Shown one piece after another: positions 1-64,000 of a stretch of DNA of 64,000 nt (position 1 is its first letter; every line of letters starts with the position of its first letter). Below the pieces are notes generated by a model, which was given only the letters and a program-made list of their open reading frames with translations, was not told where the DNA came from and ran no database searches. The stretch comes from Fidelibacterota bacterium SCGC AAA160-B08 (GTDB lineage: Bacteria > Fidelibacterota > Marinisomatia > Marinisomatales > Marinisomataceae): positions 9,402-73,401 of the forward strand of contig AQSD01000001.1 of assembly GCA_000402755.1 (NCBI GenBank). Direction: 5' to 3'. The position numbers and the translations under genes are program-made.

Positions 1-512
1 TGCTTAAGATGATATCCAAGTAACGCAATAGCAACTATATAGAAAACTGAAAAAAACGGGTTTGCAAATCCTACTTCACTCCCCAAAACAACATCATAAT
101 ATGTTATTCCTTGCTGCATATCAAAATTAAATTTGTACCAAAAAGTAGCCCAGTGTGTTACTAAAAAAATAAAAATAAAGCTCCCTGTAAATGCTGCATA
201 TCGCGCAGCAGATGAAGTATTTTCCTTGCTATATGAATCTACATTTTTTTTTGCCTTTCTATTTTTCCACCATAACAATATTCCGCTGTATGCATGGCTC
301 AAAACAAAGGTTAATAAAAAAAATTCTGCAATTCTTATCAAGAAACCTAGCTTATGAAGCTTTTGAACATATCCATTAAACGCTGCTTCGCCCACAAAAA
401 GAAACAGATTCCCGAATAGGTGGAATGCCATAAAGAAAGATAGCAATAATCCGGTTATTGCCATTAGAATTTTTCTTCCAATTGAAGATGTTAATATTTG
501 AAATATGGACAT
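1..512 (-). CDS. sdhC: Succinate dehydrogenase/fumarate reductase cytochrome b subunit, b558 family (partial; 3' end runs off the window)
   Basis: Hand translation of the minus strand from ATG at 512 gives MSIFQILTSSIGRKILMAITGLLLSFFMAFHLFGNLFLFVG..., the typical N-terminus (SSIGrK..MA.TG...HL.GNL) of Bacillus/Bacteroidetes-type b558 subunits. The frame stays open to position 1. Not in the ORF track because it is open-ended. Confidence 0.75.
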   Translation of the reverse strand, partial: MSIFQILTSSIGRKILMAITGLLLSFFMAFHLFGNLFLFVGEAAFNGYVQKLHKLGFLIRIAEFFLLTFVLSHAYSGILLWWKNRKAKKNVDSYSKENTSSAARYAAFTGSFIFIFLVTHWATFWYKFNFDMQQGITYYDVVLGSEVGFANPFFSVFYIVAIALLGYHLK

Positions 513-575
513 AAGTTTACCTAGTAGTAAAGCCAATTTTATAACCCGTTGGGATAAAGGTAAAGACAAAAAAAT

Positions 576-1961
576 ATGAACAAAGAATTCAAGGTTTCTG
601 GTGGGCACAAAAATACCGTTGAGTCTGCCTATAATATATTAAAGTTGGGGGGTAATGCTTTTGATGCCGCTATAGCGGGCGTTTTTTCTTCTATGTCTGC
701 TGAATACCTATATACTGGGGCTGCCAGCGGCGGAGCAATGCTGGTAAAAAAAGATGGATTTTCTCCTCTAGTAGTCGATTTTTTTGTTGAAACTCCAGCG
801 ATTGATCCTAAAAAAGTGGCTGATTTTAAAACAATTCAAGCAGATTTTGGTGACACAAAACAAGAATTTAATATTGGGATGGGCTCTGTTGGTATTCCGG
901 GCACCCTTCCAGGACTAATTGATATACATAAAAATTATGGCTCCCTACCTTTTGCTGTATTAGTTGAGCAGGCAGTAGATTTAGCAAAAAACGGATGTTT
1001 AATCTCTAAAAATCAAGAATATTTATCGAGTGTTTTATATCCCGTAATATCAAACTCTGAAACGTTAAAATCTCTTTTTATAAAAAATGGTGTCCTTAAA
1101 AAATCGGGGGACCTATTTATAAATAAAGATTTTAGTTCATTTCTAGAACAATTTATTTATGAAGATCCTGAAGAATTCTACAAACATGAGGTATGTCCTT
1201 TGCTTTATAATACAATCAAAGGTGGTGGTATTGTTAGTTTAAAAAACTTACAAGAATACACACCGGAAACAAGAGCTCCCCTCACAACACAATATCACAA
1301 TCATACTATTTTTATGAACCCCCATCCCTCTACTGGTGGTGCGCTAGTTGCTGAAGGCTTAAAAGAGCTGAATAAATTAACCGCTGTTTCTAAACAAGAC
1401 CTAGAAAGGGCTTTGTATAAAATGCGTATTATAAAAGAGAAGGATATGGTGGGCTCTACCACGCACTTAAGCGTAATGGATAAAAAAAATAATGTTGCCT
1501 CGGTCACAACAACAAATGGTGTTGGTGCGGGGTTTTTAATCCCAGGAACTGGAATAATGCCAAACAATATGTTGGGCGAAAAACACTTAAATATTCACGG
1601 TTTTCACAAATGGGAATCAAAACAAAGGATACCAAGTAATATTTGTCCAACATTAATGATGGATAATAATGACAAGCTAACTGTTTTGGGCTCTGCTGGA
1701 AGTAGTAGAATTATTTCAGCGCTTACCTCTGTAATAACAAATCTCATTAATGGAAAGATGACGCTAGAGGCGGCTATTTCTAGTCCAAGAATCCATCTTG
1801 AGGGCGAAATATTGCATTGTGAACCAACTATAAGCCCTACAAAATATCAAACGAAAGACTTAGTTCTTTGGGAAGAAAAAAGTATGTATTTTGGTGGAGT
1901 TAATGCTTGTAGTTTTTCAGAATCAATTGCTGACGAGCGTAGAGATGGCTTCTCAATTTAG
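576..1961 (+). CDS. ggt: Gamma-glutamyltransferase family protein (short form, no signal peptide)
   Basis: The 461-aa ORF has an autoprocessing-type threonine context (GSTTHLSVMDKKNNVASVTTTNG) and a GGT-like C-terminal half (GSAGSSRI). No N-terminal hydrophobic leader. Confidence 0.85.
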   Translation: MNKEFKVSGGHKNTVESAYNILKLGGNAFDAAIAGVFSSMSAEYLYTGAASGGAMLVKKDGFSPLVVDFFVETPAIDPKKVADFKTIQADFGDTKQEFNIGMGSVGIPGTLPGLIDIHKNYGSLPFAVLVEQAVDLAKNGCLISKNQEYLSSVLYPVISNSETLKSLFIKNGVLKKSGDLFINKDFSSFLEQFIYEDPEEFYKHEVCPLLYNTIKGGGIVSLKNLQEYTPETRAPLTTQYHNHTIFMNPHPSTGGALVAEGLKELNKLTAVSKQDLERALYKMRIIKEKDMVGSTTHLSVMDKKNNVASVTTTNGVGAGFLIPGTGIMPNNMLGEKHLNIHGFHKWESKQRIPSNICPTLMMDNNDKLTVLGSAGSSRIISALTSVITNLINGKMTLEAAISSPRIHLEGEILHCEPTISPTKYQTKDLVLWEEKSMYFGGVNACSFSESIADERRDGFSI

Positions 1962-2279
1962 TGATTTACGCTTTTGTATAAAAAGCCAAAAAGATCCTAA
2001 AACTAGCCCAAAACCCTCTCTTTGATATTCCCATAAATTAATCATTTTTGTATCTGTTTGATTGTAAAGAGAGATGTCTATCGCTTCAAAAAATATCAAG
2101 CCTCCTAAAATAAAAATAACTGTGGCTACTTTTTTTTGAATATTTAATGAAAGTATGTTTTCAGATAAAATTGGCATTGTTGCTATAGTAAAATAAATAG
2201 GGACCCAAATAAACCAGTCGGGGTCGTTAATATTAAGTACTCCAAAAATCAAAAATATGATAGTCCCCAGCCAGATCAT
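1953..2279 (-). CDS. Small hypothetical membrane protein
   Basis: The ORF has 3-4 hydrophobic segments. I moved the start to the internal ATG at 2279 (MIWLGT...), which avoids a 67-nt overlap with the upstream gene. No family recognised. Confidence 0.5.
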   Translation of the reverse strand: MIWLGTIIFLIFGVLNINDPDWFIWVPIYFTIATMPILSENILSLNIQKKVATVIFILGGLIFFEAIDISLYNQTDTKMINLWEYQREGFGLVLGSFWLFIQKRKSLN

Positions 2280-2281
2280 AT

Positions 2282-2986
2282 TTAGTGGGATAGCCAATAA
2301 AATAAACTTGACATATCTTTGCTTTGAGGTACTATCTCTGGATGCCACTGTACTCCAATAAAATTATTTTTATCCTTTAGTTCTATAGCCTCAATTATAT
2401 TGTCGCTCGATTTGGCCGTTACAATAACTTGTTTGCCTAAGTTTTTAATAGATTGATGATGACTACTTTTCACGCTGATTGTTTCTTTTTTAATAAGATT
2501 AAAAAGTAATGAGTCTTCGCTAGTAATCGTAACGGAGTGTGCGCTCGCCTCTCCATTAAAAACTCCATGATCAATATGATTTTTTACTAGAGTGGGGATG
2601 TCCTCTATAAGGCTGCCTCCATAAATAATATTAACATGTTGCACTCCAGCGCAAATTGCGAGAATTTTTTTGTTTTGTTTCATCGTCTCTAAAAAAATAG
2701 CTCTATCAAAATTTTCTCTCTCTTCGGACATTATGTCTTGATCTAATAAGTTGGGATTTTTTGATTTATATGTATGTGCCGGTATATCTGGACCGCCCAC
2801 CATTAGTAGTGCATCTAGGTTGGAGACTAAGGATGTTATGTTGTCTTTATTTGTAGTGTGGCTGAGCGTTACTGGACAACCCCCAGAAGACCAAACTGCT
2901 TTATAATAGGCCTCTTTTGTGGCATTCCAAGCCCTACCCTTTATGCGTATATCATAAGGATTAATTCCAATTATAGCTTTTTTCAA
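2282..2986 (-). CDS. Class I glutamine amidotransferase, peptidase C26 / gamma-glutamyl-GABA hydrolase-like
   Basis: Nucleophile-elbow motif ILAICAGVQHVN and the C-terminal His/Glu motif GVQWHPE are typical of PuuD/C26 gamma-glutamyl hydrolases. Confidence 0.8.
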   Translation of the reverse strand: MKKAIIGINPYDIRIKGRAWNATKEAYYKAVWSSGGCPVTLSHTTNKDNITSLVSNLDALLMVGGPDIPAHTYKSKNPNLLDQDIMSEERENFDRAIFLETMKQNKKILAICAGVQHVNIIYGGSLIEDIPTLVKNHIDHGVFNGEASAHSVTITSEDSLLFNLIKKETISVKSSHHQSIKNLGKQVIVTAKSSDNIIEAIELKDKNNFIGVQWHPEIVPQSKDMSSLFYWLSH

Positions 2987-2997
2987 AACCTGCCTAA

Positions 2998-4152
2998 TTA
3001 AAATTTATATTCGTTAAGTTTTTTTACTTTTTTTCTGAGCTCTTGTAAGCTTCCTTGGTAGGTTTTTTTATTATATCTTACTGTCCAAGTTCCAGAGGGG
3101 TTTCCGTCTGTAAAAGGTCCTGTTATAGTTGGATTTTCCTGAGGAGCAACATAGTTCCATTCACCATTTTTTTGATTATTTTTATATGGCCCTTTTCCAT
3201 AAAAGCGTGATCCAAAATCAATGTCTGGTCCCTCTATCCATTCTCCCATTTTTATGTCTTCGCTATATGGACCAGATGCAATTTTTCTTGATTTGATAAT
3301 GTTCGACTCAATAATACTGTCGTCTTCTTTTTTGTAGTGGTCCCAAGTCCCTTCTTTTTTACCAAACTGATATGATCCCGCTTGCTTAAGAGCTAAAGAG
3401 CCTTCTTCTGCGGTAAAATATTCTTTCCAGTCGCCCGTTTTTACGCCTTCAACATAAGAACCTTGTCCTCTGTTCGTTGAGTGTGGAGAAAGATTATAAA
3501 ATTTGCCACTTAAAAGACCTCTGGTATAGTTTTCTTCCCAACCGGTATCTTTGCCTTTTTCATACCAGATCCATTTATCAATTTTTTTACCATCAACATA
3601 AGCGCCTTCGCTCACAATAACTCCTTGTGCATCCCAGCTTTTCCATAAGTCTGACTTTTGCCAATTCTCATAATTCCCAGCCTTGATTAACGCTCTTGTG
3701 TTTGGGTCTCTTTCCTTCCATCTACCAGATCCGTTTTCAAACGTAATTTCTCCTCTAGTAATCAGTCTGCCTTCACTGTCTTTGCTCCAAGTTGTCCACG
3801 TACCAACAATCTTTCCGTCTTCATACTTGATATATTCTAATCTTTTATTTTTTTCTCTTGGTCCTGGAAATAAGTAGGTGACCTGTTCTCCCTCTGGTAC
3901 ACCTTTAATATATTTGGCCTTTCTTTGGGTCCCCTTTTTTTGGTTTACCTCAAACCAGTCTCCATCTTTTAGCCCCTTTTTATATACACCTACGAGCTCG
4001 CCATATTTATCTAATACATCTCCTGAAAAAATGCTGTCTGACTCCTTGCTATAAGCCAATCCATCTTCCTTGACAATAATTTGATCTTCATATATTTCAC
4101 CAGAACAAGACATCATAAGCGCTGTTATAAATATTATAAATGTTTTTTTCAT
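2998..4152 (-). CDS. MORN-variant (YwqK-like) repeat lipoprotein
   Basis: Lipobox signal peptide MKKTFIIFITALMMSCSG. It is followed by many G.W..Y...G......G.Y..G.K.G.W type repeats (for example KTGDWKEY, KEGTWDHY, KNGEWNYV, PSGTWTV). Confidence 0.65.
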   Translation of the reverse strand: MKKTFIIFITALMMSCSGEIYEDQIIVKEDGLAYSKESDSIFSGDVLDKYGELVGVYKKGLKDGDWFEVNQKKGTQRKAKYIKGVPEGEQVTYLFPGPREKNKRLEYIKYEDGKIVGTWTTWSKDSEGRLITRGEITFENGSGRWKERDPNTRALIKAGNYENWQKSDLWKSWDAQGVIVSEGAYVDGKKIDKWIWYEKGKDTGWEENYTRGLLSGKFYNLSPHSTNRGQGSYVEGVKTGDWKEYFTAEEGSLALKQAGSYQFGKKEGTWDHYKKEDDSIIESNIIKSRKIASGPYSEDIKMGEWIEGPDIDFGSRFYGKGPYKNNQKNGEWNYVAPQENPTITGPFTDGNPSGTWTVRYNKKTYQGSLQELRKKVKKLNEYKF

Positions 4153-4226
4153 AGCCTCTCCTTAACTTCAGTTTACTTAAATTTGATTTTGTCTTAAAAT
4201 TTTTGAACAGCATTAATGTATTCATT

Positions 4227-6923
4227 ATGAACTATAAACAAAAAATATATTTTTTTTCACAAACAAAAACTGATGGAGACCAGTCTATGTCAGCAATTTT
4301 GGGTGGTAAGGGTGCAAATATTGCTGAAATGTGTAAGCTTGGTCTTCCCGTTCCTCCCGGATTTACACTAGCTACAAGACTGTGTAATGATTTTTTTAAA
4401 AATAAAAAACTTTCAATCACTCTTAAAAAGAATGTCAAAAAATATATAAAAAAAACTGAAAAAAGCGCTGGAAGTTCTTTTGGAGGAGAAAATCCTCTTC
4501 TACTGTCAGTCAGGTCTGGTGCTCCCGTATCTATGCCCGGAATGATGGAAACTATTTTAAATATTGGGCTAACCTCTGAAACAATACCCCACCTTATTAG
4601 AAGGTCTGGTAGTGAGCGATTTGTATATGACAGCTATCGAAGGTTAATTATGATGTATTCAGATGTAGTTATGGAAAAATCGCTTCGTCTAAATAAAAGT
4701 AAGACGCCTATTAGGGTTAAAATGGAAAAGCTTTTATCTGGTATGAAAAAAAAATATAAACATAAAAATGATGCTGCTGTTTCTGCCAAACATTGGCAGG
4801 AACTAATCTCCGCATATCTAACCTTGGTAGAAAAAGATTTTGGAGTGGTCTTTCCAGACGATCCATATGATCAGCTGTTTGGCGCGATAGAAGCAGTGTT
4901 TTCCAGCTGGCATGGCAAAAGAGCAAAAGAATATAGGGCCTTTGAAAATATTCCAACCTCAATGGGAACCGCTGTGAGCATTCAAACTATGGTATTTGGA
5001 AATCTTGGAAAAAATTGTGGTACGGGGGTGGCTTTTACAAGAAACCCTTCTACTGGAGAAAATAAATTTTATGGTGAATGGCTACAAAATGCACAGGGAG
5101 AAGATGTTGTTGCTGGTATTCGTACACCACATCCTATACTATCTGATTCGGGGTCAAAAAACTCTCTTGAAACAACGATGCCTAAGGCGTATGCGCAGCT
5201 TGAGCGTGTCAGAAGAAGGCTAGAAAAACATTTTGATGAGATGCAAGATATTGAATTTACTATTCAAGATCATAAGCTGTGGATGTTACAAACTCGCACT
5301 GGAAAGCGAACGGGTATTGCTGCAATTAAAATTGCTACTGATATGGTTCACGAGAAGCTTATTAGCAAAAAAACAGCCCTTTCTCGTGTTGAACCAAACC
5401 AAATTTATGAAAGTCTTTTAAAAAATATAGAGCCTAACTCGCTAGTAGGGAAAAGCCCTATTGGAAGTGGCCTGCCTGCAGGCCCGGGAGCCTCCTCTGG
5501 TGAAGCTGTTTTTACTGCAGAAAAAGCAGAGTTTTTGGGCAAAAAGGGGAAAAAAGTTATTCTTATTAGGGAAGAAACTTCCCCAGAAGATATTCATGGG
5601 ATGCACTATTCTGAAGGTATTATAACTGCTCGCGGCGGACTAACTAGTCATGCGGCGCTAGTTGCTAGGGGTTGGGGTAAAAGCTGTATTGTCGGCTGTC
5701 AAACTCTAACCATTAACAACAACCATCTTTCTTGTTCTTTGGGTGATACTAAAATAAAAGAGGGCGACTGGATTACTTTAAACGGCTCTACTGGAGAAAT
5801 TTTTTATGGGAATTTGGCTTTATTTCAAAACCCTATTAATAGTTCTGGCCCACTAACAGAGTTGCTATCTTGGGCAGATCAAGTTCGAAAGCTAAAGATT
5901 AGAACAAACGCAGACACACCAGAAGATTGTGAAAAAGCGCTTAGTTTTGGTGCAGAAGGCATTGGTTTGTGTCGTACGGAACATATGTTTTTTGAAGAAG
6001 CGAGGGTTCACGAATTTAGAAAAATGATTCTTTCGTCAAATAAAAAATCAAGAGCCAAACACCTTAAAAAGCTTCTACCTTTTCAAACCAAAGATTTTTA
6101 TAGTATTTTAAAAGTGATGCAGGGTAAGCCAGTAACTGTGCGATTACTGGATCCTCCCCTCCATGAGTTTATTAATATTGGTGCAAAAGAGTTGGAGCAT
6201 CTTGCTTTAGATTTAAAAAAAAGTAAGGCGTCTATTTTGGCGAAAATAGATTTTTTAAAAGAGTCTAATCCCATGCTTGGACACCGTGGTTGTCGTCTAG
6301 GTATATCATATCCAGAAATTACAGGTATGCAAGCAGAGGCCTTATTGGGTGCGGCGTTTAAGCTAAAAGAAGAGGGGGAAAATAATAAAAATTGGACGTG
6401 TCCTGAACTAGAAATTATGATTCCACTAGTATCTCATATAAATGAATTTGTTAATCAAAAAAAGATTGTTTTAGCTGTTTATGATAGTCTTTCTAAAAAA
6501 TATGGGTTCTCATTAAAATATAAAATTGGCACCATGATTGAAGTACCTCGAGCATGTTTGGCTGCAGAAGAAATTGCAAAAGAAGCTGATTTCTTTAGCT
6601 TTGGAACAAACGATCTTACACAAACTACGTTTGGGTTTAGTAGGGACGATACAAGCACCTTTTTTGAATCATATTTTCAAAAAAATATTCTTCCAGTAGA
6701 CCCTTTTGAACAAATTGACCAACGGGGCGTTGGGGAGTTAATGAAAATTGCGGTTCATGGGGGAAGAAAAATAAAAAGACGCCTTTCGATTGGAATTTGT
6801 GGTGAACATGGAGGCGAGCCAAATAGTATTAAGTTCTGTCGTGATATAGGACTAAATTATGTCAGCTGTTCTCCTTTTAGAGTTCCTATTGCTAGGCTGG
6901 CGGCGGCACAAATAGAGTTATGA
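4227..6923 (+). CDS. ppdK: Pyruvate, phosphate dikinase
   Basis: Full-length match to PPDK hallmarks: ILGGKGANIAEM N-terminus, phosphohistidine region GGLTSHAALVARGWGK, and PEP-utilizing C-terminal domain GICGEHGGEP. Start moved from TTG 4203 to ATG 4227 (MNYKQKIYFF). Confidence 0.95.
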   Translation: MNYKQKIYFFSQTKTDGDQSMSAILGGKGANIAEMCKLGLPVPPGFTLATRLCNDFFKNKKLSITLKKNVKKYIKKTEKSAGSSFGGENPLLLSVRSGAPVSMPGMMETILNIGLTSETIPHLIRRSGSERFVYDSYRRLIMMYSDVVMEKSLRLNKSKTPIRVKMEKLLSGMKKKYKHKNDAAVSAKHWQELISAYLTLVEKDFGVVFPDDPYDQLFGAIEAVFSSWHGKRAKEYRAFENIPTSMGTAVSIQTMVFGNLGKNCGTGVAFTRNPSTGENKFYGEWLQNAQGEDVVAGIRTPHPILSDSGSKNSLETTMPKAYAQLERVRRRLEKHFDEMQDIEFTIQDHKLWMLQTRTGKRTGIAAIKIATDMVHEKLISKKTALSRVEPNQIYESLLKNIEPNSLVGKSPIGSGLPAGPGASSGEAVFTAEKAEFLGKKGKKVILIREETSPEDIHGMHYSEGIITARGGLTSHAALVARGWGKSCIVGCQTLTINNNHLSCSLGDTKIKEGDWITLNGSTGEIFYGNLALFQNPINSSGPLTELLSWADQVRKLKIRTNADTPEDCEKALSFGAEGIGLCRTEHMFFEEARVHEFRKMILSSNKKSRAKHLKKLLPFQTKDFYSILKVMQGKPVTVRLLDPPLHEFINIGAKELEHLALDLKKSKASILAKIDFLKESNPMLGHRGCRLGISYPEITGMQAEALLGAAFKLKEEGENNKNWTCPELEIMIPLVSHINEFVNQKKIVLAVYDSLSKKYGFSLKYKIGTMIEVPRACLAAEEIAKEADFFSFGTNDLTQTTFGFSRDDTSTFFESYFQKNILPVDPFEQIDQRGVGELMKIAVHGGRKIKRRLSIGICGEHGGEPNSIKFCRDIGLNYVSCSPFRVPIARLAAAQIEL

Positions 6924-8101
6924 TAGAAAAAAAATTAGATATTGTTGTATATGGTGCTACCGGATTTACTGGGAGCCTTTGTGTAAAATATTTAAAAGAA
7001 AACTATCCAAGTATTCAGATTGCTATTGGGGGAAGAAACCAAAAAAAACTTCAATCAGTTTTAGATAAATACTCTTTAGATTGTAAAATTTTTATAGCAG
7101 ATGGGGACGATTCAGCGGCGCTAGATAAAATAACGCGCGCAACAAAAGTTGTTCTTTCAACGGCCGGCCCCTTCCATCGATATGGATCAAAAATGGTTGC
7201 CTCTTGCGTAAAAAACAGTACCCACTATGTTGATATTACTGGTGAAAATTTTTGGGTAAGAGAAATGATTGTCAAACATCACGAAGAAGCTAAACAAAAA
7301 GGGCTTCGTATAATTCCTGCATGTGGCTATGATTCAATTCCGTCAGATTTGGGTGCATTTTTTGCAGCAAAATCTTTTGGAAGTCCTATAAAGTCAATTT
7401 TTGCTTATCATACATGGAAAGGTGAGGCCTCTGGGGGGACTATTGAAACAATGTTTGCAATTAGAGACTTAAAATTAGATAGATCGGCGTTTGGTGCTTT
7501 TGCGTTAAACCCAAAAAATTCTATTACAGAAACACAAAAAAAACTTACTAGTGATAAGGTGTCTGTTGAAAAAAATAAAACACTTAAGGCTTGGACGGGT
7601 CCTTTTGTTATGGCTATGGCTAACACTCGTGTAGTACGACGAGGAGCTGCTCTTTTAGCAGAGGAAAACAATGGTTATGGAAAAGATTTTGTCTATAAAG
7701 AAAGTGCCTACTACTCAAAAAAACGCAGTGCCTACATAACGACTTTTATGTTGTATATAATAATGGGGGTTGTTGTTACCCCGCTTAGAAAAATTGTACG
7801 ACCACTATTAAAACAGCCAGGACAGGGGCCAAGTCAAAAGGTTATGGATGGTGGCTTCTTTAAGTGCAAATTCCTTGTAACGGGAGAAGATGGTAGTGAA
7901 AAAATTTATAGCATGAAGGGTTCTGGCGATCCCGGCTATAAAGTTACTTCAAAATTTGTTTGTGAAAGTGCGCTGTCTCTTTTGGGAGATCAAAAAAACT
8001 TGCCGGGTGGATCGGACTATGGAGGTATTCTTACTTCTTCATCTGGGTTGGGTCATGTTTTAGTTGATAGGTTAAAAAATGTTGGTATTGTTTTTGAATA
8101 A
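6920..8101 (+). CDS. Saccharopine dehydrogenase-like NAD(P)-binding oxidoreductase
   Basis: N-terminal Rossmann motif [12 protein letters not shown]. Its length and layout match the saccharopine dehydrogenase/trans-acting enoyl reductase family. ATGA overlap with ppdK. Confidence 0.8.
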
Positions 8102-9719
8102 AAAGTTGATTAAAAAATATTTACTTTTTATTGCCATTTTAAGTTTTGGCACAATTCAAGCCCAGGAAAATTTTCAACATCAAGATCTTATAAGTTTTTT
8201 CAAAGAATGGAGAACCTTTGAGGCTCCACCCTTTTTAGATGGAGCACCAGACTATACTAAGAGTCGTTTTAACAAGGACTATAAAACCTTTAAATCTCTA
8301 CAAAGACGTTTAAATAAAATGGACATTACTGGTTGGTCAGATAGCCAACAAATAGATTGGCATATTGTTAGCGCCGAAATGAATGGGTATGATTTTAACT
8401 ATAGAGTTCTTAGGCCGTGGCAAAGAGACCCTGCGTTTTACCAAACTGTTTGGACCTATAAAAGCGATGTTCCGGCACATGAAGGACCCACAAACCATGC
8501 AGTTCTTGACTTGTGGACCTATAGCTTTCCCTTAACAGATAAAGAAGAAAACAGGCTCACAAAAGAGTTAAAAATTATTCCCCCTCTATTAAAACAGGCT
8601 AAAAAAAATCTAACTGGGAATGCGCGCGATCTTTGGATTGCCGGCACCAATAATTTTTATCAACAAAAAACTGTTTTGGAAAAGCTTTTGCCTAAGCTAT
8701 CTAAAACCAACGCCGAACTACAAGCGGCCTTAAGCAATGCAATAAAAGAAACTGCTTTATTTGTTGGTTGGTTAGAAAATAATGCGCAATACAAAGATGG
8801 GCCTTCTGGGGTTGGAAAAGATAACTATACTTGGTATCAAAAAAATGTTCACCTAGTTCCTATTGGTTGGGAAGAAGAGGTTGCGTTGCTTCAAAGAGAG
8901 TTAGATCGGGCGTGGTCTTCTCTGGTATTAGAAGAGAAGAAAAATGCCGGTCTTCCTCTTATGGTTGCAGCAAAAACACCTGAAGAATTTAATGCTATGG
9001 CCGAAAGAGGCGTTCAACGATTAATGCGCTTCTTAGAAGAAAAAGAGATTATGGATATCAAGCCAAATATGGAGCCAGCCTTGCGAGAACATATGGGGTC
9101 TTTTGTGCCAGAAAAAGATAGAAACTTTTTTACAATAGGGATGCACTATGATCCAGCTCCTTTATATTCACATTTTTATCATTGGTTTGATTTAGCACAA
9201 ATGAGAGACGAGCCACATGAGAGTCCTGTTCGTAGAGGTCCTTTGTTATATAATATTTTTGATTCAAAAAGTGAGGGTATTGCAACCGGAGTAGAAGAAA
9301 TGTTTATGCATGCCGGGCTATATGAAGACAGTCCTCGATCTAAAGAAATTATATGGATTATGATTGCACAAAGAGCTGCTAGGGGTTTGGGGTCTTTATA
9401 TGCGCATGCAAATATTATGAATATGGAAGAAGCTGGGGCGGTTCATGTAAAGTGGACTCCGCGCGGATGGATGAAGAGAGAGCCCCATTTATTAAAGTTT
9501 GAACAACACCTTTATTTAAGACAGCCCGGATATGGTACTTGCTATATAACTGGAAAATATCTTATTGAAAGACTAATGACTGAAAGCGCCCAACAACTAG
9601 AGGCTGAGGGAAAAGCTTTTGTATTGAAAGATTTTTTGAGGAAGTTTAATGATGCGGGAAACATTCCGGTGGAGCTAGTCCGATGGGAAATAACTGGAGA
9701 AAAAACTATAACCAAATAA
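8079..9719 (+). CDS. Secreted hypothetical protein (possibly DUF885-like, uncertain)
   Basis: 546 aa with signal peptide [15 protein letters not shown]. Size and helical, W/Y-rich composition resemble DUF885 proteins, but I could not find the family's conserved metal motif. Confidence 0.5.
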
Positions 9720-10026
9720 TTGTAATACCCGGGTTTCTTCTATTAAAATCTTCGTCTTTGGTAGATAAAAAATCTGATCTCATATCTACTGCGTCTCTAT
9801 TAAACATGTCATAATCTTCGCCATTAATAACACCTCTAAACCTACCGGTTTGTTCTTTGGCCCACCTTCTTACCTCTTTGGCTACCTTGCCACTTCCCAG
9901 TCCATGTATAATTTTTACCGCTGTAATACGCGAGTCAGACTTGGCTGTGCTAATCGCTACCTCTAAATCAGAAATAGCGTTGCTGGAGCTTTGGCCGGCA
10001 TGTCCTATATCTATTTCTTTTAACAT
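9706..10026 (-). CDS. Stand-alone Smr domain protein
   Basis: 106 aa. The pattern EIDIGHAG...A...L......[22 protein letters not shown] fits the Smr layout (xDLHG...IIHGkGsG.L...V..wL). Confidence 0.65.
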
Positions 10027-10047
10027 ATTCTTTTTATTTGTCTATAT

Positions 10048-11466
10048 TTGTGTGTTATGAATGACGCTTTTTCCAACATTAAACCTCTTTTTCGTTCTCA
10101 CGTAGAAAACCATTCTTCTTTAGCAAAATCTACACATAATGAAAGAAAGCAAAAACTGAAAAGACTTTTAAAAAATTTTATGGAAATGGAAAATGAAGCT
10201 ATAGAAGCTCTAGCTCTTGACCTCAAAAAAAGTCCAACAGAGTCTGTTATAAGTGAAATTTTAGGCGTAAAAACTGAGGCTGATTTTGCAATAAAAAATT
10301 TAACCAAATGGATGAGGGCTAAACGAGTTTCTTCTCCTGTGGCCGTATTTTTTACATCTGCTTGGGTGCGCCCAGAGCCAAAGGGGAGTGTATTAATTCT
10401 TTCTCCGTGGAACTATCCTATTTTATTATGCTTAAACCCGCTTATTGCGGCTATAGCGGCAGGAAATACCGCTATAATTAAACCTTCTGAATTTACTCCG
10501 GCGTCCAGCGCTTTTCTAAAAAAACTAATAGAAAAAACATTTACAGAAAATGAAGTTGCTGTTGTGGTTGGGGATCAGCGTGTCGCTACCGAGCTTTTAT
10601 CTCACCCCTTTAATCATATTCTTTTTACGGGAAGCCCTGAAACAGGAAAGATTATTATGGCCGCTGCTGCAAAGCATCTTGCCGGCGTTACGTTAGAGCT
10701 TGGCGGCAAATCTCCGGTCATTGTAGACGAAAGTGCAAATATTGTTGAAACCGCCTGGAAACTTGCATTTTATAAGTTTGCAAACGCTGGACAAACCTGT
10801 ACTGCGCCCGACTATATTTTATGTCACGAAGATAAAAAAGAAGCCTTAGTTTTGGGGTTAAAAGAAAATTTTACTGCCTTTTTTGACGGCAATAACACCA
10901 AACAATCAAAAGATTATTGTCAAATTGTAACTCACGCACATTTTGATAGGGTAAAAGATTACCTTGATGATGCTAAAAAAATGGGGGCCTCTGTTGAGAT
11001 TGGTGGCCACACAAACAGAGAAGATAAGTTTATCTCTCCAACCGTATTGTCTAATGTTTCTCTACAATCAAAGGTAATGAAGGAAGAAATTTTTGGGCCT
11101 CTCATGCCAATTGTTACCTACAAAAACCTAGGTGAAGCAATAAAGTTTATAGGTGAAAGAGAAAAGCCTTTGGCTCTATACCTGTTTAGCAACAAGAAGA
11201 AAAATCAAAAAAGGGTTTTAGAAGAAACTTCGAGTGGCGCCTTAGTCTTTAATGATTGTGTTATTCACCACACCAACCCAAATCTTCCTTTTGGCGGTAT
11301 CAATAATAGTGGGCTTGGTAGTTATCATGGGAAATATGGGTTTGATGCTTTTTCTCATGAAAAGGCTATTTTAAAAAGTGCTTCCTGGTCTCCGTTTAAA
11401 TTGATGCTTCCACCATACACAAAAAGAAAACACTCTTTAGTTAATTTGATAAAAAAACTTTCTTAG
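10048..11466 (+). CDS. Aldehyde dehydrogenase, class 3-like
   Basis: Catalytic motifs VTLELGGKSP and NAGQTCTAPDY are present, and the length (472 aa) is typical. Confidence 0.9.
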   Translation: MCVMNDAFSNIKPLFRSHVENHSSLAKSTHNERKQKLKRLLKNFMEMENEAIEALALDLKKSPTESVISEILGVKTEADFAIKNLTKWMRAKRVSSPVAVFFTSAWVRPEPKGSVLILSPWNYPILLCLNPLIAAIAAGNTAIIKPSEFTPASSAFLKKLIEKTFTENEVAVVVGDQRVATELLSHPFNHILFTGSPETGKIIMAAAAKHLAGVTLELGGKSPVIVDESANIVETAWKLAFYKFANAGQTCTAPDYILCHEDKKEALVLGLKENFTAFFDGNNTKQSKDYCQIVTHAHFDRVKDYLDDAKKMGASVEIGGHTNREDKFISPTVLSNVSLQSKVMKEEIFGPLMPIVTYKNLGEAIKFIGEREKPLALYLFSNKKKNQKRVLEETSSGALVFNDCVIHHTNPNLPFGGINNSGLGSYHGKYGFDAFSHEKAILKSASWSPFKLMLPPYTKRKHSLVNLIKKLS

Positions 11467-12262
11467 AGAGCTCGTTTCTAAAGTCAATAATGGTATTAGC
11501 GTATTTATCTGAACGATTATATGTTCGAATACTTCTCCAAATTGGCGATCTAAAAGAAAAATTATAATTATTCTCTGGGTATCCGTTTTCTGTCAAATAG
11601 TACGCTATGCTTCCTAAAACATCCTCCCAATCATAGGCGTCTTTTTTTCCGTCTTGATTATAGTCTATCGATAGGCGATTAAAGCTTGATGGAATAAACT
11701 GTCCATATCCAAATGCGCCCGCATAAGATCCTTGTAGTTCAAATGGGTTTGAGCTTTGATTTTTACTATACAATAGTAGTTCAGCAATTTCTTTTGTTGC
11801 CCAAGAGGCTCTTTTTGGTAGGTTTATAGCTTGCGTATAAAGAGAATTTAAAACAGAATATTCTGCATATCGTTTTCCATAGTTTGTTTCTATTCCGATT
11901 ATTGTTACTAAAATTAGCGGGTCTATATCAAACTCTATCATAATTTTATTTAACAACTCTTTGTGTTGAAAATAAAAATCAACCCCACCATCCAACCTTT
12001 GATCTGTCATAAAAATGCCTCTATACTGTTTGTAAGTTTTTATTTTTTCTGGCTTTTTGTTAAAGCGCTCTAGCACGCCCGGCTCTTGCTTTAGTCTTGG
12101 GTTTTCAAATATTTTTCTAATTTCACTAACACTGTAATGCTCTTCAATGTCTGTTTCGTTGAGCAGTTTGTTAAAAACCTTATAATTGTCTCCCCCTGTT
12201 TGTGCTATAAGAAAAGAGAAACAAAAATAAAGAGATAGTGTTGTTTTAATTGTTAATTTCAT
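11441..12262 (-). CDS. Lytic murein transglycosylase (MltB family)
   Basis: GIETNYG and GAFGYGQFIPSSF motifs are present. Start moved to ATG 12262 (MKLTIKTTLSLYFCFSFLIAQ, a signal peptide). This removes the overlap with the divergent gene at 12297. Confidence 0.8.
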   Translation of the reverse strand: MKLTIKTTLSLYFCFSFLIAQTGGDNYKVFNKLLNETDIEEHYSVSEIRKIFENPRLKQEPGVLERFNKKPEKIKTYKQYRGIFMTDQRLDGGVDFYFQHKELLNKIMIEFDIDPLILVTIIGIETNYGKRYAEYSVLNSLYTQAINLPKRASWATKEIAELLLYSKNQSSNPFELQGSYAGAFGYGQFIPSSFNRLSIDYNQDGKKDAYDWEDVLGSIAYYLTENGYPENNYNFSFRSPIWRSIRTYNRSDKYANTIIDFRNELSKKVFLSN

Positions 12263-12296
12263 TGTGTTTAATTTAATAACATTATAAAAACTGCTT

Positions 12297-13142
12297 ATGC
12301 TAAATAATAAATTTTTTTTACTGCCCATTGCGCTCCTCGCTGTTAGTTCCTCGGCTTTAATAGTTCGTCTATTGCCCGACACCAACGCCATTACTATCGC
12401 TTTTTGGCGAATGTTGTTGGCCAGCATTATGGTGTTCATGCTTTCTTACAAAACTTTACTTGTATTTGTTCCCACAAAAGAAATGTTATTCGCGGGAATT
12501 TTTTTAGGAATACATTTTGCTCTTTTCTTTAGGGGTGTTCAACTAACCTCAATAGCAGAAGCGTCTCTCCTTGGAACTACTGCTCCAATATTTACAGGTA
12601 TTTATGGTTTTATATTCCAAAAAAATCCCTTGGTTCCAAAAGTTGTTTTTGGTTTATTTCTTGCTTTTGTTGGCGCAGGCGCCCTAGTTAGTCAAAGCTC
12701 TTTTAGCGAAACTGGCGCTCTGGGAAATATTTTAGCTCTCTTGTCGTCTATTGCCATATCTTATGTTTTGGTGGCGGGAAAAGAAATCAGAAAAAGTTTT
12801 GATGTTTTTGAATACACTCGATGGTTATTCTTTTTTGCTGCGGCAACATTATTTGTAATTTCTTTATTTGTAAATGTTTCGGTTTTTACCATTTCAACAG
12901 CAGAGTTCCCCTGGTTTGTTTTCTTGGCCCTAGTTCCAACGGTGATTGGTCATAATATTTTTTATTATTTACTTAAAACCCTCAACACAACAACTGTGGC
13001 AGCTGTGCCGCTTGGAGAGCCTGTTATATCTTCTGTGGGTGCTTTGGTATTTTTTGGTGAGCCCATTACCGCCGCCATAGTTTTTGGTGGTGGAATTACG
13101 TTATTTGGGGTTTTTCTTGTGGTTCGATTCGGAGACGAATAG
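12297..13142 (+). CDS. EamA/DMT family transporter
   Basis: 281 aa with about 10 hydrophobic helices in two similar halves, typical of the drug/metabolite transporter fold. Confidence 0.8.
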   Translation: MLNNKFFLLPIALLAVSSSALIVRLLPDTNAITIAFWRMLLASIMVFMLSYKTLLVFVPTKEMLFAGIFLGIHFALFFRGVQLTSIAEASLLGTTAPIFTGIYGFIFQKNPLVPKVVFGLFLAFVGAGALVSQSSFSETGALGNILALLSSIAISYVLVAGKEIRKSFDVFEYTRWLFFFAAATLFVISLFVNVSVFTISTAEFPWFVFLALVPTVIGHNIFYYLLKTLNTTTVAAVPLGEPVISSVGALVFFGEPITAAIVFGGGITLFGVFLVVRFGDE

Positions 13143-13144
13143 CA

Positions 13145-14974
13145 CTACTGATCTGAAAGTCTTTCTTTCTTTTGCGTCGCTTCTCTTTTTTGCTGATCAA
13201 GGTCCATTTTACGTAATCGAACAGAAAGCGGGGTAACCTCTACAAGCTCGTCTTCTGATATAAATTCAATAGATTGATCTAAAGATAATTCTCTTGGAGG
13301 TCTAACTGTTACGGTGTTGTCTGAGCCAGAGCTTCTCATATTAGAAAGCTTTTTTTCTCTTGTAATGTTTAGAGCTAGGTCGTTAGTCTTGTTTCTTTCT
13401 CCAATAACCATTCCATCATAAACCTCTGTCCCAACACTAACAAAAAGCTCGCCTCTGTCTGCCATATTTACGCAAGCATATGTTGTAACCTTTCCATGTC
13501 TGTCGGCAATTAGAGCTCCTGTATTTCTTTGTGGAATTCTTCCAAACCATGGAGCATATCCATCAAAAAGCTTGTTCATTATTCCTGCACCTTTTGTATC
13601 TGTAATAAACTGGCTTCTAAAACCAATTAATCCGCGAGAGGGAATAGAAAACTCTAGGGAAACTCTTCCAAACCCGTGATTTTGCAGGTTGGTCATTCTG
13701 CCTTTTCTAGCAGAAAGTTTTTCAGTTAAAATACCTACCTTGTCTTCTGGAACGTCTAAAAAAACTTTTTCCATTGGTTCCATAGTTTGACCATTTTCTT
13801 CTTGGGTAATTACTTTTGGCTTAGACACCATAAACTCATAGCCTTCTCTTCTCATAGTCTCAATGAGCACAGCCATTTGTAATTCTCCTCTTCCTCGCAC
13901 CTCATATGCGTCGGTTCTTTCGGTTGTTAAAACTTGGAGAGAAACGTTGCTTAATATTTCTTCTTCCAATCTATCGCTAATGTGTCTCGTTGTTAAATAT
14001 TTTCCTTCTTTGCCAGCAAAAGGGCTATTGTTAACGTAAAACAACATTGAAACTGTGGGTTCGTCAATTTCTATTCTTGGTAGGGGTTCTGGGTTTTCAT
14101 TTGAAGAAACCGTATCTCCTATCGTGATGTTTTCTAGGCCAGCAACAGCAATAATATCGCCAGACTCTAGTTTATCTACTTTAATTTTTTTTAATCCTTT
14201 AAAGGTATATAGGGCAGAAAACTTTTGGCCTGATGTAATTTTTTCTTGTCCACAAAGCGAGTAGCTTTTGTTCATCTCTAGTGTTCCGTTGTTTAATCTT
14301 CCAATTGCAATTTGTCCAACATAAGAGTCGTAGTCTAGGTTGGTGATAAGAAACTGTGGGGTCTTCTCGTTATCTGCAATGGGTCCAGGAATATTGTCTA
14401 TAATTGTATTAAATAGGTGGTCTAGGGTTTTAGATTCGCTTTCTAGCTCTAGGTGTGCAATGCCTTCTTTGGCGTTGGTGTAAATAATAGGAAATTCAAT
14501 TTGTTCGTCGTTTGCATCTAAATCAATAAACAAATCATATACCTCGCTGACAACCTCTTCAATTCTAGCGTCAGATCTATCAATCTTGTTAATTACCAAT
14601 ATGATCGGTAGGTTTTTGTCTAGAGCTTTTTTTAACACAAACCTTGTTTGTGGTAGCGGTCCTTCGCTTGCATCTACCAACAGAAGAGCTCCGTCTACTA
14701 GGTTTAAGCTTCTTTCTACTTCCCCTCCAAAGTCTGCGTGGCCAGGTGTGTCCATAATATTAATCTTAATGTCTTTATAATATACTGCTGTGTTTTTTGC
14801 GGTAATGGTAATGCCTCTTTCTTTTTCAAGGTCTCCTGAGTCCATAACCCTATCTTGAAGCTCTTGGTGAGCTTGAAAGGTGCCGCTTTGCTGTAACATA
14901 CCATCAACCAGGGTTGTTTTCCCGTGATCTACGTGTGCTATAATAGCAATGTTTCTAAAATTGTTTTTTCTCAT
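13145..14974 (-). CDS. typA: Translational GTPase TypA/BipA
   Basis: NIAIIAHVDHGKTTL, DTPGHADFGGEV and NKID GTPase motifs are present, with EF-G-like domains; 609 aa. Confidence 0.95.
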   Translation of the reverse strand: MRKNNFRNIAIIAHVDHGKTTLVDGMLQQSGTFQAHQELQDRVMDSGDLEKERGITITAKNTAVYYKDIKINIMDTPGHADFGGEVERSLNLVDGALLLVDASEGPLPQTRFVLKKALDKNLPIILVINKIDRSDARIEEVVSEVYDLFIDLDANDEQIEFPIIYTNAKEGIAHLELESESKTLDHLFNTIIDNIPGPIADNEKTPQFLITNLDYDSYVGQIAIGRLNNGTLEMNKSYSLCGQEKITSGQKFSALYTFKGLKKIKVDKLESGDIIAVAGLENITIGDTVSSNENPEPLPRIEIDEPTVSMLFYVNNSPFAGKEGKYLTTRHISDRLEEEILSNVSLQVLTTERTDAYEVRGRGELQMAVLIETMRREGYEFMVSKPKVITQEENGQTMEPMEKVFLDVPEDKVGILTEKLSARKGRMTNLQNHGFGRVSLEFSIPSRGLIGFRSQFITDTKGAGIMNKLFDGYAPWFGRIPQRNTGALIADRHGKVTTYACVNMADRGELFVSVGTEVYDGMVIGERNKTNDLALNITREKKLSNMRSSGSDNTVTVRPPRELSLDQSIEFISEDELVEVTPLSVRLRKMDLDQQKREATQKKERLSDQ

Positions 14975-15045
14975 TTTTGTTTAATAATTTGGTTGGAATA
15001 TAAAGCTAAATACTTCTGTGTCGCATGTTTATTATGTTCAACCAA

Positions 15046-15912
15046 CTACACAGCCATTGGCGCTTTTATGCTGTCCATTGGATTGTAGTCTAAAAGATTA
15101 AATTCTTTTGGTGTGGCAGCAGCAACATCTTCTATAAATTTAAAGTCTGGCATAGAAAGTGTTGGTGCGTGTTGTGGTTTGCGCTGAACCTGCTCTTTAA
15201 CTTGCTCAAAGTGGTTGTGATAAATGTGACAGTCTCCGCCAGTCCAAATAAACTCTCCCGGGGTTAAATTTAATAGTTTTGCCATAATACAGGTTAATAA
15301 ACTATATGAGGCGATATTAAAGGGGACTCCCAAAAACATATCTGCGCTGCGCTGATATAACTGACAACTTAATTCTTTGTCTTGAATGTGAAACTGAAAC
15401 ATTGTGTGACATGGAGGTAGGGCCATTTTATTAACTTCGCCTACATTCCAGGCGCTTACAATATGCCTTCTGCTGTAGGGATTTTTTTTGAGGCTATTTA
15501 AAACCTCTGTAATCTGGTCTACGTGTTGATTTTTGTCGGTCCAGCTTCTCCACTGGCTCCCATAAACGGGACCCAACTCTTTAACGGTGTTTGTGTTTGT
15601 ATATCCCAAGGCTTTCCCTTGTTTATCTGCATTGGCTGTCCAAATAGTTTTTTTGTCTGTGAGCTCTTTTCTGTTTTTGCCAAAGTGTATTTCTGCCAAC
15701 CTTCTCTCGTCTGTGCTTCCCTCTAAAAACCAGAGCAACTCGCTTACAACGCTACGCCATGCAAGCTTTTTTGTAGTAATGGCGGGAAAGTTTTTTCGCA
15801 AATCAAAACGCATTTGATGTCCAAAAATGCCTCGAGTACCAATGCCCGTTCTGTCGTCGCGGTCTTTGCCGGACTCTAAAATGTGTTCGAGCGCACTAAG
15901 ATATTGTTTCAT
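15046..15912 (-). CDS. thyA: Thymidylate synthase (ThyA type)
   Basis: DRTGIGT, LPPCH and the C-terminal ...APMAV are present. Start moved to ATG 15912 (MKQYLSALEHIL), overlapping the folA 3' end by 17 nt. Confidence 0.95.
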   Translation of the reverse strand: MKQYLSALEHILESGKDRDDRTGIGTRGIFGHQMRFDLRKNFPAITTKKLAWRSVVSELLWFLEGSTDERRLAEIHFGKNRKELTDKKTIWTANADKQGKALGYTNTNTVKELGPVYGSQWRSWTDKNQHVDQITEVLNSLKKNPYSRRHIVSAWNVGEVNKMALPPCHTMFQFHIQDKELSCQLYQRSADMFLGVPFNIASYSLLTCIMAKLLNLTPGEFIWTGGDCHIYHNHFEQVKEQVQRKPQHAPTLSMPDFKFIEDVAAATPKEFNLLDYNPMDSIKAPMAV

Positions 15913-16402
15913 GAGACTTCCTTTTTTTCCAAATTTGAAATTCAAGTGACCCATGATTCTCTGTCCAACTTTTTTCAAAAAGGGCTTCAATTTTTTTTAG
16001 CGGTAAAAATGTATCGCAGTCATATGTTCCCGAAATACGACTTAAATAAAACTCATCAATTATATTAAGTGTTTGTTCAATAATGTTCGGTCCACCAATA
16101 ATCCAAATAGTAGCTTCTTTGCTCTCGCCATCTAGAGCTTGTATTTTTTGAGCTAAGTTTCCTTGAATATATTTGTGGGCACCCAGATAATCTCCTTCTC
16201 GGGTGGTAACCAAAACATTTGTTCTGCTTGGTAGTGGCCCGGGCATAAAAGGATCTTCCCATGTTGTTGACCCCATTACAACCGTGTGTCCTGTTGTATT
16301 TTTTTTAAACCACTTTAGATCTTTTGAATTTTTTGGCCAGGGCATTGTTCCCGCCTTACTTACTCCGCCTAAGTCGTCACATGCCAATATTGCCTTAACC
16401 AT
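15896..16402 (-). CDS. folA: Dihydrofolate reductase
   Basis: 168 aa with MPW..........F...T.G..VVMG..T and IWIIGG motifs. Lies directly upstream of thyA. Confidence 0.9.
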   Translation of the reverse strand: MVKAILACDDLGGVSKAGTMPWPKNSKDLKWFKKNTTGHTVVMGSTTWEDPFMPGPLPSRTNVLVTTREGDYLGAHKYIQGNLAQKIQALDGESKEATIWIIGGPNIIEQTLNIIDEFYLSRISGTYDCDTFLPLKKIEALFEKSWTENHGSLEFQIWKKRKSHETIS

Positions 16403-16429
16403 TAATCTCTACCTATAAGTTGCATACTT

Positions 16430-19135
16430 TTATTTTTTAATCGGTGTTCCTTCTTCGTCTATAGATCCGGCTGCAACCTGATATATTTCATCAAAAATAA
16501 TGTATTTTTTGATAGCCGCATTAACCTGCTCTAAGGTAACGTCGCTTACAATCGATGGGTAGTTGTCTACATAGCTAAGATCTCCCCAGATACTTACTGC
16601 GCTTAAAATTCCACCCGAAAGACCATATGTTGTATCAAAGCCAACCTGATAAGAACCCATTAGTGTAGACTTTGTAATATCAACCTCGGACTGTGTTACT
16701 CCGCCCTCTGCCCACTTTTTAACTTCTCTTAATGTTGCTTTTTCTCCTTTTGCTAAAAGCTCTGGCGCAAAAGTTCCACCAACCATCCAATAGCCGTCAT
16801 TGTTGTTCCCAAAACCATTTATGGTTGAGTTAATTCCATATGTCAAACCCTCTTTAACCCTAACTGTTTGCATTAGTCTGGCTGAAAAATTTCCACCCAG
16901 TATGTGTGTTGCAACGTAAAGAGGCATATAGTCTTCATGAAATCTATCGACCATCAAAGGAGTTCCCACAATAAAATCTGTGCTCGTTTTGTCTTTCATG
17001 GTAACATAGGCTTTTCCTGGGGCTCTTTTCCCTGTTGTGTTAGAGGTCTTTTTTGTTAGCGGAGAATCTTTCCAAGATCCAAACTCTTTTTTAATCGTAT
17101 TTGAAAGCTGTTTGTGGTCAACGTCTCCAACGGCAACAATAATCATTCCCCCCTTACCATAGTTTTTTTTATGAAAGGCTATTAGGTCTTCTGTTGTTGT
17201 CTTTTTAATGTCTTCAATAGATTTATCGTTGTCTTCTGGGGCGTTTTCATGTCCTGCCGGATAAAAACTTGCTAGCATGTTACTAACAGCGTTTCCCCTT
17301 GTGCTTTCTTTTCTTTTTTTATAACTAGTAACCATTCGTTTTTTTATTTTTTCTAAATCCTCTTCATTGAAGGCGGGGGACTGTAGCTGCTCGGAAAGCA
17401 GCCCAAAAACCATTTCAAGATCTTTTGAAAGAAATTTTGCATAAAAATTAACTTCCGCTTTGCCGTTTCCAATGCTTAGCCTTGCTCCCGCTTTTTCTAA
17501 TTGGTTGCTAATTTCAAACTTTGTTTGTTTTGTTGTTCCTTGGTCAAGCATAGAAGAAACTAGGTCTGGAACTCTTGAGTTGTTTGTCTCCGCATAAATA
17601 TCTCCACCCATAAGGCTTCCATTTATTGTAACCACCCCGGAACCTCTTTTTAGCGTTAAAAGCCTCACGCCTTCGACCGGCTCAGAATCAATCACCTGGC
17701 CCGCTAATCCACCCTGGTCTTCTTGTGAAAAATATTGTTTTTTCATCTCTACCAATTCTTTTGCGCTAGCCACCGGTTTTTCTTGTGGCTGGTCTCCAGA
17801 AACTTCTGGTATAAAATATCCGATTGTGCTTAGGTCTTCTAAGAAATATTTATTAACGATTTCTTTTATTGATTCGGCTGTTACCGAATTAACCATCTCT
17901 TCATATCTTGTATATAGGGTCCAGTCGCCAGACGCTATTGCCTCATTTAAACTTCCCGCAACCGCCATACTTCCGTCTTGTCCAAACTTCATTGCTGCAA
18001 CAAGTTGTGCTTTTGCCTTTGAAACCTCTTCCTCTGTAACCCCTTCTTTTTTAATGTTTTCATATTCGGCTACAATAGCATCCTCAACCGTCTTGTGTTC
18101 TACTCCCGGTGCAAGGTTAGCATATACCGCAAACAAGCCCGGATCTTTGAAAAGAGAATCCCAAATAAAGACACTTGTTGTTAAACCTTTGTCTGTAATG
18201 TTTTTATAAAACCTGCTGTTTTTTCCAGAAGAAAGAATTGCTGACAAAACAATAAATGATGCTGCGTCTTCATGTGTGGCTGATGGACTTTTGTGTGCCA
18301 TTCCAACAATCCCCTGTTGTCCTGCTCTTTTTAGCGTGACCGTTCTTTTTCCTTCTTGTGCTGGTTCGGTTGTATAAACCTGAGGTATTTCTTTTGTACT
18401 TTTTCTAATTCTACCGAAGTGTTTTTTAATCATCGCCAACGCTTCTTCTGTTTCAAAGTCTCCAACCACAGTTGCTGTGGCGTTATTTGGCCAATAAAAT
18501 GTGTCATAAAACTCTTTAAGCCTTTCTATTGAAACGTTTTCTATATCAGCTTTCCAACCAATGGTTGAGTGGTGATATGGGTGTGCGTGGTATGCTGTTG
18601 CCCAAATGTGTTCGTCTAAAACTCCCGACGGATTGTTTTGCCCTCTTTCAAACTCGTTTCTTACTACTGTCATTTCTGATTGCCTATCTTCTTCTTTTAT
18701 GTAGGCGTTTCTCATTCTATCGGCTTCAATTTGAATTGCTGTTTCTAGCTCTGAACTTGGTAGGGTTTCATAATAGTTTGTTCTATCAAGCCATGTGGTT
18801 GCATTCATTCTCGCGCCGAGCGATTGCAATAATTGAAAGACTGAATTGCCCTTATCTGTGTTGAATTTTTTGGAGCCCTTGAACATGAGGTGTTCTAATA
18901 GGTGTGTTGCTCCCGTGTATCCTATTGCCTCGTTTCTTGACCCAACTTCGTATGTTACCATGAAGGTTGCTACTGGGGCGCTATGGTCTTCTTTTAATAA
19001 AACCTTTAGTCCATTTGATGTCATGTGATACTCTTTAATACCGCCAGACTCTTTAACATATTCAAACCCATAGTGTTTTTCTTGAGACATTACCGCTCCT
19101 ACAATTAATAATAATATTAGTGTTATTTTTTTCAT
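16430..19135 (-). CDS. M16 (pitrilysin/insulinase) family zinc peptidase, fused two-module form
   Basis: Signal peptide plus the inverted zinc motif HLLEHLMFKG. At 901 aa it is about twice the single-module M16 length. Confidence 0.9.
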   Translation of the reverse strand: MKKITLILLLIVGAVMSQEKHYGFEYVKESGGIKEYHMTSNGLKVLLKEDHSAPVATFMVTYEVGSRNEAIGYTGATHLLEHLMFKGSKKFNTDKGNSVFQLLQSLGARMNATTWLDRTNYYETLPSSELETAIQIEADRMRNAYIKEEDRQSEMTVVRNEFERGQNNPSGVLDEHIWATAYHAHPYHHSTIGWKADIENVSIERLKEFYDTFYWPNNATATVVGDFETEEALAMIKKHFGRIRKSTKEIPQVYTTEPAQEGKRTVTLKRAGQQGIVGMAHKSPSATHEDAASFIVLSAILSSGKNSRFYKNITDKGLTTSVFIWDSLFKDPGLFAVYANLAPGVEHKTVEDAIVAEYENIKKEGVTEEEVSKAKAQLVAAMKFGQDGSMAVAGSLNEAIASGDWTLYTRYEEMVNSVTAESIKEIVNKYFLEDLSTIGYFIPEVSGDQPQEKPVASAKELVEMKKQYFSQEDQGGLAGQVIDSEPVEGVRLLTLKRGSGVVTINGSLMGGDIYAETNNSRVPDLVSSMLDQGTTKQTKFEISNQLEKAGARLSIGNGKAEVNFYAKFLSKDLEMVFGLLSEQLQSPAFNEEDLEKIKKRMVTSYKKRKESTRGNAVSNMLASFYPAGHENAPEDNDKSIEDIKKTTTEDLIAFHKKNYGKGGMIIVAVGDVDHKQLSNTIKKEFGSWKDSPLTKKTSNTTGKRAPGKAYVTMKDKTSTDFIVGTPLMVDRFHEDYMPLYVATHILGGNFSARLMQTVRVKEGLTYGINSTINGFGNNNDGYWMVGGTFAPELLAKGEKATLREVKKWAEGGVTQSEVDITKSTLMGSYQVGFDTTYGLSGGILSAVSIWGDLSYVDNYPSIVSDVTLEQVNAAIKKYIIFDEIYQVAAGSIDEEGTPIKK

Positions 19136-19190
19136 TTTTTACCTACCTGTATTTTTGTGATTTCCCCACAAATTTAAAAGTGTTTTGTTT

Positions 19191-19697
19191 TTATTTCCAA
19201 GGAACAAACTTTGGAACTTCTCTCATATAATCTACATAGTCTTCTCCAAAAATACCAACAAGGTATTCTTCTTCTCGTACTATAATTTTTGACCAAAATA
19301 TATATATGGCTGGAATTACCAATAAAACCCCAAAAGATCTAAAAAATAAAGCATAAAAAACCGGGAGATGAAAAATAATTACCGTATAAACCGGATGTCT
19401 TATAAAGCTATATATGCCCCTCTTTGAAAGTTTGATTCCTCTTTCTTTTGGCGGAAGACTAAATAAAATCCATAATAAAATAATCACACCCTCTAACCCA
19501 GTTAAACCCATTAGGATTTTTTGCCAAAAATCTGAAAAATTAATTAGTGGAAGCCCAAGAAACGTGTCTATTTTTAGTGTCGTATATACTATAAGCCCAG
19601 TTAAAAGCGCTCCGGGTGGCCCAACATTCCAAAGCCTTTTATAGTGTTTTGGATTAAACCGTTTTTGAAGATCAAGCAACCGCTTTTCTTTCTCCAA
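19191..19697 (-). CDS. Isoprenylcysteine carboxyl / phospholipid methyltransferase family membrane protein
   Basis: 168 aa, multi-pass. The IRHPVY...EE..L...FG..Y..Y pattern is typical of the ICMT/PEMT family. Confidence 0.65.
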   Translation of the reverse strand: MEKEKRLLDLQKRFNPKHYKRLWNVGPPGALLTGLIVYTTLKIDTFLGLPLINFSDFWQKILMGLTGLEGVIILLWILFSLPPKERGIKLSKRGIYSFIRHPVYTVIIFHLPVFYALFFRSFGVLLVIPAIYIFWSKIIVREEEYLVGIFGEDYVDYMREVPKFVPWK

Positions 19698-20355
19698 AAA
19701 TCAAGCTTCCAATCCGAACCATTGTGGAACCCTCTGAAATACCCACTAAAAAGTCTCCGCTCATACCCATCGAAAGCTCTTTCATTTTTTTTTCCGGGGA
19801 AACCTTATTGTTTATTGTGGTAAAAACCTCTCTTAGCGCGCTGAAAGCTCCTTGTTTTTTTTCCTTATCTTGTTCTGTGGGTCCAACTGTCATCAACCCC
19901 TCCACCTTAATTCCAGACAAGTCAAAACATTTTAGTATTTCTTCTTCGCTACCCAGCGAAAACCCACCCTTTGTTTCTTCGTTTGTTGTATTAATTTGAA
20001 TAAGAATTCTTTGTATTTTTTCTGCGGCTATTGCTGCTCGTGATATTTTTTGTGCCAACCTAATTGAGTCAACAGAGTCTATGGTGTCAAAAATTTGAAC
20101 TGCTTTTTTTACCTTATTTGATTGAAGCCTGCCTATTAGTCTTTTTTCTGTGTCGCCTATATTGGGAATTTCTAAAAACTTTTTTTCTGCTTCTTGTACT
20201 TTGTTTTCACCTATAGAGCTAACGCCCGCCGCTATTGCCAAAGAAATTTCTTTTGGTGGCCTTGTTTTTGTAACAGCAACCAACCTTACTTTTTGATTGG
20301 TTTTTTTTATCTTTTCTCTAACCGACTTCAGGTTCTGGGTTATCTGTTGTCTCAT
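19672..20355 (-). CDS. yggS: YggS-family pyridoxal-phosphate homeostasis protein
   Basis: LVAVTKT (PLP lysine), IGENKVQE and HLIG-like [11 protein letters not shown] motifs are present. Start moved to ATG 20355 (MRQQITQNL). Confidence 0.85.
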
Positions 20356-22813
20356 TTTTTGGCTCTTCCGTTGTGTTGTCTTCGTCTGATATGATTCTAG
20401 CGATAGAAGATACTTTTGTTCCCGCGCCAAGTTTAATAAGCCTAACTCCCTGTGTTGCTCTACCAATAGATCTAATTTGTGAAACCGGCAGGCGAATTAA
20501 AACACCCTGGTTGGTGATAATCATTAGGTCGTCCGTTCCAACAACCTCTTTAATTGTTATCATTTTTCCCAGCTTTTCTGTTGTCTTCATAGTAAGAACG
20601 CCTTTACCGCCTCTTTTTTGTGCGCGATATTGTGCAATTTCTGTCCTTTTTCCGAAACCATTTTCTGTCGCAACTAAGACAGTTCCATCTCTTTTAATTA
20701 ATAACATTCCAACGACCTTGTCGTCTTCGGAGCTTAACGTTATTCCTTTTACTCCCATTGTTTTTCTTCCGCTGGGCCTAATTTGTTCTTCAGAAAACCT
20801 TATAGATTTTCCGTTGCTTGTTCCTAATAATATATCATTTTCTCCTGTAGAAATTCTTGCCTCTATCAGGCTGTCCCCTTCTCTTATTTCTACGGCGTAT
20901 ATTCCTTTTTTTCTTGGGTTTGAATATGCAGAAAGTTTTGTTTTTTTAACAATTCCTTTTTCTGTTGCCATCACAACAAAGTGATCGTCGTGGAAATGAT
21001 TTTGCTTTACCCCAATAAAGGCGCTTACTTTTTCATCTGCCTCACAGCCTATAAGATTAACAATTGCTCTTCCCTTTGCAGCTCTTCCGCCCTCTGGAAT
21101 ATCATAAACCTTAACCCAATAACATTTTCCTTTGTCTGTAAAAAATAAAATATAGCTGTGTGTGTTTTCTACAAACAGGTGTTCTGTAAAGTCTTCGTCT
21201 CTTGATGTCTGTCCTTGGACTCCTCTTCCACCTCTTCTTTGGCTTCTATATGTACTAACGCTTGTTCTTTTAATATATTGGTTGTGCGTTATAGTTAAGA
21301 CCATTTCCTCTTCTGCTATCATATCTTCCATGCTTAAGTCTGTCGCCTTATCAACTATTTCAGTTCTTCTTTCTTCTCCATATTTTTCTTTAATCTCAAG
21401 AAGCTCTTCTGTAATAATTTGTAATCTTTTTGATTTGCTGTCTAAAATACTCTTTAGCTCGGTCATGTATTTAATAATTTCTTTGTATTCGGCGAGAATT
21501 TTTTCTGTTTCCAGCCCGGTCAGTCTTTGTAGCTTCATGTCCAAAATAGCCTGTGCTTGTTTTTCAGATAAATCAAACCCGCTTATTAATCCGACTTTGG
21601 CGGCTTCTGGATCTTTACTTGTTTTAATTGTTTCTAGAATTTTATCTATATTGTCTAGGGCAATTTTTAACCCCTCTAATATGTGTGCCCTTGCCTCAGC
21701 CTTTCTTAAATCAAATTCTGTTCTTTTTACAACAATGTCTTGTCTAAAAACAAGAAAAACTTCTAGTAACTCTTTTAAAGACATAACCTTTGGAGTTCCA
21801 TCTACCAGTGCAAGTAAAATAATTCCAAAAGTGTCCTGAAGTTGTGTTTGTTTGTATAGTTGATTTAAAATAACCTCAGGAACGGCATCTCTTTTTATTT
21901 CAATAACCACTCTCATTCCGTCTTTATCTGACTCGTCTCTAAGCTCGGCAATGCCTTCTATTTTTTTATCTCTAGCTAAAAAAGCTATTTTTTCAATCAA
22001 GTTTGCTTTATTAACCTGAAATGGAAGTTCTGTTAAAATAAGCGCGTCTCTTCCTTTGCTGTTTGGTTCAACGTGGGCTGTTCCCCTCATTTTAACCTTA
22101 CCTCTTCCTGTTTCATATGCGCTTTTTATACCATCAAAACCAAGGGCTTTTCCAGCTGTTGGAAAGTCTGGCCCTTTTACGTGTTTCATTAAATCTTCTA
22201 CGGTGCAGTGTGGGTTTTCTATAAGCTCTATTAGGCCGCCAATAACCTCAGATAGGTTGTGTGGTGGAATTTTTGTTGCCATACCAACAGCAATACCCTC
22301 AGATCCGTTAACCAAAAGGTTTGGGAAAACCGCTGGAAGAACAGCTGGCTCTTTTAGGGTTTCGTCAAAATTATTTGTCCAGGCAACCGTCTCTTTGTCA
22401 AGGTCTCTTAGGAGCTCTCCTCCGATTTTAGACATTCTTGATTCTGTATATCTCATTGCCGCAGCTCTGTCTCCATCAACCGAACCAAAGTTCCCTTGGC
22501 CTTGAACTAGTTGATGTCTCATAGAAAATTCTTGTGCCATTCTAACCATGGCATCATATATAGAGCTGTCTCCATGTGGGTGATATTTACCCAAAACATC
22601 CCCAACAACTCTAGCAGATTTTTTATATGGCTTGTTGTGATAACATCCCAAGTCGTTCATTCCAAAAAGAATTCTTCTGTGAACGGGTTTTAGCCCATCT
22701 CTTGCGTCCGGAAGGGCCCTAGCCGTAATTACCGACATTGAATAGTTTAGGTAGCTTTCTTCTAGCTCTACCAAAAGTTGTTTGTCTAATATGTTATCTC
22801 TTCCTATATCCAT
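20318..22813 (-). CDS. gyrA: DNA gyrase subunit A
   Basis: [16 protein letters not shown], the active-site region AAMRYTE and beta-pinwheel C-terminal repeats are present; 831 aa. Confidence 0.97.
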
Positions 22814-22815
22814 TT

Positions 22816-24762
22816 TTATATATCTATGTTTGTAGCAAACTTAGCCTTTTCTGTTATAAATTTTCTTCTGTGTTCTACTTCTGTTCCCATTAACTCTCTA
22901 AACCTAACATTTGTCTCTTCTTCTTGAATGTGATCAACTGTTACCTGCATCAATGTTCTTGTTTCCGCATTCATTGTGGTATCCCAAAGCTGTTCTGCGT
23001 TCATTTCTCCAAGACCCTTATATCTTTGTATGTTTATTTTTGCTGTTTCATTTTCAGATTCAAGTCTTTGAATTACAACGTCTCTTTCCGCGTCTGTATA
23101 GGCATATCTTTCTTTACGCCCTTGTTTAATTTTATATAGTGGTGGCATTGCCATATAAACAAAGCCGCCCTGAACAAGACTTTTCATTTTTCTCCAAAAG
23201 AATGTTAGTAATAGGGTTCTTATGTGGCTACCGTCTACGTCGGCGTCTGTCATAATAACCACCTTGTGGTATCTTAGTTTTTCTGGGTTAAAACTGTGCG
23301 GATCGTCTTCGTCTTCCCCAAAACCACACCCAAGCGCCGTAATAATTGACTGAATTTCATTGTTAGCTAAAAGTTTATCCTCTCTGGCTTTTTCAGAATT
23401 AATAACCTTACCCCTTAGCGGCAAAATTGCCTGAGTTCTTCTATCTCTTCCTTGTTTTGCTGTTCCGCCAGCAGAGTCTCCCTCAACTAAAAAAATTTCA
23501 CACTGCATTGGATCTTTGTTTGAACAGTCTGCTAATTTTCCTGGAAGCGTTGTTGATCCTAGTCCAGATTTTTTTCTAACCAACTCTCTTGCTTTTTTTG
23601 CTGCAATTCGCGCTCTCGCTGCTTCTGCGGCCTTTTCAATGATTCTCTTACCAACCTTTGGGTTTTGTTCTAAAAACGCCTGTATGCCATCATAAACAAC
23701 GTTATCTACTAATCCCTTAACATCTCCGTTCCCAAGTTTTGTTTTTGTTTGTCCTTCAAACTGGGGCTCTTGAACCTTAACAGAAAGAACAAGTGTTAAG
23801 CCCTCCCTAAAGTCGTCTCCGGAAAGACTAAATTTTTCATTCTTTTTTGTTTTAATTAAATCGTTTTTATTTGCATAGCTATTTAAGGCTCTTGTTAGGG
23901 CAGACCTAAGACCAGAAAGGTGTGTTCCTCCTTCAACTGTATTAATGTTATTTACAAAGGAAAAAATATTATTATTATAGTTTGTGCTATATCTAAGGGC
24001 TAAGTCGACAGGAACCTCAATATCTTCTTTAGAAACAACAATAACTTCGTTGTGTATTAAATCTTCTCCCCCATCTAAATATTTAACAAAATCGGATAAA
24101 CCTCCCGGAAAACAATATTCAGCTTTTGTTTCTTCAATTTCGTTGTGTAAAACTATTGATAAATTTTTATTTAAATATGCTAACTCTTTTAGTCTTCCCT
24201 TTATTGTGTCTTCTTGAAATCCTCTGTGAGTAAAGATGGAATGGTCTGGCTTAAATGTTATAATAGTTCCTCTTTTGGAGCTTTTACCAACCGTTTTTAG
24301 TTCAGATGTTGCGTGTCCAATTTTATATTCTTGTCTATAGTGAAAGCCGTCTCTGTGAACTTCTGCAACAAGATCTTCGGAAAGTGCATTTACAACAGAA
24401 ACACCAACGCCGTGAAGACCTCCAGAAACCTTATATGTGTTTTTATCAAATTTTCCTCCGGCATGTAATACCGTCATTACAACCTCTAGGGCAGGTTTTC
24501 CTTCTTCTTTGTGAATTTCAACAGGAATTCCTCTTCCATTGTCTTCAATAGAAATTGTTCCATCTTGTTTAATTCTAACAATTATTTCTGTACAAAATCC
24601 AGCTAAGGCCTCATCTATACTATTGTCCACCACTTCGCTTACAAGGTGATGGTAGCCTCTTTTACCAACATCTCCAATATACATTGCCGGTCTTTTTCTA
24701 ACCGCTTCTAATCCTTTTAATACAGATATTTTATCTGCACCATAATTACTTTTATTGCTCAT
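22816..24762 (-). CDS. gyrB: DNA gyrase subunit B
   Basis: GHKL ATPase motifs (LHHLV-like [21 protein letters not shown]), the Toprim motif [12 protein letters not shown] and PLRGK are present; 648 aa. Confidence 0.97.
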
Positions 24763-25861
24763 TTATCCTCACAGGCATTAGTAAAATTATTGTTTTTTGA
24801 TCTTTTTCTTTTGGTAAAAAAAGAGTTGCTGAATTTGAATCTTTAAATGTAAAAAATATTTCTTCTGAAGGATATTTTGCAACCGCTTCTTTTAAATATA
24901 GTGCGTTAAACCCTATTGAAACTTCTTCTCCAACATATTCTGCTGACTTAACTGGAGCATATACTGTTTTGCTTTCTGGTTGATTTACGCTTTTAAAATA
25001 AACTTTTCCTTCTGAAAAATTTAGAGATATTTGATTTGTGTTTTTATTTGTAGCAATAGAAGCTGCTTTTATATTATTTAACATTTCTGTCTTTTGAGCA
25101 ATTAGTTCTTTTGAATTATTTTCTGGAATAACCGCGTTATAATTTGGAAATTTTTCATCTATAATTTTAGAATAAAAAACATCTTTACCGTTATTTAAAA
25201 AAACATAATTTTCACTGAATATTAATGATGTTTCTTTTTGTCCTTCAAGAAATGTGTTTAATATATTTAAATATTTCTTTGGTATAATATATCCCTTTTG
25301 AATATTTGTTTCATTTTGTCTTGTAATTTTAACCAACCGGTGTCCGTCTGTTGCAACAAAATCTATTTTATCTTCGTTAAAACTAAAATAAGCTCCATTA
25401 AGTGCTGGTTTTGTTGGCTCTGCATTAATTGCATATAATAAAGATCCAATTATATTTTTTAATTTATTTGTTTCAATAGTAAATAATGCTTCATGTTTAT
25501 TTTCCGGCATTTCTGGATATTCTTGAAAAGGAACTGTTGGTATATCAAAAGAAATTCCTTTTTCCGATTTTATATTTATATGTGGCCCCGCAATATCTAT
25601 ATCAACCCTGCCTTCGTCTATAACAGAAATAATATCATTAACCTCAGATGTAGGAAACAATCCTTCTCCGTTTGTATTAACTGATGCTGTAATTTGTGTT
25701 TTAATTCCAACTTCAAGATCTGTTGAATGTAGAGTAACTCCATGAGCTCCTGAAGATATATAAGTATAATTAACCAGCGGGTTTTGAGATTTTATTTGTG
25801 TGGTTTTTGTTAGCTTTGAAAAAGCGGCTTGAAGTTCTTTTTTTGTAGTTGAAATGTTCAT
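24752..25861 (-). CDS. dnaN: DNA polymerase III beta sliding clamp
   Basis: 369 aa in a three-domain layout, with the ATDGHRL motif and C-terminal ...LMPVRI. Lies upstream of gyrB. Confidence 0.93.
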   Translation of the reverse strand: MNISTTKKELQAAFSKLTKTTQIKSQNPLVNYTYISSGAHGVTLHSTDLEVGIKTQITASVNTNGEGLFPTSEVNDIISVIDEGRVDIDIAGPHINIKSEKGISFDIPTVPFQEYPEMPENKHEALFTIETNKLKNIIGSLLYAINAEPTKPALNGAYFSFNEDKIDFVATDGHRLVKITRQNETNIQKGYIIPKKYLNILNTFLEGQKETSLIFSENYVFLNNGKDVFYSKIIDEKFPNYNAVIPENNSKELIAQKTEMLNNIKAASIATNKNTNQISLNFSEGKVYFKSVNQPESKTVYAPVKSAEYVGEEVSIGFNALYLKEAVAKYPSEEIFFTFKDSNSATLFLPKEKDQKTIILLMPVRINEQ

Positions 25862-26191
25862 AGTTAGTTATCAATTATAAAAAAATAGTTAGTTTTTAAC
25901 AAGGCTTAATTAGGTACACCTTATATCACCTAAGTAAAAGAAAATTGATTTTTGACCTATTTTAAAGGCTTTATCCTCTAAAAAAATATCTAATTATTAT
26001 TAAATATATATATATAAAAAATTAACATTAGTAATAACAACCTGGATATGTGTATAACTAACAAATAAAGGAAGTTTATAGAGAGATTTTTAACTATTTA
26101 TTTATTAACAAAACATATTTTAAAAATGTGAATAAAATGTTGAAAACTATTTTTTATTTTTTTTGTTAATTAATTGCCTATTTGTGGATAA
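25862..26191. other. Candidate chromosomal replication origin (oriC-like): an AT-rich unwinding stretch plus same-orientation DnaA boxes
   Basis: This is the largest non-coding gap in the core region. Positions 25981-26040 hold only four G/C in 60 nt. There are three boxes in the same orientation. TGTGTATAA (26049-26057) and TGTGAATAA (26127-26135) each have one mismatch. TGTGGATAA (26183-26191) is perfect and lies inside the 3' end of the surA-like gene. A weaker TTATCCTCT lies at 25971-25979. Confidence 0.45.
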
Positions 26192-27474
26192 CTAAGTGGA
26201 TTTCTTTTTATATAAAATTTATTTTTTATTTTTTCAATCCAAGTTGAGTACCAATCTGATTTTTTTTGATTTAAAGCCATTTGTTCTAAGTCTATCCAAT
26301 TTTTATCTAAAGTAGGTGGACCTCCTTCCTTTTTTTCATCAACCCAAATAATATGATAACCAAACTGAGTTAGTACGGGAGAACTAGGAGTATTTAATGG
26401 AATATTTTTTATAGTATCTGATAATTCTTTAATTTGATAAGACTCTAAGTCTATCATACCCATATAGCCACCCTTTGGGCCACTCGTTGTATCATCTGAA
26501 AGTTCTTTTGTTTTTAAAATAAAATCTTCTTTATTTTTTATTTCTTTTACAAGGGAGGCCGCTCTTTTATAGGTTAAATTTTTGTCTTCTTCCGAAGTAG
26601 TAACACTAATTAATATGTGTCTTAAAGCAACTTTTTGACCCGTTCTTTGTAAAACCTCAATTAAATGATAGCCATATTTGGTTTTTACTGGAGGGCTTAA
26701 TGTTTCAAGATCAATTGTCCACGCAGCTTTTTCAAACTCCTTTACAAAAGTTCCTCTTGGAACATAACCCAAGCTTCCACCCAGCTCTTTAGAGCCGGGA
26801 TCTTCAGAATATTTTTTTGCAGCGTCTTCAAAAGACAAGCCTAAAACAATTTCTTCTCTAACTTTATTTGTTTTTATAAGAGCTTCTTTTAGTGAACTTT
26901 CAGAGGGATTTATTTCAAGAAGAAGGTGTCTGGTTTTATAAAAAGTAGGAAAAGAACCAATACTATCTTTGTAGGTGTTATAAAAATCAATAACCTCATT
27001 TCGTGTTATTGAAATTCCTGAAGTTAGGGTTGCTGTATATCTTTCTGCTAAAAGCTTTCCTTTCATGTCGTCTCGGTAAGCCCTTTTAAAGTCTGAAATT
27101 TTTCTCCCCAAGGCTTCTTCGGCCGCTTCCTTACTTCCAGACTGATTAATAATAGTTTCTATTTGTCTTTCAAGAGCTCTTTCAACATCCTTATCTAAAA
27201 CTTCAACAGAGTCTACCTCGGCCATTTTTATAATAACGAGCTGTTCTATCATGCTTTCAGAAGACTGTAATAAAAGAGCTTTATATTTTTCTAAATCGGT
27301 AGTGGGGTTTATTTTTTGTTGGGCAGCCAATGCGTTTGCGGCCAAAACAACGTCACTTAGAAGAACAACCCTTCCCTCAACCACAGCAGAAACGCGATCA
27401 AGAAGAATGTCTTCTTGTGCAAAAGAAAAACTTATTAATAATGATAACAGTATTTTTTTAATTTTTATCTCCAT
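26170..27474 (-). CDS. SurA-like periplasmic chaperone / PpiC-type peptidyl-prolyl isomerase (two parvulin domains)
   Basis: Signal peptide [13 protein letters not shown] and a SurA N-terminal-like region. There are two parvulin signatures (RHLLLEI...GGSLGYV...YGYHLIEV and RHILISV...GGYMGMI...FGYHIIWV). Confidence 0.85.
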
Positions 27475-29365
27475 TTTTATATTTCACGTGAAACGAACGC
27501 TTTAAATATACTAATAAAATAGATATATCAGTTGGTCTAATACCTGGAATTCTTTGTGCCTGACCAACAGTTTCCGGCAATACGGAAGAAAGTTTTTCTC
27601 TCCCTTCGTTAGAAATGCTTGTTATTTCCTTATAATCAAAGCTTTTTGGAATTAACATGTTTTCATATATTTTTAACTTTTCAATTTCTTCTTTTTGTCT
27701 ACTTATATAACCGTCATATTTAATTATAGTTTCTGCCTCAAATAAAATTTCCTCAAAATGCGAAGGAGAGCTCTTTTTTATTTCTTCAAAATAAGAAAAA
27801 CTAAAGTCTGTTATTTTAACAAGAGGCCTTTTTAATAGTTGAAATATTTTAACAGGCTCAGAAATAAGGCTTTCACCCAAAGAGGAGAGGTGAGGATTAA
27901 TTTTTTGTGGAGAAACAGACTCTTTTTTTAAAAAAGAAACAAGGTTGGATGTGTGGAGGTTCTTTTTTTCTAAAGAGAGGAGAGTTTTTTTGTCTAATAA
28001 ACCAATTTTTTTTGAATATTTTAAGAGCCTTTGGTCTGCGTTTGAGGATCTAAGTTGAAGTCTATATTCCGCCCTAGACGTAAACATTCTATACGGCTCG
28101 TTTGTGTCTTTTAAAACAAGGTCGTCAACAAGAACACCCATATATGCATCGCTTCTTTTTAACAACAGGGGATCCCTATTTAATATTTTTTGTGCAGCAT
28201 TAATTCCAGCTAAAAGCCCTTGAGAGGAAGCCTCTTCATACCCAGAGGTTCCATTTATTTGACCAGCAAGAAAAAGACCAGAAAGACCCTTGGTTTCCAA
28301 AGTTGTTTTTAGTTGTGAGGGAAAAAAGAAATCATATTCTATTGCATACCCAGGCCTTAAAAACTCAACAGAGCCCAACCCCTCTACGGTTTTTAAACAC
28401 TCAAGCTGAACGTCTTCAGGTAAGCTAGTTGAAAAACCATTAACATATATTTGCTCAGAGTTTGTCCACTCTGGCTCGAGCTGTAAAACGTGACTAGGGT
28501 TTTGTGAAAACTTATAAACCTTATCTTCTATAGACGGACAATATCGCGGCCCCGCGGCCATTGTTTCTCCAGAATACATTGCAGACTTTGACAGATTTTT
28601 TAATATAAGTTCGTGGGTTTTTTCATTTGTTCTAAAGGCAAAACAGGGCTCGTCTTTTGATAAAAAGTTTTTTGTTTGATAGGAGAGGGGTTTTGGTTTT
28701 TTATCTCCATATCCAGCCACACCAAAAGACCAATCAACGGAGGTTTTTTTAATTCTTGGAGGGGTGCCAGTCTTTAGCCTACCAGACTTAAAACCCAAAG
28801 ACTTTAAAGACTCGGTAATTCCCTCGGATCTTTTTTCGTCTAACCGCCCCGCCTTAATTTTCTTTTCACCAATATGTATTAAGCCATTTAAAAAGGTTCC
28901 ACAGGTTAATATGGCGGCATCGCAAAAAAGCTCAAATCCGTCTGAAAAAATAACAGAGGAAACAGAACCATTTAATTCTTTTATTTTAACAACCTCTCCA
29001 GCTAATACATCAAGACCCACAGACTTTATGTGTTTTTGAACAACAGACTCATATTTTATTTTATCTATTTGAGAGCGAGGAGACCAAACAGAGCGACCCT
29101 TTGATAGGTTTAATGTTTTGCTTTGTAGGGTTGCTTGATCTGCAAAAACCCCCATCATACCACCCAAAACATCCAACTCTCTAACCATCTGGCCTTTTGC
29201 TAAGCCCCCAATTGCTGGATTACAAGACATTCTTCCTATTGCGGAGACATCCATAGAAACCAAAACAACATCAACCCCAAGCTTGTGTGCAATAAGAGCA
29301 GCCTCAACTCCGGCGTGCCCGCCCCCCACAACTACTAAATCACGCTTGTTTTTTTGTCGTTTCAC
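27458..29365 (-). CDS. mnmG: tRNA uridine 5-carboxymethylaminomethyl modification enzyme MnmG (GidA)
   Basis: The FAD motif [13 protein letters not shown] and MSCNPAIGG are present; 635 aa. The GTG start lies inside a 14-bp palindrome. Confidence 0.96.
27482..27494. repeat. TTTCACGTGAAAC motif (12-bp perfect palindrome), copy A, 8 nt upstream of the surA-like ATG
   Basis: Read directly from the sequence: atTTCACGTGAAACgaacg. The identical 13-mer recurs at 29360-29372. Confidence 0.6.
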
Positions 29366-29372
29366 GTGAAAC
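29359..29372. repeat. GTTTCACGTGAAAC 14-bp perfect palindrome, copy B, spanning the mnmE stop and the mnmG GTG start
   Basis: Read directly from the sequence: tcGTTTCACGTGAAACtac. The mnmG start codon (29363-29365) is the central CAC/GTG. Confidence 0.6.
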
Positions 29373-30670
29373 TACTTTCCCACACAAAACGAAGAAAAGA
29401 CACTGTCTAACACGTCATCTTTTGTTGTTTTTTTTGTTATTTCATCTAAAAAAGAAAGAGCAAAGTTTAAGTCTTCGGCAACTAGCTCCAACTCAGGAGA
29501 TTGCTGTAAAGATTTTGTTGCAATTGATAGGTGGTGAATTGTTTTTTTTAAGCAAGACACCTGTCTTTGTGAGGTAACAATAAAGCCAATATCAGAAAAT
29601 CCAGAAGAAACCCTCTGTAAAATTAGTTTCTTAAGTTTAGAAATATTTTTATTTTTCAGAGCAGAAATAGATATATCATATTTTTCTCCACCACTCCGTA
29701 TATCTTTTTTATTAAAAACATAAACAACATTAGGGTTATCTGACGACAAAACAGATCCAGGCTCCCCAAGATATAAAACAAGGTCAGCTAATAAAACCTC
29801 TTGATTACTTTTTTCTACACCAATTTTTTCAATTTGGTCTTTAGTTTTTCTAATGCCGGCAGTGTCTTTTAAAACAAAGGGAATTTCGCCAATATTAATA
29901 GTATTTTCCAGAACATCCCTTGTTGTTCCTGCAACCTCACTAACAATGGCCCGATCTTTTTTTAGTAGGGCGTTGAAGAGGGTTGATTTTCCTGCATTTG
30001 TTGGTCCGGCAATAACTACGCTTGCTCCAGAAGTTAAAACGCTTACAGCCTCAAAGCTCTCCACAGCAGAAGAAAGGTTTTTAATACAAGAACCTATTAC
30101 AGAAACGCTATCAGGAACCAGGCTTGGCTGAAGATCTTCTTCTGAAATGTCTAGATTAAACTCAATTTGTCCTATGGTGCCAATAATTTTATTTTTAATG
30201 CTCAATATATTTTCAAGCAAAGACCCGCGAAGGTTTTTATAGCTTAGTTTTGCACCCAAAAGAGATTTTGAAGATATAAGAGAGGCAACAGACTCAGCTT
30301 GAGACATGTCTAACTTGTTATTAAGATAAGCTCTTTTTGTAAATTCTCCTCCGGGGGCTATTACCGCACCAAAAGAACAACAAAGGCCTATAGTTTTTTG
30401 TATTATAATAGGATTTCCATGTACGCTTATTTCTACGAGGTCTTCCCCCGTATAGGTATTTGGAGAAAAAAGAAAATTAATTATAGCCTCATCAAATATT
30501 TGGCCATCAGAATCAACAAGCTGACAAAGGGTGGGGGTGTTGTTTTTTTTTGTTATAAGGGGGTTTTTTAAAAAAGAAGAAACTATTTTATGTGAGGCGC
30601 TCCCAGAAAGACGAATAACAGCAATTCCGCTAGATCCAAAAGGCGTCGAACAAGCAACAATTGTTCCCAT
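29372..30670 (-). CDS. mnmE: tRNA modification GTPase MnmE (TrmE)
   Basis: GIAVIRLSG N-terminal domain, G-domain motifs GPTNAGKSTLFNAL and DTAGIR, and C-terminal FCVGK. Start moved to ATG 30670 (MGTIVACSTP), the usual MnmE N-terminus. Confidence 0.95.
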   Translation of the reverse strand: MGTIVACSTPFGSSGIAVIRLSGSASHKIVSSFLKNPLITKKNNTPTLCQLVDSDGQIFDEAIINFLFSPNTYTGEDLVEISVHGNPIIIQKTIGLCCSFGAVIAPGGEFTKRAYLNNKLDMSQAESVASLISSKSLLGAKLSYKNLRGSLLENILSIKNKIIGTIGQIEFNLDISEEDLQPSLVPDSVSVIGSCIKNLSSAVESFEAVSVLTSGASVVIAGPTNAGKSTLFNALLKKDRAIVSEVAGTTRDVLENTINIGEIPFVLKDTAGIRKTKDQIEKIGVEKSNQEVLLADLVLYLGEPGSVLSSDNPNVVYVFNKKDIRSGGEKYDISISALKNKNISKLKKLILQRVSSGFSDIGFIVTSQRQVSCLKKTIHHLSIATKSLQQSPELELVAEDLNFALSFLDEITKKTTKDDVLDSVFSSFCVGK

Positions 30671-30695
30671 TTTTTTAGACGGGGAAAGCCCCCGC

Positions 30696-32363
30696 TCAAG
30701 CCTCTTTATTAATGATTTTTTGTTGAGCAATTTGCATAAGATTAAAACATAAATAATAAAGGTTTAATCCAGAGGGAAAGCTATAAAAAAGAAAGAACAT
30801 CATCCCCGGAAACATATATTTCATCATTTTTTGTGTAGCCTCTTGTGCAGGATCTCCCCCGCTTGGCTGTGCGGCTGTACTTGCCTGCATTGTATAATAC
30901 ATAGAAGCTGCCATCAAGAAGGGTAAAACATTAAGAGGAACTTCTCCAAGCATAAAAAGAGTGTCTGCCGCAGAAAGGTCTTTAATCCAAAAAACAAAAG
31001 ACTCGCCCCTAAATTCAATAGTATTTCTAAAGACCATAAAAACAGACATTAAAATTGGCATCTGAACCAACATTGGAAGACAGCCGGCAAGAGGATTGAT
31101 TTTATGTTCCTGAAAAAGGGCCGCAATTTTTTGTTGTTGTAGAGTGGGGTTGTTTTTGTATTTAGTTTTTATGGTGTTCATAAGAGGGTTAAGCTCTTGC
31201 ATTTTTTTTGAAGACCTTAACTGTTTAGCCATTAAGGGATAGGTAACGGTTTTAATTAGTACAGCAAAGAGAATAACAACAATACCATAGTTTGGTATTA
31301 GGCTATATAGAAAAGTCATAACCCTATAAACCAGCCAAGAGACAGAAGATAGCCACTGCCAACCAAGTATTTTTTCTTCAATACCGACATTTAGGCGACC
31401 AATTTCTTCATATTCGAGAGGCCCCAAAAATACGTCAACCTGTTCAAAGTTTATATTTTGACTAGTTACAATATCAATTGCAGCACGCCCGCCAGTAGAA
31501 TATTTAGAAAGCTCTACAAAATCTGTTTTTTGGGGAACAAAAAACACCCCAAAATATTTTGTTCTATAACCAACAAACTCGGCTTGTCCGGTATATTGCT
31601 TGGTGTCCCTTTCTATGTCGCTTGAAGACCCACCAAAAATTCCAGCAGACCCCAAACTATAAGATTCTATGTCCCCGCTTTGGCCAACAAGCCCCTCAAG
31701 AAACATAGCGTCCTGTGTTGGTTCTGTAATGGGTAAACCGCCAAACCAGTCCAACCTAAATCTTCCATCTAAAATTTCTTCACGAACACCCCTCAAGTTG
31801 GTGTTCACTACAACCTTATAGCTATCATAAGAAAAGGTAAGATCTTTTTGAACGGTTTTGCCACCCACCTCCAAAACATAAGAAAGGGTTGTTGTTGGGT
31901 TTTCAGGGCCAAGAACAACAGATTTTTTTCCGCCGTCAAACGAAACTCTTTTTTCACCCCAAAACTCGTTTAAAAATATTTCTTCACCAGATTGATTGAT
32001 ATAAGAAACTAAAAGATTGTTTTTGTTTTCTCCGTCTATAAGATCAAGGGTTTCCTCTGATTTTTTTAAGTGTTTTGTAACGAGAAAAGAGTCAAAAGAG
32101 CCACCATTTTTGTTGCTAATTTTTGTAGTAAAAAGTGGCGTTTCTATAACAAAAAAACTTTCTAAGCTTGATTGGTTTGATATTGTAGTAGGTTCGGGGG
32201 AGCTTTTTGTTATTTCTGTGGGGTTGTCACCAAGAACCACCTCTTGTGTTTGGTAGGTTGAGCCTTCTTCTGTTGGCTCCGGTGCAATAAAGTCTAGATA
32301 TGTTGGCCAAAATAATAGGATTGCCCCGATTAAAATAAAACCAATGAGCGTTTTTTGATCCAT
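30696..32363 (-). CDS. yidC: Membrane protein insertase YidC
   Basis: 555 aa with an N-terminal TM helix, a large periplasmic domain and the conserved 60-kDa insertase core (NYGIVVILFAVLIKTVTYPL, GCLPMLVQMPI). Confidence 0.93.
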   Translation of the reverse strand: MDQKTLIGFILIGAILLFWPTYLDFIAPEPTEEGSTYQTQEVVLGDNPTEITKSSPEPTTISNQSSLESFFVIETPLFTTKISNKNGGSFDSFLVTKHLKKSEETLDLIDGENKNNLLVSYINQSGEEIFLNEFWGEKRVSFDGGKKSVVLGPENPTTTLSYVLEVGGKTVQKDLTFSYDSYKVVVNTNLRGVREEILDGRFRLDWFGGLPITEPTQDAMFLEGLVGQSGDIESYSLGSAGIFGGSSSDIERDTKQYTGQAEFVGYRTKYFGVFFVPQKTDFVELSKYSTGGRAAIDIVTSQNINFEQVDVFLGPLEYEEIGRLNVGIEEKILGWQWLSSVSWLVYRVMTFLYSLIPNYGIVVILFAVLIKTVTYPLMAKQLRSSKKMQELNPLMNTIKTKYKNNPTLQQQKIAALFQEHKINPLAGCLPMLVQMPILMSVFMVFRNTIEFRGESFVFWIKDLSAADTLFMLGEVPLNVLPFLMAASMYYTMQASTAAQPSGGDPAQEATQKMMKYMFPGMMFFLFYSFPSGLNLYYLCFNLMQIAQQKIINKEA

Positions 32364-32364
32364 A

Positions 32365-32505
32365 CTAAGAAGAAACTGTTAGTTTTTTACGACCCTTTTT
32401 TCTTCTGGCGGCTAAAACTTTTTTCCCACCCACGTTGGAGTTTCTTTCCATAAAGCCGTGCTTGTTTTTTCTTTTTCTATTGCTAGGTTGATATGTTCTT
32501 TTCAT
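32365..32505 (-). CDS. rpmH: 50S ribosomal protein L34
   Basis: Not in the ORF track because it is under 60 aa. Hand translation of the minus strand gives [46 protein letters not shown] (46 aa), a near-canonical L34. Its stop lies 1 nt from the yidC start. Confidence 0.9.
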
Positions 32506-32535
32506 AATGCTTTGTTGCCGAAATATAGCCCAATA

Positions 32536-32556
32536 TTATTGTTTGTGAAACAATAA
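32536..32556. promoter_or_regulatory. 21-bp inverted repeat TTATTGTTT-GTG-AAACAATAA in the divergent rpmH/dnaA promoter region
   Basis: Perfect 9-bp arms with a 3-nt spacer, read directly from the sequence. Function unknown. Confidence 0.3.
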
Positions 32557-32657
32557 AAACTATAGCAAAAAAGAGGGAAAACAAAGAAAAGTTCTGGATA
32601 TCCGTAAAAAAGAATGTTAATCTAATGCAAGACAGTTTATTTTTTTTGTTAACAACT

Positions 32658-32666
32658 TGTGGATAA
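32658..32666. promoter_or_regulatory. Perfect DnaA box (TGTGGATAA) 2 nt upstream of the dnaA ATG
   Basis: Exact reverse complement of the consensus TTATCCACA. It sits at the ribosome-binding position of dnaA, which is consistent with autoregulation. Confidence 0.6.
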
Positions 32667-32668
32667 CT

Positions 32669-34009
32669 ATGGATTATAAAAAAATTTGGAACGAAACAAA
32701 AAAGAATCTAAAAAAGATTCTACCCGAACACGGCTATGAGGCGTGGATAGAAACACTGTCACCTATTGGGGCCACAAAAGAGATTTTTATATTAGAGGCA
32801 CCGAACCAATTTGCGCACGACTGGATTATTAACAATTATTATGACTTAATAGTCTCTTCTTTGAGAGAACAAGACCCAAAAATTGATTTAAGGGTTGCAA
32901 TTGCTCCCCAATCTGAACAAAATGTCTTAGCAACAAGCCTTGCTGACAGCGAGCCAATTAAGCAAAGCAATGCGGGAAGAAGACACAATATAAACAGGGG
33001 AAATACGTTTGATTCTTTTGTAGAGGGCCCAAGCAGTATTTTTGCAAAAAATGCAGCATTAAATGTTTCAAAAAATCCGGGATCTACAGACTTTAACCCA
33101 CTTATTATTTATGGAGGTGTTGGTTTGGGAAAAACACACTTACTCCACGCCATAGCAAACGCCCTTATTAGAGGAAAAAAACAAACCAATGTTGTGTTAG
33201 CCTCATCAGAAAAATTTACCAATGATTTTATTGCAAGCATTCAAGAAAACAAATCAATGGACTTTTCTAAGGTTTATAGAAAAGCAGACGTACTCCTTAT
33301 CGACGATATACAGTTTTTTCAAGGAAAAGAGCAAACACAAGAGCAGTTTTTTCACACATTTAATGACCTATTTACCGCAGGAAAACAAATTGTAATGACG
33401 GCGGACAGGTATCCAGGAGAAATGGTTGGACTTCAAGACAGGCTTCTGTCTAGGTTTGAGTCTGGGCTACACGCAGATATACAGCCGCCAGATTTTGAGA
33501 CCAGAGTTGCGATATTGTCAAAAAAAGCACAACAAAATAACATTAAAATTCCAAGTATATTTTTAGAAAAGATAGCGTCGCACGTTAGAACAAACATTAG
33601 AGACCTAGAAAGTTGCGTTACAAAAATATTTGCTCACGCCACATTTTCTCAAGAAGAAATTAGCGAAGCCCTAGTAGAGTCTATTATTAGAGAAAGGCTT
33701 GGGGATCAAGGCTATGGACAAGCAACGGTGCAAGATATTATAAGCGGCGTCTGCAGTATTTTTGCTGTAAGCCAGGAAGAAATAGTTGGGCAATCCAGAA
33801 GAAAAAATATAGCAGAAGCAAGACAGGTTGCTGCATATTTAGCTAGAGAGGTTTTAGATATGCCGCTCAACTCAATAGGGCTGCACCTCGGAGGAAGAGA
33901 CCACACAACTATTATACATGCACACAAAAAAGTTTCAGAGCTTTTAAAAAGGGATAGTAAATTTAAAAGACGTGTTGATATTATATATAATGAGTTAAAT
34001 TTAAAGTAG
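32669..34009 (+). CDS. dnaA: Chromosomal replication initiator protein DnaA
   Basis: AAA+ motifs NPLIIYGGVGLGKTHLL and LLIDDIQF, plus the C-terminal DNA-binding helix (LGGRDHTTIIHA). ATG at 32669 is preferred over TTG at 32657. Confidence 0.96.
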   Translation: MDYKKIWNETKKNLKKILPEHGYEAWIETLSPIGATKEIFILEAPNQFAHDWIINNYYDLIVSSLREQDPKIDLRVAIAPQSEQNVLATSLADSEPIKQSNAGRRHNINRGNTFDSFVEGPSSIFAKNAALNVSKNPGSTDFNPLIIYGGVGLGKTHLLHAIANALIRGKKQTNVVLASSEKFTNDFIASIQENKSMDFSKVYRKADVLLIDDIQFFQGKEQTQEQFFHTFNDLFTAGKQIVMTADRYPGEMVGLQDRLLSRFESGLHADIQPPDFETRVAILSKKAQQNNIKIPSIFLEKIASHVRTNIRDLESCVTKIFAHATFSQEEISEALVESIIRERLGDQGYGQATVQDIISGVCSIFAVSQEEIVGQSRRKNIAEARQVAAYLAREVLDMPLNSIGLHLGGRDHTTIIHAHKKVSELLKRDSKFKRRVDIIYNELNLK

Positions 34010-34029
34010 AACATTATAAAGGAAAAAAA

Positions 34030-34479
34030 ATGGCAAAAGGAACAGTAAATAAAGTAACATTAATCGGTAGGCTGGGACAAGACCCAGAAATTAGATTTTC
34101 TGGAGACGGAAGAGCTATAGCCTCTTTTAGTGTTGCCACAAACGAAAGCTGGAAAAATAAAAACGGCGAAATACAAGAAAGAACAGAGTGGACAAAATGT
34201 ACCGCTTTTGGCGGAACAGCAGAAAAATATATTCAACCATATGTCAAAAAAGGAAGCCTGGTTTATATCGAAGGTTCTCTAAAGACGGACAAGTGGCAAG
34301 ACAAAGACGGAAATGATAAATATTCAACGGGCGTTGTTTTAAATAATTTTGGTGGGATACAAATTTTAGGTGGAGGCGACAACAACTCAAACTATGACAG
34401 TGCGGGCGGCATGAACCAAACACCAAAAACATCAGAAGAAAATACAAGCCAAGTTACAGAAGACGACCTTCCGTTTTAA
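34030..34479 (+). CDS. ssb: Single-stranded DNA-binding protein
   Basis: OB-fold N-terminus NKVTLIGRLGQDPE, a Gly/Asn-rich linker and the acidic tip DDLPF. Confidence 0.93.
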   Translation: MAKGTVNKVTLIGRLGQDPEIRFSGDGRAIASFSVATNESWKNKNGEIQERTEWTKCTAFGGTAEKYIQPYVKKGSLVYIEGSLKTDKWQDKDGNDKYSTGVVLNNFGGIQILGGGDNNSNYDSAGGMNQTPKTSEENTSQVTEDDLPF

Positions 34480-34488
34480 TAACTCTTT

Positions 34489-35115
34489 GTGAAAAAGTCT
34501 AAACCGAGAAACAAAACAATACGATCGCTTCTTAACATGGTGTCGGTTGTTTTTTGTTTTTTTTTGATCAAAATGACAATAAACGGCAAGAAAAATTTGC
34601 CAAAAAATGGGCCATATATTTTAGCCCCAAACCACATAGACGACATAGATCCCTTTCCTCTTGCTGGAGCAGTGAACAAACCAATTACCTTTTTAATGGC
34701 TCAAGACCAAGCAAAAATTAAGTGGTATAAATACTGGGCGCCATGGTCATACGGAACGCTGCTCATTGATAGGAAAAAAATACAACCCTCCACAATTAAA
34801 GCTGTTCACAAACAAATTAAAAAAAAAGAAATTATATGTATTTTCCCAGAAGGAACCACGATTGGATCTGGGCTAAAAAAAGCAAAAAATGGAGCATCTT
34901 TTTTTGCAGCAAGACACGAAATTCCAATAATTCCCGTAGCAATATCTGGGACAGAAAAAGCGCTCTCCGCAATTAAAAGATTTCAAAGGGCTAAAGTTAC
35001 CCTTAGCTTTGGGGAGCCGATTATTGCTAAAAAAGAAGACATAAAAAAACTAAACGAACTTACTGCACAAACGATGGAAGCAATTAAAAAAATGTTACCA
35101 GAGCAGTATTGTTAA
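34489..35115 (+). CDS. plsC: 1-acyl-sn-glycerol-3-phosphate acyltransferase family
   Basis: The HX4D motif (NHIDDID) and FPEGT motif are present; 208 aa; GTG start. Confidence 0.8.
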   Translation: MKKSKPRNKTIRSLLNMVSVVFCFFLIKMTINGKKNLPKNGPYILAPNHIDDIDPFPLAGAVNKPITFLMAQDQAKIKWYKYWAPWSYGTLLIDRKKIQPSTIKAVHKQIKKKEIICIFPEGTTIGSGLKKAKNGASFFAARHEIPIIPVAISGTEKALSAIKRFQRAKVTLSFGEPIIAKKEDIKKLNELTAQTMEAIKKMLPEQYC

Positions 35116-35483
35116 ACATTGGGGAAAAAATGATATATAGCTTAGACATAACAGCAGAATTAATTTTTCAAATACTACGAATACTACTATCCGTATCTTT
35201 ATTTTTTGTTTGGGTTGTTAGGTATGATAACATTGTTAAAGAGTTTAAAAACGACTACAAGCTACCCGACTGGCTTAGAGACCTGGTTGGGATTGTTAAG
35301 CTTTCTTGTGCCGGGATGCTATTAACAAACGACATCCAGCTTCAGATTGTTTCATTGGGAGCAATTGCTTTGTTAATGTGTGCAGCAGTACTAACCCATA
35401 TTAAAATAAAAAACCCAATAAAAAAAATGATCCCAGCAATTACACTGCTTGGTTTTTGTTTGTTTATGCTATTTTTAGTTTAG
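35109..35483 (+). CDS. Small hypothetical membrane protein (DoxX-like?)
   Basis: 124 aa with four hydrophobic helices. The family assignment is tentative. Confidence 0.45.
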   Translation: MLNIGEKMIYSLDITAELIFQILRILLSVSLFFVWVVRYDNIVKEFKNDYKLPDWLRDLVGIVKLSCAGMLLTNDIQLQIVSLGAIALLMCAAVLTHIKIKNPIKKMIPAITLLGFCLFMLFLV

Positions 35484-36481
35484 TCGTTTACAAAAACAAC
35501 TTTACCTAAAACTTTGCGCTTGGCAATATCCTCAATGGAGGAAACAGCATCTTTCATTGGAACGGTTTTTGATATAAAAGGATTAATTTTACCCTCAGCC
35601 AATAAACCCCCAATAGTTTTAAGGTTTTGTGCGTTGGCGACAGGCTCTTCTTTTTGGAAGCGACCAATAAACACGCCAGAAACAGCACAACCTTTTAACA
35701 ACATTAAGTTAAGAGGAAAAGAAGGAATTTTCCCCGCAGCAAAACCGACCACAAGATAGGTTCCACCCCAACCAATAGACCTTAGAGCTGGCTCAGAAAA
35801 ACAATCACCAATAGGATCGTAAATAATAGAGTAACCACCCCTTTTGCTTTTAGACTTTAACTCCTCAGTAAGGGCAACCTGACCCTCTTTGTCTAGCTTG
35901 TCTTTTCCATATATAATTATATCGTCTGCCCCATACCGAGCACAAACCTCAGCCTTTTCCTTTGTTGATACAGCCGCGACTACTCGCGCCCCATAGGCTT
36001 TTGCTATATCTACAGCAGCTAAACCAACACCGCCTGCGGCACCTAAAACCAACACCTCGTCATCCTTTCCAATATTTGCTCTCTGTATTAGTGCGTGTAA
36101 ACTTGTTCCATAAACCATAAACACTCCAGCTGCAACATGGTGGGGAAAAGAGGGAGGAATGGAAAAAGCAAAATTTTCATGCACCACAATTTTTTCTGCA
36201 AAAGCACCAAACCCCTTAAAAAATGCGACATTGTCTCCAACTTTAGTCGAAGACACCCCCTCACCTATAGAGCTAACAACTCCAGAGCCCTCATGTCCCG
36301 GAGAAAAGGGAAGGTCTGGCCTAAACTGATACAACCCCTGAACTATTAGATGGTCAGGATAGTTTAATCCAGCGGCCTTTACATCTATAACAATTTCATT
36401 TGGTCCGGCTATAGGATCTGGAACCTCCTCCCAAGAAAGTTTTGATACCGGCGCAAACTCTTTACACAATATTGCTTTCAT
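35480..36481 (-). CDS. NADPH:quinone oxidoreductase / zinc-type alcohol dehydrogenase superfamily
   Basis: MDR fold: GLNYPD, the PFSPGHEGSGVV region and the Rossmann motif VLVLGAAGGVGLAAV. Confidence 0.85.
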   Translation of the reverse strand: MKAILCKEFAPVSKLSWEEVPDPIAGPNEIVIDVKAAGLNYPDHLIVQGLYQFRPDLPFSPGHEGSGVVSSIGEGVSSTKVGDNVAFFKGFGAFAEKIVVHENFAFSIPPSFPHHVAAGVFMVYGTSLHALIQRANIGKDDEVLVLGAAGGVGLAAVDIAKAYGARVVAAVSTKEKAEVCARYGADDIIIYGKDKLDKEGQVALTEELKSKSKRGGYSIIYDPIGDCFSEPALRSIGWGGTYLVVGFAAGKIPSFPLNLMLLKGCAVSGVFIGRFQKEEPVANAQNLKTIGGLLAEGKINPFISKTVPMKDAVSSIEDIAKRKVLGKVVFVND

Positions 36482-36493
36482 TTCCCTCTCCTT

Positions 36494-37984
36494 TTAATGT
36501 TTAAAAACTCTTGTTCTCGTAAAAACCATTGAAATTTTATGTTCATTACAGGCGCTTATAATATCCTGATCTTTTATTGATCCACCCGGCTGTATAACAG
36601 CCCTTATTTTGTGTTTCCCCATTAAGTCGATAGAGTCTCTAAAGGGAAAAAAGGCGTCAGAAGCAAGAACCGCACCGGCGGGAATAACCGCCTTTGTTAG
36701 TGCATATTTTACAGCATCAACCCTACTTGTTTGTCCCCCAGAAATACTAATTATTTTGTTATTATGTGCAACAACAATTGCATTTGATTTTGCATGTTTC
36801 ACTGTTTTCCATGCAAGATCAAGGGTTGAGAGCTCGGCTTTTGTTGGGGGTTTTTTTGTAACAGTTTTTACCGCAGAAACGTCTATTTTTGAAAGATCTG
36901 TTTCTTGTATAACCCAGCCACCAGCAATTTCTTTTCCAAGGCTTTTTTTAGGCTTGTATTTGCCAAGAGAAAGCACCCGAAGGTTTTTCTTTTTTGAAAA
37001 AAGAGACAAGGCTGCACTATCAAAGCTTGGGGCAACAATAATTTCAAAAAAAATTTTACTTAACTCTTTTGCGGTTGAAATATCACACCTCTTGTTCATT
37101 GCAATGACTCCACCAAAAGCTGACAGAGGATCTACTTTCAAGGCGTTTAAAAAGGCGGCTTTTGGCGTCTTAGCAGAACCAACCCCACACGGAGAGCCAT
37201 GTTTTACAATCACACAAGACGGCTCTTTAAACTCATGCAGACATAAAAGAGCTGCCTCTCCATCCAGAAAGTTGTTATAGGACATTTCCTTTCCTTGAAG
37301 CTGTTTTGCTTGTGGCAAACCAAAAGAACCGTATTTTTCTTTTAAAACTAAAGCTTTTTGATGAGGGTTCTCGCCATACCTTAAGTGCAGCGAGGAGGCC
37401 CCTAGCTCTGTTGAAATTGCACGATCATAAGAAGCACAATGGTCAAACGCCCTACCTGCTAATTTCAGTCGATCTTTTTCGCCTATTCCACCAGAGGTAA
37501 TTGATTTTTGTATATTTTTATACTCTTTGGGATTAATCACAACGGTTACCCATTTATTGTTTTTTGCGCCAGCCCGAATCATGGTTGGGCCACCAATATC
37601 AATATTTTCTATTTTTTCAGATAAACTTGAGTTTGGATTTTTTGCAACAGCCTGAAAGGGATAGAGGTTACATACAACCATATCAATCCACTGCACATTA
37701 TTTTGTTTTGCCTCTTCTCCGTCTATGTCTCTTTGCCCTAAAATTCCACCCGAAATATTAGGATGCATTGACTTTACCCTTCCACCAAAAATTTCAGGAA
37801 ATTTTGTTAACGAAGAAACGGAGGCCACCTTAATTCCATTTTCTTTAAGGACTTTTGCTGTACCTCCAGTAGCGATAAGTTTAATTTTTTGGCTCTCTAA
37901 AAAACGAGCAAATGGAACGATACCAGCCTTATCTGAAACAGAAAGTAGGGCTGTTTTTGGAATAACTTTATTTGTGGAAACCAT
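36494..37984 (-). CDS. purH: Bifunctional AICAR transformylase / IMP cyclohydrolase
   Basis: MGS-like N-terminus ALLSVSDKAGIV, GGRVK(S)MHP, and C-terminal AICARFT with ...RVFKH; 496 aa. Confidence 0.96.
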   Translation of the reverse strand: MVSTNKVIPKTALLSVSDKAGIVPFARFLESQKIKLIATGGTAKVLKENGIKVASVSSLTKFPEIFGGRVKSMHPNISGGILGQRDIDGEEAKQNNVQWIDMVVCNLYPFQAVAKNPNSSLSEKIENIDIGGPTMIRAGAKNNKWVTVVINPKEYKNIQKSITSGGIGEKDRLKLAGRAFDHCASYDRAISTELGASSLHLRYGENPHQKALVLKEKYGSFGLPQAKQLQGKEMSYNNFLDGEAALLCLHEFKEPSCVIVKHGSPCGVGSAKTPKAAFLNALKVDPLSAFGGVIAMNKRCDISTAKELSKIFFEIIVAPSFDSAALSLFSKKKNLRVLSLGKYKPKKSLGKEIAGGWVIQETDLSKIDVSAVKTVTKKPPTKAELSTLDLAWKTVKHAKSNAIVVAHNNKIISISGGQTSRVDAVKYALTKAVIPAGAVLASDAFFPFRDSIDLMGKHKIRAVIQPGGSIKDQDIISACNEHKISMVFTRTRVFKH

Positions 37985-38373
37985 TACAGCTTTGGAAGTT
38001 CAGGACCTTTTTTATTTACTAGCCTGTCTCTGTGTGCGAGAGCTACTAGAGCTAGCGCTAAAAGAGCAATAGATGCTGACAAATATAATGAATCTAACCC
38101 CGCAACTGTTTCAAAAGAAATATGTCGCGCCAAAGCAAACATCCCAATATATAAAGGATATCTTACTGGAATTTTACCCGTTGAAAAGAAAATAGTTACC
38201 ATTTGCATAATTTCAAGATATATAAAAATCATTAATACATTTTGAACTTTTATAATTCCACTAGAAATAGCATAGCTAATTTCATATCCACAAAGAAATA
38301 ACACCATCCCCAAGATAACAAGATGTAATCCTTTTTCTATAAAAGAAGTTAATTGATATATCATATTATTCAT
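37984..38373 (-). CDS. psiE: PsiE-like (phosphate-starvation-inducible protein E family) membrane protein
   Basis: The core IFIYLEIMQMVTIFFSTGKIPVRYPLYIGMFALARHI matches my recollection of the E. coli PsiE core (YFLYFEFIALIVKYF..G..FPLRYFVYIGITAIVR). Start moved to ATG 38373. Its stop overlaps the purH ATG (TAATG). Confidence 0.6.
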   Translation of the reverse strand: MNNMIYQLTSFIEKGLHLVILGMVLFLCGYEISYAISSGIIKVQNVLMIFIYLEIMQMVTIFFSTGKIPVRYPLYIGMFALARHISFETVAGLDSLYLSASIALLALALVALAHRDRLVNKKGPELPKL

Positions 38374-38941
38374 TTTTACCCCACGATTTAATTGCCTGTA
38401 TAAAGGCTTCACCTTCAAGTTTTTGTACCCTTTTTTTTAGAGTTTCAACAGTATCTCCCTCTAAAACACAACATTTTTTTTGTACCAAAATTGGCCCCTC
38501 GTCAACCTCTGCGGTTACAAGGTGAATTGTACACCCAGTTTCTGCGTCTTTATTTTTCAAAACAGATTCATGAACACTGTTATTCATCCCGCCGGCATAT
38601 TTAGGCAACAAAGAAGGGTGAACGTTTAATACTTTTTTATCCCATTTTGAAATAAACGACTTTGAAAGTATTCTCATAAAGCCAATCAACAAAACCAAAT
38701 CTACCTCTTTTTCAAGCAACTTTTTACTGATTTGTTTGTCAAAACACTCCCTACTCTTTTTTTTATGATCAATAAACAAAAAATCAATACCATATTTTTT
38801 TGCTTTATCAGCTATAGGGGCGTCCCCGTTGTTTGTAATAATAATTTCGATTGATGCAGAAAGCTCGCCAGAAAGAATTGCCTCTGCAATGGGAACCACA
38901 TCAGTCCCTCTTGTGGAGCCCAATATGGCCAACTTAATCAA
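38366..38941 (-). CDS. purN: Phosphoribosylglycinamide formyltransferase
   Basis: LGSTRGT, NVHPSLLP and the HLVTAEVDEGPIL motif are present; 191 aa. Confidence 0.93.
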   Translation of the reverse strand: MIKLAILGSTRGTDVVPIAEAILSGELSASIEIIITNNGDAPIADKAKKYGIDFLFIDHKKKSRECFDKQISKKLLEKEVDLVLLIGFMRILSKSFISKWDKKVLNVHPSLLPKYAGGMNNSVHESVLKNKDAETGCTIHLVTAEVDEGPILVQKKCCVLEGDTVETLKKRVQKLEGEAFIQAIKSWGKNE

Positions 38942-40245
38942 CCCAAAACCTTTTTCATGTGCTTTTTTCGACGACCAATAAGGTCTTTTGTTCCTATGTC
39001 TTTTCTGTGAAAAAGATTTCCACCAATATCAGTAGCTCCTTTTTCAGCAATGCGCTCTGCAATAACAATGTTGGGGTCTACACCAACAAAAGCTGCCGTT
39101 CTTGATCCGGTTGCAACTATTACACCATCTTTCTCTTGCACAGCAGCCAAATATAACCCATCAAGCTTTGTGTTACAAACAACCTCAAAATCTTTGCTTG
39201 GGTTGTTTGGATATCCGACGGGAACAACATATTTACAAACGGTTGCCTTGTTTGCAAAAACAATTTTTAAGTCGGCAAGAGAGCCCGCCACAATGGCGTT
39301 ACAAATATCCATAAAGTCGGTTTCTAAAAGACTTAAAACATTCATTGCTTCAGGGTCTCCAAACCTTGCATTGTATTCGATAACCTTAACCCCATCACCC
39401 GTTAACATAAAGCCACCATATAAAACACCGCGAAATTTTTCACCAGTTTTTTTGTAGAGCTCTGCTGCAACGCGTTCATTAGTTTTTTGGGCGGCCATAA
39501 TATCTTCTTTAGATAAAAAGGGAAGAGAGTGGTCGGCAAAAGAATATGTACCCATTCCACCGGTGTTTGGGCCGACGTCGCCCTCAAAAGCTCTTTTATG
39601 GTCTTGGACTGCGGGCATATGTGCGCAATAAGTCCCATCACAAAAACTCATCAAAGAAAACTCTTCGCCTATAAATTTTTCTTCTATTAAAAAGGTGCCA
39701 CCGCCGTCTACTATATGTTTTGCATAAGAAAGAGACTCTTCAATCGAGTGTAGGTGTTCCCCAGAAATTTTAACGCCCTTTCCACCCATTAGGCCGTCGT
39801 ATTTAATTACATACTGCTCATTTAAATTTTTCAGAAAGTCTTTCACTCCATCTAAAGAAGAAAACTCCATTCTTTCTGGATTTTTCTCCCCATCAAAGAG
39901 ATCTATAATATTCCTTGCAAAAGCCTTGCTAGTTTCTATTCTAGCCACATTTTTTCTTGGGCCAACACAGAGAATACCTTCTTTTTCTAGCGCATCAACA
40001 AGCCCAGCCTCTAGGGGCCCCTCTGGGCCAATAATAGCAAGATCAATTGATAGTTTTTTTGCTACCCCCACCACCACTTCAATCTCGTTTAGTGATTGTT
40101 CAAAATAAGAAGTCGTTAGGATTTTTATTTGCGGGTTGGTGGTTGGTGCAACACAAAACAAAGACAGGGGGGAGCTGCTTTTTTTGATCTGCTTGGCAAT
40201 AGCGACCTCTCTTGCTCCCGAGCCGACTAACAGAACATTTCTCAT
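38938..40245 (-). CDS. purD: Phosphoribosylamine-glycine ligase
   Basis: ATP-grasp layout with VLLVGSGAREVA, LMGGKGV, VIEYNARFGDPE; 435 aa. Confidence 0.95.
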   Translation of the reverse strand: MRNVLLVGSGAREVAIAKQIKKSSSPLSLFCVAPTTNPQIKILTTSYFEQSLNEIEVVVGVAKKLSIDLAIIGPEGPLEAGLVDALEKEGILCVGPRKNVARIETSKAFARNIIDLFDGEKNPERMEFSSLDGVKDFLKNLNEQYVIKYDGLMGGKGVKISGEHLHSIEESLSYAKHIVDGGGTFLIEEKFIGEEFSLMSFCDGTYCAHMPAVQDHKRAFEGDVGPNTGGMGTYSFADHSLPFLSKEDIMAAQKTNERVAAELYKKTGEKFRGVLYGGFMLTGDGVKVIEYNARFGDPEAMNVLSLLETDFMDICNAIVAGSLADLKIVFANKATVCKYVVPVGYPNNPSKDFEVVCNTKLDGLYLAAVQEKDGVIVATGSRTAAFVGVDPNIVIAERIAEKGATDIGGNLFHRKDIGTKDLIGRRKKHMKKVLG

Positions 40246-41699
40246 TCTTTTTTAGAGGAGTCTAATCTGTTTTCTTCAAGTTGTTTTAAAAACTCTTTTG
40301 TTACATTTCCAGTACAATACTCTCCAGTAAAAACAGAATCTTCAAAATTTTTAATTTTAGGATTACCAATTTGAGCAGAGAGTTTTAATGCCCCTAGCTC
40401 TTGATAAACTAAAACATCGGCGCCTATAAATTTTTCTACTTCTTTTACGGTTCTTCCGTTAGCTACAAGCTCGCTTGTTGCTGGCATATCAATACCATAT
40501 ACGTTTTGATACCTAATAGGAGGAGCTGCAGAGGCAAAAAACACTTTATTTGCACCACTCTTTCTAACCATTTCAATAATTTTTTTAGATGTATTTCCTC
40601 TTACAATAGAGTCATCTACAAGTAAGACATTTTTATTTTTAAATTCAATTTCAATTGGACTCAGCTTATGCGCAACAGACCTTTTTCTAATGCTTTGCCC
40701 CGGCATTATAAACGTTCTACCGATATATCTGTTTTTGATAAAACCTTCGCGGTATTTTGCTCCAAGCTTATAGGCAACCTGCATTGCTGAGGTTCTACTT
40801 GTGTCTGGTATGGGAATAACAACGTCTATATCAAGATGGCCATATTCTTTTAATATTTTTTCACCTAAAAAATCGCCCATTCTTAAGCGAGCCTTATGAA
40901 CAGATATAGAATCGATGGTAGAGTCTGGACGAGAAAAATAAACAAACTCAAAAAGACATGGAGTGTGGTTTTCTTTTTTAGAACACTGTTTTTTTGACAA
41001 CTCCCCATCTTCTGAAATAATAATTGCTTCTCCCGGGTTAACGTCTCGGACAAAAGAGTAGCCCAGCGCAGTAAGGGCAGAACTTTCTGATGCAACCATA
41101 TAAGAGTCCTTGTTTTTTCCCAAAACAAGAGGACGAATTCCGTTTGGATCTCTAAAGGCTACAATACCAACCCCCGCAACGAGCATTACCACCGCATACC
41201 CACCCTCACACTGCTGGTATACATTTTTTAAAGCAGTAAAAACGTGGTTGTTTTTTAAGTTTCTAAAGTTTGTTTTATAAAGCTCATATGCAAAAAGATT
41301 TAACAAAACTTCAGAGTCTGACTGCGTATTAAACTGACAAAAGTGCGTTTTTAAAAGAGAGGCCCTTGTTTGTTCGCTGTTGGTTAAGGTTCCATTATGT
41401 GCAAGTGAAATATTAACAGGATTTGCTGAATAAAATGGTTGAGCTTCGCTTGCATCCGAACACCCCGCCGTAGGATATCTTACATGACCCACACCAACAT
41501 TGCCTTCGAGACTTAAAGACTCGCTGGTTTTAAAAACCTCAGTCACAACCCCAAGTTCTTTATGTAAAGACATTTTTGACTTATCCCAAGTAGCAATTCC
41601 GGCAGCATCTTGTCCTCTATGCTGTACCTGTATTAAGGCGTCGTATATCTCTCCAGATACATTTTTATTTTTATGATATATTCCAACTATTCCGCACAT
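40242..41699 (-). CDS. purF: Amidophosphoribosyltransferase
   Basis: N-terminal nucleophile MCGIVGI, the Ntn-GATase domain and the PRTase motif VLLVDDSIVRGNT. Confidence 0.96.
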   Translation of the reverse strand: MCGIVGIYHKNKNVSGEIYDALIQVQHRGQDAAGIATWDKSKMSLHKELGVVTEVFKTSESLSLEGNVGVGHVRYPTAGCSDASEAQPFYSANPVNISLAHNGTLTNSEQTRASLLKTHFCQFNTQSDSEVLLNLFAYELYKTNFRNLKNNHVFTALKNVYQQCEGGYAVVMLVAGVGIVAFRDPNGIRPLVLGKNKDSYMVASESSALTALGYSFVRDVNPGEAIIISEDGELSKKQCSKKENHTPCLFEFVYFSRPDSTIDSISVHKARLRMGDFLGEKILKEYGHLDIDVVIPIPDTSRTSAMQVAYKLGAKYREGFIKNRYIGRTFIMPGQSIRKRSVAHKLSPIEIEFKNKNVLLVDDSIVRGNTSKKIIEMVRKSGANKVFFASAAPPIRYQNVYGIDMPATSELVANGRTVKEVEKFIGADVLVYQELGALKLSAQIGNPKIKNFEDSVFTGEYCTGNVTKEFLKQLEENRLDSSKKE

Positions 41700-41701
41700 A
41701 A

Positions 41702-43051
41702 CTAATACTTCTTTAAAATCTTCTTTATTTCACCAACATAGGTTGCTGGTGTAAGGTTTAATAGCGTGATTTTGTCTTGTTTTGAAATCTTTAACCGATC
41801 AACCAAACCTAAATAGGTTTCTTGATCTAGGGGAACACCCCTGGTTAGTTTTTTAATTTTATTGTATGCATTTTTATCCCCAGATTTTCGCAAAATTGTT
41901 TGTATTGCTTCTGCCAAAATACTCCACTGACCTTCTAGCTCGTTCGAAAGCTGTGTTTCGTTTGGATGAATTCTGCCAAGCCCGTTAATAATATTTTTAT
42001 AAGCCAGAAGAGAGTGACCAAAAGCAACCCCAACATTTCTAAAAAGCGTACTTCCACTTAAATCTCTTTGCATTCTAGATCGAGATAGTCTTGACGCCAA
42101 AAACATAAAGCTGGCATTAGAAAGCTCTAGATTTCCCTCTGCATTCTCAAAAGATATTGGATTAATTTTGTGGGGCATAGTACTCGAACCAACTTCGCCC
42201 GGTTTGTTCGTTTGTGTAAAAATATTTCTACTAATATATAACCAAACATCAACACACATATCAGTCAGGATGTTATTAGTCCTCACAAAAGCATGTAATA
42301 ACTCAGCAATAGAGTCGCTTGGCTCAACTTGTGTGGTGATTGGGTTGTTTTTTAAGCCTAAATCTCTAATAAATTTAGCTGAAAAAGCAGACCAAGACTC
42401 TTTTGGAAAAGCAATGTTGTGAGCAGCAAAAGTGCCCGTTGCACCAGAAAACTTAGCCAATAAAACATGATTTTTTATATATACAATTTGTCTTTGTAGT
42501 CTGCTGTGAAAAACCGCCATTTCTTTTCCAAGCGTGGTGGTTGTAGCGGGCTGTCCATGCGTCAAAGATAGCATTGGCATATCTTTTGTTTCTTTTATTA
42601 ACAATACAAGCAGAGCAGACATCTCTTCCAGGGCTTTGAATAGCGGCCCATTAATACCTCGCTGAAACATTAGAGAATATGCTGTGTTGTTAATGTCTTC
42701 TGAGGTAAGCCCAAAATGAACAAACGGGACTAGGTGTGGATAGCCATTTTTCTCTAGTTTTTGAGAAAAATATCCCACAACAGCATTAACATCGTGTTTT
42801 GTTTTAGCCTCAATTCTTTTGACCGCGTTGTATTCTTTTTGATCAAAATTTTCATAAAAACTGTGAAGAATTTTTTCGTCACCCTTCTTTAAAGATAGTT
42901 CTTTTTTCAGTGCGCGATGCTGAGAAAGGGCAACAAGATATTTTACCTCAACCTCTAGTCGCGATTTCATTAGAGCCTGTTCTGAAAAAAAATCGTTTAG
43001 CTCTAAAACATTTTTTTTATATCTACCATCTAAGGGAGAAATGGCGCTCAT
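41702..43051 (-). CDS. purB: Adenylosuccinate lyase
   Basis: SPLDGRY N-terminus and the fumarate-lyase signature GSSTMPHKINP; 449 aa. Confidence 0.95.
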   Translation of the reverse strand: MSAISPLDGRYKKNVLELNDFFSEQALMKSRLEVEVKYLVALSQHRALKKELSLKKGDEKILHSFYENFDQKEYNAVKRIEAKTKHDVNAVVGYFSQKLEKNGYPHLVPFVHFGLTSEDINNTAYSLMFQRGINGPLFKALEEMSALLVLLIKETKDMPMLSLTHGQPATTTTLGKEMAVFHSRLQRQIVYIKNHVLLAKFSGATGTFAAHNIAFPKESWSAFSAKFIRDLGLKNNPITTQVEPSDSIAELLHAFVRTNNILTDMCVDVWLYISRNIFTQTNKPGEVGSSTMPHKINPISFENAEGNLELSNASFMFLASRLSRSRMQRDLSGSTLFRNVGVAFGHSLLAYKNIINGLGRIHPNETQLSNELEGQWSILAEAIQTILRKSGDKNAYNKIKKLTRGVPLDQETYLGLVDRLKISKQDKITLLNLTPATYVGEIKKILKKY

Positions 43052-43443
43052 ATTTTCCCCAGATTTAGCATCCTATGTATTGCTAAAGCACAATTTCCAG
43101 GATCAAGCACGGTTAATACCGGAGTCATACTAGGCATTTGCAGCGTAGAGTGAATGTTAACAAGCATATCTACCTTATCTTGAAATGGAGGACAACCAAT
43201 GGTTGGCTTTTGTGTGTTTGCTGCTACAAAACCTGAAAGAGCATTAGACCTTCCCGCTATAGTTACAAAAACAACATGTTCTTCTGATGTATAAGACCGT
43301 ATAATTTCTAAAACTTTCTCTGGGTTTTTGTGCGCAGAGGCAGCAAAAGTTTCATGGCTAACTCCCAAAGTATCAAGCGTAGAGGTTATTTTATCTGCAT
43401 GCCCCTGGTCAGAGGTTGAACCCATAATTAGTACTGCTTTCAT
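43048..43443 (-). CDS. purE: Class II PurE (AIR carboxylase type), short 131-aa form
   Basis: The PurE fold is present (VLIMGSTSD). It carries SAHK (aa 36-39) and AGRSN (aa 63-67) plus GCPP, as in the PurE domain of animal PAICS. Class I enzymes have SAHR and AGGAAHLPG instead. No purK is present in the operon. Confidence 0.85.
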   Translation of the reverse strand: MKAVLIMGSTSDQGHADKITSTLDTLGVSHETFAASAHKNPEKVLEIIRSYTSEEHVVFVTIAGRSNALSGFVAANTQKPTIGCPPFQDKVDMLVNIHSTLQMPSMTPVLTVLDPGNCALAIHRMLNLGKI

Positions 43444-44414
43444 ATTAGCTCCTTAGTGTTATTAAAAATTCTTTCGTCAATATCGGTTAGGTCTGGAAAC
43501 TGAAATTTTTTACCCGTTATAAGTTCATATAATAAGATGTACCTCGCAGACAGCTCTATAATTAATTCATCTGGAGCCTCTGGTAATATTTTATCGTTAT
43601 ATGGGTCACAGTTTTTTGCGAACCAAAGCCTAAGAAACTCTTTATCAATATTTTGTGGCTCCTCGTTTTGCTCAAAACGACCGGTATAGGTTTCTTCTAT
43701 CCAATATCGACTAGAGTCGGGCGTATGTATTTCATCAACAAACTTAATGTTTCCATGAGCATCTTTTCCCAGCTCATATTTAGTGTCAACGAGAATTAAT
43801 CCATTTTTTGCCGCAATGCGCTGCCCATAATTAAAAAGATCTAAGCTCATTTTTGCTGCTTTGTCAAAGTCTTCTTCTGTCATAAGTCCCAGCTCAAGAA
43901 TTTCATCTTTTGAAACAGGCCTATCATGAACCTTATCTTTTGTAGTTGGGGTTAGCATTGGCTCTCCAAGCTTTTGATTTTTTTTCAAACCAGAAGGAAT
44001 TGGGTTACCACAATATTCTTTAGCACCGTTTTTATAAACGGTCCAAAGAGAGGTTTCGGTTGATCCTGTAATATATCCCCTTACAACAAACTCCACCTGA
44101 AACACATCGCACTTTTCTACAAGCGAAATATTGGGATCGGGAGTACTGATTAAGTGATTTGGAAATTGGTCTTTTGTTTTTTCGAACCACCATGCACTCA
44201 CCAGGTTTAAGACAGTTCCCTTGTATGGTATTCTTGCTAAAACTCTATCAAAGGCACTTTGCCTGTCAGTAGAAACCATAAGTACTTTGTCGTCCAAGAA
44301 ATAGGCATCACGCACCTTACCCACTTGTTTATTTTTTACGTGAATGTTGGTATCCTGAATTGTGTTATTCAGGTTCTCTCTAATTACCTGATAGTATTTT
44401 TTGTCAATATTCAT
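43440..44414 (-). CDS. purC: SAICAR synthetase (long, fungal/plant-like form)
   Basis: The LILVDTKYELG and DEIHTPDSSRYW motifs are present; 324 aa. Confidence 0.93.
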   Translation of the reverse strand: MNIDKKYYQVIRENLNNTIQDTNIHVKNKQVGKVRDAYFLDDKVLMVSTDRQSAFDRVLARIPYKGTVLNLVSAWWFEKTKDQFPNHLISTPDPNISLVEKCDVFQVEFVVRGYITGSTETSLWTVYKNGAKEYCGNPIPSGLKKNQKLGEPMLTPTTKDKVHDRPVSKDEILELGLMTEEDFDKAAKMSLDLFNYGQRIAAKNGLILVDTKYELGKDAHGNIKFVDEIHTPDSSRYWIEETYTGRFEQNEEPQNIDKEFLRLWFAKNCDPYNDKILPEAPDELIIELSARYILLYELITGKKFQFPDLTDIDERIFNNTKELI

Positions 44415-45657
44415 GACGTTCTTGCGAAATTGGATTACACAAAATATGACTATTTAAGATTAAATCAATGTCTTTTTTTGCTTGTTTTTTTTGAGAGACA
44501 GTTTCCCAAACCGTACCCTTTATAATATTTTTTATATTTAGAAAGCCAAAGCGCTTTTGTAGGGTTTCTTTCATCTTGCGGCCATCAATATTTTCTTTTT
44601 CTCTAACTAAAAAACGAGAACCAGAGTTTTTTTCTATACCACTAACCACAAACTCCTTGCTAGGATTAAATAAAACGTCTGTAGCAAATATATTTTCTAT
44701 GTCTAGGGCCCCATCATGCTCTATTTCAAGGTGTAAATATTTTTTTATAACAAGACCCTCTACCCCAAGCCTCTTTATACACTGACTAACAGAGATTGCT
44801 TCGTTGTCAGCAATAATCATAGATATTAAAATCTCGGTAGTATTTTTTTTCTTTTTAAAAGGGGAGAGAGCTATTTTTTGAGAGTTATATTTTAGAGACT
44901 TATAACTAAAAGAGGATTCAGTATTTAAAAACTGATTAAGAGCCTTAAAAACAGGATCACCCTTAGTGGTACGCTCCGGGTGTGGCATCATAGCTAATAC
45001 ATTGCCTCCAACATTTCCAAGAGCGGCAATATTATTGGTTGACCCGTTTGGGTTTATAGGAAAATTATTTACAACATCTCCATCCTCATTACAGTAATGA
45101 TATGCGGCAAGATTTTCTTTTTCAACAATCTCTTTTAGATCATCGTTCATTACAAATCTTCCCTCGGCATGTGCCAAAGGTACACTAAGAAAACCTTTAC
45201 AGTCTTTATCAATAAAGGCAGAATTGTTTTGTGCGTTGCTTTTGATATTACACCAAGTATTGTAGTACCCAGTGCCAATCACCCGCCCATTTTTCACCCG
45301 CTTATTTTGAGACAAACTTACAACAGTGTTAAAGTTTGTGTTCCCCGGAACCATTCCGGCCTCTACTAAAATCTGAGCCCCATTACAAATTCCCAAAACA
45401 GGTTTTCCTTGTAAGGCCTCATTTTTTAATGTGTCCATAATTGGATCTAAAGAAGCAATAATACCAGACCTAGATCGATCTTCGTAGGAGAAGCCACCAA
45501 CAATAACATATCCATCACAGGTTTTTAATTGAGAAGACGGCTCGTTCCATAGATGTGATATCGGGACCATACCACTTCTTTTGATTGCTGCAATAGTTTC
45601 AAGCTCTGTGTTTGAGCCGGGAAATTGAATAATAGCTATCTTGCGCTTATTTGTCAT
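44404..45657 (-). CDS. purQ: FGAM synthase glutaminase subunit PurQ fused to a C-terminal tandem PurS-like region
   Basis: Residues 1-245 are the GATase (GICNGAQIL nucleophile, MPHPER). Residues 273-338 and 347-417 look like two PurS-type modules (..RLGVEGLVIKKYLHLEIE...DVLFNPSKE.. and ..RFGFLNIKNIIKGTVWE...HILCNPISQE..). No separate purS ORF is present. Confidence 0.85.
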   Translation of the reverse strand: MTNKRKIAIIQFPGSNTELETIAAIKRSGMVPISHLWNEPSSQLKTCDGYVIVGGFSYEDRSRSGIIASLDPIMDTLKNEALQGKPVLGICNGAQILVEAGMVPGNTNFNTVVSLSQNKRVKNGRVIGTGYYNTWCNIKSNAQNNSAFIDKDCKGFLSVPLAHAEGRFVMNDDLKEIVEKENLAAYHYCNEDGDVVNNFPINPNGSTNNIAALGNVGGNVLAMMPHPERTTKGDPVFKALNQFLNTESSFSYKSLKYNSQKIALSPFKKKKNTTEILISMIIADNEAISVSQCIKRLGVEGLVIKKYLHLEIEHDGALDIENIFATDVLFNPSKEFVVSGIEKNSGSRFLVREKENIDGRKMKETLQKRFGFLNIKNIIKGTVWETVSQKKQAKKDIDLILNSHILCNPISQERHEY

Positions 45658-46689
45658 TCAAGTAAACCTGTTTAGATGAATTTGATACAATCACACCTAT
45701 TTCAAGGCAATTATTTGCCCCCAACATTTTTACAAGTCGATCTTTTTGTGATGGGTCAACAATAATAGTAAGACCAATCCCCATATTAAACGTACGGTAC
45801 ATTTCATTTATTTCTAAGTCCAGGTTTTCTACTAGAAACTGAAAAAGGGGAATTTTTTCCCAAGAATTGACATTAATCTCTGCAGCAAAGCCATCAGGAA
45901 AAACCCTTGGCATGTTATCAATTAGTCCACCACCGGTTATGTGCGCCAAGCTCTTAATTTGGAACTCTTTTTCAATAAGAAGGTTAATCATTTTACTATA
46001 ATTTTTATGTGGAGCAAGCAAAGCCTCTTCAATTGTGGTGGTTTTATCTGAAAGAGTATCGCTCACGCCTAGACTTAAAACATCAAAAATTAATTTTCTT
46101 GCTAATGAATACCCGTTTGTATGTAGACCGCTAGATGGGATACCCATAATTAAATCACCCTGTTTGACACAAGAGCCGTCGACAATGTCTTTTCGCTCTA
46201 CAATACCCGTTGCAATGCCAACCAAATCATATTCGTTTTTATGGTATGTGCCAGGCATTTCAGCGGTTTCTCCGCCAACCAAAGAAACCCCCAAGTTTTT
46301 ACACTCCGTGGCGACACTTTCTATAATATCTGAAACGATTTGTGGCTCTAAAGAGCTACTTGCAATATAATCAAGAAAGGTGAGAGGTGTTGCGCCAGTA
46401 GCTGCTACGTCATTACAGCAAGCATTTACCAAATCAAAACCTATAAAACTGAAGTTGTTACATTTTTGTGCTACAGCCATCTTTGTACCAACGCCATCAA
46501 TGCTTTGGACCATGACCGGGTCCTCGTAGCGATTAACAATATCTTTAATGTTATACATTGACCCAAACCCGCCAATTGAAGACAATACATTTTTATTAAA
46601 AGTAGATTGAATAATTTTTTTAGACGATGCGATTACATGATCTGCTTTTTCAATATCTACTCCAGCATCTTTATATGAAATTTTTTGTT

Positions 46690-46693
<4 letters not shown>
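45647..46693 (-). CDS. purM: AIR synthetase
   Basis: YKDAGVDI, GGFG and the DGVGTK motif are present. Start moved to ATG 46693 (MKQKISYKDAGV), giving an ATGA overlap with the purL stop. Confidence 0.95.
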
Positions 46694-50321
<3,628 letters not shown>

Positions 50322-50346
50322 TTATTGATAAGATGTAATTTATGTT

Positions 50347-51591
50347 GTGGATTCTATATACCAAAATAATACTTTTAAAACTGTAGTTTTTTTAAGCTTT
50401 TTCTTTTTTAATAGCTGTGCATTTGTGGGGCAACTAGCCATTCCAATGGAGTCAATTGACAAGCCAAAGGGACCTTATGGTATTGGTACCCAAGTCTTCT
50501 TCTGGACAGATGAAAAAAGGAGCGAACAATACACAACAGACCCAACGGATTTCAGAAAGCTGCAAGTACAAATTTGGTATCCTGCACAAATGAAGGAAGG
50601 CTATCAAAAAACAACTCATATGGTGTTTCCTAATAAGACATTAGATGCTATGGCGAGCACTCTTAATGTACCGGTGAATTTTATAAGACATGGCGCACGA
50701 CTAATGTCAAGCGCAGTTCAAGGAGCACATCCAGTAGAGGGAGAAAAATTCCCATTGATATTATTTTCACATGGTGATGGAGGCGTAGCAACTCAAAACC
50801 TGTCACAGGTTGAAGCGCTAGTAAGTAACGGATATATTGTGATTGCCCCCAACCACACCTATAATGCTTCTATTACTTTTGACGAAGAAGGTACCCCAGC
50901 TATATATCAATCCAATATTACGTGGAGCGAACAAACAATATATAGCAAGAAGTACTATGCAAATCAACTGATACGATATCGATATGCAGATATTGCGTTT
51001 ATATTAGATGAAATATCAAAAAATACCATACAAGGATCTATATCAAATCCTTATTACGACATGATAGATTTTGAACGCGTGGGAATGATGGGACACTCCA
51101 TGGGAGCAGGAACTAGCTATCATGGACTAATAAATGATAGGCGTATTAAGTCGGCAGCAGCATTCGATGGATGGTTTTTCCCTTTAGACAAAAAAACTTT
51201 TTCCACCCAAACCGACAAACCTTTTCTTCACTTAGGACAAGAGGAGTATTTGGATATAGATATAGAGGGTGATATTAATAATTCCGAATCCGGAAAGATT
51301 AATTTTGACATTCATAATGCCATCTTAGAAAACAATACAAGTTCTTTCGTTGTTTATGTTGAAAACAGTCTCCACGTTGACTTTACTGATTATAAACAGA
51401 CATATATTCAAGGAAGACCATTTACAATCCCGATATCTGACTTTGGAGATATCTCAAGAAATAAAATTAAAAATATTATGAACAAATCAATTCTAGAGTT
51501 TTTTAACTATACATTTAAAGGCGAAGAATTTGATCCAACAGTTCTAGATCAATATAATAATAGTATAAAAGTGAGCTATGATCCCAACTAG
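50347..51591 (+). CDS. Alpha/beta hydrolase, PAF-acetylhydrolase-like lipase/esterase (probable lipoprotein)
   Basis: GXSXG nucleophile elbow GHSMGAG. An N-terminal GPYGIGT...D..R strand resembles PAF-AH isoform II-family proteins. The leader is hydrophobic with a Cys (FFFNSC). Confidence 0.7.
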   Translation: MDSIYQNNTFKTVVFLSFFFFNSCAFVGQLAIPMESIDKPKGPYGIGTQVFFWTDEKRSEQYTTDPTDFRKLQVQIWYPAQMKEGYQKTTHMVFPNKTLDAMASTLNVPVNFIRHGARLMSSAVQGAHPVEGEKFPLILFSHGDGGVATQNLSQVEALVSNGYIVIAPNHTYNASITFDEEGTPAIYQSNITWSEQTIYSKKYYANQLIRYRYADIAFILDEISKNTIQGSISNPYYDMIDFERVGMMGHSMGAGTSYHGLINDRRIKSAAAFDGWFFPLDKKTFSTQTDKPFLHLGQEEYLDIDIEGDINNSESGKINFDIHNAILENNTSSFVVYVENSLHVDFTDYKQTYIQGRPFTIPISDFGDISRNKIKNIMNKSILEFFNYTFKGEEFDPTVLDQYNNSIKVSYDPN

Positions 51592-51701
51592 TTTTATAAA
51601 AAAAGTGGGAACATTTACCAAAAAATGGTGCCGGGTTTCACCATATTTAAGCTAAAAAAAAGAAAGATTTAATTTTTTTAGCCCAATTTGTCGTCTTGAA
51701 A

Positions 51702-51724
51702 GTCAATACTAAAAAAGTATTGAC
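51702..51724. promoter_or_regulatory. Inverted repeat GTCAATAC-N7-GTATTGAC, overlapping a TTGACA hexamer, upstream of the TonB-dependent receptor gene
   Basis: Perfect 8-bp arms read directly from the sequence. TTGACA lies at 51720-51725. Operator or promoter function is inferred only. Confidence 0.3.
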
Positions 51725-51768
51725 ATCAACTAAAACAATCCTCAATTTAAATGGATTTCACATTTGAA

Positions 51769-51782
51769 GGGATACGTATCCC
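51769..51782. promoter_or_regulatory. 14-bp perfect palindrome GGGATACGTATCCC in the leader of the TonB-dependent receptor gene
   Basis: Read directly from the sequence, about 150 nt upstream of the ATG at 51933. It is followed by a near-palindrome GGTACATATATACC. Confidence 0.3.
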
Positions 51783-51932
51783 CCGAACGTGGTACATATA
51801 TACCGTAAAAAGTATGTATGAAATTAAAAATTATATATACATTATATATATATAGGTAAATGAATGAAGACAAAAATGAAACAAAATAACAAATTAAAAT
51901 TTGTATATAAAAACTCATTTGGAGGTAGAATA

Positions 51933-54900
51933 ATGAGAAAACTACGTATGTTAATTGCGCTTCTTGTTCTTCCTACTCTTATGTTTGCACAGTCAACAAC
52001 TGCTAAATTAGCAGGTGTTGTAGCTGACGCTGATGGTAATCCATTGGTTGGAGCAAACGTAGTTGTAGAGGGATCAAACTTAGGTGCAGCTACCGATCAA
52101 TTAGGTAGATACTATATTCTTGACGTTCCTGTAGGCGACTATAACTTGAGAGCCGAGTATATCGGTTATACTACAGTTATAGAGGCTGGTGTAAGAACTT
52201 CTGTTGGTTTTACAACAACAGTTGACTTTGCACTGGGTGTAGCTTCAGTTGCAGGTCAAGAAGTGACAGTAACAAGAGAAAGACCGTTAATTAATCCGAA
52301 TGCTACGAATACAACTCGTGTTGTTGATAAAGAGTTGATTGATGCATTTGCTGTGAGAGGGGTTGAGAATATTGTTAACCTTCAAACAGGTGTTGTTAAT
52401 GGATATTTCCGTGGAAGTAGAAGTGGAGATAGTAGATACTATGTCGACGGCGTTCCTGTAAAAGATGTTTACGGTGGCGGAAATCTATTAAACGGTAACT
52501 CCCAATCATCACTACAAGAGATTTCAGTGCAAACTGGAGGATTCTCTGCAGAATATGGTGGTGCTAATGGAGGGATTGTAAATATTACTACCAAAACTGG
52601 TGGTACACAATGGAGATCAAAAGTAGGAGCAGAAATGTCTTTAGGGGCTGATGCTAGTACTGATCCCGACAAACTATACTCTGATGGATATAAAAATGTC
52701 AACTTTGACTTTGGTGGTCCAATCAGTGATAATGTAAAAGTATACTTGTCTATTGAAGCAAAAGAAAAGGCCGGTGACGTTTCTTATAGTTACTTCCCTA
52801 AATATGATGCTATGCCAATGACAGAAGTTCCTGCTGACTATTACAGCGATGGTACTGATGGATTTGTATACGGTAACGACGCAAATGGTAACAAGGTTTC
52901 ACACATTGAAACCGTAGTAAGAGACAACCAAACAGATCCAGCATTGTTGGCTTCTGGTGTTGCAGCTTACGATACAACATATGTTGTATATAGTAACTAT
53001 GAGCGTATGTACGGACAACAACCACAAGATGATAACGAGCGTATTACAGTAAATGGTAATATGACAATGGATTTTGGTCCATTGCGTGTCAAATTAGGTA
53101 CACAGGCTTATGACTATACAGGACACAGCTATAGTTGGAGTAGAGTTCTAGGTGGAACTGACGGTTCATATATTAATGAATCAGATTTCACTATGGGATA
53201 TATGAACTTCAGATATACTATTAGTCCTTTATCTTATGCTAAAGTTTCGATTTCAAATCAAACTTATGAAACAACAGGTGGTAATGAAAATTACTTACAT
53301 GATATTGAAGCATATGGTAGAAGAACCAAAGCATTTGGTTCAGCAAACTATTACAAACGTGACGGAACTGGATTTAACCCACTATCACCAGATGAATTTA
53401 TTGGTGCAGCAGGTTTTGGATCACAGTACACAAGTTACGATACAAGAAAAACTACTACAAACACTGTAAGCTTTGACTACACTAACCAAGTTGGTTACAA
53501 CGAGTTTAAAGTTGGTGGTTCTGTAGACACTCACGAAATTAGTCGTTATGGTCTTGGAGCATCAGGTGTTGCTAGAGCAATTAGCCAAGTAGACGCTAAT
53601 TATGATGGTGTAGCTACAAATGAAGAAATCATTGCTGCGGGAAGTGACCCAGCAGACTGGAAATTCATTAACTACAGAGCTCTGTATGTAACAAATCTTG
53701 GGTATAATATTTATGGTGATGAATGGAATGGAACATATAATCAAGATGATCATATGTTATCTCCAGCAGAACCAACCCAATCACGTTTCTATGTTCAAGA
53801 TAAACTTGAATTTAAAGATGTAGTTGTACAAGTTGGTGTTTCAATAGAATCAATTGATACTGGTGCTATGGCTCCAGATTCAGATGGTGATGGCTATGGA
53901 GACTCAGACGGGTTCAACCACCTATACTTTAATAGACAGCGTGTAGATAGAAATGGTGATGGTAACGGCAACTTTGTTTGGAAAAAAACAAAAAAAGAAA
54001 CTGCTACACATCCTAGAATTGGTATCTCATTCCCAGTATCCGATCGTACAGTATTCCGTGCGAATTACGGAACACACTGGCAGTCAGTTCCAATGTCATA
54101 TCTATACTTATCAGATTCACAGCTATCAGCTGATATCTTAGCTGGTAATGCTACTGCATCTGAAAACCCTGCGTTAAAACCAGAACGTTCCACTCAGTAT
54201 GAAATTGGTATTGAGCAACGTATTGGTGCTTTCGCGTCATTAAAAATTGAAGGGTTTTATAAAGAAAGTAAAGATTACTTGACGCTTGCAAATCGTACAG
54301 AAGCATTTACAAATACTGGTGGTGCAGATACTCAACAAAACTGGGCACAGTATTTAAATGGAGACGTTATGGTCTCACAAGGTTTGACAACAAACTTTGA
54401 AATGCGTAGAACTAGAGGTTTGTATGCGCAAGCAAATTATACATACTCAGAATCTAGAGGTACTGGATCTTATGGAGATCAGAACTTCTATGTTACTTGG
54501 ATTGGTACGGATGATGGATATCCAAAAGCGATGAATCTATTAGACTATGACCAAAGTCATACTGCAAACGTAATCCTTGACTGGCGTTCACCGAATGCTA
54601 CTGGTGCGTTAGCTAATACAGGATTTAATGCTGTAATGAGCTTTGGTAGTGGTACTCGCTTTACACCATCTCAAATCTATAGTACAGTTTTTGAGAACAG
54701 ATGGGAATTCCCAGAGGGTCCGGTAAACTCAGGTACAATGCCTGCGTTCACTAACCTTGATCTACGTGTAGACAGAGCCTTTAAAATGGGCGGCGTGACA
54801 GCAAATGCATATGTTGCAGTGTTTAACGTTCTAGACGCAGAGCAGGTTAATGATGTTTATCATGGAACCGGTAACGTAGCTGAAGATGGCTGGGTTGCAA

Positions 54901-55046
54901 CTGAAAGTGGGCAGCAATGGCTTGCCAATAGATTAGCAACTAACCCTGACGTTGATGCAGCGGCACTTTACCAGGATAATTTAGCATTTCCTAGTAGATG
55001 GAGCGCTCCTCGTACAGTCAGAGTTGGTATGAACATTAGTTTTTAA
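51933..55046 (+). CDS. TonB-dependent outer-membrane receptor with an N-terminal carboxypeptidase-regulatory-like domain (SusC-like architecture)
   Basis: A strong SD (GGAGG, 51921-51925) lies 7 nt before ATG 51933, and the signal peptide is MRKLRMLIALLVLPTLMFAQ. The N-terminal domain reads GVVADADGNPLVGANVVVEG...GRYYILDVPVGDYNLRAEYIGY. Plug motifs (VTVTR...VVDKELI...LQTGV, SVQTGGFSAEYGGANGGIVNITTK) and a long barrel ending in F (RVGMNISF) follow. Confidence 0.85.
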   Translation: MRKLRMLIALLVLPTLMFAQSTTAKLAGVVADADGNPLVGANVVVEGSNLGAATDQLGRYYILDVPVGDYNLRAEYIGYTTVIEAGVRTSVGFTTTVDFALGVASVAGQEVTVTRERPLINPNATNTTRVVDKELIDAFAVRGVENIVNLQTGVVNGYFRGSRSGDSRYYVDGVPVKDVYGGGNLLNGNSQSSLQEISVQTGGFSAEYGGANGGIVNITTKTGGTQWRSKVGAEMSLGADASTDPDKLYSDGYKNVNFDFGGPISDNVKVYLSIEAKEKAGDVSYSYFPKYDAMPMTEVPADYYSDGTDGFVYGNDANGNKVSHIETVVRDNQTDPALLASGVAAYDTTYVVYSNYERMYGQQPQDDNERITVNGNMTMDFGPLRVKLGTQAYDYTGHSYSWSRVLGGTDGSYINESDFTMGYMNFRYTISPLSYAKVSISNQTYETTGGNENYLHDIEAYGRRTKAFGSANYYKRDGTGFNPLSPDEFIGAAGFGSQYTSYDTRKTTTNTVSFDYTNQVGYNEFKVGGSVDTHEISRYGLGASGVARAISQVDANYDGVATNEEIIAAGSDPADWKFINYRALYVTNLGYNIYGDEWNGTYNQDDHMLSPAEPTQSRFYVQDKLEFKDVVVQVGVSIESIDTGAMAPDSDGDGYGDSDGFNHLYFNRQRVDRNGDGNGNFVWKKTKKETATHPRIGISFPVSDRTVFRANYGTHWQSVPMSYLYLSDSQLSADILAGNATASENPALKPERSTQYEIGIEQRIGAFASLKIEGFYKESKDYLTLANRTEAFTNTGGADTQQNWAQYLNGDVMVSQGLTTNFEMRRTRGLYAQANYTYSESRGTGSYGDQNFYVTWIGTDDGYPKAMNLLDYDQSHTANVILDWRSPNATGALANTGFNAVMSFGSGTRFTPSQIYSTVFENRWEFPEGPVNSGTMPAFTNLDLRVDRAFKMGGVTANAYVAVFNVLDAEQVNDVYHGTGNVAEDGWVATESGQQWLANRLATNPDVDAAALYQDNLAFPSRWSAPRTVRVGMNISF

Positions 55047-55072
55047 TTAAATAAGAAGGTAAAGAGGTAAAT

Positions 55073-58000
55073 ATGAAAATCTTAAAGAATATTACCGTTT
55101 TCACATTGGTGATGTTACTGTCAGTAACTACTGGCCTTGAAGCGAGAGACAAAGCTGTCTCTAACTTTAGTAGCTCATCCAATTATGTGGATTCTGTCGG
55201 TACGTTCGATGGGAATAAAATCTATGCAGACGTTGCCAACAATGGCCTATTTCTGGATTACCACGTTTCTGGTGATTCAGCATTAGAATGGCCAAAAGGC
55301 ACGGGTGCACACTCTATCTTCCAATCCGCATTATGGATGGGAGCTACAGTGAATGGATCTATTCGAACTATCGTTGGAGATTATACACAAGACATGGGTC
55401 CAGGTCCATGGGGTGGTGACCCGCTAGCTACGGTGCACAGAATCTATAAAGTAGAGAAATCTATGTTAGCTTCCCCCCTTGACTTCGCTGACTTCCAAGA
55501 ATGGCCAGTTGATTTTGGTGCACCTTGGGTTGACGTAGATGGTGACGGAGTTTATACTCCATTACCAGGTGGAACTGATCACCCAGAATTTCTAGGAGAC
55601 CAAGTACTTTGGTTTGTTAGTAATGATGGAGATCCAGCTTATAAATTGAATTTTGGAACATCACCACTAAACGTGGAGATTCAAACAACTATGTTTGGTT
55701 TTGATAGACCTGACGTATTTGGTGACATGGTGTTCTTGAAACAATTAGTTATTAATAAAGGTTCAGATGACTTAGTCGATACTTATATGGGACTATGGTC
55801 AGACCCTGATCTAGGAAACGCGGGTGACGACCTTGTTGGTTGTGACGTAGAACTAGGTATGGGTTATGTTTGGAATGACGGTGCAGACAGTGTCTATGAC
55901 AACTTAAGCGTCGGTACTCCAGCAGCTGGGTATGACTTCTTTCAAGGTCCAATGGTAGATTGTGACGCAACAGAAGATTGTACAGAAGGGGCCAAAATGT
56001 TTGGTACTCGTCACCCAGGTAAAAAGAACCTTCAGATGTCATCGTTTGCATTCTACATTAATGGAGATGCGACATACACTGACCCTGCTGATGAAACAGA
56101 GGGGTATTTTTACTTAAAAGGTTTAAGAAAAGATGGAAGTGCATATCCAGTAGACATAGCCGGAGATCTATATGATCAACGTTTCTGTTTCTATGGAGAC
56201 CCTGCAACTACCCATGGTACTGCTAACCCTGTTGACGGAAACTATGCAGCTTCAGCTGATAGACGTTTCCTAATGAGTGTTGGTCCATTTACTATGGCAT
56301 CAGGTGACTCACAAGAAGTAGTGTTTGGAATTTTCCATGCTGCTGGTGGTGACGCGTTAGCTTCTGTAGCTTACCTAAAAGAAGTAGATGCATTAGCTCA
56401 AACAGCTTACGACATTGACTTTGCTCTGCCCGACTCACCTCCTGCACCAAGCGTGTCAGCAAGTGCGTTAGCAGACCAAGTGTTATTAGTTTGGGGCGAT
56501 AATGCTGAAAGTTACAATGCGCTTAGTGAAGTTGACTTAGACGCAGCAGGTAACCCTACAAGCTTTGTATTCGAAGGATACAATGTTTATCAGTACGAAA
56601 CAGCATCAGGAGCCGGAGCTAAGAAGAGATTAGCTACTTATGATATTGTAAACGGAACTACTGAAATCTACGACACAGTATTTAATGCTGAGTTAGGTGA
56701 GAATATTAACATTAGAACGCAGTTTGGATCAGACAGTGGATTAGCACACTTTGAAGCCATCACAACAGATGGATTAAATGGTAATTCAAAACTGATTACA
56801 AATCGTTCATATTATTATGGTGTAACCGCATATGGTTACAACGCTTCCGGGATTCCAAAAACATTGGAAAGTAGCCCGGTAGTACTTACTGTAAGACCAG
56901 AAGTACCTAATACATTTGCTGCAGGCGACAATACTGCTTCAGCGGGTGATATAATCACAACAGTTCACGTTGGACCGTCTCAAGGTTCAGTAGACGTGGT
57001 AGTTGTAGATGCTTCTGCAATGACGGGTGATACCTACACAGTAACAATGGATGATGCAATGCCAGATGGCACTGTAGCCGTTAATTGGTCACTAACAAAC
57101 GATATGACTGGTGAAGTTCTTATCGCTAACAACGCTGTTGTTGGTGGTGTGAACACTGCAACAGGTGTTGAAGTTGGTCCAGGCGGAACTCCAGTTGTTG
57201 AAGGTATTCAACTCCTAGTCAATGGTCCTCAAGAAGACTTACTATCAGTAAGTGAATGGGATCACGGCTGGAAAGAAAATCAAGTACTTAGAGACCCTGC
57301 GGTTTCTTATGTACCTTTCGCTAGTTTAGGTCGTACAGGATATATTTTAGAAAATAGAGCAGGTGTACCTTACTCACCTCCTTATGCTCGTGACTTTGAC
57401 CGATTTAATTATTGGGAATCAGATGACGTTGAGCTAGACTTTAGTACTCCATCATTAGGGTATGACTATCTTAGTGAAACAATAAATAGTTATGTTTCAT
57501 GGTCAACATACAGACATAACTTTGCTACTGGAAACAAAGAGCAAATGTTTTCTTCATATTGGGACTATAATGGTACCGGTACACATGATCTTGAAGGCGA
57601 ATATTGGATAAGTCCAGTCTACGGCAAGAACTCATTTGAACCGATCTATGCCTTTGTAGGTAATCCGGGATCTCATTATGATCCGGCTAAAGAGGCTCAA
57701 TATATTTCTGAGAACTCCGTAACTGCCTCAGGTGGTTGTGGTTGGGGATCAGGAGGCTCTTGTACTGCGACTACTACAAGTGGTGCAGTAATCGGATATC
57801 CATATATGACAGCGACATTGTTTGCTGACTATTTAGGATCAGGAGTATTACCAACCAAGGAAGGTTTTGAGTCCTGGGGTGGTTTCACTACAGCTAGTTC
57901 TGTAGTATGGCAAATGAGTAAACCAAATTCATCAGCAGATACGTTTACGTTTTCTACTGAAGGATTAGGTATGATGGCTAACAGTTACGATCCAGATCGT

Positions 58001-58312
58001 ATCTCAGTATGGCCAAATCCATATTACGGGTATAATCCAGAAGAGCGTGATGCGCTAGATCGTAGAGTGATGTTTAGTCACTTACCTGAAGAAGGTCCTG
58101 CGACAATTCGTATCTTTGCACTTGATGGTACACTAGTAAGAACAATTCACCACAATGATACAGCTTCACAACACGCAACATGGAACATGAAGAACAACTT
58201 CGAGTTACCAGTTGCTAGTGGAATGTATGTGGCACACATAGAGACTAACCACGGAGATAAAATCCTGAAGTTAGCTGTAATTCAACCAGAACAACGTTTA
58301 GACGTTTATTAA
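55073..58312 (+). CDS. Large secreted protein of unknown function with a T9SS type-A C-terminal sorting domain
   Basis: Signal peptide MKILKNITVFTLVMLLSVTTGLEA. The last ~95 aa fit the Por-secretion-tail pattern (VWPNPY...ATIRIFALDGTLVRTI...ASGMYVAHIETNHGDKILKLAVIQ). There is a central FN3-like segment (PPAPSVSASALADQVLLVWGDN...FEGYNVYQYE) and a DVDGDG calcium-type motif. No catalytic motif was recognised. Confidence 0.7.
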   Translation: MKILKNITVFTLVMLLSVTTGLEARDKAVSNFSSSSNYVDSVGTFDGNKIYADVANNGLFLDYHVSGDSALEWPKGTGAHSIFQSALWMGATVNGSIRTIVGDYTQDMGPGPWGGDPLATVHRIYKVEKSMLASPLDFADFQEWPVDFGAPWVDVDGDGVYTPLPGGTDHPEFLGDQVLWFVSNDGDPAYKLNFGTSPLNVEIQTTMFGFDRPDVFGDMVFLKQLVINKGSDDLVDTYMGLWSDPDLGNAGDDLVGCDVELGMGYVWNDGADSVYDNLSVGTPAAGYDFFQGPMVDCDATEDCTEGAKMFGTRHPGKKNLQMSSFAFYINGDATYTDPADETEGYFYLKGLRKDGSAYPVDIAGDLYDQRFCFYGDPATTHGTANPVDGNYAASADRRFLMSVGPFTMASGDSQEVVFGIFHAAGGDALASVAYLKEVDALAQTAYDIDFALPDSPPAPSVSASALADQVLLVWGDNAESYNALSEVDLDAAGNPTSFVFEGYNVYQYETASGAGAKKRLATYDIVNGTTEIYDTVFNAELGENINIRTQFGSDSGLAHFEAITTDGLNGNSKLITNRSYYYGVTAYGYNASGIPKTLESSPVVLTVRPEVPNTFAAGDNTASAGDIITTVHVGPSQGSVDVVVVDASAMTGDTYTVTMDDAMPDGTVAVNWSLTNDMTGEVLIANNAVVGGVNTATGVEVGPGGTPVVEGIQLLVNGPQEDLLSVSEWDHGWKENQVLRDPAVSYVPFASLGRTGYILENRAGVPYSPPYARDFDRFNYWESDDVELDFSTPSLGYDYLSETINSYVSWSTYRHNFATGNKEQMFSSYWDYNGTGTHDLEGEYWISPVYGKNSFEPIYAFVGNPGSHYDPAKEAQYISENSVTASGGCGWGSGGSCTATTTSGAVIGYPYMTATLFADYLGSGVLPTKEGFESWGGFTTASSVVWQMSKPNSSADTFTFSTEGLGMMANSYDPDRISVWPNPYYGYNPEERDALDRRVMFSHLPEEGPATIRIFALDGTLVRTIHHNDTASQHATWNMKNNFELPVASGMYVAHIETNHGDKILKLAVIQPEQRLDVY

Positions 58313-58325
58313 GGAAAAGGAGAAA

Positions 58326-59381
58326 ATGAAAATGAAAAATACATTTAAAATCTTCCTTGGATGCGCAGTGTTGGTTTCAGCACTAACTGCTGGTACCGTA
58401 AGATCGCAAGGTACTGCTGGTGCTTCGCAATTGCTTATCCCAGTAGGGACTGAGACAGTTGCTCTTAGCGGAACAAACGTTGGTACAGTAGCTGGAATAG
58501 ATGCATTATTTACTAATGTAGCTGGTCTAGCAAGACACAACTCTGGTTTACAAGGAACAGTTTCAACCACATCTTACATTGCTGACATTAATGTCACATA
58601 TGCAGGTATGGTTATGAGTATGGGCGAATCAGGTACTTTTGGAATGACACTAAAGTCATTAGACTTTGGTGATATCCCAAAAACTACATCATTTGCTCCA
58701 GAGGGAGATGGTCAAACATTTTCCCCTAGTTTTTTCACGGCGACAGCAGGATTTGCGAGAGCATTCTCTGACCGTGTTAATGTTGGTATTGCAACAAAGA
58801 TGATTTCTGAGACAATCGAAGAAACATCTGCAACTGGATTTGCATTCGACGTAGGCGTCCAATACAAATTCCCTGACCAACCATTGACAATTGGTGTTGC
58901 AATGAAAAACGTTGGTAGTAGAATGCATTATGATGGTATTAACCTAGACCAGAACCTCACACCAGAGGGAGCTGAATCAGGTTCATCATCTGAAACGTTT
59001 AGAATTGTTGCAGATAACTTTGCTCTGCCAACAAGTCTAGATCTTTCTATGACCTACTCATTACTTAACAACTTAGATGTGAGCACAACGTTCACTAATC
59101 ACTCATACCAAAGCAATACTTTAGCAGTCGGTGCTAAATATATGCTAGGTAGCGCTTGGGTTGGCGCAGCTACAGTAATGACTGTAGGCGACGACTCACA
59201 ACCAAACGACGTTTCTGACGCAGATTGGGAAGAGTGGAGCGGAACCAATTGGGGAGCTTCAATGGGTGCAGGTGTAACAGTGCCAGTAGGCGACTATACA
59301 ATGCATATTTCATATGCTATGAGAACAGCAAACGAATACTTTGATGACCATAGCACTATGCAAGTTACCTTTGATTTCTAA
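58326..59381 (+). CDS. PorV/PorQ-family (FadL-like) outer-membrane beta-barrel protein
   Basis: SD AAGGAG lies just upstream and a signal peptide is present. The mature N-terminus GTAGASQLLIPVGTETVALSGTNVGTVAGIDALFTNVAGLA fits the PorV-family pattern (G.sgA.fL.i..gaRa.amGga..A.a.D..a...NPAGLA). The sequence has alternating beta-strand character and ends in aromatic F (VTFDF). Confidence 0.65.
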   Translation: MKMKNTFKIFLGCAVLVSALTAGTVRSQGTAGASQLLIPVGTETVALSGTNVGTVAGIDALFTNVAGLARHNSGLQGTVSTTSYIADINVTYAGMVMSMGESGTFGMTLKSLDFGDIPKTTSFAPEGDGQTFSPSFFTATAGFARAFSDRVNVGIATKMISETIEETSATGFAFDVGVQYKFPDQPLTIGVAMKNVGSRMHYDGINLDQNLTPEGAESGSSSETFRIVADNFALPTSLDLSMTYSLLNNLDVSTTFTNHSYQSNTLAVGAKYMLGSAWVGAATVMTVGDDSQPNDVSDADWEEWSGTNWGASMGAGVTVPVGDYTMHISYAMRTANEYFDDHSTMQVTFDF

Positions 59382-59405
59382 ACTGTTTAGTTAAGGATTC
59401 AAATT

Positions 59406-59436
59406 AAAAGGGGCTCTTTTTAGAGCCCCTTTTTTA
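59406..59436. terminator. Bidirectional rho-independent terminator between the convergent PorV-like and M23 peptidase genes
   Basis: AAAA-GGGGCTCT-TTTT-AGAGCCCC-TTTTTT: an 8-bp GC-rich stem, a 4-nt loop, an A-run upstream and a T-run downstream. Confidence 0.8.
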
Positions 59437-59464
59437 TTATATGAGATGTAATTAATCTGATTTA

Positions 59465-60184
59465 TTAATCAAATAAAATTTTAATATTATCATGGAGATA
59501 ATCAGATGGAATATTTTGTCCTAAAAAATATCTTTCAGTGGCGTCATCGAAATGTAGCTCCCAATGTAGATGAGCCCCTTTATTATTTCTCAATGCTCCA
59601 TCAGATGTCCCTGTATTACCAGAAAACCCAATAAGATCCCCTTTTTCTACTAGAGTTCCAGGAAGAATACCTTCTGCTATATTAGATAGATGTGCATATA
59701 CGCTAATAGTTCTAAATTTTGAAGTGATAGTATAGCCATGATCAATCACAATAGATTTTCCAAGCAAGATATATTGATAAATATCATCAGGAGTCTTACC
59801 AAGCTCTGCAGAGGTGCTTAAAAAGGCATTATAGGTGTCAAGGTCGACATCCATATGTTGCGGGTTACTTCTTACTACAATACCACCCGAAACAGCCGTA
59901 ATAGGCGTATTTAAGGGAGCAGAAAAATCAATACCTTCATGATAGCCTGATCGGTACTCCCTTTTTGCATTTGGAAGTAAGTTTAATACGGAGGGAACAA
60001 GATAATCTTTTGATGGCAGTTGAATTGTAGTTAATAGTTCTGATTCGTGAAGATTGGTATTTTCATCAATATAAAATAAAAATTTTTCTTTTAATGGCGG
60101 CGTTGACTCTAAGTTCATAGACGTAGTTGGCGCTGCGCAGGCACCCAACAATAAGGTTAATCCTATGTAATAGTTAATTTTCAT
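59465..60184 (-). CDS. M23 family metallopeptidase lipoprotein
   Basis: Lipobox LLLGACAAP. The HxxxD motif (GYHEGIDF) and HxH motif (AHLHWELH) of LytM/M23 peptidases are present. Confidence 0.88.
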   Translation of the reverse strand: MKINYYIGLTLLLGACAAPTTSMNLESTPPLKEKFLFYIDENTNLHESELLTTIQLPSKDYLVPSVLNLLPNAKREYRSGYHEGIDFSAPLNTPITAVSGGIVVRSNPQHMDVDLDTYNAFLSTSAELGKTPDDIYQYILLGKSIVIDHGYTITSKFRTISVYAHLSNIAEGILPGTLVEKGDLIGFSGNTGTSDGALRNNKGAHLHWELHFDDATERYFLGQNIPSDYLHDNIKILFD

Positions 60185-60725
60185 TCTTATTTATAATATA
60201 AGATATTCCATTATACATAAAGCTTAGTTTAATAATAGTCCCAGTATTTTTATCAATCCATATTTTTCGCAATACACTGTTAAGCAAAGCATCATTCACA
60301 AGATTCTTTTCTTCGTCGATATCTGCTAATGTTTTAATATCCATTCTATACAATAGAGCCATTATTTTTTTATCATTACTTAAAATCTCTTCTTCATCTG
60401 AGAATAAAAAACGTACATCAACGACCACACCATCTAAAATAGAAGTATTCTTTATCCACACCGTATCAAGAGGTTCTATTTTTTTATCAGACAATAACTG
60501 AATGATTAAATTGTCATCATTAAAAATTTGATTTTTATATGTTAGGGTTTCTTTTAACAGAAAAACCCCAAAATTGATTGGATCAATAGACACTTCTTCT
60601 TCTTCTACCGTAATTGTAAAACCTTTAAAGGTGTCATAGATATAAATATCATATTGTTTGTTGTTTGCGAATATGATGGAATTGAGGGATAGGTAAAAAA
60701 GGGCGGCTATATGTTTATAGTTCAA
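60174..60725 (-). CDS. Hypothetical secreted protein
   Basis: 183 aa with an N-terminal hydrophobic leader (IAALFYLSLNSIIFA). No family recognised. It is overlap-coupled to the M23 peptidase gene and lies 2 nt after mgtE. Confidence 0.5.
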   Translation of the reverse strand: MNYKHIAALFYLSLNSIIFANNKQYDIYIYDTFKGFTITVEEEEVSIDPINFGVFLLKETLTYKNQIFNDDNLIIQLLSDKKIEPLDTVWIKNTSILDGVVVDVRFLFSDEEEILSNDKKIMALLYRMDIKTLADIDEEKNLVNDALLNSVLRKIWIDKNTGTIIKLSFMYNGISYIINKNEN

Positions 60726-60727
60726 TT

Positions 60728-62095
60728 TTATATTAGAATTGAAGAGGCGATAATAAAGTAGAGGGCAACTCCCAGTATATCAATTGCCGTTGTAACAAAT
60801 GGACCTGTTGAGATCGCCGGGTCAAAGTTTAATTTTTGTAATATTATAGGAACACTAGCTCCTACTGCAGTAGCAATCGTCATAGAACAGGCAATACTTA
60901 ATCCCACTACCAACCCAAGATTTTCTAATTCATTTCCTGTAATAAATTCTGAAGCAAACCCTACCAATACTCCATAGGTTATGCCCAAGAGTCCGCCAAC
61001 AATAATTTCTTTAACTATGAGAGGGATAGTGTTGGCAACATCAACCCTTCCTGTTGCTAGACCGCGTACGATAATAGTAGAAGATTGTGTACCAATATTC
61101 CCTCCAATACCAATAATAACGGGTATAAAGGAAGCCAATACAATCATCTCTTTGAGTAGGTGATCAAAATAGCTAATAATAGCCGCTGCACAAATTCCTC
61201 CAATTAAACTTGCAAAAATCCAAGGAGCCCTTGATTGTGCATTTTCTATTGGAGATTTTAATAAAATTTCTCTGTCCTTACCTACGCCAGCCATCTGTAA
61301 AAAATCTTCGGAAGCTTCTTCGCGAATAATATCTACAACATCATCAATAGTAACGATTCCTAAAAATTTATTTTGTTTATTCACAACAGGTAGCGCTAAA
61401 TAATTATACTGTGCTACGGTTTTAGCTACTTCTTCCTGATCTGTTTCTGAGGTTGCGGCATGGATATCTTTAATCATCATATCTTTTAGTTTTGTTGTAT
61501 TTTTTGAAGTCACTAAATTTCTTATTGATATAACACCCACCAATTTTTCATTATCATCTAAAACATAAACATAAAAAATTTTATCATTCTCTGGGAATGA
61601 TTGCAGTTGTTTAATGGCTTCTTTAATAGTGGTATTTTGATTGAGTGTAAAGGTTTCTTTGGTCATCACACTACCAGCACTGTCATCTGGGTATGACATA
61701 ATTTCTTCTACGTCTTCTAAGTCTTCCACTTCAATTTTTTCTAAAATTTCCCTTTGTTTTTCTTGTGGAAACATGCTAATAATTGCTGCTTGATCATTAG
61801 TGTCTAAATAAACAAACATTTTAGAAATATTAGTAGAGCTTTCATCAATAAGCATATTCTCAATTAGCGCCTCATCTAGCTCTTCCAACACTTTTGCCTT
61901 ATGGTCAAAACTAGGGCATAGACTAAAAATAGTTTTTTGTTCAATATCGCCAAATCCTCTCATAAGAAGGGCTACATCCGCAGGATGCGTTTTGCGTAAA
62001 ATCTTTGTTAAGTTGGCGTTGGCTTTTCTTCTTAAAAGCCTTTGTATGGTTCTTCTTAATAAAGAAATTTCAGTGGAAAATATTGCTTTTTTCAT
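60728..62095 (-). CDS. mgtE: Magnesium transporter MgtE
   Basis: MgtE N-domain, tandem CBS domains and a C-terminal 5-TM channel with GNIGTQSS and PFVTTAIDILG motifs. Confidence 0.93.
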   Translation of the reverse strand: MKKAIFSTEISLLRRTIQRLLRRKANANLTKILRKTHPADVALLMRGFGDIEQKTIFSLCPSFDHKAKVLEELDEALIENMLIDESSTNISKMFVYLDTNDQAAIISMFPQEKQREILEKIEVEDLEDVEEIMSYPDDSAGSVMTKETFTLNQNTTIKEAIKQLQSFPENDKIFYVYVLDDNEKLVGVISIRNLVTSKNTTKLKDMMIKDIHAATSETDQEEVAKTVAQYNYLALPVVNKQNKFLGIVTIDDVVDIIREEASEDFLQMAGVGKDREILLKSPIENAQSRAPWIFASLIGGICAAAIISYFDHLLKEMIVLASFIPVIIGIGGNIGTQSSTIIVRGLATGRVDVANTIPLIVKEIIVGGLLGITYGVLVGFASEFITGNELENLGLVVGLSIACSMTIATAVGASVPIILQKLNFDPAISTGPFVTTAIDILGVALYFIIASSILI

Positions 62096-62151
62096 TGTAT
62101 TGGATTTTTTATAAATTAACTCTACTTTATAACAAATTAAAGAGTAAGTAA

Positions 62152-63612
62152 ATGGCTAAAATAACTAAACAATCAGACAATTTTGCAAAATGGTATACTG
62201 ATGTCATTTTGGAGGCAGACTTAGCAGAATATGGCCCAGTAAAAGGGACTATGGTTATTAAGCCTTATGGCTACTCTCTTTGGGAAAATGTTAAGGACAC
62301 TTTAAACAGCATGATTAAAGAAAGCGGTCATGAAAATGCATATTTTCCACTATTTATTCCAAAAAGCTTTCTTGAAAAAGAAGCCAAGCATGTAGAGGGC
62401 TTTGCAAAAGAATGTGCAGTAGTCACACACTCAAAGCTTATTTCTGAAGACGGTGTACTGAAGGTAGACCCAAGCTCAAAGCTAGAAGAAGAAATTATTG
62501 TACGCCCAACTTCTGAAACAATTATTTGGCATATGTTTAAAAAATGGGTTACATCTTACAGAGACTTGCCTATTAAAATTAATCAATGGGCAAATGTGGT
62601 ACGTTGGGAGATGCGCACTAGACTGTTTTTAAGAACTTCAGAATTTTTATGGCAAGAAGGCCATACTGCACATGCAACCAAAGAAGAGGCGATGGCAGAA
62701 ACGCTTATGATTGTTGATATGTATAAATGTTTATTTGAAGACCACCTTGCTATTCCAACTATGATTGGAAGAAAGTCTAATATGGAAAGATTTGCAGGGG
62801 CAGATGAAACCTACTCTATCGAAACGATGATGAGAGATAAAAAGGCATTACAAGCAGGAACTTCTCACTATTTGGGTACAAATTTTGGTACTGCATTTGA
62901 TGTAAAATTTCAGAGTAAAGAAAACAAAGAACAGCCAGTGTTTGCAACAAGCTGGGGAGTGAGCACTCGCATGATTGGAGCGTTGATTATGGTTCACGGC
63001 GATGACAAAGGATTAAAAATTCCACCTAGAATTGCTCCACATCAAGTAGTCATTATACCTATTAATCCTAAAAACGAAGAAAAAGAAAAATTTGATAATT
63101 TTGTTGATACAATTTATAACAAACTGAAAAATGATAGCATTAGATGTTCGATTGATAATTCAAATAATAGCCCAGGATTTAAGTTTAATAATTGGGAATT
63201 AAAAGGCGCCCCACTACGTATTGATATTGGTTTAAAAGAATTTCAAAATAATAAAGTCACCGTTTGTAGAAGAGATACGGGCGAAAAAGAAGAAATATCA
63301 CCAGGCCAATTAAGCCAACTTTCATCAACCTTAGAAGATATTCAAAAAGGTATGTATAGTTCTGCGAGTACTTTTTTAGAAGAAAATACGTTCGAATTAA
63401 ATGATTATAGCGAATTCAAAAAACTACTTTCTAAAGAGAATTGTTTCATCAAAACATATTGGGATGGATCAGATATCTCAGAATTAAAAATCAAACAAGA
63501 AACAAAGGCTACTATCCGTTGTATTTTAGAAGATGTAAATGACTCTAATTTAAAATGTATTTTCTCTGGAGAGCCAGCGAAGCATCTTGTAGTTTTTGCA
63601 AAAGCATATTAA
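62152..63612 (+). CDS. proS: Proline-tRNA ligase, archaeal/eukaryotic-type
   Basis: 486 aa with no bacterial INS editing domain. Class II motifs (RPTSET, FLRTSEFLWQEGHTAH, GTSHYLG) and the characteristic C-terminal Y are present. Confidence 0.95.
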   Translation: MAKITKQSDNFAKWYTDVILEADLAEYGPVKGTMVIKPYGYSLWENVKDTLNSMIKESGHENAYFPLFIPKSFLEKEAKHVEGFAKECAVVTHSKLISEDGVLKVDPSSKLEEEIIVRPTSETIIWHMFKKWVTSYRDLPIKINQWANVVRWEMRTRLFLRTSEFLWQEGHTAHATKEEAMAETLMIVDMYKCLFEDHLAIPTMIGRKSNMERFAGADETYSIETMMRDKKALQAGTSHYLGTNFGTAFDVKFQSKENKEQPVFATSWGVSTRMIGALIMVHGDDKGLKIPPRIAPHQVVIIPINPKNEEKEKFDNFVDTIYNKLKNDSIRCSIDNSNNSPGFKFNNWELKGAPLRIDIGLKEFQNNKVTVCRRDTGEKEEISPGQLSQLSSTLEDIQKGMYSSASTFLEENTFELNDYSEFKKLLSKENCFIKTYWDGSDISELKIKQETKATIRCILEDVNDSNLKCIFSGEPAKHLVVFAKAY

Positions 63613-63617
63613 TTGCT

Positions 63618-64000
63618 ATGAAAAACAGACTATTTTATTCTCTATTAATTTGCTTATCATATCTTTTGTTCTGGCCAGTTCCAATAAAGCCAGTATCTTG
63701 GGAGTCTCCTATTCCGCCATCAATGACAGACGCGTATGAAAAAAATGATTATTTAAAAAATATAGAGATCTTTTGGGAAAACGACGGACATTATGGGCCG
63801 GAAGATATCGCAATTCATGAGGATAATGTATATGTGGGATATCATGATGGGCTTATTATGCGCTCTGATGGGGAGTTTTATAATACTAATGGTCGTCCTC
63901 TTGGAATGGTATTTGATGCTAGCAACAATCTAATCGTTGCAGATGCGATTCAAGGACTGATATCGGTCAACCAAAACGGTATTGCTACGACCCTTTCAAC
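63618..64000 (+). CDS. Strictosidine synthase-like / SMP-30-type beta-propeller protein (partial; runs off the window)
   Basis: Hand translation gives MKNRLFYSLLICLSYLLFWP...GPEDIAIHEDNVYVGYHDGLIMR...TNGRPLGMVFDASNNLIVADAIQGLISV. This matches the SSL-family pattern GPEd.a.d..g..Y.G..dGrI......T.GRPLG..fD..gnLivaDa.kGL. Not in the ORF track because it is open-ended. Confidence 0.65.
   Translation, partial: MKNRLFYSLLICLSYLLFWPVPIKPVSWESPIPPSMTDAYEKNDYLKNIEIFWENDGHYGPEDIAIHEDNVYVGYHDGLIMRSDGEFYNTNGRPLGMVFDASNNLIVADAIQGLISVNQNGIATTLS

Follow-up and report, generated by a model that had tools for sequence, protein, structure and literature searches.

The genome of a marine SAR406 (Marinimicrobia) bacterium contains an outer-membrane operon of three closely packed genes on the + strand, located within the 64,000-nt stretch of DNA analysed here (the window; Table 1). 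As described in a sequence-only reading of the window, the three genes are co-directional, they are separated by just 26 nt (genes 1 and 2) and 13 nt (genes 2 and 3), and each is preceded by a Shine-Dalgarno site; over 81 copies of the locus the median gaps are 25 and 18 nt. The actual start of gene 1 is the ATG at 51933 rather than the beginning of its longest frame, and is assigned on the basis that GGAGGT (51921)-N6-ATG is unchanged across 11 relatives. This start gives a product of 1037 aa and a leader of 341 nt, in keeping with the leader of about 340 nt noted previously, and the terminator that was said to close the triad is present at its right end.

Table 1. Features of the three-gene operon and its leader (positions are those of the window).
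Feature	Position	Strand	Details
Hairpin	51625..51644	.	Placed on the - strand by the terminator scan; directly 3' of the upstream hydrolase stop codon
Palindrome 1	51702..51724	+	GTCAATAC-N7-GTATTGAC; right arm overlaps the conserved TTGACA
Candidate -35 promoter element TTGACA	51720..51725	+	Followed by conserved block TCAATTTA
Conserved stem-loop, leader/5' UTR	51758..51792	+	Core is palindrome 2, GGGATACGTATCCC, 51769-51782
Open reading frame of gene 1	51864..55046	+	Longest frame, 1060 aa
Shine-Dalgarno, gene 1	51921..51926	+	GGAGGT; surrounding ACTCATTTGGAGGTAGAATAATG unchanged in 11 relatives
Gene 1	51933..55046	+	Predicted Oar-type TonB-dependent transporter, 1037 aa
Signal peptide, gene 1	N-terminus of gene 1	+	MRKLRMLIALLVLPTLMFAQ; 1037-aa product
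CarboxypepD_reg (PF13620), gene 1	52008-52235	+	61.1 bits
TonB-box-like QEVTVTRE, gene 1	52257-52280	+	aa 132-139, inside a family-conserved V-x-V-x-A-E block
Plug (PF07715), gene 1	52305-52574	+	24.8 bits
TonB barrel (PF00593), gene 1	53319-54821	+	66.9 bits
Shine-Dalgarno, gene 2	55062..55068	+	AAGAGGT
Gene 2	55073..58312	+	Secreted protein of 1079 aa, predicted all-beta; its family is large and unnamed
Predicted N-domain, gene 2	55190-56422	+	aa 40-450
Predicted Fn3-like domain, gene 2	56435-56908	+	aa 455-612
Predicted Ig-like domain, gene 2	56930-57262	+	aa 620-730
Variable region, gene 2	57263-57967	+	aa 731-965; hypervariable
T9SS type-A-like CTD, gene 2	57995..58309	+	aa 975-1079; best-conserved part of the protein
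Shine-Dalgarno, gene 3	58317..58322	+	AAGGAG
Gene 3	58326..59381	+	Predicted PorV/PorQ-family (FadL-like) outer-membrane barrel, 351 aa
Intrinsic terminator, operon end	59406..59436	+	12-bp stem, 6 G-C pairs, 4-nt loop, T run

At the left end of the operon the hairpin at 51625..51644 is terminator-like and sets the upstream hydrolase gene apart from the triad. The TTGACA element downstream of it is shared without change by 10 of the 11 relatives aligned and would act as part of a promoter, and the best explanation of the arrangement is that genes 1-3 form a single transcription unit, extending from the conserved TTGACA element and 5' hairpin through the strong terminator. The two leader palindromes to which the sequence-only reading drew attention both exist, but neither is statistically compelling alone (6% of mononucleotide shuffles of the leader yield such a repeat for palindrome 1, and 11% for palindrome 2). 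The left arm of palindrome 1 is kept only in L004, the closest relative, and this repeat is probably a chance or lineage-specific occurrence. Palindrome 2 forms the core of a conserved hairpin with compensatory changes, the leader stem-loop, in which 9 of the 12 pairs are changed on both sides (RNAalifold), with an MFE of -10.8 kcal/mol and a z-score of only -1.56. A search of the leader and operon against Rfam gave no relevant family.

Gene 1 has the CarboxypepD_reg, plug and barrel layout for which it had been credited with a SusC architecture, but membership of SusC/RagA is ruled out. Its score against TIGR04056 (SusC/RagA) is 28.6 bits, with a cutoff of 368.25, in a match that spans only residues 48-278, and the gene 1 family profile matches RagA in the N-terminal domain alone. 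Distant orthologs of gene 1 in two related loci (L024 and L034) match PF25183 (OMP_b-brl_4), which we take to be an Oar-like barrel model, at 46.1 and 49.2 bits (cutoff 30), and gene 1 itself has no PF25183 match at E <= 0.01. The three-domain layout is common to non-SusC transporters too (PMC6434023), and gene 1 is classified by its domains as an Oar-type transporter, an architecture that accounts for 28% of TBDTs and occurs without SusD pairing (PMC6434023). The absence of SusD is thus to be expected, and the framing of the locus as one with a missing SusD is discarded; the downstream partner of gene 1 has no SusD Pfam match and no lipobox, and is predicted to be all-beta. Throughout the gene 1 family the TonB-box-like motif and the invariant plug residues are kept, and these conserved motifs point to a working gated transporter over a mere anchor.

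The products of genes 1 and 3 both end in Phe. Gene 3 passes the NF033709 model for the PorV/PorQ family (121.6 bits, cutoff 90) and falls below the equivalog cutoffs for both PorQ (NF033711; 82.5 bits, cutoff 220) and PorV (NF033710; 44.6 bits, cutoff 250). It is therefore rejected as an ortholog of either, and is predicted to be a PorV/PorQ-family barrel of a separate subfamily. A search of the PDB with the single sequence gave no match, and the gene 3 family profile matches Flavobacterium johnsoniae PorV (6H3I) with E = 1.4e-23; the family model and this match support the original description of the protein as PorV/FadL-like rather than as a generic porin.

A more unusual protein is encoded by gene 2, which has a Sec signal peptide without a lipoprotein lipobox. 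Gene 2 had been labelled an orphan, but this is ruled out by the very large size of its family, which has >9,000 clusters at 50% identity and in which individual clusters at 90% contain as many as 1,660 metagenomic sequences. The all-beta body of about 950 aa matches no Pfam or NCBIfam model among 41 diverse members, in which the CTD alone is matched; sequence and profile searches of the PDB gave no match, and the family lacks an HExxH motif and has no His, Cys or Ser that is conserved. An enzymatic role is rejected for now on these grounds, gene 2 having no sequence match to an enzyme family. Matches to GH94, GH116 and GH161 presumably involve only the N-terminal beta-sandwich of those enzymes, and as gene 2 is predicted to be almost wholly beta nothing in it would correspond to their (alpha/alpha)6 catalytic domain.

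This prediction comes from an AF2 model built on a diverse alignment of 71 sequences (pLDDT 85.9, pTM 0.79); an alignment of 21 close homologs gave a pLDDT of 58.5 and was unusable. Whole-chain Foldseek comparison of the model with the PDB yields partial matches with TM <= 0.2, of which the best is PorZ (5M11), with PorU (6ZA2) also listed (TM 0.08-0.13). Archaeal S-layer proteins and Ig arrays of the alpha-2-macroglobulin type are also among them. Neither sequence, profile and Foldseek searches nor residue conservation reveal a domain in gene 2 that can be recognised as ligand-binding or catalytic.

The sorting tail for type IX secretion (T9SS) that had been attributed to gene 2 is recognisable as a CTD, and several relatives score above the TIGR04183 cutoff of 23 (27.4, 24.2 and 23.2 bits), but the window protein itself, at 18.1 bits, does not. 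Within the family TIGR04183 is matched by 24 of the 41 members (E <= 0.001), PF18962 by 8 and FlgD_ig by 11. The PorZ model is matched by 39 of 41, and the CTDs of the relatives score up to 43.9 bits against the part of the PorZ profile that covers the CTD, exceeding their scores against the generic TIGR04183. These located matches are limited to the CTD, and gene 2 is rejected as an ortholog of PorU or PorZ. Conservation of the CTD is unusually high, at 0.91 among close relatives compared with 0.62-0.84 for the other domains, and 0.46 among distant relatives compared with 0.16-0.40. Together with the PorZ-like CTD scores, this conservation suggests that the CTD may have a lasting role and not be a disposable signal. 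T9SS core genes (SprA/Sov, GldK-N/PorK-N) are absent from the window.

Genome comparisons show that the gene order 1-2-3 is kept for 67 of 81 gene 2 copies (81 loci), so that the synteny extends over several FCB lineages. By record titles the triad occurs in Marinimicrobia, Ignavibacteria/Melioribacteraceae, Kryptonia, Calditrichota, Zixibacteria and KSB1, and it is recovered also by independent gene calls; the remaining copies are truncated at contig ends, have split ORFs, or are extra or second paralogs. Pairwise distances are correlated at 0.94 between genes 1 and 3 and at 0.91 between gene 1 and the gene 2 N-domain, and the mirror-tree and partial correlations among the CTD, gene 3 and gene 1 are all 0.57-0.94 and non-discriminating. 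The three genes diverge together, and these values do not distinguish contact from common descent. A Rosetta-stone search of 305 family proteins revealed none in which gene 2 is fused to gene 1 or gene 3. One Ignavibacteriales genome has at least three extra tandem gene 2 paralogs with a single transporter and a single barrel between them, and a solitary gene 2 homolog was also found; pairing is thus not obligatory for every family member, and a strict 1:1:1 model is weakened.

The genes neighbouring the triad give no consistent clue to a substrate. In a single locus (L086) the operon extends into NlpC/P60, LD-carboxypeptidase, epimerase and amidase genes. Uptake of peptidoglycan fragments is rejected as a general role, as none of the other loci has these downstream genes. 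No description of the triad was found within the limited set of literature searched. The sequence-only reading had named three outcomes that would refute it, namely an enzyme match for gene 2, a lack of synteny in relatives and a generic porin for gene 3, and all three were looked for and none was obtained. We conclude that a conserved triad with a dedicated PorV-like barrel and no characterised counterpart is real, and that it is a promising candidate for a novel capture-and-uptake complex at the cell surface.

The scenario that we favour, although only tentatively and at a little under an even chance, is that gene 2 is exported by T9SS and held at the surface through its retained CTD on the gene 3 barrel, where it serves the gene 1 transporter. 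Gene 2 would reach the periplasm via Sec and be carried over the outer membrane by the type IX secretion system, directed by its CTD. The CTD would then be left uncleaved, the protein would receive no LPS attachment, and the CTD would remain docked on its dedicated gene 3 barrel. Such docking would mirror that of PorZ on PorQ, of PorU on PorV, and of type-B cargo on PorP/SprF barrels: PorZ keeps its CTD, which binds PorQ, PorU likewise keeps its own on PorV, and the genes for type-B cargo are clustered with those for the cognate PorP/SprF barrels (reviewed in PMC10202324). The acidic, aromatic-rich beta-sandwich body of gene 2 would thereby sit beside the gene 1 transporter at the surface and could capture or present a ligand, possibly a glycan or other polymer fragment, which gene 1 would import with TonB energy. 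The scenario draws on the operon signals, the synteny and joint divergence of the three genes, the conserved motifs of gene 1, the barrel family of gene 3, and the conservation and PorZ-like scores of the CTD; that the transporter and gene 2 cooperate is suggested by the operon structure. Counted against this scenario are the sub-cutoff CTD score of gene 2, the extra and solitary paralogs, the lack of a ligand-binding domain and the lack of a neighbour clue.

A broader proposal, possible but more doubtful, is that in non-Bacteroidia FCB lineages, including SAR406, a T9SS-exported partner sits permanently on its own PorQ-like barrel to form a three-protein uptake complex, with the gene 2 body representing a new ligand-capture family. 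Such a partner would be a third way of equipping a transporter, besides the lipoprotein lid (SusD, BtuG) and the Slam-exported lipoprotein. Were the three proteins to cooperate, type IX secretion and PorV-like barrels would be linked to TonB-dependent uptake, subjects hitherto studied apart, and a function would be provided for the large unannotated gene 2 family. SAR406 is abundant in the ocean, and the triad could then be a major means of nutrient capture there, as well as in the other uncultured FCB bacteria by which organic matter is processed in the ocean and in sediments.

Gene 2 could instead be mainly a structural surface protein (an S-layer-like coat, an adhesin or a variable antigen) anchored by gene 3, with the transporter acting as a co-transcribed platform or in stoichiometric envelope assembly and no handover of ligand. 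The predicted chain of beta-sandwich, Fn3 and Ig-like domains, the hypervariable region, the tandem paralog arrays in Ignavibacteriales and the Foldseek matches to S-layer proteins and Ig arrays are all consistent with this, although those structural similarities are weak. The same is true of the surroundings, as the triad sits in a housekeeping context near dnaA and its neighbours are envelope genes: an M23 peptidase lies within about 5 kb of it in 32 loci, and a heptosyltransferase and a lipid A acyltransferase are found beside it in Ignavibacteria. It is left unexplained, however, why a transporter with a plug and a TonB-box-like motif lies directly upstream across phyla, and we consider a mainly structural role unlikely, while giving it serious weight.

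Two further explanations are far less probable. The transporter could work outwards, as has been proposed of Myxococcus Oar in the secretion of PopC, helping to export or assemble gene 2 for gene 3 to receive or anchor, in a self-contained TonB-powered display; the Oar architecture of gene 1, the PF25183 matches of its orthologs and the inheritance of the three genes as a unit would all fit. We regard this as very unlikely, given that gene 2 bears a T9SS-type CTD, for which organisms with CTD proteins possess a dedicated translocon, that other CTD proteins without an adjoining transporter occur nearby in related loci, and that the extra gene 2 paralogs have no transporter of their own. Least probable of all is that genes 2 and 3 are machinery and not cargo, and correspond locally to the porU-porV or PorZ-PorQ pair of the attachment complex. 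A large CTD protein gene followed by a PorV-family barrel gene is the order of porU-porV as well, and the PorZ model matches and the PorZ and PorU Foldseek matches lean the same way. But the PorZ and PorU matches with listed coordinates are limited to the CTD (profile positions about 660-757), the Foldseek TM values are very low, gene 2 is without the conserved Cys/His dyad of PorU, there are several gene 2 paralogs per genome as well as solitary copies, and gene 3 lies below both equivalog cutoffs.

The triad shares features with several known systems and is identical to none. Like SusC/SusD (RagA/RagB) of Bacteroidota it has a CarboxypepD_reg-plug-barrel transporter of about 1000 aa followed by the gene for a surface partner, and several paralogous sets are possible per genome. 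It differs in that gene 1 fails TIGR04056 and resembles RagA in its N-terminal domain only, in the presence of a third gene encoding a barrel, and in the partner itself: SusD is helical and exported as a lipoprotein, whereas gene 2 is an unrelated non-lipoprotein of 1079 aa, predicted to be all-beta, whose delivery would be via its CTD. Transporters with surface lipoprotein partners are known outside the Sus system, as in BtuB-BtuG and TbpA-TbpB, and the concept of a surface capture protein encoded beside its transporter is the same; the proposed anchor of gene 2 is a separate beta-barrel reached through T9SS, rather than the lipid of BtuG and TbpB. Myxococcus xanthus Oar is similar to gene 1 in domain architecture, with a PF13620 extension, plug and 22-strand-type barrel in about 1040-1060 aa (PMC6434023); it has a proposed role in PopC export, and its gene, unlike the triad, adjoins Ton-system genes and has neither a CTD protein nor a PorV-like barrel as a neighbour.

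The closest parallels for genes 2 and 3 are in type IX secretion. In the PorZ-PorQ and PorU-PorV pairs of Porphyromonas gingivalis a CTD surface protein is held on a PorV/PorQ-family barrel by its uncleaved CTD (PMC10202324); gene 3 falls in the same barrel family and the gene 2 CTD resembles that of PorZ. The gene 2 body has no relation to the propellers of PorZ or to the peptidase of PorU, gene 3 is an ortholog of neither PorQ nor PorV, CTD retention is here a proposal, and genes 2 and 3 occur as paralogs and are joined to a transporter operon. In SprB-SprF-type pairs of Flavobacterium an adjacent PorP/SprF-like barrel is proposed to anchor the cargo and shield its CTD from cleavage (PMC10202324), and the triad likewise has one cargo gene beside the gene for its own PorV-like barrel. 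However, the gene 2 CTD is type-A-like by its TIGR04183, PF18962 and FlgD_ig matches, gene 3 belongs to the PorV/PorQ family rather than to PorP/SprF, and, unlike the known type-B cargo pairs, the triad contains a transporter.

The triad consists of a TonB-dependent transporter gene (gene 1), a gene for a 1079-aa protein with a T9SS C-terminal domain (CTD; gene 2) and one for a 351-aa PorV/PorQ-family barrel (gene 3), and ORF calls bear out the co-directional order and the intergenic gaps of 26 and 13 nt described in the sequence-only reading. When the upstream region is aligned with 11-13 related loci, the true start of gene 1 falls at the ATG at 51933, which follows an invariant ACTCATTTGGAGGTAGAATA block; gene 1 therefore encodes a 1037-aa protein with a signal peptide (MRKLRMLIALLVLPTLMFAQ) behind a 341-nt leader, close to the approximately 340 nt proposed earlier. 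A Shine-Dalgarno site does precede each gene: a GGAGGT-type site at 51921 for gene 1, and AAGAGGT (gene 2) and AAGGAG (gene 3), 4-5 nt 5' of the respective ATG. The terminator closing the triad was rightly singled out as the clearest: the region scanned holds four terminator-like sites, and this one far exceeds the other three in length and G-C content.

Features in and around the triad (window positions)
Feature	Position	Strand	Remarks
Replication-origin neighbourhood: gyrA, gyrB, dnaN, SurA-like PPIase, mnmG, mnmE, yidC, dnaA	20318-34009		
dnaA	32657-34009		
Purine-biosynthesis run	36494-50312	-	Large cluster
PAF-acetylhydrolase-like alpha/beta hydrolase	50347-51591		Directly upstream of triad; own terminator-like hairpin
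Hairpin right after hydrolase stop codon	51625-51644		Sets hydrolase gene apart from triad
Palindrome 1	51702-51724		Present in leader
Palindrome 2	51769-51782		Present in leader
Gene 1 ORF	51864..55046	+	ORF call
Gene 2 ORF	55073..58312	+	ORF call
Gene 3 ORF	58326..59381	+	ORF call
Intrinsic terminator closing triad	59406-59436		12-bp stem, 6 G-C pairs, T run
M23 peptidoglycan endopeptidase	59465-60184	-	Downstream of triad
ProRS, MgtE, BipA			Also in window, housekeeping

Both palindromes reported in the leader exist, but neither is more than weakly unusual by itself, a comparable repeat being present in 6% (first) and 11% (second) of shuffled leaders. The first overlaps a TTGACA that is kept in 10 of 11 relatives, and no conservation of its left arm was found in the alignment of 11 relatives. 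The second forms the centre of a longer stem-loop (51758-51792) kept in all aligned relatives, with both-sided changes in nine of 12 pairs; the folding energy of this stem-loop is by itself unremarkable (z = -1.56), and it has no match in Rfam. We note that the whole of 51720-51932 is unusually conserved among SAR406 (Marinimicrobia/Neomarinimicrobiota) relatives, and includes the TTGACA, the stem-loop with its compensatory changes, an AT-rich block ending AGGGTAAG and an invariant 23-nt ribosome-binding region. The ompA mRNA has a stabilising 5' hairpin, and the leader could be an mRNA-stabilising element of this type, or else an unknown regulatory leader.

The remainder of the window is occupied by housekeeping genes, and the triad thus belongs to the core chromosome rather than to an island, with dnaA about 18 kb away. 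This is a position of high gene dosage, and the GC content falls to 0.30 at 24-28 kb in the origin neighbourhood. The purine run contains purH, purD, purF, purB, purC, parts of a purQ/L-type FGAM synthase, an AIRS-domain (AIR-synthase-related) gene and purA. The hydrolase upstream of the triad has weak PETase-like and chlorophyllase matches, and is kept at the same place in the SAR406 clade (11 loci), not in other phyla. In 32 loci (L001-L027, L024, L040, L069 and others) an M23 peptidase gene follows the triad at a distance of no more than about 5 kb, convergent with it in Marinimicrobia and co-directional in Ignavibacteria, a recurrence that is an unexplained cell-envelope link across phyla.

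A scan with one genome per species identifies 541 relatives of gene 2, and among the best 79 of these 541 loci, on which the synteny counts rest, gene 1 is immediately 5' and gene 3 immediately 3' of 67 of the 81 gene-2 copies, so the three-gene order is indeed conserved. These counts come from an iterative profile search with all ORFs of the 79 loci, in which the median gaps are 25 and 18 nt; the other copies run off the end of a contig, are broken up by frameshifts or represent second paralogs. Record titles of the 79 loci include Marinimicrobia, Ignavibacteria/Melioribacteraceae, Candidatus Kryptonium, Calditrichota, Zixibacteria, KSB1 and unclassified 'Bacteroidetes' MAGs. Only the three gene clusters of the triad are common to nearly all of these loci, and independent gene calls confirm the arrangement at 30-55% identity (at one locus partly). 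Pairwise distances of the triad genes correlate strongly (0.94 for gene 1 versus gene 3), showing that the triad is inherited as a unit, although this does not prove contact between the products. One gene-2 homolog is solitary, and in L082 (Ignavibacteriales CP065001.1, 3850-21035) a GWxTD-domain gene comes after the triad, with at least three tandem gene-2 paralogs beyond it, mutually 46-66% identical, that lack a transporter or barrel of their own.

Various other genes accompany the triad in particular groups. At L024 (12428-16646) and 8-19 similar Ignavibacteria-type loci it is followed by co-directional genes encoding a GWxTD-domain protein (19 loci), a lipid A acyltransferase, an LPS heptosyltransferase-like protein and an M23 peptidase. 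The triad at the metagenomic locus L086 (7824-13485) continues through overlapping genes into NlpC/P60, S66 LD-carboxypeptidase, MR_MLE epimerase and Amidase_3 genes, a murein-peptide recycling set that is not seen beside the triad in the other loci. Near the triad in L017 (4378-7874), and likewise in 9-10 further loci from Marinimicrobia, a second, shorter transporter of about 770 aa with CarboxypepD_reg and plug domains forms a pair with a 396-aa protein that has no annotation. Another T9SS-CTD protein of about 800 aa, with Por_Secre_tail above cutoff, is encoded right after gene 3 in L074 (12270-14666) and 17 other loci of one Marinimicrobia clade and is absent from the window. SAR406-type triads are also filed under a 'Hyphomicrobiales' MAG (L010) and a 'Parcubacteria group' MAG (L036), and these labels are probably binning errors in public records.

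Gene 1 had been described as having SusC architecture, and the domain layout stands, with Pfam matches to CarboxypepD_reg (61.1 bits), Plug (24.8 bits, barely above cutoff) and the TonB-dependent barrel (66.9 bits). Assignment to SusC itself is ruled out: the SusC/RagA model TIGR04056 (cutoff 368.25 bits) gives 28.6 bits and matches only the N-terminal 230 residues, and the match of a 29-ortholog profile to RagA is likewise confined to the N-terminal domain. In the PDB this profile finds generic transporters (colicin I receptor, PhuR and PfeA), and distant orthologs pass PF25183 OMP_b-brl_4, which we take to be a model of Oar-like barrels. Gene 1 is therefore an Oar-type transporter; the combination of CarboxypepD_reg, plug and barrel is the 'Oar architecture' of 28% of TonB-dependent transporters and is not SusC-specific (PMC6434023). 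The SusC/SusD framing was thus mistaken, and the missing SusD is no anomaly. The gene 1 family retains a TonB-box-like V-x-V-x-A-E block (QEVTVTRE in the window) and invariant plug residues, which argues for a working gated transporter.

Nor is gene 2 an orphan. A word-indexed search returns 672 relatives, and a full profile search against 1.84 billion representatives yields 9,110 clusters at E <= 1e-3 and 2,361 at E <= 1e-30. Individual 90% clusters contain as many as 1,660 metagenomic sequences. The closest relatives are metagenomic proteins, the named ones being from Candidatus Marinimicrobia/Neomarinimicrobiota (SAR406) MAGs and single-cell genomes, and source names are either 'hypothetical protein' or 'T9SS type A sorting domain-containing protein'. 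Across 41 diverse members, Pfam and NCBIfam models match the CTD only (Por_Secre_tail, FlgD_ig and the CTD portion of the PorZ model, positions ~660-757), with no match to an enzyme family, and there is no sequence relative in the PDB. A confident AlphaFold2 model from a 71-sequence alignment (pLDDT 85.9, pTM 0.79) is nearly all beta; as read from predicted secondary structure and per-block confidence, it would comprise a large N-domain (aa 40-450), Fn3-like and Ig-like domains, a variable region and the CTD. The similarities that Foldseek detects are all partial (TM <= 0.2): to PorZ and PorU, to GH94, GH116 and GH161 enzymes, presumably through their N-terminal beta-sandwich, and to S-layer and macroglobulin Ig arrays. 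The family lacks an HExxH motif, and none of its conserved residues is a His, Cys or Ser; conservation falls on Asp, Asn, Glu, Arg, Trp and Tyr (such as D244, D246, D253, D272, D396, R398 and a DVDGDG loop), a composition that would fit metal or sugar binding. The CTD is the best-conserved part, with identity to the window protein of 0.91 in close relatives (0.62-0.84 in other domains) and 0.46 in distant ones (0.16-0.40). A distant branch (P0145, P0155, P0162 and P0211) carries Ig/cadherin/PKD repeats. P0145 has a metzincin-type peptidase domain within a large insertion near aa 300 of the N-domain, at a Cys-Cys loop matching aa ~297-303 of the window protein; P0155 also has such a domain, with a weak Peptidase_M43 match. 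P0145 and P0162, the members whose context was looked up, have no adjacent transporter or barrel.

As had been suggested, gene 3 is a PorV-like barrel; it forms a subfamily of its own and is not a generic porin. It passes the PorV/PorQ family model (121.6 bits, cutoff 90) and falls below the equivalog cutoffs for PorQ (82.5 versus 220) and PorV (44.6 versus 250). A 29-ortholog profile matches F. johnsoniae PorV (6H3I) at E = 1.4e-23 and then the FadL-type TodX, and NCBI names its relatives 'PorV/PorQ family protein'.

The favoured though tentative scenario, to which we give somewhat less than even weight, is that the T9SS would deliver gene 2 to the surface, where it may stay parked on its own barrel, gene 3, and could act as a capture protein serving the gene 1 transporter. 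The triad's neighbours at related loci give no consistent hint of a substrate. It is unlikely, at perhaps one chance in four, that gene 2 is instead a structural coat or adhesin for which the transporter is a platform. An outward role of the transporter like that of Oar is improbable, and an analogue of an attachment complex is the least probable of these alternatives. The earlier proposal of a T9SS-delivered, barrel-anchored transporter partner survives the tests run, and we infer it from genomic evidence; the observation behind it is confirmed and its interpretation partly supported.

Each part of the triad is of a known kind, and what has no description in Pfam, NCBIfam, the PDB or the literature searched is the conserved combination, together with the gene-2 family itself. 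Precedents for the pairing of genes 2 and 3 are PorZ with PorQ, PorU with PorV, and type-B cargo with PorP/SprF. The PorZ CTD is uncleaved and binds PorQ, the PorU CTD remains on PorV, and type-B cargo genes cluster with cognate PorP/SprF barrels, proposed to act as anchors and CTD shields (PMC10202324). Gene 2, whose CTD is PorZ-like and highly conserved, and the dedicated barrel encoded beside it fit this pattern. What sets the triad apart from the known T9SS pairs is that its operon consistently opens with the gene for a plug-bearing TonB-dependent transporter, an arrangement without precedent in the literature searched.
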